A stretch of 64,000 bases of DNA. Source: Euglena gracilis (lineage: Eukaryota). Under the pieces are notes generated by a model. That model was not told where the DNA came from. It made no database searches and saw only the letters and a list, made by a program, of their open reading frames with translations. The DNA lies in NCBI GenBank assembly GCA_039621445.1, contig CP154954.1, positions 45,921,847-45,985,846 on the forward strand, read 5' to 3'. Both the position numbers and the translations under genes were made by a program. Every line of letters begins with the position of its first letter. The first letter of the stretch is position 1. Below are positions 1 through 64,000 of this stretch, one piece after another.

Positions 1-3000
1 CTGGGCGTGACTGGGTCTGGGGCTCTGGATGACCACAGGTGCTGGGTCACCAACCTGGGACTTGCGTCCCTGATCACCATTGCCAATTTTTTTGCCATAT
101 GGGATATGACTGTTGTCGCTTCTGGTCTCAGTTGCCGTTCCATTTTTTGGGTCGAGGTCCATTCTTTGGGCCGGCCTTGCTGCCGGGGCGGGCCGCCCAT
201 GTCGCACATCGAGGCGCTTTTGGCCCGGACTGCCTCCGACCTCAACCACCGGGCGTGGCGGCCGTGCTTCGAGGCCGTCAGCAAAGGTGCCCCTGCCCCC
301 CCCCCCCTCCCAGTCCTCTCTCGCACGGCACCGAAGTGGGCGACCTGGGGGGCACTTTCCCACAATGAAAAAATATTCACTCACTGATTTTTTGAATACC
401 AGTCCCCCACTCTTCTCCCCTGAGGGCCGGTCACTCTGGCCAGGCACCTGGGCAGGCAAAGTTAAGCCCAAAAATATGTCCCTCTTTTTTTGGCGTCTCA
501 AAAATGGATGACCTGAACACCTGCTGTCCTAGGAACAGAATAAGCCCCCCAAGCCCATAATAAAAACAAGCCACCTGGGCCCTTCTCAGGTGCTAACCAC
601 CCCTCATTTTACAGGTGTTAAGCCCCCCATCTGCCCCCCTCAGGTGCCCCCTCTTGATTAGCCCCCCCCCCCCCAGGTGTCATTTACTTGTATCGCTTCA
701 ATATGGGCAATTATTGGATAGCCTCACCCCAGATCTAAATTGTTTGTGCTATCAATTACTTACGACATGTTTGCCACCAGTTTTTTCTGGGGTGTGTGAT
801 TCTAACTCCGGTAAACAGAAATGAGCAAGAGAAGGCACAGAGCAGGCTTCTGTTTTAGCAACTCAGAGCCCCTGGGAGGAGGGGAGGGAGTGAGTTCTGG
901 CGGGGGTTGGGGTGTTAAAAAGAAGCCCAGCGCAGAGCTGGAGCTCTGCCATCCCGTTCTGTCAAGCTCCCGCATGTTGTTTATTCAGATCTTTTTTCAG
1001 ATTTTTTTTTGTATGGCAGAACTTTAATTTATAATGTTGATGCCTGGGGGGGTGGTGAACCTGAGCCCCATGGATATTTGGGGCTTAACCCATTGTCCTG
1101 TGAATTTTTCCTCTGGTTCGGTCAGTTGGTCAAAAAATTTTCGAGCCCAAACCAACTCCCAAAGAGGGTCACCCTAGCTGCCTTCCCTACCCCCCTTGGG
1201 GATTGGCGGTGCTTGCCAAGCCACCTCCACCCAGATACTAAAACACCTTTGACATTCAGTTCAATGCGCACATTCTTTCCGTATAGCTGTGCATTTTTTC
1301 TGCGGCCCCAAATGCCAGAGATTCATCCTACACAATTTTTGGGAAGAAGCCTGCCCTCAATTAGTGTCGCCCCTCAGGCCACATTGAGCCCGTGATGAAC
1401 CTTCTGGCCGACAAATCAGAACGACTGGTGCTTCTCCCTTTGTTTTCATCTTCTCTTCTCTCGTGGCTCTTCATTTCTGAAATTTTTTTTCGAGAGTGTG
1501 TCCAATTGAAACCGTTGGGGTTCATTCATGGGTGTCCCTTCATTTGTTACGCGCTTGAACTCCGTTCAGTTCGTTTGCCAGCCAGGTTTCTTTTCAACTC
1601 GAAAGGCCCTGCAGGTATCGTCCTTTCGGGTGTCTCTCACTTGACTGTCTGCCACCTTCCCACTTGCCAGATCGTTGGCATTGGTTTTGTCTTAGGAAGG
1701 TTCTTCTTCCTCAAAAGGCGCTGCGACTTGCAGGGAGTTGCCTTAATTTGAAGGCACACACTTTGAGATGGCTCCGGTATTTGCAATGAGCCAGGGCAAA
1801 GTCTGGCAAATGCTGGCAGCAGGTTTCTTTCTTTTTAAGGTCCGGGGGGGGGGGCTCCACCCAGCCCGGCGTGGGACCCCGTGGGAGGGACCCCCCAAAT
1901 TGGGCCGTCTCAGGGCATTTCCCAAAAGAAAATTGCCAAAGCCCACACCCGGGCCCCTGGCCCAGGACGCTCCCCATGGATTTTCGAAAGCTGAATCATC
2001 AGAACGGAGGTCAGGTTTGGGAGGTTGCCCCCTCCCCACACAACCTGTCCTTGATCGGAAGTGGGGGCAGACCAATTGCAAGCCCGGACGGAGGCACGCG
2101 CAGTGGCGCCTCCCCGCCCCCCCCCCCTCCGCTGGCCGGCAGGTCACCACAGAGATGGTCCAGCCGGGGCCGGACGGCGATCTCTGCAGTCTGCTGGTGC
2201 ACGCCGCGAGGGAGCAACAGCCCATCATGGTGAAGTACCTCATGGGTGTGGGTGGCTTCTGCCCTTTCAAAGTGGGGTGTAGGTCTCTCTGTGCCCACCA
2301 AATTTTCCGGCTGGAAAGTTGCATATTTGAATGAGCCAAAGCCGTCAAATGAGCCAAAGCAGCAGCAACTGCAAAATTACAATTTATGTCGTGTTGTCAT
2401 TCAAAAACATTTGTCAGTGGACATCAGGTGTGGCCAGAATGGCAAATGTTTCATTTGCCTCCCCAAATATGAGCTCTCAGGGGTTCTAACCGGCATGGTG
2501 ATTGTTCCTTCACAAATTTTTGTCACTAAAAGGATACACCCCGGTGGCTCTGAACACAAGAGGTATAAAACAGCAAAACAGTCCCCTGTTCTCCTGTCCC
2601 TGTTTTGGCCAAGAGGCGTTTGCAATTCCGCCCTCTATAAGATCCCCGAATTCAAGCATTCCTTGTGGCCAAACCCAAACCCGAATTTTGAAACCATAAA
2701 AGAAATTGCGAGAAAAACGTCACGTCAAATTAACCATCAACAAGCGAGAGTAGTATGCGTATGTGTGTGCATCTGCGTCGTCACGCATTTTCAAAAGCTA
2801 TGGCCAGACTGAATTACGAATTTTAATCAACCCTGGGGTAAAATAATTTAACCCAAACGGAAGCAACCACTGCTGAAATTGGGGGGGGGTAACCCCATTG
2901 AATGAACCCCCTCTTTAATTCTGGGATTGGGAGATTCTTTGGGATGGGTGCTGAGGTATGTCATCTTTCTTTCGTTGTGTTCTTTTCTATTTTCTGCCAG

Positions 3001-3830
3001 AGAATTACGTCTGGCCCTATGAAGAATGCCAACGAGCGCTGCTGGTGGCATGTGAGGCTGAGCCCATCTGTATGTGCTGCGAGTGCGATGGCCATTTTTC
3101 TGTGCAACTTTTTTTATCTCTATTGACATTTGTTCGCTCACCCACCTCACCCGCCAAAGAAGACTCCACTGGACCGCCCCAATATCTGTGTCTATGTGTT
3201 TGTGCTTATTGCATGTTTTGAGTACGTGTTTGTCTGTGTGAAGCAAGCAAGCGTAGGCAACCGTTCATATTCATGGGCTCTAAAATAGGACGGTCTATCT
3301 CAATTAAGTTGTGTGATTTGAATAAAAAATCTGATTGATTGATTGATAGATTCTGGTTGGCTCAAAGAATTGACAGCCGAGTTTGGATTATGAGGAACCA
3401 GAATCATTTCGCACAAGCATGGCGGAAGGCGACAAGATGATCGGGCATCAAATGCACAGCACACAAACGTGTTGCAGACTGAGCCCGCGAAGGTGTGCTG
3501 TGAAAGAAGCCATTCCGTCCGCCACCAGAACCACCGCTTTTGCAACCCTGTGAGCCACTGACACTCAATCAGGATGAGATTCGGGCTCACTCGGGATTCC
3601 TTCACTACAGGGGTAAGGGGATTTGGGCTCAACAGAAAACCTGGTATTGTCAACCCCCCAACCAGGAGGGGGGTGGTTGGTGTCCCTCTCACCCCTCCCA
3701 CTGGTGGACTTGTCCTTTGGAATACTGCCAAAACTTCGTTGATTCATAGCCGACGGAAATGCGACGGCTTCTGCCCCCAAAGACGTTCATTTGTTGAAAG
3801 TTGCATGAAGTCGGGGTCAGAAGGGAAGCC

Positions 3831-4122
3831 CAGGGTTTGATATAAGGAGGGCGTACATGGTTTAGGTGGGGGGGGTACCCGGGACCCCCCCCAAAAAAGG
3901 GTCAATTTTTTCCTCCGGCGCTTCGCACCGAAAAATTTTCTGCATTTTTGGCAATATTTTGCCCAAAAAGTGCCCAAAATGGCACTTTTTGGTCGTTTTG
4001 GGGGGTCAGAAATTTTCGCACCACTGTTTAGGTGGGGGGGGGTGGTCCGGACCCCCCTCCTGGCCCGCAGGGGGGGGGGGGGGTCCGGACCACCCCCCCC
4101 ACCTGTCCTTATATCAAACCTG
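3831..4122. mobile_element. hAT-like MITE
   Basis: TIRs CAGGGTTTGATATAAGG / CCTTATATCAAACCTG, with 8-bp TSD GGGAAGCC at 3823-3830 and 4123-4130. Confidence 0.85.
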
Positions 4123-5709
4123 GGGAAGCCCATAGCCGCGGCCATGAGCACACCAAAGGCTTCAGTGCACGGGAGCGGGACCCCAGTCAAATCTTCCCAA
4201 GGTTGGCCAATCCGTCGGCAGCAGTTACTCTACCGCATTGACGCCTTCAGCTTTTTTTTTGATTTCCTCGTTTGATTGTATTACTCACCGTTTCACTTTG
4301 AAAGATTGCAGTTTGAGGACCTCAATGTGTGTGTGAAAGGGGACAGAGAAAGGCTGGTTGGACGGCCCTGTAGCACACCTTCGCGGCGATTAGTGTGCAA
4401 ACAGGTTTGTGTGTTTCGATGCCCGGCCGACTTGCTGCCTTCTTCGTTGACGGGTGGTGGGCGCTACCGAGTGGTCTCCACAGCCCTGGCTCATCTTTCA
4501 CAATTGCCCTTTGTTCATACTCCAACCTCCACCACTTCGGTTTTTTTTCAAATTTGGGACCCTGGAGCTTCCACAATGCCAACTCCCCCCAATTAATTTT
4601 GTACCCTGCAAAGTTAATTGGGCAGATCACTTTGGGAGCACCCAAGGCAATTTATGAATCGATTAAAATCAATTCGGTGTCATATGCTATTTAAATTGAC
4701 TCCATTTGTCAGACAGCAACCACCACCCCTCCGTCACCCCAGTGGCCACATTTGTGAGGCTGGCGGCGTACCCTTCCCTGGAGACACTGTACGCTGCCAT
4801 CGCCCTCCCGGACTTTTCCTTCGGGGAACAAGGATGAGTTGCCAGTCCTGCAGAAGTTGCAGTATAGTTTTTATTTTGGTACCTTGCCCGACAATTGATG
4901 GGTTGCAAGTCACCTTGAGCTGCGCTTCTGGATTTTCCTAGTCTTTTCTGGGTTTGTCCAGAAGTGAAGAAGGGATTAAAGATTTTTAAGTTTGGGCGTT
5001 TGTGTACGTTTTTGATTTGGGGGTTATCGACCCAGGGTTTTTTTTTAAAAAAATCCGTCTGAAGTCACCATGGTTGCAGGAGCGGACAATTATTTGCAAC
5101 CGAACCCCTGGATGGTTTCTGTCCATCCAACTCTTCCATAGTCCCCTAACTCAAACCTTCATCCACTGTGGGTTGTTTCCAATAAAATTGCACTGCAGAG
5201 TGATGGGTCTTCCACTGCAGAGAGTTTGACCTCGTTCACTCTCCAACCTGCCTTTGTCTGTGGCAGCAGGGGTCGCTGTGGTGCTTGGCAATAGACATTA
5301 TTTGCAATATGGCGAATGCTCAAACACTTGCACCTCCCAGTTGACACAATATGGAAGCTCAGCAAAATACGTGCTGCATTGAAAGCCAAGGATGCCTTCC
5401 ATTGGGCATTGTTATCAGATGCGGGCTCTGGTGGTGAGGGAACAGTGGTTGTCCGCCGCTGCTGTCGGTGGATTAGGAAATAGCTAATTGTGCAGTGACA
5501 CAGTGGGGCGTTAACCCAACGCCTTCTGAGCCATGCTCTGCTTGGAGGGTGGCTTCCAGCCACAGCCTCCTGGCCGCTCAGCAAAAGGAAAAGCAGCCCG
5601 TGGTCGACGGCCTGTCCAACGCAACGGCTTTGGAGAGCACCCTGACAACCACGCCCACCACGTCCAGTTGCTGCAAGTGATGACCCATGACGGCGTGTAC
5701 AGCCCCCAG

Positions 5710-6030
<321 letters not shown>

Positions 6031-6714
6031 GCTCATGGTGGGTGGCAGAATGGGCACGTGCGATCGTCAAGCCGTAGGATTTTAGCTTGCAGAAGCCTCC
6101 GTTGCCCTCACCGCCCTCTTCTTAACCTCACGGTCGCAAAGGCCTCCCATCGCTCTCTGAATGGATTTGCGTCGCATCAACACCAAGCGCGAGGAGGTGT
6201 GGTCTGACCCTCCCCATTACCAGGACCTCCTGCACGTTGTCGTTCTGGCTGACCAACTGGAGGCGGTGGTGCACCTGCTGGAGGCCGGGGTCACCCCAAC
6301 CCGCAAGGTGAACGGGTGGGGGGGGGGGGCATATGCCGTGGGGTCAGGTTGGGCGGCCTGTCCACTTAAAAGCACCACAGGTGAAGCTTTCTGTGAGCGG
6401 AATGAGGTTTCAGTGCAACCAAGGCAAGGGCAGGATTGCGATGTCCTTTATTGGCCCGCAGGCGTTCTGGATCATGGGCTACAACATTGCCCGCTTCCAT
6501 GACGACCCGGCCAGGGCGGAGGGGTTGCCACTGGAGACCCTTCGGGTGCATGACCCTCTGCGCAAGGTGTGTGCATATCACATGATATAAAAGAGATGAA
6601 AATGAAATATCATCTCATATCATCTGGTTCTCTGAAAATGTTCTAATTTTCTGGCACCCAGAAATGCACATGCATGCCAGGAGTACTGGAGTCTGCGCCT
6701 GCCTGCCTGCCCGC

Positions 6715-6825
6715 CTGTCTGTGTGTGTGCATTTGTTTGTGTGTTTGTGTTGTGTGCTGTGTGTCTGTGTGTGTGTGTGTGTGTGCTGTGTGTGCTGTGT
6801 GTGTGTGTGTGTGTGTTGTGTGTTG
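6715..6825 (+). repeat. Imperfect (TG)n microsatellite
   Basis: Direct inspection. Confidence 0.9.
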
Positions 6826-9800
6826 AATGGGTGCTTGCGTGCCGGCGTGTGGTGCCCATGTATGTTTGTGGAATTCCTTGCAAGAACGCCGTGTTATGAC
6901 CTAGTCAACCAAGCTGGAAATAATTTGTGATCTTTGTGTAGAACAAAAGTTTCTGTAAAATGGACCCTGTGTGGTTTGATCCCCTCCAGTTCAGCTTTGG
7001 ATTGATACAACCATGTGCTTTTGAATGAAGAAAAGTCATCATCACGATTTTTTATTTCTGTGATGGTTGAGGAGGGAGTTGTCTTTTGCCTTGCGTTTTG
7101 AATGTTTATAAGTTCACATTTGCACATGCACATGCGTGTGCGCAAATGTACGTATATGCACAGCACACACACACACAAGCACACACACATGGGCATAAAC
7201 ACGCATGCACATCCACACTCCCACACCCATATTTGCCCAGGCTCTGGAGCGAACGATGGGGGCGGGGCTGCCGCCATGGGCCCAGGACGTGCTCCGCGAC
7301 GGCCGCCGCTGCGCCGCGGCGTTCGCGGCGGAGCTGCGCGGCGCGGCGCGGGACGGGCCCGCGCGGCGCGTGGCGGACTTCGAGGGCCGGCGGCTGCTGC
7401 CCCCCGCCGACGACGTGGCCGCGGTGATGGGGCCAGGGCCCTCCCTTCACTCACCCTCCCCCCCCCCCCGGGTGGCGTCGTCCGGGAAACCGTGTGTATG
7501 GGGGCTTCAGCTGGGGGATTTCCCACCAAGTGCAAAGGTCGCACCCGGGTTCCCCGCGTTGTTTGGTGTGGGGTGTGCATTTGAAGGAAGGAAGGATTTG
7601 TGGAAAAAAGAGACCCCAAATAGAGACCCCAAAGCACATGTACACACATGAGCGCAGGCAGGCAGGCAGGCAGGCGGGTGGGCGGGTGGTTTGGTAGGCG
7701 GTGCTTGGAGAGAGGGTTCTGTGACCCCAACGATGGCCACGATTATTTCAGGCGGGTCTGCAGCATTTCTCATGTCACAAGCCACCTGCAGTCTGAATGC
7801 TTTTCTGTTTGATTGCTACCGATGGTTTTTGTCTGTGTTAGCATGCCCTTGCCTGCTGCGTCTTTGGCCAGACAGGTGTCCCTCCTGCACCTCACCCCTG
7901 ATTTTTCTTGTTTGCATTTGTTTCATTTGCTGGACCAAATGGTGTGATTTTAGCCCTGATTTTTGCATTTTTTTCTGCAAATGGTTCATGAGACAATTTA
8001 GTTGAAGTCTTAAGTTTTGCTGCCTTTTTAACCCAGCTAGAAGGCTTAGCCCAGATTTCATTCTAAAAGGTGAGTCCTCGGCAGCTTCAGATGTTAATTC
8101 GAGATCTTATTCTTTCTGTCCCACAGCAACCCAGCGAATCCCAACAAACAAAAAATATTGTTGCATTGTTTACATCATGGCGCAATGTCTGTAATGCACG
8201 GAACATTTTCTTCGCATTTCCTTTTCATTTTCATCTGGCCCCAAGGTTTCTAATTATTTTGTGCAACCTTTGATTTTGGGGGGGGGATTTAATCATTTCC
8301 CACCAATGGTTTAAAATTTTCTGTGCATGAATTCAGATCAAAGACATTCAAGGTTCACAACGCAGGGCATATTATCATTCAGTCACTGGCCAACCCCCCC
8401 AATTTTCAGACCCGTTTCCCCCCCCCCCCCCCCAGGTGGGTCGTCAATAAACTGCCAAAGTGAACTGGCGCCGAAGGTGCAAAAAAAAATTGGTAAATGT
8501 AAATTCTTCCTTCCCAGAAGCCCCCAGGGGTGGTCACACTAGTTTTCCAAAGAAACAGTGGCGGAATGGTTTTGAGAAGAGTGGACATGACCCCAAGGTT
8601 TTTTTTTTCCACAGTGGTCAAGATTCGTTGATTTCGAGACTATTTTTCCCAGTGACCCGGGCCTGCGGCCCCGAGAACTGACCGGACCAGACCAGCCCCC
8701 CCAGGAGGGGTGGGCCCGGGGACCCGGCCCGGGAAAAATGGGTTTATTTTCTCATACCACAGCCTTCTTTTAACTTGGAAGACCCGGGGGGTCTTCCAAG
8801 TTAAAAGAAGCCTGGTACGAGATAATTAGCCCATTTTCCTTGGGAAATGAAGACGTTTTTTCAGTGATCGAAGTGACGCCCAGGGGGAGGGGTCGACAGC
8901 AACTCCGAATTGAGATGTATTTGGGCAACTCCAGGGATGCACGAGAAGTTTTTCGGTTTTGAGGTCAGTGGTCCTGATCACCCCTCATTCCTGGGGTCAA
9001 GGTGGGCAGTGGAGCGGAATGCGAACCCTCTCCCAGATGTTATTAGGTTTGTCGGGCCCACCCGCCCCTCCTAAGAAGAAAGCTAAAGCCATGAAATATT
9101 CTCTTCCGCTGTTGAGCGTCAGAGATGGGTGGGGAAAATCGCAATTTTTTTCAGGTTTTTCACATCACCTTCAAATTTCGCTTATTTGCTCATTGCATAT
9201 TCTGTGGCAATTAAACTTATTTTTTGTGAATTTTCAATGTTTTATCTTTTTTTGTCTTTTCTTGGAACTGATTTCTTTTTTCCTATTATATTATATGTAC
9301 ATATATGCATATTTTGCTTTTTCTCAGTTGTTCATGAGCTCCCACGGGATTTTTCTCTACAGAAAAACGGAATCTGGGTGATTTTTTGCAAAGAATTTTT
9401 CGAAAAAGACGGTTGTTTTTCATACAATGTGTTTACAAAAATGGAAATTTGAAATATATATATATATAATGTATCTCTCTGTGTTGTTCTTTTTCTCCAA
9501 AAGGAGTGAGACAGAGAGGTTTTTTTTTTGGAAAAGAAGTGCTTTTTTGAAAACATTTCTTCGCCATATTTGGCAGAAACCATGTGAATAAAATGCACAT
9601 TATTTTTTGTCCAAAAGTTTTTGGAATTAAATGTAAAACCTATTTCTCCAAAATCTTTTTTTCAGTTTCCCAGTTTTTTATTTCCTTGTTTTCTTGTCGA
9701 CATTTGAAAGCAGTTATGGAAATCAAATGCATCCATAATTTTCGTCAGCCCCATTTTTGAAAGAGCGATAAGAAGTAAGAGGAGCAGGAATGAAAGGAAT

Positions 9801-11509
9801 TTTTTGTTTTAATATTATATTCCTTTTATTGAATGTATTTTAAGGAGAAATAGATGTCAATTATTTTTTGCTACAATTCTACAGCAAACAGTGTGGGGAA
9901 AAGGGCAGGTGAATTTGTGTAATTGTATCTTTTTTGGTGACCAACAGTTTTGGTATTCTTTCCAAACTGAATTGCCGCTGGGTTTCTTGTTTGTGTTTTT
10001 AGTATCATCGTGTTTCCCTGGAGAAAAATGGGGGAAAAAAGTGCATAATATAGCAGTTTTCAGTAATTTCTCAAGAAAATAGGGTTCTTCTAACAAATTC
10101 TCGCATTTATTTTCAGTTTCGGCTGGCTCTTAAACCAGATGAAAAAATTGGCCTTGTCAGTTTTGGGGGGGGGGTCAAAAAGGGGCCTCCAATTCCCCCA
10201 CCCCCTTTGTGCTTTTGCGTTGGGAGGGGGTTCAAACCCCCCCTCTGGTTTCCCTTATTATCCCTGACCCCCCACAAAAGTTCTGTTCATGTCAGCAGGC
10301 TCTATTTATTCTGATCTTTCTAAATTCCTCAGGGCAAGGAATCCTTTAATCCGGAACCCGGGGGGTCCAGTAGCTTTTTTTCCCCCAGCCAACACCTTCC
10401 AACTGGGCTGTGGACCCCCCGGCGAGCCTTTCCACCCCGGCGAGTCTGGTTTTTCCAGCCCGGCGAAGCCAGGCTGGACTGGCAAACAGGGGTTTTCTTC
10501 AGCCGGAGGGTACCCCATCCCCCCGGGGGGGGGGGGGGTCCAGCCAACCAGCAGCTCAAATCCAGCCAGCAGCCCAAATTCGGGCTGGGGGCTCCCAAGT
10601 GAAATAAAGTTGGGTCCAGCCCGGCCAGAGGCTGGGCCAGCCGGCTGCAGGCCGGCCCAGCCGGCCAAAGGCCGGCCAGCCAATTGGGCCACCTATCCCT
10701 TCATTTTTTCCCCTCATCACAGCTTCCTCCATCACAGACCTAGCTACATCCATCAAAATGTCGAAAATACAAAAATGTTTTAGAAAATTTTGTTTTTCAT
10801 CGACCCAGCCCAGCCCCCTCCAGCCCCGGACCCCCCCTCCCCCCCTATCCCCCAGGGGGTGGGTCCAGCCAGCAGTTCATTTCCAGCCAGCAGCCTTTTT
10901 GCCAGCCGGAGGCTGGACCCCCCCGGGGGGTCCTTAAGAAAACCCCTGCTGACAAAATTTCGGCCCAAAGCAAAAAAGGTTTGCCCAGCCCAGTATTTGG
11001 TCGGACCAGACGCCCCACCCCTAGTGGGGAGGAGGTCCAGCCAGCAACTGGCTGGACACCCCCCCCTTTGAATGGAACGACACTTCTAGCCATATGGGCT
11101 CCCTTGCCCTTAATCATTGCTGCTTTTCCAACCGCCACCCCCTCAGTTGGACAGGCCCCCCTCCGGAAAGAAAGCATGTGACGACGACACAAAAGAGCGT
11201 TCAAGCTGTGTTTGTTTCTGAAAAATTCGCGCAGGGATCCATTTATGCCACCGAGCAGGGAGTTTCTCAAGAACCCCTGCCTGCCATACTGTTTGGGAGG
11301 GGTTCAAAAAAATCGGTGATATTATATTTGAAGGATTTCTGTCATCTTCCCTAATGTGATTATCGTTGAAATGTCCGCATGCCAACGGCAGTGCTAAAAA
11401 TGCACCTGTGAACCACCGGTTTTTGCAAACTTTCACCTGTTTCCAAACATGTGCCTCTATGTTTTTTCCTTAGTGTGGGCCCCCTCAAGAGTTTATCTTT
11501 CGCCCACAG

Positions 11510-11946
11510 GTGCCCTGCAAACCTAAAGCTGCGCACCTCACAAATGGACATCTTCTGCTGCCCCTTGCTGGCCGCCGAGACCGTCCGGGAGGCAAGACTG
11601 CAGGCGGTGGTGGCGGCGGCGGCCACCAATGTGCACAGCGGGCAGCCAGTCACTACGAAAGCCGAGGCGACGAAGGACCTGACATCGGTCGAGAGAAATC
11701 ACACGTTGCAGGGGTGGTCGGCCTCGGTGTTCGGCAGCACGTCTGAGGTGGTTTACGACCTGCATCGGCGGGGCCTGCCGGAGCAGAGAATCGCTTCATT
11801 ACTGCCGGGCCTGCACCCAAGGCTTGTCAAGAACTGTTTCGCCCGGCTGGGCGCTGGAAAGAAGGTTCAAAAGCCTGTGGCGTCCGCACGCTCCCGGGCA
11901 TTCGCCTTGGGCCTCTTCAGCCAGTACTGGGCCCGCTGGATGGACG
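11510..11946 (+). CDS. Probable exon of unknown protein (HTH-like VYDLHRRGLPEQRIASLLPGL)
   Basis: GC3-rich open frame bounded by a CAG acceptor (to 11509) and a GTGAG donor (11947). May belong to the same gene as the Myb segment. Confidence 0.4.
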
Positions 11947-12929
11947 GTGAGCTGCAGCGCGACCAGTGCTTTCTGCAGAATCAAAATGTCTTGATTGGAA
12001 CCTCCTGCCACTCCTGCCTATGGGAAAATACAACGTGTTCAGGTTATGGCTAGTATTTGGTCAGAAGTCAGGCCGAAGTCGGGCCGGAATTTCGGCCTAA
12101 CTTAGTCCTAAATCACCATAAACAATCGTGACCTTGCCCCATTCTTAACGCTGACCCTAACCCCAACCAGGGCGGTCCATAAGGGACGGATTTTTTGTTT
12201 AAGGACCGCCGTGTTAGGACCGCCCTTGGGCATAAGAGCCGGTCGATGGTCCAGGGCTCGAATGGGGGCAAATATTAAAAGGCTGAAAAACGCGTTCATT
12301 GACGCTTTGGGTGGATGAGCGATGGTCCAAGGATACCAGAAATCATTTTTTCCCCTCGAAGTCTACCCATTTTATCCAAAACATGACCAGTTTTCCAGTG
12401 GATTTTTCATTGAATGTGCTGGGATGGGAATGGTCTCATGATTAAACTAAGTTAAGGACCGCCCTAACCTACCCCGATTCTAAACCTAATCAAATAACTG
12501 CCCCTCCCACGCCCCAAGGTGGCTTGGGGAACCAAGGGAAATGCAATAAAACTCAGTCGGCCGAAGGTCCTGTTGGACAAACCAGTTGGACCTGGGAAGC
12601 TCCAATTAAACCCCACCCCCCACTTATTAACCCCCCACTTACAAACCCCCCCACTTACCAGGTTTTGAATAGTTCTGAGCTCTTAACGGGACTTGCATGT
12701 AATGGAAGGCCGAAAAGACCATCATTGCAAATTTTGTGTAAGTTGTAAATTGTAAATTACGCGAATTTACAGTCTTGCAATTTACAATGACTTTCAGTGA
12801 TTTTACGGGAATTTCTGAAATGTTAATGAAATGTTAACCTCCCCATACACCCCACGCCCATTTTATTGGTTTTTTTCCCGGCTTTTGACCCATTTTCGAC
12901 CTGAACTCTACAGGTTTTGGGCAAATACT

Positions 12930-13360
12930 GGGCGCTGGGGGGGTCGAAGAACGCTTATTTTCGGCGCAAAAACAGTTTTTTCCGCATCCGTGAGGCCAAA
13001 AAACATGGCTTTGGGCAAAATTTTTTGATTTTTTCGACTTTTTTTTGACCCGGTTTTGGCCCGAAGTCAATGGGTTGGCGGCCCGAAACGGGGGGCTAGC
13101 CGGTCGAAAAACGGTCATTTTTGGCTCAAAAACAGTTTTTCCGGGTCTGGGAGGCCAAAAATCATCGTTTTGGGCAAAAAAAATTTCGATTTTTTTTGAC
13201 CTGAAAATCACCCTAAGCCCATTGGTTTTGGGCCAAAAACGGGGGTCTGGGGGGGGGGGTCGAAAAACGCTCATTTTCGGCTCAAAAACATTTTTTGGGG
13301 GTCCGGGAGGCCAAAAAAAACCGTGCTTCTGGGCAAAAAAAAATTCGAGAAATTTTGAGA
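12930..13360 (+). repeat. Diverged tandem repeat, ~158-bp unit x ~3
   Basis: GGTCGAA(A/G)AACG..ATTTT(C/T)GGC.CAAAAACA..GAGGCCAAAAA..TGGGCAAAA recurs at about 12942, 13102 and 13258. Confidence 0.75.
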
Positions 13361-14223
13361 ACATTCATTCTTTGACCCCTCCCCCCCCGAAAACGGCCAA
13401 GTCGGCCAGTGGGAAAAGTGTACAGAACGGCCATGTTGGCCGAAAAACGACCGTATCTCGGGCTGGGCGGGGAGTTGTGGGGATGTCAAAATACCGGTAG
13501 ATGGGGCATTCCAAGGGCTTCAATTTAGGTCTCCGGATACTTCTTTTGGTTTTGCATCATTTTCGAGATATTTTGAAAATTGATTTTTTTTGGCCCAAAA
13601 TGGCAGAGTCCAAAGGGGGGGCTTAAAAAGGGGGGCGGGCCAATCCTACCCATTTCAGACCCCTTTGCACGTGAACACCTCAGGCCTGTTGGGGAGTTGG
13701 GCATCAAATCCAGGTGATTCGGAAACTAGGAAGCCAGTCGCTCGTGACTGAAAAAAAATTCCGGGAAAAAGGCCGGGATCAAGTGATAATCCGTCGGTTC
13801 TCCTGGTGGCCCGACACGGGGGGGGGGGTCGAGGGGGGTTTTCGCCAGGGGGAAGCTTCGCTCTACCCATAAAGGGATAAGAGCTCAGCGATAACCCCCC
13901 CCCCGGGCCGACCAACCAAACTGGATCTTATAACCCCCCCGGGGAAGAAAAATGGAAATCGCCGGGAACGATTTTTTTCGGTCGCCCAAAAACTGATTTT
14001 TGGCTATTTTTTGAGACCGATCATCATCAAAAATGTCATTTTTGACTAAATTTGCCGAAAACTGACAATTTGGGGGTGTTTCGGGGTCATTTTGGGGGGT
14101 CGGATTTTCATCAACAATTCCAGATCCCATAACCCCCCCCCCCACCTTTAAACCCCCCCGCCCCCTTCGGCCGACCAATCGACCCGGATCTTATGAACCC
14201 CGGGGGTTTATAAGTGGGGGGTT

Positions 14224-14653
14224 TAACCCCCCCCCCAAATATAAGGCACCGGTGTCTCATATTTTGGTGTCAACCAATTTCGCCAAAGGGTGTCTTATAT
14301 TTGGGTTTCAGGTGGGTGACTGAGGGGTGTGTTATATTTGGACATTTTTCCAGCAAGTATGTTGTTGTGCTAATGTCCTCGTACCTTCACATATATTTGT
14401 ACATACATGTATACATACATTGTCTGAACGGCATTCATCACCACTTGCCGATTGGTCGCTTTCTTGTTGTTCAGTTGCTTCTGACCAAGCACCTGTGATG
14501 GATTCCAAATTTTAGTCCGCGGTCGGACTTGCTGCTCCACACTCACTGTGGAAAGCCTTTCATTAGGGGGGGTGTCTTACATTTGGAGAAGTAGGTGCCA
14601 GCCCAGGGGTGTCTTATATATGGGGGGGGGTGTCTTATATTTGGGGGGGGGTT
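14224..14653. mobile_element. MITE-like element with GTGTCTTATATTTGG subterminal repeats
   Basis: TAAC(10)AAATATAAGGCACC on the left mirrors GGTGTCTTATATTTG(n)TTA on the right. Several internal copies of GTGTCTTATATTTGG. Confidence 0.55.
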
Positions 14654-16379
14654 AGTATATTACGCGAAAGATTACATCATGTTTGGTTGACTGCGGCCGG
14701 CCAGCCATGGCCGACCGCATGCAACCAAGCAATTTTATCTCAACTGACTGGTTTGATTTTTGATCGGCTGGCCTTGGCCGGCCCTTTTCCCAACCAGCAG
14801 ATCGTTACATCTCTCACATCTCGCTTTGGCTGCAGCTGGTTGCACTCAGCCACAGCTCCAATCAATTATTGGAAAAAGTCAAAAATTGATGACGGTGTTT
14901 GAAGAAAGCAGTGTGAATTGTAAAACAGGGTCTATCTGCCAGATAACTCCCCAAGGCCGCCGAGTCATCCAAAGGGCCCAATAAAAGAATTCAAGCCTGT
15001 GCAACGCTTTATCCCATGGCACCCCTGGCTTCCTGGTACCTTCTCGGCTGGCAAAAGTTACGCCCTAAATCCGCAGCCTAGTTTTTTTGACGTGTTTTCT
15101 GCCAGTTTCAGCCCGTTTGGGCCAAAAAAAAATATTTTAATTTTATAATGCCTTGAAAATGAAAAAAAATGAAAGAAAATGTTTGTGAAATCAAACAAAG
15201 CTCTTAGAACGCTTTATCTAATTGTATTTTGATTTTCCTATAGCTCTTACCTGGTCCCATTTCGGGCCGTTTTTTGGGCACAAAAAATTGCCGATTGCGA
15301 AGTGCCAAAATTCTCAAAAATGAAGCGAAATCAAACAAAATGACCAGAAATCCGAATTGAATTCCTTAAAAGGCCTTATCTAATGGTATTTCGATTTCCC
15401 CACAGCTAGCACGAGATATGGCCAATTTACGGCCCAAATCAGCGCTGCAGGCTTTTGATTCTACTGTTTTCTGCCATTTTGGGTTCAAAAAATTGATTTT
15501 TTTTCATTATTTCTCAAAAATGGTGCCCCGGACCCCCACCCCACCCCCACAAGGAGTCCAGCCAGCACTTTTTTCCTGCTGGCTTGTGCCCCTCCCCCCA
15601 CCGGGATCTTTAAGAAACCCCTGATTGTGGCCGTTGTGCACAGGTTACTCATTGCGCATGTGAGACATGGACATTCAAATCATTCAAATAGCAGATGTAT
15701 ATGAACACATGGGTCCTGTGGGAGAAGGTGGCAGATTGAGGATAATAATGAGAGGGGTTTGAGCGCCGCAGTGTTTAGAAGCTGGATTAGAGGTTTTGAA
15801 GTATTTGGGCACTTGGCAGGAAGGGGTGCCCCAATGGGCGGTGGGTCTGTCTGGTGGGTTGCAAACCAAAACCAAATGTGTCAGTATATTTTTGCCTGGT
15901 TCAGTCCTAAGTTTGGTTTTAAGCCAAATCCGAACCCTAAACCCTAACCTTATCGATGATCCAAACTTCCCAGGATTATGCGGGGGGGGGGGAAACAAAA
16001 TCGACGGTTTTGCCATAACCAAATAAACAAGTGCAAATATACAGCTTTACCAGGATGTAGCTAGTCCAATCCCCTTGGCAGACGAGTGGGATCACCAGGG
16101 GCGATCCCACCAATTTATGGCTGCAATTTATGTGCATGGTACAACCTAACCGACCTTTTCATATGAGAGCCTGCTTTTTTTTTTCAAAGTGGAAAGTGAC
16201 CCCTCAGGATGACTGGGAATAATTGTTTGGTAGGAAGTGACGGTAGGATTTCCATAGGCACATAAAGTCTCTCGTTTTTTTGGGGGGGCGGGCATTCGGT
16301 TCAAAGATCAGAAAGGCCTGTCAGGGAATATGGGCTCAACCTAAGAGGAACGGTGGAGTACCCTCTGGCTCAGCCCCAG

Positions 16380-17010
16380 TCACTGCGGTATTTGGCCCCC
16401 GTCCCCTACATCACCCCCGCCACCCCGGAGGAGGGCCACCTCGAGGCCGTCGTCCGGTGCATCGCTGACTGCCTTCAGGAGGAGGGCTGGCTCGACCTGG
16501 ACAAGCTGTGGCCAACAGCACAGACACTGTGCAGCACGAAGAGACATATCACTTACCTCTTCCGTGACATCTTCCAGCGAGTCTTCTGCAGCTACGCCCA
16601 GGCTGTGCACAGATACCATATGGGTGCCCTCGTGGGTGGCAGCCTGGCCCCAACGCGTTCACGGCGGAGGAGGACCAAACCATTGTCAGTGCTGTGGAGA
16701 TGCAGAGTGGACCGATCGACTGGAAGACGGTCGCGGCGCTGCTGCCCCACCGTACCGCTGTAGTGGTGAGAAACCGATATTGCAGCATGTCACGCCACAG
16801 CCCGGCCAGCATGACGTACGGCAAGGCATCGTCGTTCCCGGAGGAGACGCTGCGGCGGCAGCAGTTGCTGCGGGGCTTCTTCTTCCGCCACCGCGTGCCG
16901 GTAAACCACCCGTACTGGGCGGACCTGCTGGGGGCCGACGTCGGCCCTGTTATTCGCAGACTCCCAGTTACAGACGCTGATGGCGGTGCAGCCGAAGAGA
17001 ACCCTTTGGT
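16380..17010 (+). pseudogene. Myb/SANT-domain-containing coding segment, frameshift near 16600-16640
   Basis: FTAEEDQTIVSAVEMQSGPIDWKTVAALLPHRTAVVVRNRY (about 16658-16780) matches the Myb repeat pattern (F/W)TxEED...W..(I/V)A..LPxRT....RNRY. The upstream GC3-rich part (16380-16620) is in a different frame. Confidence 0.65.
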
Positions 17011-18619
17011 GATGATGACTGCTTCCTCCACAGGGGCTTCATTTTGTATCTTTTTTTTCCATTCAATTTTCATTTGTATTGAAAATGTGGATGCTTTTTT
17101 TGGTGGACAAAGGAGAGCACAAACCATGAAGCTTTTTACATGGAGTTGAAGGTGAACGATTTTCACTTTGAGAGAGTCTCATCAAAAATCTAGACTCGCA
17201 CAAGCTTTTTGAAATTCAAGGATTGGAATCGAAAAAAATATCCGGTTTGGAAAATGGTAAGTGCATGAGTTGTTTGACCATTGAGACCTCGTACTTTTTT
17301 GCCACGAGCCAATGGTTGTTGAATGATTGTAAATGTGCATTACATCCCCCCCAATAAGCATTTTCTTTGGTCTTGGTGGCTCTCAGTCGTTTGTCGGTCC
17401 AAAAAGGGTTGGTTTAAAAGGGGCAATCGGTTTTTTCAAGGGTTGCAAATTTTGCCAATTTGTGTTTTGGAAAAGGAATTTTTAGGACAAAAGGATTTTT
17501 TTTGTAAACAAATAAAGCTTGGAAAAACTTGTTCCCCCCAACATAGGGCACATGGCACTTGGAGAATGAGCGTCTGGCCTCAACAAGCACAGGGTCCAAA
17601 TAAAAACGCACCCTCTGCTGCCGAACCCTCCAGTCCACTACAAGTGCACCCCCCCCATTTTGATGGCAAGAAAACATGAAGAAAAAAATGACAAAAAGAA
17701 TCACGCAGGTGGGGTCCAAAGCACCCTCGCCCCGCCCCCCCCCCCTCAGGGTGGGGTCGGCACCTGACCAAAATACAGCCTGCCAGACTGTAGCGGACCG
17801 CTGCTTATGGCGGCGGTGGTCTGGTGCATAAGCCTTTACGACACACTGGTGCAAAAGTCTTTACGAGGTCCCCTGATTTTTTTGCCTTATTGACGTCAAT
17901 GTGACGTTGGCTGCGTGCTGCATTGATGCCAACTCTGCAAAAAAAGCTGCATTTTTTATGGAAGCTGTGTCTTCCCAAACATGATGGGGCTGAGTTGGTA
18001 GCAAGATCGTAAAATAACTTTTTCTGGGTGTCCAAATGGCTAGTTTTGATCTGGACATCTTGTTTTCATGGGCAATTCAAGGCATCAAGTTCCAGAGCCC
18101 AACTCCTCAGGGTTCCGGAGTTGTGGGCCATTTAGATTTTGAGGGGAACTCAGGAAGGAGGGGGAATTCAGGAAAATGAGTGGAAATCTTTTTTTGACGG
18201 GTAGTTCACAGGCTTCAATATGGTGTACGTTGGGACCATGGCTGTATGGGAATCCCTGCAACCCCATGGGTGATGGGGGGTCGACCACCCCCCCCACCCC
18301 CATGCTGGTGGGGGGGTACGACCCCCCCCACTTGGCCTTCCCATGTTTCCGGGGGCGCCAATCTTTAGGTCAAAAATTTCTTTCGACACCTTCGGCGCCG
18401 AACGAAGTTTGTTTGAGAGGGTCGACCCATCCCCCCCCACCAGGCTTTCCCATACAGCCCTGTCCAGGACCTCAACACAGCCCCCACCCAAAGATATTTT
18501 GGTTTCAATACTGAACCTTGGAAAACGGGACATTTTTTTGAAAAAAGTTCATATTATTTGGAAGTTTCCAAAATTCCAGGCCGAAAGTTTTTTTTCAGCA
18601 TGACACTGGAAAGAAATAA

Positions 18620-19131
18620 GGCAGCTCCCAACTATAGGGCCCGTGGGTCGTTTAGTTGGGAGCGGGGGGGGGGTCGTATGGTGTGACCCGGGTCCGACCA
18701 TCGGGGAAAGTCGGGTTTATGGATTGGGGATGGGGTTATGGTTGCGGCCGGCGGGCCGTGGGGCTCCCATTTTTGGGAAGTTAGGGAGGAGTTAGGCCGC
18801 CTTTCGGACGAATTCAGAACGAATTTAGGCCGAATTCGGACATTTGTAGGCAAAAACGCGTTTTCGAAAATCTTCCAAAACGGGGACCCAGCTTCCGGCC
18901 GAACTTTATCCCTGAAAATTGCCATTTTTCGGCCCGCCGACCCCAACCCTAACCCTACTCCTAAAATTAAGTGGGAACCCTCCCCGGATCCGCCGCCGGT
19001 GGCCCGGACGGCGCGCGGTTTCCCGGCGCCGCGGGACCGAAAGGTCCAAAAGTGGGACGCGGGTCCCACCATACGACCCCCCCCCCCGCTCCCAACTAAA
19101 CGACCCACGGGCCCTATAGTTGGGAGCTGCC
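18620..19131. mobile_element. MITE with ~64-bp TIRs and 8-bp TSD (GG termini, Merlin-like)
   Basis: GGCAGCTCCCAACTATAGGGCCCGTGGGTCGTTTAGTTGGGAGCG(n)TCGTATGGTG is mirrored at the right end. TSD AGAAATAA at 18612-18619 and 19132-19139. The superfamily label is inferred from termini and TSD length only. Confidence 0.85.
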
Positions 19132-20799
19132 AGAAATAACTCCCAAGCATGGGTGTGCTTATCCAGAGTCTTGACAACACATTGGTGTACAAGTTTTTAC
19201 GAGTTCTTCTGTTTTGTTTTTCTGCCTATGGAAATCCCAGAAACCCTGTTGGTGGCGGGTGGTGGGGGGGCGGAGTATAAAGTGAGCCATGGTTTTGCAA
19301 GGGGGGAAGGGTCAGACCACCCCCCCCCCTTCAGGGGGGACACACCCGCAGAGATGGGAATGGGGGAAAGATAGAGATGTCGACCCCCACCAGAGTATTA
19401 AATGAGCGGGTCTAGAACCCCTTTTACCCACCAACTGGAGGGGGGGGTCGTATCCCTTCTGCAAAAAAATTGGGGGGTTCCGGGGTCCCCCCAGTCAAAA
19501 AAAAACCCACCAGTCCCAAGGGGGAGAAAAGTTCAGTTTTTTTTGATATCGACTTTTTAGGTCCAGCGCGTTCGATGAAGATTTCTCACTTGCAAAGTGC
19601 CAACAAGGGACGCCGTCCTCTGCCCACCACTCCAATTCCTGCATCCCTATCACTGCCTTTATCTGGTTTTCAGCAGCCAAAAGAAATAGCCAGATTTTTA
19701 TTTTATGGCATGGTGGACAAGGGGCTTTTTTTGCCCAAAAGGGCAATCCTCTCCATGTGACTTTAACCCAATCTTCAGATTTGTCTGTCTTGTTGCATTC
19801 TCATAGATTCAGAGAATTTTCATTTTCATTTCTTTATTCAATGGATACGCAAAAAATGCCCCCGTTTTTAGTCTTTGTTTCCATGTTTTCACGTTTTTAT
19901 CCTTGGAGAAAGGAAATTCGACTTCACGCCAGCCTTTTGGCAGCACAGACAGCAGTGAGCGCAGGTTATAATGCCGATACGGCATTACATGGTGTCAGTG
20001 AAGGAGTGCCTTCACTGAACCGATCCGTCTACTGTTTGTACATTGTATGCGCTGGTAGCGGAAACCGCTAAACAGTCCTTGGTGGATGCACCCAGGCAAA
20101 CCCCCACCACCTTCTTTTAATCTGCCAAGGAAGCCCCCACCCAGCGTGAAGCTGGAGGAAGGCGCTGCGCTCTATTCCGTCCGCACTGCCCACCGCCCGA
20201 GCGGTGACCGGAAGGGCAAGCGGAAGGCCAGGGCGGGGTGGGCAATTTTGGAGCGTCACATTCATCTTGCATCGTTGGGCTTTAGACAACGTTTGCGTTG
20301 TTATGGAAAAAGCGGCACCTGAAACAATTGGATTGTTTGCCTAGTTGTGCAGTGACATAAGGCTTGCACATTTGGAGGCTCCCTGGTTCTTTATTATTGC
20401 TCTTTCTGGGCTCATCCTCCCCTCCAATTCCCATCATTTTTGGGTTGTTCAGCGCAGAAAACTTCGCATCGTGCCAGTTTTCAGTGCACTCATCTTTCAT
20501 GGTGCCCCAAATTTGGGAACAATTTGTGTCTTTTTTTTTTGCAACTTCCGTCGATAGAAGGTCATTACCCAGGAGACCAGGAAGTCCCGGGGGGGGGGGA
20601 CTTGTACGGGAAAAAATGTTGTGGGAAAAATTCTGGACTAAATTTTGTCCAGGATTTTTCCCGCCTTTTTAAGGGTCCAGGATTTTTCCCGGCAGATTTA
20701 AGGAAAGTCAAATTCCCTCCAGTGAATGACCCCCCAAAAAAATATTCGGCGCTGCGCGCCAATTTTCATCAGGAATATTTCTTTTTCTTGCGGTGCAGC

Positions 20800-21010
20800 T
20801 GAAGTATGGCAGGAAGCACCCACCAAAGTCAACCATCCTTTTTTTGGGTAACCAGTTGGCAAAGGGTGGCATTATCAGCAAAGTGGGCCGTCCTGGCTTG
20901 ATGACGCAGTCGGAAACTGCTGTTTTAAGGAAGTATTTGGATGTTGCTCGTGCGGAAGGTACACCAATGGATAGGGAGATGGTGGTGCAACTAGCCAATA
21001 CTGTGGTTTC
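20800..21010 (+). pseudogene. CENP-B/pogo(Tc5)-type HTH fragment, probable transposase remnant
   Basis: KHPPKSTI...KVGRPGLMTQSETAVLRKYLDVARAEGTPMDREMVVQLANTVV fits the GRP..(E)E..L..Y.....G.P.....V...A pattern. No DDE domain recognised nearby. Confidence 0.5.
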
Positions 21011-22929
21011 TGTTTGGTTTCACCAGGTGCAGCCATGCTTTCTCATTCAACTGCTGGTCAGTGCAAAACCTTTGCGCTTTTTTTTCAGCTGTCTATATTT
21101 TTTCCCACCTGGTTTAAGCGAGCGTTCAGGATTTTTCCCGGCATTTTAAGGGTTCGTCCAATACTTTTCCCAGCAGAATTTTTACCGTCGGCAATTGTTC
21201 CCGGTCATTAATTGAGAAGAGGAAAGGCAATAGTGTCCTCCCACAAAAAGCCTCTGCAAAATGGCTTCTAGTACCCTCCTGGTTGGATAAGCAAGCAATT
21301 GAGGGGGGTCATGTGTGCAAGGAAATGCTTTTCTTAAAAACCCATCCTCTCCATCTGCCCATCATTTTTTCCCTCCTTTCGCATCACCCTCAAACCAGGC
21401 ATTCCTCACATGTTTGGGGCACACGTGGAACCTCCAGATCCCTGGGTCTGTTGCACGCTGCCACGCCAGGCTTCGATTGGCGATTGCAGAGTCCCGCCTG
21501 CCACCCCTCGGGGGAAGTCCCCTACCCGCCCTGCGAGCGGTGCCGTCCCCCGCCCCCAGCCCCGAGCCGGAGGAGAGCCCCACGCCCTCCAGTGTGAGGG
21601 AGCCGGCGGGGCGACAGCCGGAGGAGGAGGAGGAGGGGGGCCCGCAGGAGTGGCAGCGGCTGCTGGCGGAGTACGAGGTGGCAGAGGAAGCCCGGCAGTC
21701 ACGTATGCATGAGTGTGTTGTGAGGAATGCTCGCTGGACGTGTCACCCCAACGCAACACCCCACTGCGCACCACGTTTGAAAGGCCATTGCAGTGTGGTG
21801 ATTTATCATGTGGGGTTGAACACAATTTGGCACAACAAATTTGATCTGGAATGCAGTGATGTTTTTGGAGGCTTTGCTCAATGTTTTTCCAACGTGCGAC
21901 TATTTTCTGATGCTCTCTCAGGCTTTTATTTATGCGCGCCAAATGTTTGAGGGCATTTTCAGGATTCCGGCATTCTTTTTTTTGGCTGCGGAATTTATCC
22001 TGCAGAATTAAAAGCATGAGGCCCTCGCCGAGCGCACGGCCATATAAGGAATTATGTTAAGTTCAGGAAAGTGAAGGATTTTGAATAAGGTGGCCTGAGG
22101 ATCATGCAACCCTTGGGCCTGAACCAACCGACACCCCAAGTTGAGCAACCGCAGAACCCCTGGGGCCAATGAAAATTCCGAATTTTTGCAACCCTGAAAA
22201 AAAAAAGGTGAAAAAAATGGGAAATACAGGAAAATATGAAAGCGAAGCAACCACACATCTCCCCCAGGGGGCTGCCAGCCCTGCTAGCCAGCCCTTTTTT
22301 GGAGGGTTCAGCCCAAAATTGTTCAAGAAATGCCTAAAGTGGTGATTTGGGGTTGTTTCTGATGATTTCTGGGGGTTGCCAGAATCTCATTTTTTTCAAA
22401 AAACTGTGTTTTGTGAAGCCATTTTTTAGGCAATTGTCCGATTTTGGACTGCCTGATCAGCTGAGGTCCAGCCCCTCACCCCAACCCCCTGGGTTGGCAA
22501 GCTAGCCCGCCCAAAATTTTAGCCCTAACCAGCAACCCCCCGGGTCCTTAAAGATGTTGGAAGCAAGCTTAAACAAACAAAAATAGCATAAGTTTATGGG
22601 AAATTGTCAAACTGTTTGAATCTGCATTTTTTGGGGGGGACATCATCACGTTTGCATTTTCGCTCTGAAACCGTCCTCCTCCCTTTATTTGAACAAGAAG
22701 AGACTTTTTTCCCTTTTGACCATTTAGTCCGAAGTTAAGCAATCCCTCGGTGTGTGTTGAAACCTAGATTGCAGCAACCCCCAAATTTAAGCAACCTCTT
22801 GATTGGTTCAAATCCACATTTAAGCAACGAGTTGCTTGATTTTTTTCGGTGGGGAAAGGTTGGTGACTGACTGGTTTCTTGGGAAAAAATGAGTGGCTGG
22901 TTTTTGGAAGAGTGGAAATGACCCACACT

Positions 22930-23330
22930 CAGTAAACCCCCCCAAATAGTATTGCACCCGCAGCTCTATTGGACGGCCGCCTCCGGCGGCGGGGGTGCAG
23001 CACTATTTGGACCCGCAGCACCATTGGACTGAGTGCCTCTTAGTCCCGGCCTATCACCACAGGCACCCTGTTGTCTGCTCAATGTCCTTCTCTGAGGCTA
23101 GTGAGGTCGTGCGGACCACTTCTGCGAGTTGTTCAGGTGGGAATGTGCCCCCTTTCCCCTCTCTGCTGATTAAAAATGGTGCCTGCAGCAGGCTGCACCA
23201 GCTTCTACGCAGTTCACATTGCTGTGATTTGAGGGGTGCAACACCATTGGACGCTCGCTTCATCCGGCGGGGGGTGCAGCACTATTTGGACCCGCAACTC
23301 TATTGGCCCCGCAACACTATTGGGGGTTAA
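22930..23330. mobile_element. Degenerate MITE-like element with repeated GCAGCACTATTTGGAC subunits
   Basis: Left end TAAACCCCCCCAAATAGTATTGC roughly mirrors right end GCAACACTATTGGGGGTTAA. GGGGTGCAGCACTATTTGGACCCGCA occurs at about 22992 and 23271. No clear TSD. Confidence 0.5.
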
Positions 23331-26147
23331 AAAAAATCTGTGGATGTGTCCCCCACATGCAGATGCCCATGATTGTGCCATGCGATGTGAATGTGTCGTT
23401 TCGGGCTGTTTTTTTTCCCAGTCACAGGCGTGGTTTGTTTCTTCATCGCAATCTTTACCAAGTGCACATGGGCCTCTAAGGTGTTTAATATTGACATTTA
23501 CCTTTGGGGCCTTTTCTTGGCCAACTCGTCTTATTGCCACCGACCACCGGTGGTGCACCTGTCAGGAGACTATGAGATCCTTCCCTTTAGGGTTGGTTAA
23601 ATTCATCCCTAACCATATGTGTCTCAGTGCCTGGCCAGCCAGGCATTATTTTTTTAAGGAAAAAATGTCTTTCAAAATTTCAAGGCATTTTTTAAGGGCT
23701 TTTTTAAAGGCGTTTTAAAGCTGTTCAAGGCTTTTTTCGCCCCAGGGACCGGTCCAAGGGCTGTCCCAGCATCGAACCAGCGTTTCTGATTTTGCACGTG
23801 GGCCAAAGTCAAAAATGAACAGTTAAGCCCGCATTTTTTTTGAGCTTTGGTCGGATGGACAACGTTCCAGCGATGCCAAAAATTATTTTCCCTCTGGAGT
23901 TGGCCTGGTTTTTTTTTTGCTGAGAGTTTGCGCTTTCATTTTTGCTCGGTCGGATCGAATTCTGCCAGTCCGAATTCTTTAAGGCATTTTAAGGTCACTT
24001 TGAGGCATTTTAGCCAAAAAAAATTTTCAGAGCTTTGGGTTAAGTTCAGAAGGCCCCCTCCCCCCAGTCCCCCTCTGGGGGGGAGGGGAGTGGGGGGTGT
24101 CCCAGACTGGGGTGTCCGGTGCCCAGGGCCGGAGGCCTGGGTGTGGGTTTCGGCGCTTTGCGACGAAAATTTTTTTGGGAAATGCCCTCAGACGGCCTGG
24201 TTTTGAGGGGGACCCCCCTGGGGGGTCCTGCGCCGGGCTGGTTGGGGGGGGATCCCCCGGGTCTTAAAAAGAAGCCTGGTTGGTCAGGGCTGCCCAGGGG
24301 AGAGCGATTGGTTATTGCATGAACTGCAACCTGCCCCAGGAGTCATCGGCATTCAGTTGGGTTGGTGTGCCAAAGAAGGTTCAATGGGCAGTTTCTATAC
24401 GGAACAATTACGTTCCGCAACTGCCATAGATTTGTTTGATACTGGTATGACCCACCCCTGCATGGGTGGGCCTGTGAATAGTGAGCCCCCCGGGGACCAA
24501 GCAAATCTCTGGCTACTGCGTCGGCCAAGAAGGCAGCAAACTGAATTTGCGGGGGAGCCCCGAGGTCTGTCGACCCTTCTGTCCGGCAGGCATGCGCCCT
24601 GTCGACGTCGGGGACCATGCCGTGTGGCAGCTGTACTTCGCGGTGCTGTCCGTCGTCCAGCAGCGGCGCCGCAACAAGGCAGAATGGCCAACGCTCCCCA
24701 CCGCAGTGCCCGCCGCTGTTCAGTGTGTTGCGTTCTTTTCGTTGACTTTCCATCGGTAGAACGGCCGACCGTGGTGGTTCTCTAATTTCCCCAATAAAGC
24801 ACTCCCCTTTGTGTGCGATGATGGGTGGAACCACCCGCCCCCCTATCTAAGCACCACCCTTGTCTAAGCAATTACCCAGTTCTTGCCCAGCTTTTTTTAA
24901 TGGTCATCTTCTCGGGGAGGCTTTAAAAAAAATTCTCGCAATTATTTTTAAGGTATTTTTCTGCATCCAAAAGCCTGTGATTTCAACACTGGACTTTCAA
25001 AATAAGGTGAGTTTTTTCGGTTCCGTGTGAAGGGCCGGATTTTTTTTTGCAGCCAAGTTTTTCCCCCTTGTCCAAGCACCATGCTTCTTACCCATATTCT
25101 GGCAAATTACGCACCCCAGTCCTTACCCACCTTTTAAGTCGGGAGGTACAACCTTTTAACATTAACAACTTTTTAACTTGCAACGCAGGAGGGCAACATA
25201 TCCCCATTTCATTTTTCTGCATTTGTCAATTTTGATTTCCACGATTGGTTTTGTTTTCTTTTTTATGTTTGTGTGTCTGTGAAAATCCTTGTGGGAGGAA
25301 ATATTTTGCGTTTTTGGGAAAATCATGGATTCTCAAAGTGCTGTTGAGGGAGAGTTGCGCTCGTCCCATTCTTTGTGCTGCTACGCACCTCAGAGGTGCC
25401 CCTGCAATTTGTGCAACGCAAGTTGACACTGGATTCCATGTCATTGTGACAGAGGACCGTTGGGATGGGAAATTTGTCATAATGGGACTGAATGCATCAC
25501 CCATTGAAGCACATCGGATTAAAGTGATCTTTCTTGTTTGCATGTCAAGGAGTTTCGAGTTCGTGATTATCGTCCACTGTGTTATGAGTTATGAGTTATG
25601 CGTTACGTTACATGAGAAAACAGCTGCACAAGAATAGGGCAGTTCTTCTGGTTCATTTTCAGATTTCTTGGTTGCTTAACTATGGGTTTTTTCTCGATTT
25701 GATGCATTGGATTTGAGGAGGGTTTTGATTAAGGAAGGATTTGAGGAAGATGACAAAAGAAGAAGATTTAAGTCAGGCAATTTCTTCACACAAAGAAAAC
25801 GTTCAAACCTGAAGTCATCCGATACTTTTTTTTTCTCACAGAGATTCAGAGCTTCTTTGTAACAAAAAATCAGCAAAGGCTTTGCAAGAACATTGCAGTG
25901 GAAAAGTTTTTTTTGAAAATGTGTCCAAAAATCTTCTGAAATGGGGGCCTAATTCCCAGGTTAATTTATTCCCTAAACAGAGCCAATTTTTGGTGTGCCA
26001 ATTCTAATCCTAAGCTTATTCCTAAGATTCAGTGTGGACCCTCCTCGAAGCCGACAGCAATTGCCCAGATCCACCACGGTTCTGGCACGAAACGGACCGA
26101 AGAATTTGGATCGTCGGACCTGGGTGACTCCAGCCGGGGGGGGGGAC

Positions 26148-26387
26148 CAGGCTTCTTTTTAAGTCAGCAGACCACCCCCCGGGGGAGGTGGGGTGGGTGG
26201 GTGGGTCCGGGCCGGACCCCCCCTGGGGGGGTCCCGCGCCGGAGGCGCTGGGTATACCTTTTCGGCGCGAAGCGCCGAAAAATTTTGAAAATTGCCTTTA
26301 ACGGGCCCGATTTTGGGGGGTCCCGCGGCACCCTGGGTGGGTGGGGGGGACCCCCCTCCCCCCGGGGGGGTCTTAAAAAGAATCCTG
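26148..26387. mobile_element. hAT-like MITE, same family as 60945-61226 in opposite orientation
   Basis: TIRs CAGGCTTCTTTTTAAG / CTTAAAAAGAATCCTG, TSD GGGGGGAC on both sides. The core is the near-exact reverse complement of 61040-61130. Confidence 0.85.
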
Positions 26388-28572
26388 GGGGGGACTGCAC
26401 ATGGGTCGTTCAAAAACTGCACTGCAAAAAGCTGCACTCCAACAAAAAATCACAATAAAGAAGCTGAAATGGTGTGAATATCAATGTAATTTGCAACCCC
26501 ACAAGCACCCCCATTCACATTTGGTATTTTCTTGCACAGTTTTGAAGCTGCCGAATGGCGAAAACATTTCACTGTGCATGTTTCTTTGTCAGAAACACTT
26601 TTTTGGAGAAATGATGTGTTTGATTGCAAAACTTGCACATCTTTGGTGGTGGTGTGATACGTTTACTGCAGACAAAGCATGCCTTCGATGCCGGGTCGCC
26701 AACTGGTTTCCGAATTATGCCTCACATTGCCTCGGTGCAAAATTAGTGTACACGTTGTCAGCATTGGTGATACAGATGGAAAATTATACAGAAATATTTT
26801 ATTAGGAATGTCTTCTAGCACACCATGTGGCTCTCTAACCGTTGGTGATATGAATTTCAAGTTTAGAATTTTGTGGCTGCTCAGCCTAAATTCGACCGAA
26901 CTCGCTCCGGAATGCGTGACTTCTCCTCAGAGCGCTTTGGGGCAAATTGGCCAGAGGGGACATCCAATATGGATTTCTGAATGTGCTGGACCGAACGTCA
27001 TCCAACCCCACAAAGCAACTTCTCTGCCTCCACTGCGCCACAGATCACTCTCCTCCATCAGTCGATCCAGCCAAAGGACCCCCAGTGACACAGCACCACC
27101 ACCAGGGGATTTGTTCTCCTGTGAGGAACTCCACTTGCTGACTTGGGGGGGGGGGGGGCTGCCACCAGCCAGCAGCTCCTAGACAGGCAACCCATCCCCA
27201 AGTCCAGCATTTCTGTCCAAAATGGCGTCTTTGAGGGAGGGAGGGGGTTTCTTATGACCTCTCGGCTTCCAAACTGTAACACCGCTGGACTCCAGTGCTT
27301 TGCCTGGGGTTGGGGGCCAGCGTGGCCACCAGCTAATCTGATGAACAGCTGGGCACCAACACCTTCAGAGGGCTGCCTGTGAGAAATTCCCTTGCCGTCT
27401 CCCCCGCTGCCCTGCCTTGGCCGGCCTCCAGCCTCAGCCAGGCCTCTGCCAGGGCTAATCATGGAGGATCGGCGTGGACCCCAATGGGTTGGTCTGGACC
27501 TCCCTTGCAGGGGGGAGGGTGGGCCGGACCCCCCCTCTGGCCCAAGAGAGGGGGGGGCACCCCCACCTAAACCCTGTACACCCTCTTTATGTCGGACCCT
27601 GTGGAGGGGCCTTGTGCTATGGGGTGCCTGCCCAGCAGGCACCCCTATCCCCTGAGAGGGGTTCACAGGCATTTTCCCTTGAAAATGGCCATTTTCAGAC
27701 CCCTGAGTCTTTGGCAGCAGGGGTCTGATATACCACCCACCCCAAAACCCCAAAACCTTGCCCTCCCGGCAGGTCCGAAAATGCGCCACGTCTGCTCATA
27801 GCAGTTTCCCCCACAAGGAGGTGTGACATTCCTGAAAACAAAAGATGTGGAAGCATTCCAAGGGCAGGCTCGTCTCTTCCCCGACCCCTACCTGGGACCA
27901 CCCCAGAATGGTCAAAAATTTCTTCTGGCGATCATCGAAAATTTTTGAATGTTTGATATTTTTATTGCCCAAAGCACTTCAGGCCGTTCTGGGGGTCAAT
28001 TTTTTCTTGGCGCTTCACACTGGGCTTCCCCCCACCCCTCCTGGACAGGGTGGGGATCCGACCCCCCACCTGCCCTTGTATGAACCCTGCCCCTCCTCCC
28101 CAGGTGTCGGTAGAGAGAAGCCTGACCTCCCCGGCAAGAAACCATCTGTGACTTTTGTGCAGCTGTGGTGGAATCTCGGAGGGTGGCGGAGGGAGGGTGG
28201 GTCAATTACACCTTGCAATGCTTTGTTCCCTTCCTGTAAAATATATCAAGCACTCATATATTCAAGTACCGTCCCTAACGTTTTCACATCATCAGCATTG
28301 TGGTCCATTGAAGAACCAATACACTAAATGATAAATGTGTTAATCACCTCTGAAGAACCAATGAATGTATTAATCACCCTAGGCGGCCACCTAGTGCAAT
28401 AAAACCGACGGGCCCGTCGGTCATTAAATTGCAATTTTGGTTGCATATGCATATGGCGATGCTTTAAAAGGTGTGACCGCATTTTTTCACCTAGCCCATT
28501 GAGAGGAAATCTAAAGCCTCCGCCTATGATAAACTTTTTGCATCGTGGTGTTCATGGTGGCATTTCAAGATC

Positions 28573-29709
28573 TTGATGACCGACGGTCCCGTCGGTCAAG
28601 TTGGATGTATTGTGGACGTCACGACGAAGTTGCATCTGGTATCACCTGTGCATGCACATGCCTTGAGTGAAGTGCCCACTGTTCAAAAACTACCCCACAT
28701 TGAAAGACTGGTGGCGTCGCTTTTGATCCTCGGTCATGAGTTGCTGCCAATGGTTGACGGCGAGATCGACCGGTTGCGTGCCTTATTAGAACGTTTGACG
28801 AGAGGGATGACCGACGGGACCGTCGGTCATGATGAACGATCTCGTTCCATACACAGGAAGGAGGTTCTCTATGCGCGTATTCTCAATGGAGAAACAGGCT
28901 ATACTGTGAACGCTCGTCTGAATCAGCTTATGCTGCGTTTGCTCATCTCGGATTACTGCCCTGCACTGTTTGCAGTTGGACAACGAGTTCGTGAGTGCAA
29001 TTGGGGTGGGCAACGATTGGGTTCAGGGACTGCTGCACGCCATGCTCTACAATGGTCTCTATCTCTCCTCATCAGAATGCACCCTGCAGATTTCCGTCGT
29101 GTGCGGTACATAAAGACAGTAACACAGGCACTCCTGTGTTGGATGCCGTGGCATGACGTTGCACCTGGAGTTCTGCACACGGAGGAGTGCTGTGAATCGT
29201 TTTTGAGCAAAGTCACACGCTCCATGCGTAAGTTTGGGTCTCATTCTAGCCACGAAGACTATGCAAACGCCTTCTTGCTAACGCACCCTGCCAGAACGGC
29301 CCAGGAACATTGCACAAGTGTCCCGAAAGTCGTCCTCCGTCTGGTAAAGGAACGTGTCCTTCGTCTCGTGAACACAACAATTGTATTACCACAGGTCAGG
29401 TGGGTCCCACGTGGAAATGCAACTGTACCACATCCGATGAAGTATGCTGTGCAACAACCAATCGCTCCGTTAGTACGAAAGGTTCCAGACGAGGTTGTGA
29501 AGATTTTGTTGCTTGAGTCGTTGCATGGTCTTATCCAAACGCACAAAGCTTCCGACGCGTTTCTTGGGATGCTTGAAAACGTATTTCCCCGCAGGTCCAC
29601 CGAGCGCATCGCCCAAGAGGAGAGGAAGGTGCAACAGGTTCAAGAACTTGAACAACACCCTTTTCAAGCGACGTCCCAAGCGCCATCGACAAGTGCATCA
29701 AGAGGATGA
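28573..29709 (+). CDS. Element ORF1 (378 aa), putative partial transposase-like protein
   Basis: Long uninterrupted ORF next to the left TIR. The segment ..RYIKT....W..W...GVLHTEECCESFLSKVTR resembles the C-terminal catalytic-Glu helix of some RNase H-fold DDE transposases. No clear N-terminal Asp motifs were recognised, so function is inferred mostly from context. Confidence 0.45.
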   Translation: MMTDGPVGQVGCIVDVTTKLHLVSPVHAHALSEVPTVQKLPHIERLVASLLILGHELLPMVDGEIDRLRALLERLTRGMTDGTVGHDERSRSIHRKEVLYARILNGETGYTVNARLNQLMLRLLISDYCPALFAVGQRVRECNWGGQRLGSGTAARHALQWSLSLLIRMHPADFRRVRYIKTVTQALLCWMPWHDVAPGVLHTEECCESFLSKVTRSMRKFGSHSSHEDYANAFLLTHPARTAQEHCTSVPKVVLRLVKERVLRLVNTTIVLPQVRWVPRGNATVPHPMKYAVQQPIAPLVRKVPDEVVKILLLESLHGLIQTHKASDAFLGMLENVFPRRSTERIAQEERKVQQVQELEQHPFQATSQAPSTSASRG

Positions 29710-29962
29710 GGATGTCGAGGAGTGAACGGCAGGGCATCCTTCCTCCCCCTCTGAGTGTTTTTTAACACCTTATAGTCATTCCCTATCTCTTTTTGCAATA
29801 CGACAATGTTTTTGAGAGGTCTCTGCAAGATGAAGCATTTCTTCTGCCTACTTGGAAGCTGGAAGTCATTTTGCTCTTATAGAATGTGTACAAATCTACT
29901 CAAGTTGGCTGATTGCATGTCATTTTGCACTCATATCACTATCTTGCACAGGGTCGTGCCAG

Positions 29963-31123
29963 ATGTCTTCCCATTCGGGCGACTCGGATGATGGTATTCA
30001 GGAATTGGATGAAATGATTGCGGCTGAGGAATCCCCGTCACCTGAGGCTTCACACGCACCTGCTGGCGATGACCTGATGGATGCCGAGGAACAAAATGTC
30101 CCCGTGCTGCCCGTCTGTGAGAAGAAGAAGCGTCGCAAGGTGAAGGAAGATGCAGAGGACATTGCTGGCGGCATGACGAAGTCCCAAGCAGTCAACTGGG
30201 CATCAACCAAAGGGACCATGGAATGGTTTGTCGCTTTGAACCGTGAGATCAACGTGGACAAGTTGGCGTGGGACCGATCAGGTGAATTCGGTCAAGGTCG
30301 GCTCCTCGATGACCATCACGTGGAGGTCCTGCTCCGACCGCCACGAAAGCCAATGACCGTCGTTGTTTGGGAAAATGATGCAGACAAACGCTACTACCTC
30401 CTGGCGGGGCAGCACACAGCAAAGGCGCTTCTTCGAATTCGTGACGAAAGGTTGAAGGAAGGCTTGCCATTGGAGCAATGGCACAGGACCGTGTTCGCCG
30501 ACATCCTCAAGTACTCCACGCCACTGGCAATCAGGCGCAAAGTCAGTGGCTGTGACAATGCCAACGCCAAGTTGCAGCGAGTCACTCCGGTTTCAGAGTG
30601 TTTGCAAGGCTTCATGGCAGATAAGGATGGAGACTTCAACACCCGATTGGCACGGGCTGTGGAAGCGGCGGGCCTCATCAACGACACAGAGAATCCTTGG
30701 AATTCGGTGAGGTATTGGGTGCCTGTCGCCATGATGGTCTCCCATTGGGGTCAGCGCGCACTGGCTGCCATCCAGAACTTTGAGAAGAAGCTGGAGAAGG
30801 ACAACACCGTGAGGATCAACACTTTCGTGCCTCTGTCCAAGGTGAACGATGTTGCCTTCATGGACGAGGTCATTCAGGTGATGGCTTCTCCAAAAGCCAA
30901 CATGGGGGCGTTCCACAATGCCATTGCACGGTCGGCGAGGAGAATGTGGTACACGTGGCACATCCTTCATCCAGAGCTACCTGTGCATGAGGAGCGCCGA
31001 ACAACTGCCCTTGTGATCAATGAAAACAAAAGGCTCACAGCTTTTCTGGTTCCCTGTGTTCGTTCAATGTTTAGGCATGGAATCAAATCACATTGCCTTT
31101 TCCAAAAACGACAGCCGTCTTAG
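29963..31123 (+). CDS. Element ORF2: ParB/Srx (DGQHR-like) domain protein with acidic N-terminus and basic NLS-like patch
   Basis: EINVDKLAWD..GQGRLLDDHHVEVL..PMTVVVW..RYYLLAGQHTAKAL follows the ParB N-terminal pattern (Q-x-R-x-L, P-hhhh, Y-x-hh-x-G-x-H). KKKRRKVK lies upstream. The ORF is open from 29852, with a probable ATG at 29963. The 3' end may splice into 31420 onward. Confidence 0.6.
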   Translation: MSSHSGDSDDGIQELDEMIAAEESPSPEASHAPAGDDLMDAEEQNVPVLPVCEKKKRRKVKEDAEDIAGGMTKSQAVNWASTKGTMEWFVALNREINVDKLAWDRSGEFGQGRLLDDHHVEVLLRPPRKPMTVVVWENDADKRYYLLAGQHTAKALLRIRDERLKEGLPLEQWHRTVFADILKYSTPLAIRRKVSGCDNANAKLQRVTPVSECLQGFMADKDGDFNTRLARAVEAAGLINDTENPWNSVRYWVPVAMMVSHWGQRALAAIQNFEKKLEKDNTVRINTFVPLSKVNDVAFMDEVIQVMASPKANMGAFHNAIARSARRMWYTWHILHPELPVHEERRTTALVINENKRLTAFLVPCVRSMFRHGIKSHCLFQKRQPS

Positions 31124-31419
31124 CCCTTTTCGTTTGCATGTACCATTATGACCGACGGGCCCGTCGGTCATAATGTGTGTCATTGGTGATGAAACCTATC
31201 TTATTTGGCTCTTCAATTTGCTGAAATGGAATCACATGAGGCGTTGGAAACGACACTTGTTCAGGGCACGCGCCATTTTGCCTTCTTTTGCTAAAATGCT
31301 ACCACGGTGCAGCACGAATCGGGCATTTCCGCAACAATGACCGACGGGCCCGTCGGTCATTGTGATTCTTTTTTTTGGCTGATAGGATCTCATTCAAACA
31401 ATGTTCATTGGTCACAAGG

Positions 31420-32720
31420 CACCGCAGAGATCAACCGTTTGATGGCGCTGGTGCCCAAGCTCCCAGCGATGAAGGTGAACCTGGGCAGATGGAAACCTGA
31501 CCAGCTGGAGGAGGACACCGCCAAGAGGATGCCCAAGGCGGAGGTACTCATGCGTGCCCGCTTGTGGACAGATGAAGAGTACAAGTTTGCCCGTGATCTG
31601 CTCGCTCGCGCACCCCTGAATATCGACATCAAAGAGGATGGCGTGATGTCCAAAGTCGCTGTGTCTGGGACGGACAGCACGGTCACCGTCTTCCCAGGGA
31701 GTTCTGCAATGCCAAAGACCATCGCGACCCTGCCCCTGCGGATCATCTTTGTGGATTTGCGCGGGGTGAGTGCGGACGAGGTGGAGGATGCCATTGATGG
31801 AGTTCCTGGGCGGTTCAAGCTGACTGTGCTGCCGGTGGTTCTCTTTGGAGGACACGAATCCGTGGATGCAGGCGTTCTGCGATTGCAAGCATTGGTGGGT
31901 CACTTGGAGTGGCGAGCGTCGACGCTATGTTGTGTGGACCAACGACAAGGATTTCACGTACACTGCAGCCAGGCGAGAGTTGGTGGTCTTCCTTCCAGAT
32001 GGTGGTGCCCCCCGGAAGCGTCAACCGCCATTCTTCAACATCATCCATGCACAACCACCGCTGCTGGGCTGGGTGGCCGTGTTTGGCATCTTGCAGATGA
32101 CGTTGCTGCCGGAGGACCCCGAGGCTTCTGTGTCCCAAGCTGTCGACTGGCTCTATGTACTCAGTGACGATGCTGACCTCCCGGCGCTCATGGCCACGAG
32201 GTTGGACAACATGCCTTCTGTGGCGTACTGCCCTTTGCGATCCGACGACCCCGTGGCGGACCATGCAGGACGTCTTGGAGAGTCTTTGAAGTCAGGACAG
32301 AACAGACCCATCATCCCGTGGGGGGAGGTCTTCGAGAAGGCATCGCACCTGCTTCCGCTGTTCGACCCAGAACCCGAGCCCATCACCATCACCAACGTTG
32401 ATGCTGGAAGCAGCGACAGTGAGGACCAGCAGGACAGGCGGGGCAAGCGGCCGAAGAAGGAGCCGCCGTTGAAGCCGTTCAGCAGGCAGAAGGAGAAGGA
32501 GAAAGAGAAAGAGAAGAAGCGAACCGAAGAAGGGGCACCAGCCAAGGGGGCACGACGACCTAAGCAACCTGCAGCTGCACCCGCCGCCGCCGCTGCTGCA
32601 CCTGTCGAGAGCCCGACGCGACCGCCGAAGCCTGCAGCCACGGAGCAGCCACTCACGGCCAGTGACCTGTCCAAGCGCTTGGGCGTCGGCGGGGGACTGC
32701 GCAAGCCGAAGCACCTGTGA
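31420..32720 (+). pseudogene. Element ORF3 (two overlapping frames, shift near 31915), alpha/beta domain possibly a degenerate beta-class DNA methylase fold, with Lys/Ala/Pro-rich tail
   Basis: ORFs 31307-32167 and 31845-32720 each look coding in consecutive halves. Motif order VTVFPGS / RIIFVDL / YVVWT..RELVVF / DWLYVL..LMATRL loosely parallels beta-class N6A/N4C methylases, but DPPY and FxGxG are absent. Confidence 0.4.
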
Positions 32721-34821
32721 TATGCACTCTGGGAGTGTGTTTGTGTGACTGTTGCACCCCATGTGTCCTCAATGCAGCCAAGCTTGAATCACATGCTTTC
32801 TCTGTTGCTTTTCATGGATGTGACCGACGGGCCCGTGCAGCACTTGAGGGAGGGACATGGCCCAGGACAGGGCTTCGACGGGATAATCCCCAGTGCAATT
32901 TGCTTGCATGCTTGCCAGTCATTTTGGAGATTTAGGTTTGCAGATGCTGCATAGGTCAACTGTGTTTCAAGGGTGCCTTGTTGTTCAAGGATTGCTTTGT
33001 TGCCACAGGCAGCCTCGGGTTCATTCCAGTTTGGATACGGAGGTCATTGTTTTACTCAGGGAGCTCATTTGCAACGTTGCACTCCTGCATTCCAGTTCAA
33101 CGTCCAAGGGTCTTGCTGCACATCGATTTCCAGAAAGTGTAATGCTTTTTGGTTCTTTTGGCAAGGGGTGTTGTTGTTTTGCCCAACATTTTTCACATTC
33201 CTTCCGCCATCACTGTGGGCCACCATGACTCCATTCATCCCTGTTTCGTGGTTGCAAACAAGTCGCCAGGTGCTGTTTGTTCTGCCATCATCTTCACAGG
33301 TTCTTCTTCTTACACCTCTTTTCCTCCCCAAATGTTCACCTCGTGGGTGATTACAGCTGCGGTCTTTCGTGTTCTGCCGGTGCAGGTGCCCAAAGTGAGT
33401 GTGAACGTATTTTCTCTGACAGTGGCAACCGTTTTTGACACCTTTTGCAAACTAACAAAAAGTGAAATTTGCCTAATTTGTGGAGGAAAACAGCCAGTTT
33501 TGGAGGTACTCTTTCCTTTTTCGTTCCAATATGGCATAAATCCATCCAATTTCGAAAGGATGTTAGCACAAAAATGACCGACGGGCCCGTCGGTCGTTCG
33601 TTGCACTAGGTGGCCGCCTAGGATCACCTATGTGTTCACCATCATTGTCTATAACAGGACCAGCGATAGCACTATTTGGCCGTTGCCCAATTATATGTGC
33701 AGGAGAACCAGTGCCCAGTAATATAATGCAGGAGACAAAGTGTCTCATTGGAGATTGAACCCTGACTCTAGCCCTCAAACCAAGCATCCCCCCCTTTTTA
33801 GGGGCACTGGTTCTCAAACGCAAATGCAATGGGAACCATGGCCGGCCGGCTGATGCAGTGCAATGGGTCATTTGGAGGCCACAATGAGGACCACAGGGGT
33901 CCCGGATTCTTTGGCGGTGACGGTGAGTGAGCTGCAACTGGGCTTGAGCAGTGGTCGGTGGGACCCGACCCCCCACTGCAGGGAAGGGGCCTGGTCCTCC
34001 CGACTGCGTTGCCCCCTCCCCCAGCCCCGCAGTCCCCCGGCGCCGGCCCACCCCTGCAGGCGTGTCCCCCGGCCCAAAGTTCAACCAGCACCCCTGGAAC
34101 CCCAAAGTCCCTCCAGTATTTCACACTGGAGAATTTCAGCAAACATGTGCCCAACAAAAGTGCCCGGAATCGCATTCTTGGCTGATTTCAGGAAAGAAGT
34201 TTTCGGATGGGCTGAGATTTGGTTAATTTGGCCACTGTGCAATGCTTTAGGCGGCAATCCCCCCTCCCTGACCAGAGGCACCACCTGTTGTTATGTCGAA
34301 CTCTTCCAAGCTGGTTCTCCTCAAAACATGCTGTCTCACACCAGGGGATTTTTCAGATCTGGCTTGTGGAAGTGATACCCCCCCCCGGGTCTGAAGGAAA
34401 GCCCTGTTTGAGAGGGTGGAAAAAACTGATAATGCATGATCACTGCTGGATCCCACCCAAACCCACCCCCCCCCCGGGGTCCACAAGCATTTTTTCCCCG
34501 CGGGGTCCCCTGTCTTTAATGTCTGAATTTCCGGCATTTGCCCCCAAGTCTGTGGGAGCAGTCCAAGGGACAAGTCTCCCTACCAGTCCCTAGGAGTTAT
34601 AATTTTATCGTGGGACGATAACCCCTCCCTCTGCACCGGTCGTTTTCGCGTGCCTGACACCTTGGCTTGTTGTTGCCACAGGGGAAGGGTTGGTTCGATC
34701 CCCCGGTGGAAGGCGCTGCCTCACTGCCTCCAACTTCTTCGCCGCCCCCACTGGGAAGGCCCATGACGGCGCTGCAGCACCACTTCTCCATCGCTGGTAG
34801 ACTCCCCATCTCTGTGACTGA

Positions 34822-35084
<263 letters not shown>

Positions 35085-35157
35085 CACTTGGGATAGAAAG
35101 AATGTGTTGTTTGTTTGTGAAATTCACACAATTGTGCCCTTCAAGTAGTGAGTTGAA

Positions 35158-38100
35158 CTTAGGCGGCCTAATTCGCACTTAAGCTTTTTTCTTTTTATTT
35201 GCGCACTTGCGCAAATTTACGAATTTTTTGATTCTGCTTTGATTCGGCTGTGAAGGTCAGGGGGGTTTGAAAACACGTTGACAAGAGAGTGCAAAAAATG
35301 AGCAAAATTCTGTTTTTTTGGCGGTATGACCCCCGGGACTTTGGTGAAAAATGGTGTTTTGGGGGTGTCCGAAAATGGGCTTTGTACGTCGAAACCCCCG
35401 GGACCTTGCCCTTGCCGGCCCACACTGAAGAAAAAAAACGCAAAAAAGCACCATAGGAACGGGACCTTTACTGCCCTTGTTGCTCCTTTCGGCTGTGCCC
35501 CCGGGTGTGCCCGAGCTGCCGGCTGTGTGCATCCTGGGTGTTTGCCGGACTGCGTTGCTTGCGGCGCCTTGGCGTGGTGGTTTTGGGTTGTTTGTTATAG
35601 CGCAGGGAGGAAGTGCCGGGGGGTGTGGGTGTGGTGTGATAGAGCCGGAAGGAGGGCCGCAGTGAGAGGAAGGCAAGTGTGGGGTGTTGGGCAAGGGAAG
35701 CGCAGGGGGGATGAAATGGGGTCCGCAGGGAATGAAGGGGACGGGCGTCTCCCACCCGGCTTATACCCGGGATGCGCACAACCAGCTGTGTGGCAAAGAA
35801 CCCGGCGGAAGAAGCCCAACACTGGAAGGGCAAAATTTTGTTTATTTGCGCAAATGCGCGCACCAACACGTTTGTGTTTATTTGCGCAATTGCCCAAATA
35901 AACATAAACATGTCCTTCAAGGATTGGGCTTTGGCACCCATGAACTGATGCTGTTGAAAAACGGCGTGACAAAGGAGCTGTGAGTGCGCAGACCAACTGG
36001 CCGTCCAGTTGGTGGGTTTGTCACACTGTTTGTCGACGGCGCAAGCTTATTGGCGCAAATGTGCGCACAAACAAAAATTATGTTTTGTGTGCGCATTTGC
36101 GCAAATGCGCAAACAAACATGTTCTCTGTTTATTTGCGCATTTGCGCAAATAAACACACAGAAGAGTGTGACGGAAAACACAACCGTCAAACACCAGCAG
36201 CAGATGTGGTTTATTTGCGCAGTTGCGCGGATCACGTTGTTTGTGGGCGCAAATGCGCAAATAAATTGTATGAAGAAACTGCACAATTTACTGTGTTTAT
36301 TTGCGCATTTGCGCCCAAAAAAACGTGATGCGCGCAAATGTGCAAATAAACAACCAATTGTGTTCATTTGGGTTGAACCAGTCCAGAAGCCGCCAAGAGT
36401 AGCTGCAGGAGGGCCAAATGAAATCGCTTTCTACTCATCCTGCATATGGTGTTATGGGGCCGTTTTTGGACCATTGACAGGTCTCACACAGGCAATTGCT
36501 TATGCACTGACCGACAACCCCCCCCCCCCCGGGGGGTGGGTGACTGGTTTTTTCAGAGTGACTGACTGGTTTTTGGCCCGGCCCCCCTCCCCCCCCCCCC
36601 CCCGGGGGGTCGGCCAGGAGTGGGCAAAAGTGGCTTGAGTTGACCCCGGCGCCGAAGGCGCCGGAAAAAAATTTTTGGGCCTAAAATGGCCTAAAGTGAC
36701 TGGAAAGTGGCCGTTTTTCTGAGTGGCCGACCCCCCCCCCCCCGGGGGGTGGTGACTGGCTTGTTTTTTGAAAATGAGTGACTGACTGGTTTTTAAAAAA
36801 AAAAGTGGAGTGACCCCCCCCCCCGGGGGTCGGTAAGCAATTGTATGGTCCCACAAAGGATGGAGACATAGGACCTCCTGAAGTTGGGTGCGCAGCCACC
36901 CGGTAACGGTTCATGTCCACCGGCACCAATTTTTTGGGTCCCAAGGGCCCTGCCGCTGGCCTGAGGCCTCGGCTCCGCTGCTGCAGCCACATCAGCTGCT
37001 GATGCTTCAGCACCTGCTGATGCTTCAGACCGGCATCCACCTCCCCGGTGCAACAACACCCAGATTTAGCGGCCACGTTATACCCCGCCACCGGGGCGTG
37101 AGACTAGGGGGACGACGTGGTGCCAGTGCATGGCAACCGGCAGCCGGAGAGAGATGGCCCTCAAACACCCGTCACTTTGGGTGCAAGGAAGTGTTGAAGC
37201 TTCACCGCATTGGGTGCATCAAAGCGGTGGGACCCACTCCCCCCGAATTATGCACAAAAACCGGTGTTTTTTACGTTTTTCAAGGGAAAAATGGTAAAGA
37301 AAACCATGAAAAGGACTACGGCCGGACACGTCCCGGGCATTTCAGGTTCCAATTTTGTCTTCTTGTAACGCAGTCCTGTTGCATAAAAGGTGTCCAACAG
37401 TCACAGGTCGTTTGCATGTCATCAATTAATTACGTTTAACTGCCAAACGGATGACGCCAAAATAACAGGTCGTGTGGGCCGGGTAATAACAGTACAAATG
37501 TGTGCACGTGAGGCAGGCAAATTTTGGCCAGACAAATGCCGTGTTCCAGTGAACACCCCACACCACCTCTCACCACAAATTTCATCACCACGTAATTGTG
37601 GTGCAAATTATTGGTTGGCGTGAGGAGTTGCGTTCGCCAGCCGTCACGGACGAGGAGATGGTATCGCAAAACTGATGTGTGTTGGTGCGCGCATTTGTGC
37701 AAGTAAACACAACTTTGTTTGTGCGTCAAATTTTGAAGCGGTTAATTAAATGTTTGTGCGCGCATTTGCGCAAATGCGCACACAAACGTAATTGTGTTTA
37801 TTTGCGCAAATGCGCGCACCAACACGCCCATCACGTTTTAAAACCTCGTAGGGTCATGGTCCTCATTGGTGTCTTTTAACATGGAAAGTAAAAATACATG
37901 TTGGTGTGCTCATTTGCGCAAATAAACATAAACATGTTGGTGTGCGCATTTGCGCAAATGCGCACACCACCAGTTTTATTTGTGGGCACATTTGCGCCCA
38001 CCAACACGTCATTTTATCATCATCAGTTTTCATTTTATTTGCGCAAATGCGCCCACAAACACAATTGTTTTTATTTGCGCAAATACACCCACAAACACAA

Positions 38101-38480
38101 ATCAGTTGTGTGATGGCTGGCTAACGTAGTCTGTGGTGTGTGAGGCTCCTTGTGTTCTTACCAGTGGCGGTAGTTTCCAAACCAGTTCAGCCAGCACGTC
38201 AGCACCATTTCCAAGTGTGGTAACAAGGGGTGTGTGCCTCTCTCCTGTTTGATGTACAACATCACCAGTCTCACCCTCTGCCCTCTTCGCGTCACTTTGT
38301 AAGCAGCATTTACACCAAACTACTGGGAGTTAATCCCCACCAATAGAGGGGTGTCACAGCTCATAATTTGTTCTCCCTGTGTCAGGGTACAGGGTCCAGG
38401 AGTTTCATAAAATTTGCGCATTTGCGCAAATGCGCAAATTCTAAAGGAAAAACCTTTAAGTGCGAATTCGGCCGCCTAAG
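35158..38480. mobile_element. 3.3-kb non-autonomous TIR element with CTTAGGCGGCC termini and 5-bp TSD
   Basis: CTTAGGCGGCCTAATTCGCACTTAA from 35158 matches TTAAGTGCGAATTCGGCCGCCTAAG ending at 38480 with 1 mismatch. TTGAA flanks both sides (35153-35157, 38481-38485). The interior has many TTTGCGCAAA(TGCGC) palindromes and no convincing long ORF. Confidence 0.8.
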
Positions 38481-39935
38481 TTGAACATCTCCCCCTTCCC
38501 CCTTTGTGGGCAGTCTCAGGGGATTCCTCACAGATTTCTGTGCACATCTTGGGCCATATGGAGCCTCTGGAGTGGATTGGGGGGTCTGCATAGGAGACAC
38601 ATCTGCATCTTGTGTGTGTATGTGTGTTCCAAGGTTTATGTGAAGTTTTCCAGAGTGTTTACGTTTTTTTTTGCATTTTTGCCCGGTTTTTGGTTTTCTG
38701 GGAGCAATTGAGACAAATTGCTTTTTTTCAAGCACGTATTTGCGAATTTGGCCTCAAAGGGAGTTGGTTGCCTCCCCAATTTGACAAAAGCCCAGGCACA
38801 TATACCTTGAAAAATTCTTTGCACCCCCCTTGGGAATTTATGTAGTTTTCATCAATTTTTTTGCCAAAAACAGGAATTGAAAGTTTCTGTTCATTTGTTG
38901 AGGGAGCACAGGTCAGGACTCCAGCTTACATATTTCATACCTTCCAAAGTAGTGCACCCCTTTTGAATTTCAATGAGTCAATCTAGCAAGGGTAGGCTGA
39001 TTTCAGTTTTCAGGGGTGGGTGTAATTTGACAAAAATGTTTTTTCCTCATCATGTGAAATGTTCTGAGATCAAGCAGAAATGCGCATTTTTGGCAGCGTT
39101 TTTTTTTCGAGAATAACAGAAAGTCACCCCAAATTGCATTATTTGGGGTTTTTTTAATTTAAATTGATTATATTTAGGTTTCAGAAAATCGCCCTTTGGG
39201 TTGCTTAAATTTGGGATTGGTTGATTTTGATTTGGGATTTGGTTTGTTTTGGGTGTCAGGCCAAAATGGGCCAAAGGGTTGTTCGCGTTTTTTTGGGTTG
39301 CATAAAGCGAGAGTTTGTTTTTATTTGTGAGGGGTTTCCCAGTTGCCATTTGTCCCCACCCCATTTTGCCGCCCACATTTTGTCCCCTCATAGTTATGCA
39401 CAGCAACTAATTGTGCTGGTCAGTAGCGGAGCCAATGTCCAAATGATGGTTTGCTCCCAAATAGAGCCGGAATCCATTGGTTTTCCAAGTCAGATGGGCC
39501 TGGGATGACCTTTTTTTCTGGAAGCATTTTCCTCAAATAGAAAAAAGTTTGCCATCTGACAAAGATCCTTTCACTCAAACCTGGCAACTTGCGGATCACC
39601 CATACTTTGGGGGGGGGGTCTCCCTCCCCTGCCTCGGCAGGCTAATTTTTTAAGGCGGTTCCGACCGCACCCTGGAGGGGTGCTGCCTGGGCAGGCACCC
39701 CAAACCACCCAGAACTGACCCCCCCCAGAGGGTGGGGCACATGACCAAAAGTGCCTGGGCACTCGGCCAAGGCACTTCTGGCGCCGAAGGAGCCAGATGC
39801 CCAGAAAGGGCCACGACCAGGCCGGCACCGACCCGGGGGTGGGGGGTGCCTTCCTGCCCAGGAACTCCAGGACCCTCCGAGACCCCCCTGCCCCCCCCCC
39901 CGGGGTTGGTCAGTTTCGGCCCAACCCTCGCTGCA

Positions 39936-40315
39936 GCGAACGTCCCCTCGGGGGAGCTGACGGCGCCGCAGTTCTCCGCCCTGGCCGCCCTGGCCCGCAT
40001 GGCCCGCTGGGACCCAGCCGAGCCTCTCCCGCCCGAGGCCGCGGATTTTTGTCCACGCCCCCCCTGGCCTTTGGGGGGGGGGACTTCCCAGATTTTTGCA
40101 ACCCAATGGTCATTGTTTTGCATTTTGGGATTTTTTTGAAAACTCAATTTTTTGATATTTTTTTGCATCAATTTCATGCATTTTTGTTTTTTTTTTTATT
40201 TTGCAATGTTTTTACCATCTTTGTTTTCGCCGCCCTCAAAGAGGGCCGGGAGCCGACATCGGTGCTGGGACCAAAAAAAATAGCAGCCCACTGAAATTTG
40301 TGCACATGTGTGGCT

Positions 40316-40413
<98 letters not shown>

Positions 40414-42624
40414 TGTCCCAAACAGCATTCCCCCCGCAAAGTTACTGCACACAAGTTTTTCGCACACGTATTTGGGAAGTCTCCCAGAAGGTTGAGGACT
40501 TTTTTTTTGTGTGCGATTCCCCTTCCATTGAGACGACCCATTCTTCGCTCGCTTCGTGGTTCAAAAACTATGTTGCATACTGACTTGTTTGGTTTTCTCT
40601 CCTTCCTGCATCCAGGTTCCCGTCCTGCAATTATATTTGCAGGGGTCCCCACACACAAAGCCTCTTATTTTTACCCTCAGAAACAGAATTGTCCTTCCTC
40701 AAGTGATTTCTCCCAACCCTTTTGCTTTAAATATCTCACAAGCCCACGGCTAAATTCAATCAAGCACCTTCCATCAATTTTTTTTGCACAAAAGGGAAGC
40801 TTAGAAGACATCAAAGCAGAAAACCGGTTACAAAACGGGCTGCCCAGCTTGATCTTCTGTTCTCAAAATCAATTTTCTTTCACAAGTAAACCCTGATTTA
40901 TTATTTGGACACGCAAAGTCCAGGTAAAGGGGGGTTGTTATTTGGGCAATGTTTTTGAAGCCAAAAATGACCACAAAAAAAACAACCCAACATTTCAATG
41001 GTTATTTTTTTGCATTTTAGGGCTTTTTTTTTGAAAACTCAACCTTTTTTGGAATTATTTTTTTACATCAATTTCATCCATTTTTTGTTTTTTTTATTTT
41101 GCAATGATTTTCCCATCTTTGCTTTCACGGTCATCCAAGGGGGCCAGGAGCCGACGTCAGTGCCGGGGGGGAGGAGCGGTTATTATTGGGGGGTTATTAT
41201 TTGGGTGTTTATTTATTTTGGTTTTTATTTTGGTGTTTTGCTGTATGTGTGTATTTTGTGAATATGTATAGTTCCGTGTAGGTCCAAAAATCACGTGGCA
41301 ACTCAATTTATACCAGTTTACATGTAGCTTGAAGCTTCAAAGGAAGACCTTTGTGTTTTGAGAGTTTGACAATGATTTAATTTATGACAATGATTTCATG
41401 ATGATTCTTGGGCCAAGTCTGTCAAAACGGAAAATCAAAACCTAAAAATAGACCCTCTCCAAATAAGATTCCCTTGGACGTTTCCAGCAATAAATCTTCT
41501 ATGAGGTGAGCCAATGGTGATTCAGGGGAATAAACACAAACATTTTTTGTGGTTTTCACGTTTTGTCATTGTTGTTGTATTTGCACATTTATTTTTTGTG
41601 TTATTTGTGTGTGTGTTTCGGTGATTTTTTTTGAATTTTGTTGGGAAGTGTTTTCAACTCTGAAAATTCAGGTTTTGGACGCCTTCTCCTGAGTTGTTTT
41701 GAATTCTTTGTCATTGTGGTGTTTTTGCCAAATAGCAAAATTCAAAATTTTCATTCAAAATTCAAAATGATCATGTCCAAGATTACAGATAACATGTTAA
41801 CACTCTTTTATTTCTCCTGGACCCCCGAAAATGCAAAGAAAAATCGATTTTTTTGTTTTCCTTGAATATATGCATTCATGCATTCACGTCAGACAGAATA
41901 CATGCACGGGGCCATTGGGAAAATTACGAAGAAGTTCCATCTCCAAGAAAAAGTTAAGGTTAGGGAATGCAACCAAAGCACAGGGCAGCTAAGTCCCCTA
42001 TGCCAGGTCGGGGTTGCTGGGGGGCAGACGGCGATCGGCTCGGGGCCGATCCTGAACTGGCGCCCTGGGGGCCGCCTGAGCATCGAGGAGACCATTGCCC
42101 TGTGCGCCGCGTTCGAGTGTGTGTCGCGGTCCTCATGGTTGCTCCTCCCCTGGTCCAGTTCCCCAGCCACCGTCGTACATGGCATAGGTATGAAGTATGG
42201 ACTGTGTCTGCTGGTGTTGTCAAGGACAGAAGCTCTTCTTCAGAAATCAATTGAATGCCGAAAGAGCCAGAAACGTTCCACAGTGACCGACAGGTTGTGG
42301 AAGCCAAACCATGGTTTTGGATGGGCACGATGAAATGGCCTCTCTCGTGGCCCGAGCCACGCTGCCAGAACCCGCTCCCGGAAACGTGTGTGTTTTTTGT
42401 GCCGTCAACCGTGGCCCCAAGGCCCACCGACACCTGCCAACCTTGCCCGCAGCAGCCCACACCCACCCCTGGTGCGGCCCAGCAGGACCCCCCTCCCCTG
42501 CCACCCCCCCCCCCCGCCGCCGCCGCAGCATCCACGACATCCGGCAGCTTGGGTCCCTCGCCGCCCCCGCCCCCATGGCCTGTGGCCCAGACGCCCCCAT
42601 GGCCCGGGCTCTCGGCCGTGGCGG
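39936..42624 (+). CDS. Candidate exons of an unidentified host gene (~39937-40030, 42007-42119, ~42528-42623)
   Basis: Short GC-rich open blocks preceded by pyrimidine-rich tract plus CAG, two of them followed by GT. No recognisable domain and no complete model. Confidence 0.3.
40105..41170 (+). repeat. Dispersed ~165-bp direct repeat pair (40105-40270 and 40997-41167)
   Basis: Shared TTTGAAAACTCAA..CATCAATTTCAT..TTTTGCAATG..CCATCTTTG..GGGCC(A/G)GGAGCCGAC..GTGC. Confidence 0.75.
40318..40412 (+). repeat. (TG)n microsatellite
   Basis: Direct inspection. Confidence 0.98.
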
Positions 42625-45600
42625 TGACGTTTCACTCCCCCCCCAAGGGAGCTGCCGTCTGCCCCTCCTGGGAACTCCAGGGTTCCCGGACCTGTCATGT
42701 GACAGTTTCCCTGTGAGGAGGGGGGTTCAGGGTTCAGGGGAGGGGGGAGCCCTCTCGTCGGGGGTGTCCGCAGCCTGCGGTGAATTCCCCAAGGAAGGCC
42801 CTTCAAATGAGACCCCTCGTGCCTGAGCGGACTGAGTTCAAGTTCAAAAGGAAAATCCCAACTCCAAGGCTCTTTTGGGTGCCAAGAGAGGGACGGTGGA
42901 AAAAAGTTTTGAACGGACGCCCCGCGTTGCACGCGCCTCGGGGGCAGGGGAAGAGGGGCGGCCGCGCCATGCCGCCGGCCCCGACCTCCGGGGCGTGACC
43001 GCGGTGACCTTTGCGCCGCTCCGCACCTGCACCCGCACCCGAACCCATGGCTGCTGTCGCCGGCCAGCAGTTTTCTGAAATTGGGACCAGGTTTTAAGTG
43101 AGCTTTGTTTTTGCACAGGAGGTCGGACCATCCCCACGGGCCCCAATTGGGGGTCCGGTTTCCGCACCCCTATTTTTTCCAAAAAAGGAATGCTCGAAAG
43201 CACGATTTTGGGGCGTTTTTGAATCTCCATTTTTCTTAATTTTGGGGTTTTTTTGGATCTCCAATTTTTTTTCACCGCCTTGTGCTGGATTTTTTTCTGA
43301 AAGGGTCCCCTCATTTGGCAGCCGGCGGTTTCTTTCCCACAGGACGCTGGAATGAGGTCGGCGTATTAAGATTCTTATTCAGGTGATGGAATGAAATATC
43401 TGGAAGGTCTTTTCCCAATTTCAACAGCAGTAACTCATTTTCAAAGCGAAAACATTGCTCGTTCAGACGAAGCCGTCATAATCCAATCCAATCCAATCCA
43501 ATCCAGTTTTTGTTCTCCAAGGTGCCTTCCTCCACGAACGCTCTCTCTTGAGGCCTTGGGTAGAAACACACCCCCTGTTTGTCTGCCTAATTGCACGGTC
43601 AAATTTACTGACGAGAACAAGCAGGGCGGAACAGACAATTACCAAATAAGGTCTTTGCATTTCGCCTCTCGCTGTTTTTATTTATCAAACCGTGGAAAGA
43701 TTGAGCCCTCCCCAAAAAAATTTACCACCTACCAGAATTTTCCACCAACCAATTAAAAAGGATGGCCGGTGGTTTAACCTCATTAACTCTCCCATCCTAT
43801 GGCTCAAAACCAAACCAGCAAACCAGGATAAGTATTTGCCTTTTGCTTCTGGAAATGTGACCTCCCGAAAGCAAGCAACCGATGGCTTGTATTTGGGTTT
43901 CCGAAAATTGGCTCTGAGGGTTGCTCATATTTGGGTTTGCATTTGGGTGTCGCCCGAAAATCGGTCAAAGGGTTGTTTATAATTGGGGGTTGCGTGCAAA
44001 AAGGGGTTGCTTTATTGGGGGGGGGGTGCTACATGAATTGAACGCCCCACTTTGGTTGACCACCAAACCAGACTTGGTCAGGGATTGGTCATTCCTTCGG
44101 CCAGCCAAAACAAGAAAAATGGGGTCGAACATTGGGATGACTGGACGTGCTTCAAAGGAACGTTGATTTCATGTTCTTTGACGTCGGAACTCTGCTGTGG
44201 AGCAGAATCAACGCAGCCGCACTTTTGTGTTATTTGCTTTATGTTGCTTGCTGTTTTTTTTTCCAGGGTTCGACGCCAGGACTGCTGTATTTGTTCGCGT
44301 CTTCCATCATCCTCTGCAGACCCCGGACCCATGCCTCTTGCTTTTATGTTGCAGGTTCTTCTGAATGTTCCCCATCCCAGTTTCCGCCATTTGCACCAAT
44401 GCGCTACCCCCCCCCCCACACTGACTCAATTTTTTTTATTTAAAAAAAAATGCCACGGGCCAGTCGTCCAGAGTGTCAAAAGTTGCCCCACGTTGTTCAC
44501 AAACCTTTTTGAAAAGCCCTCACTGCAGACCGCGCAAACGATTTGTTTCTCGGCTGACCACCACTGGGGCAACTGGTGACAAACATGCCCCCAAGCAAAA
44601 GTGTGCGGGCTGCAGGACCTGAGGGGCGGTGGAAGCCTCATTTGCTCTTTGGATGGTGAAAATCACGTGCTTTTTTTGTCACGGTCACCCACATCAAAGG
44701 TGATGGAATGGCAACATCAGCATGATGGCTTTGTGCCTTGGTGATGGCCAGTTGGCAACATCAGCAATGGCTTTATCATTCAGTTGGGCAATGGGTCATT
44801 CAAGTATGTCCTCCAGCCACCGGGTCAGCTCGGCTTGCGTCCAAACCTGTACTCGCCCATATCAGGCCTGCCATGCCTGTGTTGGAGATATCCTGCTCAC
44901 CGCGCAGTCACGCATTTCCTTGTTCATATTGGTGGAAACATTTCTGGTTTCATTGCGGTTCGAACGCAAGAGCCAAGCCGAACGCAAAGTCAGCCAATTT
45001 ACAAAGTTCTCGCACCTGCCCGTCGCTGTCACCCTGGGGTTTTTTTGGCCCACCGGAATTATTTTGTGGAAATTATGACCTCACATTGAAGGGTTGATGG
45101 GGACACCGACAGCGAAGCACGTCCACCTTGACCGAGACCGAAGGAAGACGAGGCTTCGGTCTCAGGGGTCGATATAATGTGCGGGTTTTGGTGAGGGCCC
45201 CCCCCCCCCCCGTGGACCGGACCCCCCCCCCACCTGCCAAGGGTATCAAGACCCCCCAAAAAATCAAATTTTTCCTTCCTCCTTTTTTTGCATTTTTGAC
45301 AAATTTTTGCCCAAAAAAAAGTGCCCAAAACGGCACTTTTGGACGTGGGGGGTCAAACTGTTTAGGTGAACTGTTGTTTAGGTATTTTATTGTTTAGATT
45401 CCCCCCCGGAAAACCCTTCTCAAAAGGTCGTTGTGCTTCGCCCTCGGTGTCCCTTCCTCCCTTGGCATTTTGCCTCGAGGGAGTACGAGGGGCATACTCG
45501 TACTCCCTCGAGGAAAACCGACCAGGGAGGAAGGGACACCGAGGGCGAAGCACAAAGACCTTGCCATGCCTTGTTCGCCGGCGGTGTTTGGATTGTTTTG

Positions 45601-45787
45601 GTGCGTCGGGTTAGGAGTCCCTGCTTAGTGCCGCCTCGCCGGAGTTGGCTGACGATGTTGCTCCGACTTGGCGACGTGACTTCTTGCCCTTGGGGGGGGG
45701 GTCCCCCCCCTCTGCCCCCCCTGGCCCCCACTCTCTGACCGAGGGCTTTTGAAGACAAACTTTCTTTTTCGGGTGGGGGGGTCGGGC

Positions 45788-46654
45788 TCACAAGGTCTTT
45801 TGTGCTTCGCCCTCGGTGTCCCTTCCTCCCTGGTCGGTTTTCCTCCAGGGAGTACGAGACACCTCGGGCTCCGCACTTTGCCCTTGTGAGGCCAGATTGT
45901 GCACTGAAATCAGGGGGGCCAGGGCATTTTCCAGGGCACCTTGGGCACCTAGTCGTTGATAGTGGGCTGTAAAAGCCTCCACCCCCTTCCACTGGCCAAT
46001 CTCACAAACTTCTTGGGCAGAAAGGCCCAATTTTTTGAGTAAACCAACTCCTGCCCCTCTGGTGGAGTGGGCCCCCCACGCCTGGGGGGTCACCCCATGC
46101 TTGGCCAAAAAATATTTTGTGATTGAAGCCACAGTGTCTGCACTTATGGCCTTGAAGGGGGGTTTTAATGAAATCAGAAGGGGGCCCCCAGGTCTGACGA
46201 ATAAACGTGTAGCAGCCACATAAGACATCATTAAATGAAAGGGGCTTATTTGTGGACATTGGGGAATGGACACCACCCTTTCCCACTTGTGAAACTTTTG
46301 GCCTTTACGTTTAATTTTAATGTAGGGTGCCCTACCCAACACACTGGTGGTTCGTTTGACTTGTGCCAAGTCAGAGGATCGATATAAACAGAGAATTCGT
46401 GAGCAAAAGATCAGCTGGGTACGCAATGTACAAATATCAGTGGGCATAGGCGCCTTTGCCAGCCCCAGGAGGATTGGGAGGGGATCCCAAAATGCCCCAT
46501 ACTTCTCCAGGTTTTGGTTCCAAAGGCTCTTGTAGGGGTTCAAAAGGGTGTGGAATCTCAGCCCACCAAATCCAGGAATCAAAAGCATTGCACTATAGGC
46601 ATTACGGGCTTGGGCCTTGGAGAATTGGAATAATTGAATTAAAGCGTCAGCCAC
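45788..46654 (-). CDS. DIRS tyrosine recombinase (copy 1)
   Basis: Catalytic R (LYRSSDL), H-x-x-R (HSTRG), GxW and Y (FTAHY) in the expected order. An N-terminal extension in another frame reaches about 46810. Confidence 0.9.
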   Translation of the reverse strand: MADALIQLFQFSKAQARNAYSAMLLIPGFGGLRFHTLLNPYKSLWNQNLEKYGAFWDPLPILLGLAKAPMPTDICTLRTQLIFCSRILCLYRSSDLAQVKRTTSVLGRAPYIKIKRKGQKFHKWERVVSIPQCPQISPFHLMMSYVAATRLFVRPGGPLLISLKPPFKAISADTVASITKYFLAKHGVTPQAWGAHSTRGAGVGLLKKLGLSAQEVCEIGQWKGVEAFTAHYQRLGAQGALENALAPLISVHNLASQGQSAEPEVSRTPWRKTDQGGRDTEGEAQKTL

Positions 46655-46799
46655 TTGGTCAGTGGTGCCTTCAGCGGGGGGGCACGCCCATGTGTTCTAA
46701 AATTACCCACAGAAGTGCAAAGGCACTCTGATAACGCTTTAAACTCGGGTTTCTCCCCAGGAAACCTTCAATGGTTTTAACCTGAATTTTTTTCCCCTC

Positions 46800-47736
46800 C
46801 AAAATTTGCCTGAGCAAATCATGCAAAGCAGGGGCCACTTGGGGGGTGGCATTTGCTCCCCCCTGCAATTGGTGAACATACCCCTGTAGGGGGTGATTTT
46901 CAGGCAGGGGGTCCCTGGCACTTTCATTTTTATTAATTGGGGCCACCAGGTGGCTGAATCCCAAAAGGGGGTGACCATCAAAACTTTGGTCTGGGGAAAC
47001 ATCTTTAATCTGGGCAGAAATTTTTGGATTATTGACCAGGGGGGGTGTGCATAAAGATCCCCCATGTTGTCCAGTGGACATTGCAATGCATTCACTGCTG
47101 TGGCCTCCCAATGGGGCCACCTGGCCACAAAATTAGGCAGTTTTTTGTTGCCTGGGGAGGCAAATAAATCTGTTTCCAGATTTATGAAATTTCGGAATTG
47201 CTGTCTTAGCCATTGAAAAAGTTGGAGGTCTAAAGAATAATCCCCCCTGTCCATTTCCCATCTGCTGATGGGGTCTGCCAGGCATTCTTTTGAAGGTACC
47301 CAGTTGACTTAGAGGTTTACTTGGTGCTCCATGCACCATTGGAAAAATGGTCTTAGCATTTTGTTGAAGGGGTCCTTTCTGCCCCCCCCCTTTTGTAAGG
47401 TAATAGTAGATTACCTGGCTGTCCACTGACAAAGAAACTGTTTCCCCAGGTTTGCTCAAGCCTTTCACTGTGTTTATTGCTGCACTGAGCTCCTTTACAT
47501 TGATGTGCAAAGTGGAGTCTTTTCTCCAAAATTCCTGCACAATTTCTCCTTTATGGATGTCCAGCCCCCCCCAGGCATGGGTGCTGCTGTCTGAGTGCAA
47601 CTCTCTGGTTGCATTTTGGGGGAAGGGTCGGCCCCCCCCAGGTGTCCAATAGAGTTTTTATTTCCCTTAATTGGGCCTTGATTTCCTGGGAAATGGGGTG
47701 TTTTGAGTCCCAGGGGGCTGTGGACTTTGCCACCAA
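46800..47736 (-). pseudogene. DIRS RNase H plus Dam-like adenine methyltransferase domains (copy 1, frameshifted)
   Basis: RNase H motifs LHSDSSTHAWGG, HINVKELSAA, SVDSQV and LADPISR. Methylase motifs DLFAS..NKK, VNAL and YAHPPW (YANPPW in copy 2). Confidence 0.85.
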
Positions 47737-47739
47737 ATA

Positions 47740-48730
47740 AAATTGCCAGGGTGTCTGTAAAAGCCCTTAAAAAGGGCAGGGCCATTAGGTTGCATCTTAT
47801 TTGGCCCGTAATGGCAGCCAATTGCCTTTTTGACATGTAATCTTTTTTCACAATTTTTCCCAGCTCCTTTTTTATGGTTTTGACTTTCTGGGGGGGCACC
47901 TGTAACTTTCCTTCCTGGAAGTTTAGTTGAAAACCCAGATGGGTTACCACTTGGGTGGGCTGCAGGGTGGACTTTTTCACATTGATTTTGAACCCAGAAT
48001 CCAGCAAATCTTTGACAACTCTGTTCAGGTGACTTTGCAAAATGTTTTGGGTGGGGGCCACCAGCAAAATGTCGTCCAGGTAAATAAAGACCTGGATGCC
48101 CCTTTTTCTCCACAGTTTTTCGAATGTTTTCATGACTGACATGAAAATTTGGGGCATTACATTCAGCCCAAAGCAGCCTGTTTGAAATTCCCAGGTCTGC
48201 CCCCCCACCTGATGCCTTAAAAATGGCCTTAGGCCTGGACTTACTGGAATATGGAAATAGGCATCCTTCAGGTCTATTTTTGCAGCCCAGTGGCCTTTTT
48301 CCAAAACTGGAAAAATGTGCTGGATATGATCCAGCTTGAAGGGTTTTACTTGAAACTGCTGATTTAATTCTCTGCAGTCGCTGATCATTCTCCATTTGGT
48401 TGTTCCCCCTTCTGGTTTCGAAATTAGAAACCATGGGATTAAATGCTGGGTTTCTGAATCCCAAACTCGTTTTTTTGACCCAGTTTTTTCGTAATCCAGC
48501 AGGTTTTTTTCTGCCTGGTTCAGGTCCAGGTTGGCTCTGGGTTTTGGGTGGGTGGACAATTTTGGGGGATTTACCTAGGGGAGTTGGATTCCACTCTTGA
48601 TCAATTGACATGTTGCCTGGGGGGCATGTTTTGACCACCATTTTAGACTTTTCTGAAGTCTCTGGTACAGGGGGGTGTCTCCCCATATTTCCTCCATGGA
48701 ATTTATTTTCCCAATTAGATGATTTTCTGG
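47740..48730 (-). pseudogene. DIRS reverse transcriptase domain (copy 1)
   Basis: Motifs WRMISDCRELN, KIDLKDAYFHIP, CFGLN and IYLDDILL. In-frame TAG at 48575-48577 where copy 2 has TGG (GIQPPWVNP). Confidence 0.92.
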
Positions 48731-49830
48731 GTGCTGGGTGGGGGGTGTTGGACATTGCACCCCTGGTGTGAATTGAGCATTCTGCAAAGGTGTTTGGGGG
48801 GGTGTGCATGCTCTGCTCACAGACTCTTTGATCCTCCACTTTGTTGTTGGTGTTGTCAATTGACATACCATAGGGGCCCCTTTTTGGGTCTCCCCCTTGC
48901 TTTGACTTGCCCCTGCCATGGGCACTGAAGAATGAACTTGAGGGGGGGTGGCCGCCTTGTCCTCCATGGCCCCTTCTGGGGCATCCTCCTGAGCCTGCTT
49001 GAATAAAATATTGAAATCCCCTGCTGGGGGACAGCTTTTTAGCTTCTGGGGGTTCTCCCCTTCTGATATTCGATGGCCCCAGTGGCCTTGATAAGAATGA
49101 TGATGGCCCCAGTGGCCTTGATGATAATTCTGGCCCCACTGGCCCTCTGGAAATTTTGATAGTCTCCATTGACTTCTCTTTGATCTTGGGCGCCATGCCC
49201 ATTGAAAATCTTGGGGGGCCTCTGTGGGCCATTCCTTTTCCCCTGATGGGGTTTGTGATGAAGAAATGGTTGGGGGGGTGTTGTGGACCTGTCCTGCCCC
49301 TGCCACTGGGCATTTGTTTGTGGAATCGGCCACCCTGGCCTTGGTATTGTTGGCCACCCTGGCCTTTGTTCCATCGGCCACCATGGCCATTGCTGTTTTG
49401 GCCGGCCTGGCCCAGCTTGCTGTTGTGGCCGCCCTGGCCCAGCTTGAACACGGTATTGGTGTAACTGGCATAATGTTGGCCCCAATGGCCCTGGCTCCAA
49501 TGGCCATAGTGGCCCGCTGGTCGTTGCTTCTGCCCCTTTCGAGGTCTTCTGACCACTGTCTGCCAGGGTCCGTGGCCATCACTTTGGGGGGTTTGAGTTC
49601 TGGAAATTTCTGTGGGGGAAATTTCTTTTGGGGAAGGGCAGCCACGGCTCGCCACAGTTGAACCGCGTCGTCAGGTTGTCCAGCTTCTGCTGCTGCTGCT
49701 GCCCCTTGAAGTTCTCCAGCGCTGTGCTTCTTTGAAGTTGCATCTTGCATTGAATTCTTTCGAAATGTCAACAACTTTTGATTTGAATTTCTGTACGAGC
49801 GTGAATTTCTGGATAGTTTGTATCGATTGA
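48730..49830 (-). pseudogene. DIRS gag-like 5' ORF region, Gly/Gln/His-rich, frame unclear
   Basis: Lies between the left ITR and RT. Two long overlapping frames (47667-49655, 48575-49774) contain QGHWG and GQGG repeats. Confidence 0.5.
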
Positions 49831-50319
49831 TTGACTTCTTCTTTTCTCAATTGGTGAAGTCTTCGAAGTTCCTTTCTTCTGGGTGTCGAAAGGCAATTTA
49901 GGAATCAGCCAACTCCGGCGAAAAAAAGGCACTAAGCAGGGACTCCTAACCCGACGCACCAAAACAATCCAAACACCGCCGGCGAACAAGGCATGGCCTC
50001 ACAAGGGCAAAGTGCGGAGCCCGAGGTGTCCAAATACTGTGGCAGCTTTGGTTGCCTTCAAGGGGCACCCCTGTTTTTTTTCTTCAAGACCGCAAGTTTT
50101 AAACAACAAGGAGGTTCTTTTTCTCGGTCCTCAGGGTTTTCGTGTCTCTCTCAATCGAGCACCTTCAAACAAAGTGCGGAGGAAAGGGTTTTTGGCAAAC
50201 GACCTGGAAAGCTCTAGGCCTCCTGCCTGTCCCTTCGCCAAAAACGCCAGGGAACAAACGAGTGTGTGGTCATGGAATTTGTGGTCCTGGAACGAACGCA
50301 TGAATTCGAGTGCCCAGCC

Positions 50320-53300
50320 CTCGTACCCCCTCGAGGAAAAACCGACAAGGGAGGGAGGAAGGGACACCGAGGGCGAAGCACAAAGACCTTGTGAGGCCAT
50401 GCCTTGCTCGCCGGCGGTGTTGTTTGGATTGTTTGCTGCGTTGGGTTAGGAGGCCCTGCTTAGTGCCGCCTCGCCGGAGTTGGCTGACGATGCTGCTCCG
50501 ACTTGGCGCCGTGACTTCTTGCCCCTAGGGGGGGTTCCCCCCCTCTGTCCCCCCTGGCCCCCATTTGCTGACCGAGGGCTTTTCTTTTACGCGTGCGGGG
50601 GTCGGGCTCGCAAGGTCTTTGCGCTTCGCCCTCGGTGTACCTTCCTCCCTTGTCGGTTTTCCTCGAGGGAGTACGAGACACCTCGGGCTCCGCACTTTGT
50701 CCTTGTGAGGCCAGATTTTGTACTGAAATTAGGGGGGCCAGGGCATTTTCCAGGGCACCTTGGGCGCTAAGTCGTTGAAAGTGGGCTGTACAAGCCTCCA
50801 CCCCCCACCACTGGCCAATTTCACAAACTTCTTGGGCAGAAAGGGCCCAATTTTTTGAGTAAACCAACTCCTGCCCCTCTGGTGGAGTGTGCCCCCCGCA
50901 CCTGGAGGGTCACCCCATGCTTGGCCAAAAAAATATTTTGTGATAGAAGCCACAGTGTCTGCACTTATGGCCCTGAAGGGGGGTTTTAAAGAGATCAGAA
51001 GGGGGCCCCCAGGTCTGACGAATGAACGTGTAGCAGCCACATAAGACATCATTAAATGAAAGGGGCTTATTTGTGGGCATTGGGGAATGGACACCACCCT
51101 TTCCCACTTGTGAAACTTTTGGTCTTTACGTTTAATTTTAATGTAGGGTGCCCTACCCAAAACACTTGTGGTTCGTTTGACGTGTGCCAAGTCAGATGAT
51201 CGATAAAAACAGAGAATTCGTGAGCAAAAAATGAGCTGGGTACGCAACGTACAAATATCAGTGGGCATAGGGGCCTTGACCAGCCCCAGGAGGATTGGGA
51301 GAGGATCCCAAACAGCCCCATACTTCTCCAGGTTTTGGTTCCAAAGCATCTTGCAGGGGGTCAACAGGGTGTGGAATCTCAGCCCACCAAACCCAGGAAT
51401 CAAAAGCATAGCACTGTATGAATTACGGGCTTGGGCCTTTGAAAATTGGAATAATTGTATTAAAGCGTCAGCCACTTGGTCAGTGGTGCCTTCAGCGGGG
51501 GGGCACCCCCATGTGTTCCAAAATTACCCACAGAAGTGCAAAAGCACTCTGATGGCACTTTAAGCTGGTGTTTCTCCCCAGGAAATTTTTGATGGTTTTA
51601 ACCTGAATTTGTTTCCCCTCCAAAATTTGCCTGAGAAAATCATGCAAAGCAGGGGCCACCTGGGGAGTGGCACTTGTTCCCCCCTGCAATTGGTGAACGT
51701 ACCCCATGTAGGGGGTGATTTTCAGGCAGGGTGTCCCTGGCACTTTCATTTTTATTCATTGGGGCCACCAGGTGGCTGAATCCCAGTAGGGGTTGACCAT
51801 CAAAACTTTGGTCTGGGGAAACATTTTCAACCTGGGCAGAAATTGTTGAATTATTGACCAGGGGGGGTTTGCATAAAAATCCCCCATGTTTTCCAGTGGA
51901 CATTGTAGTGCATTTACTGCTGTGGCCTCCCAATGGGGCCACCTGGCCACAAAATTGGGCAGTTTTTTGTTGCCTGGGGAGGCAAATAAATCTGTTTCCA
52001 GATTTATGATATTTTTGAATTGCTGTCTTAAGCATGGGGTGTAAAGAATAATCCCCCCTGTCCATTTCCCATCTGCTTATGAGGTCTGCTAGGCATTCCT
52101 TTGAAGGCACCCAGCTGAACTGGAGGTTTACTTGGTGCTCCATGGTGCACCATTTGAAAAAGGGTCTTAGCATTTTGTTGAAGGGGACTTTTCTGCCCCC
52201 CCCCTTTGTCACGTAATATTAGATTACCTGGTTGTCCACAGACAAAGAATCTGTTTCCCCAGGTTTGCTCAAACTTTTCACAGTGCTGATTGCTGCACTG
52301 AGCTCCTTTACATTGATGTGTAAAATGGAGTCTTTTCTCCAAAATTCCTGCACAATTTCTCTTGTGTGGATGTCTAGCCCCCCCCAGGCATTGGTGCTGC
52401 TGTCTGAGTGCAACTCTCTGGTTGCATTTTGGGGGAAGGGTCTGCCCCCAATCCAGGTGTCCAATAGAGTTTTTATTTCCCTTAATTGGGCCTTGATTTC
52501 CTGGGAGATGGGGTGTTTTGAGTCCCAGGGGGCTGTGGACTTTGCCACCAAATAAAATTGCCAGGGTGTCTGTAAAAGCCCTTAAAAAGGGCAGGGCATT
52601 AGATTGCATCTTATTTGACCCAAAATGGCAGCCAACTGCCTTTTCGACGGGTAATCTTTTTTCACGATTTTTCCCAGCTTCTTTTTTATGGTTTTGACTT
52701 TCTGGGGGGGCACTTGTAACTTTCCTTCCTGGAAGTTCAATTGGATACCCAGGTGGGTTACACTTGGGTAGGCTGCAGGGTAGACTTTTTCACATTGATT
52801 TTGAACCCTGAATTCAGCAAATCTTTGACAACTCTGTACAATGTTCAAAATGTTTTGGGTGGAGGCCACCAGTAAAATGTCGTCCAGGTAAAATAAAGAC
52901 CTGGGTGTTACTTTTTCTCCACAGTTTTTCGAATGTTTTCATTACTGACATGAAAATTTGGGGCATTACATTTAGCCCAAAGCATCCTGTGTGAAATTCC
53001 CAGGTCTGCCCCCCTACCTGATGCCTTAAAAATGGCCTTAGGCCAGGACTTAATGGAATATGGAAATAGGCATCCTTCAGGTCTATTTTTGCTGCCCAGT
53101 GGCCTTTTTCCAAAACTGGAAAAAAGTGCTGGATATGATCCAGCTTGAAAGGTTTTACTTGAAATTGCTGATTTAATTCTCTGCAGTCGCTGATCATTCT
53201 CCATTTTATTGTTCCCCCCTCTGGTTTCGAAATTAGAAACCATGGGATTAAATGCTGGGATTCTGAATCCCAAACTCGTTTTATTGAGCCAGTATTTTCG

Positions 53301-54190
53301 TTATCCAACAGGATTTTTCCCGCCTGGTTCAGGTCCAGATTGGCTCTGGGTTTTGGGTGGGTGGACAACTTTGCGGGATTTACCCAGGGGGGTTGAATTC
53401 CGTTGATCAATCAATTGACATGTTGCTGGGGGGGGGGGGCATTTTTTGACCACCATTTTATACGTTTCTGAAGTCTCTGGTACACGGGGTATCTCCCCAG
53501 TTTTCCTCCACGGAATTTATTTCCTGAATTAGATGATTGTTTAGGGGCTGGGTGGGGAGTGTTGGACATTTCACAGCCCCTAGAGCCCCTAGGGCTAGAG
53601 CCCTTGGAAAAAGAAAATGTTCCTTGGGGGGTGTGCATGCACTCTCCTCTCTCTGGAGCATCTTGTTGTTGGAACACATACCACACAGGGCTTACTGCCC
53701 CTGTTTGGCATATCTGATCTGCTTGATATTGATGGGGTTGGTAGCCATACCCTAGGGGGCCTCTGAGGGTCCCCCCCTTGTTGATTGAATAAATGCTGGT
53801 GGGGAGTCTCCCCCTTCCAGCTGGCCCCCCGCGTCGTCAGGTTGTCCAGCTGCTGCTGCTCCATCTTGAAGTTCTCCAGCGCTGTGCTTCTTTGAAGTTG
53901 CATCTTTCATTGACTTCTTTCGAAAAATCAACAACTTTTGATTTGAGGTTCTGCACGAGCGTGACTTTTTGGAAAATTTGAATTGATTGATTGTCTTCTT
54001 CTTTTCTCAATTGATGAGGTATTTGACGTTCCTTTCTTCTGGGTGTCGAAGGGCAAATTAGGAATCAGCCAACTCCGGCGAAAAAGGCACTAAGCAGGGA
54101 CTCCTAACCCAACGCAGCACACAATCAAAACAACACCGCCGGCGAGCAAGGCATGACCTCACAAGGGCAAAGTGCGGAGCCCGAGGTGTC
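50320..54190 (-). mobile_element. DIRS-type retrotransposon, copy 2 (both termini present, more degenerate, gag region shortened)
   Basis: Collinear and highly similar to copy 1 across YR (50593-51475), methylase, RNase H and RT (52582-53410). Same termini (CTCGTAC.. at 50320; ..CCGAGGTGTC at 54190) and an ICR near 50610-50713. Multiple frameshifts. Confidence 0.9.
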
Positions 54191-56460
54191 TCCCCAGGCA
54201 CGGGTGCTTCTGTCTGAGCAAAACTCCCTGGTTGCACTTTGGGGGAAGGGTCTGCCGCCAGGTGTCCAGCAGAATTTTTATTTCTCTTAATTGGTCCTTT
54301 ATTCTTTGGGAAATGGGTGTTTTGAGTCCCAGGGGGCTTTGGAATTTTCCACCAAAAATTTTTCTCGGGCATCCACAAAGGCCCTTGGAAAGGCTAGGGC
54401 CATCAGATTGCACCTGATTTGGCCCAAAATGGAAGCCAGCTGCCTTTTTGACATGTAATATTTTTTGCCCATTTTTCCCAGCTCCTTTTTTACTGTCTTA
54501 ATTTGCTGGGGGGCACCTATAATTTTCCGTGCTGTAAGTTTAGTTAAAACCCAAGATGATTTACGATTTAGGTGCAGGGTGGACTTCTTTACGTTGATTT
54601 TGAATCCTGATTTGATTAAATCCCTGACCACTTGTGTTCAGGTAATTTTGTAAGATGTTTTGTGCTGGGGCCACCATTAAAGCATCTTCGAGGTAAATAA
54701 AAACTTGGATGCCCCTTTTCCTCCACAGCTTTTCGAATGTCTTCATTACTGACATGAAAACTTGGGGCATTACATTCAGGCCAAAAACAGCCTGCGTGGA
54801 ACTCCCAGGTCTGCCCCCCCCCCACCCGATGTCTTAGAAATGGCCATAAGACCTGGCTAACTGGGATGTGGAAGTGAGCATCCTTCGGGTCTATTTTTGC
54901 TGCCCAGTGGCCTTTTTCCAACGCTGGAAAAATGTGCTGGATATGATCCAGCTTGAAAGGTTTTACTTGGAACCTTCCCTCTCCCTCTCTACGGACCCAG
55001 ATTTTTCGTAATCCTGCAGTGTTTTTTCTGCTCGATGAAGGTTTAAATTTGCTCTGGGTTTTGGATGGCGGGATGTGCATGCACTCTCTCCCTCTCTGCT
55101 CACCTCTCTGGAGGGTCTTGTTGTTGGAGGACATACCACAGGGCTTAATGCCCCTGTTTTGTCTATCAGGTCTTCTCCATGTTGATGTGGTTGGTGGGCA
55201 TACCATAGGGGGCCTTGTGGGTCCCCCCTTGATTGAATTTTCGGGAATTGAGAAGTGAATGTTGGAGGGGTTCCTTCCCCTCCCTCCAAAAGGGACACTG
55301 TGGGTCCCTTTTCTTCCTGGAGCATTGAAAGGGTCACTGTGGGTCCCTTTTCCCCCCTTTTTTGGAAGAGGGCCTCGTGGGTCCCTTGGGTGGTTTCTGC
55401 AGCAACTTCCTTAACTTCTTGGTGGCCACTGTGGGTCCACCCTGCTGTCCTCCAAGGTCTCCATGTGTAAATTTTCTTCCATAATCCACCAATTGGTCTT
55501 CCAGGTCTCGAGTTCTTCTTGGTCTCCAAGCCCACTGTAAACCTGGGGGCTGCAGTGCCCCCCCCCTTTTCCCCTTGAGAGGGGCTGTTGTGCCAGATGA
55601 ATTGGGGAGGCTTGACAGACCTCTTCTGCCCCTTCCTGAGGGGATTTGCTTGTAAAAGTGGCCCCCATGGCCCCTGCAGTTTTGATCACCTTGACCTTGA
55701 TCCCGTCTCCCCATCCTTGACCAATTTGTGTGCAGGCGACTGGGCGCCTTTGGGGGGGGGGAATGCCCTTGATGTGTGGGTTTTGGATGTCCATTTGTGA
55801 AGCACTTTGGGCCTCTATGGCCCATCCTTTGCCCACTTGCTGACTTCTGTTTTCTGGGCCTTCTGGCCACAGTGGTCCAAAGACCGTGGCCGTCACTCGG
55901 GAGGGGGGTTGTGCTGGGAAATTTCTGGCGTCCGGGTCTGGGGGGGAAGAACGGCCACCGGTTTCCACGTGTCGACCGCATCCCCAAGTTGTCCAGCTGC
56001 TGCGGCCACTGCTGCAGGACCTCCGCGGCCATATATTCCAATTTCTTTTCCACAGCATTTTTGTTGAATTCAAAATTGAAATTTGATAATTGACTTTTCA
56101 TTTGATATTTGCCTGGTTCGTGCCCTTCTGGATATTGAATTTATATTAACTTGGTCCTCCTTTGTTCGTGAACTCTTTTCCTTTCTTCTGGGTGTCGAAG
56201 GGAAAGTTAAGGGTCATCCAACTCCGGCGAAAAGGCACGAAGCGGGGACTTCCAACTCGGACTCCCACGACACAGGAAAGGGGAGGAAGGGACCAAGAGG
56301 GCGAAGCATAAGAAGATGGTGGGCCCAACCCCCCCACCCGGCAAGGAAAGCAGGACCTCACCATCTCGCAGTGCGGAGCCCGAATGGCCCCCATCCCACC
56401 ACACCGCCGGCGCGCAAGGCGCGCAAGGCATGGCCTCACAATGGCAGAGCCCGAAGTGTC
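54191..56460 (-). mobile_element. DIRS-type retrotransposon, copy 3 (older, 3'-truncated at the start of RNase H)
   Basis: Degenerate RT (KIDPKDAHFHIP, IYLEDAL) at about 54300-55030. Diverged 5' terminus ..GCATGGCCTCACAATGGCAGAGCCCGAAGTGTC ends at 56460. Sequence breaks off exactly at the copy 2 terminus. Confidence 0.82.
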
Positions 56461-59400
56461 TTGATAGTTTTATTGGCTCAGATCTTCGCGAGTATAAGTT
56501 TTGTCGTTTTTTTGGACACACCTTGCCTCCCCCCCGCCAGTGACGGCCCTCCGTCCCTCACGTTCATCCCGGGGCAGCAGCAACCTTAACAAGCAAAAGT
56601 ATGGAGCACCGTCGGGCTTTCCCCAAAAAAAACTTTGGGACACATGCTTGATTTTGGCCCTTTGGTCAAAAATGGTGCCGCTTGGAACGCATGGGGTTCC
56701 CTGAAGTTGTCTCAAATGTGTGTTTTTCCGCCCTCCTGGTTTGAATTTAAATGATTTGTGGTTTCCCGAAACAAAATGCCGCGGAATGGTCTGACCATTT
56801 TCTTTAACTCTCACCGAAGAGCAAAGGGCGATATGCGGGGAGGGATTGCACAAAAAATTGCAGCGCAAAAAATCGCACAAAATTGCACACACCAGAAAAG
56901 CCATGCCAGAAACTAGAAAGGCCGCATATTCTGCCAATTTACCCGGTCGGTTCGCCCAAAAAAAATTGCAACATGACAATATGCGTTGGCAGTGCTTACT
57001 CCATTCATCCTGAATTTGTTCACCATCCAGGGGAAAGCACAACATTCCATACTTAGAGATGTCATGCAGGTCGGTCAATTACCGGTTTGCACACTGAGCA
57101 GACCAACAATAAACAGCCTTTGAACAGAAATTTTCACTGCGCACATCAGTTTCCTAGCAAACAAACCCCGGTAAGTTCTCAATTGTATCAAAAACTGACA
57201 TTTTCCAAAACAAAATGCCCTGGACCATGTCCAATTAATTGCACATTTCGAAAATTGAAATTGAAAAATTGCACACATCGAAAATTGCACAAAATTGCAA
57301 AAATTGCACGGTGCAATTTTCTCCCCCCCTGCGATATGCCACGATCAACTGCACCATTGGCGATTTCTCGTCATGGCCCGTGGGGAACCCCTTCTCGGCC
57401 ACCCGCACTCTGTTGAAACTCTGAGAATTTTGCACACACAAAAGTCTGCAAAAAGGAAGCTGTTCCCTGGCTCACACAGGCAGCTCTCATGGGGAAGCCA
57501 GTCAATCAAGGGATAGACAATGCAACTCCACAGACAGATGCAGGTGGTGAATATGACCTTTGTGTGTTGGTGTCCCTCTCAGGAGGGGGCTGGGGCATCG
57601 ATTCACTTGGTGACCCACCCCCCCAGGGGGTTGGACCCGGAGTGTGGGGGGGGGGGGGGCACCATGGGACCCGCTCATAGAAATTTCCTTCGCGCCGAAA
57701 GCAAGTTTGGACCTAAAAATCGGCGCCCCTTGAATGCGGGAAGGCTTGGGGTGGTCGGACCCCCTGCCGCCGGGATGGGGGGCGCCCACCCGGGTGGGGG
57801 GTGGGTCACAGGTGATAAATGAATCTATGTCTGCGGGACCCACTTTTGGGGGGTCAATTCAAAAATTCTCAGGGCTTTGTGCCGGAAATAAAAAAGTCAA
57901 AATACAGCCAAAACCCTGCAACTGTCGAGGTTCATGCTCACTTTCAACCACCCCTCCACCTGTCGCCCGGAACCTGAAACTCCATTCTTTCCTCAAGCTG
58001 TGAATGCTTCGGTGTCACGGTCACCTCCTTCCTGCCTCCCAGATATAGGTTAGCGAGGGAGGACAACGATTGCCTTGGATGCTGGCTGAGCACTGCGGCC
58101 ACCCCTCCTGTTGTCCCGGGTGGGGATGCCCTCACCACCGTGGCCACCTCGCCCCGGTTGCCAGGTCGATCACCTTGGCCAGTCGTCCAAAAACCAATGG
58201 ATGTCAGCCAATATTTAAAAAATTGCGTCTGGTGGGCACTTTCCACCTTTCAGGGGAGGGTCTGGAGCACACCATTGCTCATCAACACGGGGGGGGGGGG
58301 GGGGGGTCACTTTGTCCAGTCGGCGAAAGAAAAACGAAAATGAAAAAAAATTTTGGTCAAGAATCCAAAAATTTTCCGGCGCCTTTGGCACCGGGCCACT
58401 TTTTTTTGGCAAATCCTGGTCGACGCCAACGTCGACGGGGGGGGGGGGTCTGGAGCCAAAAACCGGCCAGTCACTCCGAAAAAAAACCGGCCAGTCACCC
58501 CCCCCCAGAGGATGGGGTCAGTCACAGCTTAAACAATGGCATGGTCTGGAGCCAAAAATCAGTCAATCACACTCCCCAAAGAGGTTGGGATGGACAAACC
58601 TGAAACACTAATATATGGTCTGATTTAACAAAACAACTGCGCATTAACCTGGATTTGCCAGCAATACGGGTGGCCATCTCCTGAAACGAGGAGGAACAGG
58701 GAGTCAGTCGAACCAGCAAGAAGAGGGCTGGCCAAGCTCCGGGTCCCCAATTATACCGCCCATCCCGTGCAATGAGCAGCTCAGCAGGTCGCTGCTGTTC
58801 AGTTCATTCAATTCCCTGAAGGAAATTCTTCAAAAAAAATCATGCCTTTTCCAGAGGAAAACGCAAAAAAGCAGCATATCAACATGTCAACTGTGCTCTT
58901 ATGCACTTTGAATCCACACGTGAACAGCGAACAACTTCAGAACAATACACGAGGCTTTTATAAGAACGTGCCTCACGCGCGAAATTGGGAGACAAAAAGG
59001 ATGCACAACGCCAGCAGATGGAATCAGCCACGACGTGCCTGCCTGGAGGGGTCTGATACAAAAAAGGTCTGTCTTGATGGGTTCACCGGGGAGGGGGGGC
59101 AAAAAAATGGGTGGGTGGGTGGGTCTGGGGTCTCTGAAATGAATCCATGGTCTGGGTCCAGACTTTAGGTGCGGGTTGTCCCTGTTGAACCATGAAGAAT
59201 CCCCAATGTGGTGGAGGGTGGGCATCATTTCGGTGATCAGAAGAGGTCAAAATATGGTTGGCGTTGCAACATCTTCCCAGGAATAAGAGCAAACATTATG
59301 AGAACGTTTGCCAGTGTGTCCTGGGGTGGGGTGTCCCAACCTCTTCTTGCAAATACTCTGGCCCCTGGCCGGTTGCCTGTCAGCCTGTGGTTGTGGAGGT

Positions 59401-60944
59401 GGCTGGTGCCACTGCCACCCCCCCTGGCAGGGTTCGAAGACAGGGGAGGCCCCCCTGTGTGCGCTGTTTGTTTGGTGCCTTTTATCCCTTCTTCTTGCCT
59501 GGCACTGTTTTTGCCTGGCCCGGTCCAGTATGGCAGGACAGCAACCCCCTCCTGTGCAATGGCTGGTGGGTGAACGATTTTCAGCGAGGCGAAGCACCGG
59601 GCCGAAAATTTTTGCCCCCAAATTAGCCCAAAATGCTTGTCGGGGAAAAAATGCCAAAATTTTCAGCGCAAAGCGACCAACAGCCAAAAACTGACCTTTT
59701 GGGTGTCCTGCTGGATGAACCCCATCATCCAGCCCACAAGGGAGACCCCCCTCTCCACACCTCAGGTGCCCTTGCCCCGACGACCAGGGTTGCTCGGGGG
59801 GGCACACACAAACCCCATCTTTCTGGCACAAAAGAAATTTCCGTTTCCACTTTCAGGAGAGTTTCAGTCCATAAATCAGCGACATTGGGGAAAAAAAAGG
59901 AAAGGGTGGTGGGGTACCAGGGGGTGGGATGGGGCACCAGGGGTCGACCCACCTCCCACCTCCCGGGTGGGGCGGGGTCGACCCCCACCCAACACAGCAT
60001 TTTCACCAATTTTTAGGGGGGGGGGACAAAGCTCAAAAAATTTTGACCAAATTTTGGCACAATCAAGTTTTACTGAGATTTTTTATCTGGGAATTTTTTT
60101 GGGTTTTCAGTGGCTTTTTTGTTTTGCTTCAAAAACCTCTCAAAATCAAAATTTTGAGAAAATGTTGAAATTTTGGAAGGTGTGAAAAAATGGGGTTTGG
60201 GGGGACGTCCCACGTGGGCCCCAAAATGGGTCGAAATACATCCAGTGCCGAAAGAGCCGAGAAAAAAAATTTGTGGGTCCAATTTTGGTGCTTCTGGAAC
60301 AATGGGAAGAGGTGATGGGGGGCCCCGCCCACCATGCAGATGCAGGGTGGGGGGGGGGTCGACCCCCCCCCTGCCCCCAAAGCGGTTGGGGGGGGGGGGG
60401 GTGCAGGAAATTTTTTCAGGGGCTTCAATAAATGCCCAAAATTGCATTTTCTGAGACTTTCAAAATGACGAAAACAGATGACAAAAAAACATGCATTTTG
60501 TGACATGAAATGCCAGAGAAGAAAAATGATCCGGGGGGGTGACTTGCTGAGTGACCCAGGGGGGGGGGAGTGACTTTCCACTTTCAAAGAACCAGTCAAT
60601 CACTTTCAAAAATAAAAAGTCACCCACTTCCACCCCTCCACCTGGGAGGAAAGTGACTCTGGCCCGATCGACGACAAATGGCTTAAAATCAATGGACGTA
60701 AGCCAAAAATCAAACAATTTTCCGGCAACATTTGGCCACTTTCGGCCAATCCTGGCTGCCGCCCCCCCGCGGGGCAGGGTGTTATTAAACGAGAGGGGGA
60801 GGGGGTGGTGCCGGACCCCCAGGAGGGCCTGGGAAAAAAACTCACAGGCGCAAAACGCTGGAAAATTTGGGGGGGTTCTGGAGCCAAAAATAACTCAGTC
60901 GCTTAAAGCACCCAGGTCGGACACAGGCACCCCTTAGTGGGGTC

Positions 60945-61226
60945 CAGGCTTCTTTTTAAGACCCCCCGGGGGGGAGGGGGGGGGTCCCCCCCACCCAGGG
61001 TGGCGCGGGGCCCCCCCCCGAGGGGGGGGTCCGGGGACCCCCCCAAAATCGGGCCCGTTAAAGGCAATTTTCAAAAATTTTCGGCGCTTCGCGCCGAAAA
61101 GGTATACCCAGCGCCTCCGGCGCGGGACCCCCCCCCCAGGGGGGGGGGTCCGGCCCGGAGCCACCGACCCGCCCTCCCGCCCCCCGGGGGGGGGGGGGGG
61201 GGTCAGGTGACTTAAAAAGAAGCCTG
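60945..61226. mobile_element. hAT-like MITE
   Basis: Perfect 16-bp TIR CAGGCTTCTTTTTAAG, with 8-bp TSD GTGGGGTC at 60937-60944 and 61227-61234. Confidence 0.9.
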
Positions 61227-61278
61227 GTGGGGTCCCAATCGTTATTATTTATTAAGGCGCCTTGAAACAAACATCAAA

Positions 61279-61703
61279 CAGGGGGGGGGAAATGCGCTTG
61301 CCCGGCCTCGGAAAAAAATGCGCAAAAATGCGCAAAAAATGCGTATTTTTGGAAAAAATGCGCAAAAATGTGCAAAATCTGAGAAAAAATGCGCAAAAAT
61401 CACGAAAATGCAAAAATTACCCAAAAACATGCAAAAATGGCACCAAATTTGAAGAAATTATGTAGAATAATGAGGAAAATGTGCGTTTCAAAAAAAATCA
61501 AAAATTTCAATTTTTTGCAAAAAAAATTGCAAAAATGGTCAAAAAATGCGAAAATTTTGGAAAATCACGAAAAAATGTACCAAAAAGCAAAAAAAAAATG
61601 TGCTGAAAAAATCGAAAAAAATGCGCAAAAAATGCAAAAAAATGCGCATTTTGGAAAATTTGAAAAAAATGCGCAAAAATGCGAAACGCATTTCCCCCCC
61701 CCG
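61279..61703. mobile_element. MITE-like element with A-rich AAAATGCGC internal repeats
   Basis: Ends CAG(9)AAATGCG / CGCATTTC(9)G. Flanks CATCAAA / CATTAAA form an imperfect TSD. Confidence 0.6.
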
Positions 61704-62494
61704 CATTAAAATGCTTCAAATGCGCCTGAAAGATCTTAACCCAAATCCCTGAAAATGCTGTTTAAGAATTCTGACGGGAAAAATGAGATCCAACTGAGCA
61801 AAAATGAACACAGAAAATCTCGGCAAAAAAACAGGCGGCAGGAAGTTAAATTACTTCCGCACCCCTGAAACATCATTGCCTTTCCAAGCAAAACTTAAAA
61901 AATGACTTTTTGATTTTGGACCACACACAAATTCAAAAAGCATTGGCTTGATGACTGGGAAAGCTCTGAAACCGTGCTGGAAAATAGCGCCTTCAAAAGC
62001 CTTAAATCTGTTTTAAAAAAAACTGTTGCCTTAAACAGCAATACCGGGCCTCACCCCCTCCCCCTATACAAAACCAATGCTCTGAGGCGAACTGAATCTT
62101 TTGGGGGTGATGCCACTGAACTTCGGACTGCCAGCATCTTCCCAGGAATAAGAGCAAACATCATAAAGAACGTTTGCCAGTGTGTCCTGGGGCGGGGGAC
62201 CCAACTCCTTTTACAAATCCTGATGTGCTTGTGATGCCTCTCTCTGGCTCTTTTCCCTCTTCTTGGCCTGACCGCTGACCCGCACATATGCTCCTGTTGA
62301 GCCTCCCCACCCTGCCCCAAAGCAGTTGGGGCTTTTGTCAGCGCTTCCAAACCACACAACTGCAAACAACCGTGTGGAAAATGCACACCACTGGAAAACT
62401 CACTTGGTGGTTGGTCTCCAGAAAGGCGTGGAAAAGCCGAGTGTGAAAGACAGCGGGTTGAAAGTGAAATGCGGAAACACAGCGGGCCAGCCGC

Positions 62495-63991
<1,497 letters not shown>

Positions 63992-64000
63992 TCAAAATTA

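What the first reader, a model, noticed from the sequence alone, without database searches (positions are those of the whole stretch)
28378..33622. Eukaryotic TIR transposon encoding a ParB/DGQHR-like protein and carrying its own repeated palindromic sites
Seen: perfect 22-bp TIRs, a 5-bp TSD (ATCAC), three coding blocks, and a ~24-bp palindrome repeated 7 times inside the element and not noticed elsewhere in the window. Known: ParB/Srx-fold domains with a G-x-H-R-type motif occur in prokaryotic partition, Dnd and phage ParB-methylase proteins, and canonical ParB loads at repeated palindromic parS sites. Inference: a CC..GG-ended, 5-bp-TSD element with ParB-like cargo does not fit the superfamilies I recognise (Transib/ProtoRAG have 5-bp TSDs but CAC termini). 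It may be an undescribed cut-and-paste family in which the ParB-like protein binds the palindromes to organise or protect the element.
Basis: partly seen in the sequence, partly recalled or inferred. Interest (0 to 1): 0.88.

Follow-up and report, generated by a model that had tools for sequence, protein, structure and literature searches.

The report
ParB-carrying TIR transposon of Euglena
A multi-copy jumping gene, most likely in the alga Euglena gracilis, carries a bacterial-type ParB DNA-binding protein plus seven copies of a palindromic site that this protein probably binds, a self-recognition kit so far described only in seaweed transposons.

Summary
Window 28378-33622 has perfect 22-bp TIRs, a 5-bp TSD (ATCAC), three coding blocks, and a 24-bp palindrome present six times in full and once truncated, nowhere else in the window. 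Public contigs show a multi-copy family whose copies end exactly at the TIRs, with deletion derivatives. 25 of 34 shown between-copy differences in the ORFs are synonymous.

This copy is damaged. ORF3 lacks 2 bases and ORF2 lacks 15 bases that other copies have.

Binding of the palindromes by ORF2 is inferred, not shown. ParB-type accessory proteins with adjacent inverted repeats are already published for red and brown algal transposons. This is therefore a new variant of a known kind, in a new lineage, with a Pfam-invisible ParB family and TIR-abutting sites. A new transposon superfamily remains possible but unproven.

The parts
28373..28377 (.). left target-site duplication ATCAC
   Evidence: read directly; identical 5 bases at 33623-33627
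28378..28399 (+). left 22-bp terminal inverted repeat
   Evidence: pair I7, 100% complementary, 2 hits vs 0 expected; contigs of other copies diverge exactly before 28378 (loose ends)
28401..28424 (.). palindrome P1 (subterminal, 1 base inside the left TIR; outer arm degenerate)
28576..28599 (.). palindrome P2
28807..28830 (.). palindrome P3; its ATG is the first in-frame ATG of the conserved part of ORF1
28807..29709 (+). ORF1, 300 aa (the frame is open from 28495); no known family
   Evidence: no family found; 6 of 6 shown variants in 29286-29568 are synonymous
29966..31123 (+). ORF2, 385 aa, ParB-type protein: acidic N-terminal tail, ParB/Srx N-domain (about residues 85-203), ParB-like helical DNA-binding domain (about residues 206-339). 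This copy lacks 15 bases behind 30330.
   Evidence: deletion
31124..31468 (+). spacer between ORF2 and ORF3 (same reading frame, 4 in-frame stops); possible intron or intercistronic region; acceptor-like polypyrimidine-AG ends at 31386
   Evidence: P0074 reads through the equivalent region
31148..31171 (.). palindrome P4 (perfect 24-mer)
   Evidence: (I5, I18)
31337..31360 (.). palindrome P5 (perfect 24-mer)
   Evidence: (I5, I23)
31469..32720 (+). ORF3, about 417 aa in intact copies, broken here by a 2-base deletion at about 31900. Unknown domain followed by a K/E/P/A-rich tail.
32821..32836 (.). palindrome P6, truncated in this copy (16 nt); complete in other copies
   Evidence: family D2; loose ends at 32836 in X1, X3 and X15
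32837..33573 (.). 3' region without a supported ORF; its depth in public contigs is higher than that of the coding interior
33574..33597 (.). palindrome P7 (subterminal, 3 bases inside the right TIR)
33601..33622 (-). right 22-bp terminal inverted repeat
   Evidence: contigs of other copies diverge exactly behind 33622
33623..33627 (.). right target-site duplication ATCAC

Best explanation
Window 28378-33622 is one slightly decayed copy of a multi-copy TIR (cut-and-paste type) DNA transposon of Euglena gracilis or a very close relative. It encodes three proteins that are kept under purifying selection between copies. ORF2 is a two-domain ParB-type protein: a ParB/Srx nucleotide-pocket N-domain followed by a ParB-like helical DNA-binding domain. 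It belongs to an unnamed eukaryotic family. ORF3 is linked to ORF2 in a distant relative as well. The element carries seven 24-bp palindromes, the outermost two directly inside the TIRs. Inferred mechanism: dimers of the ParB-type protein recognise these palindromes in the way ParB, KorB and Noc recognise parS, OB and NBS. That would give the element a self-recognition module that marks its ends and internal control regions, serving to regulate or shield its own chromatin or transcription and possibly to help pair its ends. The enzyme that cuts and pastes is not identified. It is either supplied in trans by a family member with other internal content, or hidden in ORF1 or ORF3. Shown: structure of the element, copy number, selection, and ParB fold and architecture. 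Inferred: binding of the palindromes, and what that binding is for.
Against: No binding data exist. No Pfam ParBc hit at E<=1 for ORF2 or for 5 homologues. PHROG ParB-like hits are only sub-threshold, E 0.26 and 0.22 in 2 of 6 family members scanned. hhalign of the family profile against P1 ParB alone found nothing. The arginines of the ParB GERRxR box are not conserved (the family has G-Q-H-x-x-K/R-A), so CTP-type chemistry is uncertain. No ParA partner is present. The association of the ORF2 family with palindromes could not be tested in any other organism, because no contigs were retrievable. This copy's ORF2 lacks 5 residues that are present in 11 of 11 close homologues, and its ORF3 is frameshifted, so this copy cannot itself be fully functional. 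No transposase was found, so 'transposon' rests on TIR, TSD, copy number and deletion derivatives. Only one TSD was seen.
Confidence: 0.55

Rival explanations
1. The element is autonomous and represents a new cut-and-paste superfamily. The ParB-type protein is the end-recognition or synapsis subunit that binds the TIR-abutting palindromes, and ORF1 and/or ORF3 supply a catalytic activity of a type not yet recognised. Alternatively, the ParB/Srx domain itself acts as the nuclease.
For: No known transposase domain in any ORF. All three ORFs are under purifying selection between copies. The only repeated motif in the subterminal regions, where transposases usually bind, is the palindrome suited to a dimeric ParB-type binder. 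CC..GG termini with a 5-bp TSD match no superfamily I can recall (recalled, not tested against Repbase/Dfam). The ORF2-ORF3 module is conserved in a distant relative.
Against: ORF1 and ORF3 could not be folded and have no detectable catalytic signature. Other family members share the 5' 290 bp but carry other sequence behind 28667, so a separate autonomous partner is plausible. In the published algal cases the ParB proteins are accessory to ordinary DDE transposases.
Confidence: 0.2
2. The palindromes are not sites of the ParB-type protein. They are binding sites of the unseen transposase or of a host factor, or hairpin-forming processing, termination or recombination signals. ORF2 acts elsewhere, for instance as a nucleotide-dependent enzyme like sulfiredoxin or serine kinase, or on other DNA.
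For: Co-occurrence in one element is the only link between ORF2 and the palindromes. Subterminal repeats are ordinary transposase sites in many TIR families (general knowledge). The best sequence-level match of the family is to sulfiredoxin, not to DNA-binding ParB. Four internal palindromes read as MTDGPVGH in the local open frame, which hints at another constraint.
Against: The model aligns with ParB, KorB and Noc over the DNA-binding domain too: 183 of 190 and 196 of 208 residues. All of those proteins bind palindromes as dimers. Internal copies far from the ends (31148, 31337, 32821) are not expected for pure transposase end sites.
Confidence: 0.15
3. ORF2 (with ORF3) is a captured host gene carried passively, Pack-MULE style, with no role for the element.
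For: Homologues have introns in other organisms: many predicted proteins end at the same point in unconserved read-through, as host genes would. No context is known for any homologue.
Against: Synonymous bias between copies. The ORF2-ORF3 order is conserved at about 29-40% identity. Element-specific palindromes match the kind of site that ParB-type proteins use.
Confidence: 0.05

Closest known systems
PAG3 of red-algal Plavaka (also Zisupton, Mutator and Fanzor-bearing) transposons, Bostrychia moritziana (bioRxiv 10.1101/2025.02.11.637652; section 8 read)
   Same: A ParB-homologous N-terminal domain is encoded inside a eukaryotic DNA transposon, linked to a second domain. Inverted repeats lie next to the gene. 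The authors propose that the protein binds, and perhaps modifies, its own transposon. An accessory gene of unknown function (PAG1) accompanies it, as ORF1 does here.
   Different: PAG3's second domain is a 2OG-dependent oxygenase; ORF3 here gave no such hit. The repeats there are tandem arrays beside the gene, whereas here they are seven dispersed single palindromes, two of which abut the TIRs. The carriers there are 17-19 kb elements with a DDE transposase, whereas this one is 5.2 kb with none seen. The host is a red alga versus a euglenid. Sequences could not be compared because supplements are closed.
ParB-DNA methyltransferase accessory protein of Ectocarpus Sola1-1_Ec32 (PMC12477816, passages read) and the chlorophyte/chytrid ParB-HTH-Dam family (PMC4738411, passages read)
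   Same: ParB-type DNA-binding module in eukaryotes and in transposons, proposed to target the element's own DNA.
   Different: Those carry a recognisable N4/N6 methyltransferase domain and a Pfam-recognisable ParB. Here there is no methyltransferase hit at E<=1 and no Pfam ParBc hit.
KorB of plasmid RK2 with its dispersed OB operators (PDB 8qa8/8qa9)
   Different: Bacterial plasmid, CTP-dependent clamp with GERRxR-type arginines, and partner proteins (KorA, IncC). None of these were shown here.
Chromosomal ParB/parS and Noc/NBS (PDB 7bnr, 6sdk, 6t1f, 7nfu)
   Different: No ParA. No Pfam-level sequence membership. G-Q-H replaces G-E-R-R. The setting is a eukaryotic nuclear transposon. The C-terminal dimerisation domain is not modelled (pLDDT below 50 after residue 347).
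Transib / ProtoRAG
   Same: 5-bp TSD and TIRs.
   Different: Termini here are CCTAGG..., not CAC... No RAG1-like core in any ORF.

Membership tests
ParB/Srx-fold superfamily | N-terminal alpha/beta ParB/Srx fold | tested here: met
ParB/Srx-fold superfamily | Glycine-rich phosphate-binding loop (ParB GERRxR, Srx GGCHR, DndB DGQHR; names recalled) | tested here: met
   The family profile aligns its L-G-G-Q-H loop on Srx F-G-G-C/S/A-H-R (E 0.015-0.052). G148 58/64, Q149 63/65, H150 63/64, K/R153 41/64, A154 60/64. This is a variant form: His replaces the ParB arginines.
ParB/Srx-fold superfamily | Sequence membership in Pfam ParBc (PF02195) or an NCBIfam ParB model | tested here: not met
   No hit at E<=1 for window ORF2 or for P0001, P0005, P0033, P0040, P0146. 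PHROG phrog_1033 gives only E 0.26 and 0.22.
Canonical ParB/KorB/Noc DNA clamps | N-domain followed by the central helical (HTH) DNA-binding domain | tested here: met
Canonical ParB/KorB/Noc DNA clamps | CTP binding and hydrolysis residues | not testable with these tools
   No residue-level structural alignment or ligand test was available. Conserved G-Q-x-R (G109, Q110, R112) and N/Q198 are candidate counterparts only by position (inference).
Canonical ParB/KorB/Noc DNA clamps | Specific binding to palindromic sites carried in cis | not testable with these tools
   Sites of the right kind are present, 6 full and 1 truncated 24-bp palindromes. Binding needs an experiment.
Canonical ParB/KorB/Noc DNA clamps | ParA-type ATPase partner encoded alongside | tested here: not met
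   No P-loop/ParA family hit in ORF1 or ORF3.
Class II TIR (cut-and-paste) transposon | Terminal inverted repeats flanked by a target-site duplication | tested here: met
   (this copy only).
Class II TIR (cut-and-paste) transposon | Several copies with different flanks ending at the same termini; internal-deletion derivatives | tested here: met
   loose ends at 28378 and 33622/33623 with low flank agreement (0.53-0.65). Joints 28659>33060 and 30116>31530. Element depth 20-60 against 0-8 in the outer flank.
Class II TIR (cut-and-paste) transposon | Encoded transposase of a known catalytic class | tested here: not met
   No transposase family in Pfam, NCBIfam, PHROGs or PDB sequence searches for ORF1 or ORF3. 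The folds of ORF1 and ORF3 were not obtained.
Class II TIR (cut-and-paste) transposon | Empty (pre-insertion) site in another genome | tested here: inconclusive
   No joint 28377>33623 was listed in X1 or X3. Contigs drop rare variants, and only 2 DNA runs were laid.
Transib | 5-bp TSD with CAC... termini and a RAG1-like transposase | tested here: not met
   The TSD length fits. The termini are CCTAGG. No RAG1-like hit.
PAG3-type accessory protein (ParB + 2OG oxygenase) | 2OG-dependent oxygenase domain C-terminal to ParB | tested here: inconclusive
   ORF3 pieces and the 3-sequence ORF3 profile gave no Pfam or PDB hit.
ParB-DNA methyltransferase accessory protein | N4/N6 DNA methyltransferase domain | tested here: not met
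   No methyltransferase family at E<=1 (window pieces) or E<=10. The candidate motifs that I recalled are not conserved in P0074 or P0147.

The most novel reading that the evidence does not exclude
A previously unrecognised cut-and-paste system in Euglenozoa. A ParB-type nucleotide-gated DNA clamp recognises TIR-abutting palindromes and assembles the transposon ends. Catalysis comes from a protein of no known transposase class (ORF1 or ORF3), or from the ParB/Srx domain itself. That would be a new transposon superfamily built around a partition-type protein.
Probability: 0.18. Interest if true: 0.9.

Novelty: new variant of a known kind. Interest (0 to 1): 0.58.

Why it matters
ParB proteins are the classic bacterial site-specific DNA clamps. 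Their recruitment by eukaryotic transposons has been noted only recently, in red, brown and green algae, and has never been tested experimentally.

This element is a compact version of that arrangement (5.2 kb, seven defined 24-bp sites, a 385-aa protein that folds with high confidence). It comes from a culturable protist of a different supergroup. It shows that a whole ParB family, with 140 cluster representatives, is invisible to Pfam.

It makes one question directly testable: does a transposon use a ParB/parS-like pair to recognise itself, and if so, for regulation, protection from silencing, or end pairing? If the element proves autonomous, it would also define a new transposase class.

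Tried and rejected
**Host genome.** None is held. Genome-wide copy collection, TSDs of other copies and empty sites could therefore not be done.

**Word-index protein searches.** ORF2 and ORF1 returned nothing. The full phmmer scan later found 140 ORF2 relatives.

**Protein Atlas.**
- Closed for ORF2.
- P0074 gave only unnamed clusters and a 33%-share dynein-tail cluster at 0.93-0.94, with low recognition.
- ORF1 gave 0.80 to HTH_animal clusters, a score that shuffled proteins often reach.
- None of these is used.

**The search for related loci and the DNA search.**
- A3 in metagenome contigs: 180 pattern matches, none confirmed.
- P0146: 87 matches, none confirmed.
- A3 in viral contigs: 20 matches, none confirmed.
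- The palindrome core was absent from viral contigs.

**RNA.**
- No RNA holder was listed.
- RNA run X21 laid 0 reads from about 5% of the run, which is no test.
- X15 ('RNA?' by guess) has contigs that stop at the element terminus and may be DNA.
- Expression, splicing and SL trans-splicing remain open.

**Homodimer job for ORF2 residues 75-345.** No verdict.

**hhalign of the family profile against the single P1 ParB sequence.** No match, probability 0.14%. P1 ParB is a divergent single sequence, so this is a weak test.

**ORF3 as a degenerate MT-A70/beta-class methyltransferase.** This was a resemblance in motif order that I recalled.
- No support from Pfam, NCBIfam, PHROGs or PDB.
- The motifs are not conserved in P0074 or P0147.
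- Dropped.

**P0111/P0146 (483/502 aa) as fused ORF2-ORF3 forms.** Their C-terminal 247 aa show no BLAST similarity to ORF3. Only P0074 links the two.

**piggyBac reading (CC..GG ends, TTAA in the left flank).** The right flank has no TTAA and there is no piggyBac transposase hit. Rejected.

**Other blanks.**
- Rfam: no match in the window.
- Viral origin: nothing found.
- Structure prediction of ORF1 and ORF3: not possible. One of the two jobs was consumed by a request that was never run.
- Supplements of the algal papers are closed, so PAG3 and Sola1-1 protein sequences, TIRs and TSDs could not be compared.
- Earlier-findings look-ups returned nothing relevant.


Full report

Yes. The arms 28378-28399 and 33601-33622 are 22 nt and perfectly complementary (pair I7). 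With up to three mismatches allowed, the 22-mer occurs only at these two places in 64 kb, against 0.00 expected in 100 shuffles. The five bases ATCAC flank both ends, at 28373-28377 and 33623-33627.

The 20-nt core of the palindrome occurs six times with at most one mismatch, always inside the element, against 0.00 expected. Copies P4 (31148-31171) and P5 (31337-31360) are perfect 24-mers (I5, I18, I23). A seventh copy at 32821-32836 is cut short in this copy. Contigs of other copies continue it into a full palindrome (loose ends at 32836 in X1, X3 and X15).

The half-site ACCGACGG occurs 14 times in the window, 13 of them inside the element. The first and last palindromes lie one and three bases inside the TIRs, so each terminus is TIR plus palindrome.

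**2. It is a repeat family with these exact ends.**

No genome is held for the window, so I laid public contigs on 27800-34200 (DNA-type runs X1 and X3 of two organism labels).

- Summed contig depth is about 20-60 across the element and 0-8 in the outermost flank bins.
- Contigs that leave the element do so exactly before 28378 (X3, 3 contigs) and behind 33622/33623 (X1 2+2, X3 2). Flank agreement is low (0.53-0.65), meaning different insertion sites.
- Joints 28659>33060 (4,400 bases skipped) and 30116>31530 show internally deleted derivatives.
- The terminal bins (28442-28655 and 33364-33577) are two- to five-fold deeper than the coding interior.
- At 28667/28668 other family members carry different sequence. 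Elements with other internal content therefore share the 5' end.

Contigs reach from the unique flank 30 letters (X1 left, X3 right) or 8 letters (X3 left) into the element. That is under the tool's 31-letter rule for bridging, so a shared insertion at this locus is suggested but not shown. No empty-site joint was listed. TSDs of other copies could not be paired.

**3. Coding capacity and selection.**

There are three forward ORFs.

- **ORF1** runs 28807-29709 (the frame is open from 28495).
- **ORF2** runs 29966-31123.
- **ORF3** runs 31469-31900 and continues one frame over at 31902-32720.

The ORF3 shift is a private lesion. Other copies have two more bases behind 31900 (X1 25.8 of 32.9 depth, X3 24.2 of 24.2, X15 6.76 of 6.76). 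Homology to relative P0147 continues across the break into the second frame.

This copy's ORF2 also lacks 15 bases that other copies have behind 30330 (X1 13.6 of 13.6, X15 3.71 of 3.71, X3 0 of 7.3). These correspond to five residues present in 11 of 11 close homologues.

Of the 40 between-copy differences that displays (238 more were not shown), 34 lie in the ORFs. Of these, 27 are third codon positions and 25 are synonymous, binomial p 4.7e-8. All three ORFs are therefore real genes kept by selection, while this particular copy is decaying.

**4. ORF2 is a ParB-type protein.**

Sequence searches:
- Pfam and NCBIfam see nothing, and the word-index search found nothing.
- A full phmmer scan of 1.84 billion cluster representatives found 140 relatives at E<=1e-3, 58 at <=1e-10 and 10 at <=1e-30.
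- All ten relatives that I looked up are unnamed or 'hypothetical' proteins on short ENA/JGI contigs.
- A 67-sequence alignment shows a conserved pattern G-Q-x-R ... S-L ... P-P ... W ... G-Q-H-x-x-K/R-A.
- Conservation counts are G109 59/59, Q110 57/59, R112 54/59, G148 58/64, Q149 63/65 and H150 63/64.
- The profile's best PDB hits are six sulfiredoxin sequences, E 0.015-0.052, aligned loop on loop.

Structure:
- The AlphaFold model built on the alignment has pLDDT above 90 for residues 80-340.
- Foldseek against the PDB gives 11 hits at E<=1e-3, all ParB or Noc, followed by KorB, Caulobacter ParB and sulfiredoxin.
- Against viral models there are 37 hits at E<=1e-3, and the named ones are ParB/Spo0J-like.

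ORF2 therefore has both the ParB/Srx N-domain and the ParB-type DNA-binding domain.

Against full family membership:
- No Pfam ParBc hit.
- PHROG ParB-like hits are only at E 0.26 and 0.22.
- No hhalign match to the single P1 ParB sequence.
- His replaces the ParB arginines in the phosphate loop.
- No ParA partner.

**5. ORF1 and ORF3.**

Neither has a Pfam, NCBIfam, PHROG or PDB-sequence relative.

ORF3 has two relatives: P0074 (29% identity, E 2e-16) and P0147. P0074 carries the C-terminal part of an ORF2-like protein and then the ORF3-like region in one open frame. P0147 starts at the methionine that equals window ATG 31469.

In the window, ORF2 and ORF3 share one reading frame. They are separated by 345 bp with four in-frame stops, and this spacer holds P4 and P5. 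Homology to P0074 reaches about 26 codons upstream of the ORF3 ATG. A strong polypyrimidine-AG ends at 31386.

ORF2 and ORF3 are therefore either two exons of one gene or two adjacent cistrons. In either case, they form a module conserved at low identity.

No transposase was recognised anywhere in the element.

**6. Host.**

A window ORF at 63035-63991 (minus strand) contains a PsaD exon that is 65/65 identical to PDB 9uas chain D. It is nearly identical to 9vfj and 9vjs. The papers that cite these codes are all Euglena gracilis photosystem I structures (listing and abstracts only).

The window is therefore most likely from E. gracilis or a very close relative. That fits the nuclear psaD, the GC content near 50% and the retroelements with RT.

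**7. What is known.**

Full-text searches found no description of this element, nor of ParB-type genes in euglenozoan transposons. They did find clear precedents elsewhere.

- In Bostrychia and other red algae, Plavaka, Zisupton, Mutator and Fanzor-bearing elements carry PAG3, a ParB-homologous domain fused to a 2OG oxygenase. Tandem arrays of inverted repeats lie next to it. The authors propose that it binds and modifies its own transposon (bioRxiv 10.1101/2025.02.11.637652, section 8 read).
- In Ectocarpus, Sola1-1_Ec32 carries a 1,104-aa ParB plus DNA-methyltransferase protein (PMC12477816, passages).
- Chlorophytes and chytrids have ParB-HTH-Dam fusions (PMC4738411, passages).

The idea of ParB cargo that recognises its own element is therefore published. 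Three things are new here: the lineage, a ParB family invisible to Pfam, and a compact element whose dispersed palindromes include the two that abut the TIRs.

**8. How it most likely works.**

Shown: a selected ParB-type two-domain protein and seven element-specific palindromes in one mobile element.

Inferred:
- Dimers of the protein bind the palindromes, as ParB, KorB and Noc bind theirs.
- The dispersed layout is three sites in the first 450 bp up to the ORF1 start, two upstream of ORF3, one behind ORF3 and one at the 3' end. This resembles KorB operators on RK2 more than a parS cluster (the KorB comparison is recalled knowledge). It suggests self-regulation or shielding.
- The two TIR-abutting sites suggest a role at the ends.

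I put 0.55 on the self-recognition accessory-module reading. I put 0.2 on the protein being part of a new transposition machinery. I put 0.15 on the palindromes serving something else. I put 0.05 on passive gene capture.

One oddity is unexplained. Palindromes P2 and P3 (in the ORF1 frame) and P4 and P5 (in the ORF2/3 frame) all read MTDGPVGH in the local open frame.

**9. Limits.**

There are no binding data, no RNA evidence, no folds for ORF1 or ORF3, no host genome, no Repbase/Dfam comparison and no access to the supplements that hold the algal sequences.

Noticed in passing
window 63035-63991 (minus strand): An ORF contains a PsaD (photosystem I subunit II) exon, 65/65 identical to PDB 9uas chain D and nearly identical to each unit of a three-unit PsaD polyprotein (9vfj_D). 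The codes are cited only in Euglena gracilis PSI papers. This identifies the likely host and shows a nuclear psaD gene with an intron after ...FPEKV.
   Followed up: partly
window 45400-56200 (minus strand): Two adjacent or nested retroelement copies. RT ORFs lie at 47495-48574 (Pfam RVT_1, E 5e-23) and 52814-53410 (E 4e-9). Each is followed by a 260-300-aa ORF (45788-46696, 50729-51523) that looked to me like a DIRS-type tyrosine recombinase but has no Pfam hit.
   Followed up: partly
window 28667/28668: In X1 and X3, two contigs each diverge here in both directions (agreement 0.97-0.98). Other family members therefore have a different or additional segment at this point. It may hold the missing part of a longer, possibly autonomous, element.
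   Followed up: no
window 28576, 28807, 31148, 31337: All four internal full palindromes have their ATG in the frame of the local open reading frame and read MTDGPVGH. One of the three frames through the palindrome has a stop, so chance is roughly 4%. The meaning is unknown.
   Followed up: partly
window 28014-28227 and 33623-33802: The immediate flanks are themselves repeated: depth is 31-37 against 4-8 further out. Contigs in X1 and X3 join 33802 to 29894 with 27 other letters between. The element therefore sits in older repeats, and a truncated copy lies in a similar context elsewhere.
   Followed up: no
window 5159-6207 and 34597-35178: Long (CA)n/(GT)n microsatellites, seen as runs of T-H and C-V in the ORF listing.
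   Followed up: no
window 16568-17149 (+): An ORF with a Myb-like DNA-binding domain (Pfam PF00249, E 3.5e-9), probably an exon of a host gene.
   Followed up: no
proteins P0003, P0005, P0006, P0008, P0012, P0013, P0018: Many ORF2-family homologues lose similarity at the same point (after ...T/S-P-V) and run into unconserved tails. This suggests a conserved intron position read through by prokaryote-style gene calling. The window copy and P0001 have no interruption there.
   Followed up: no
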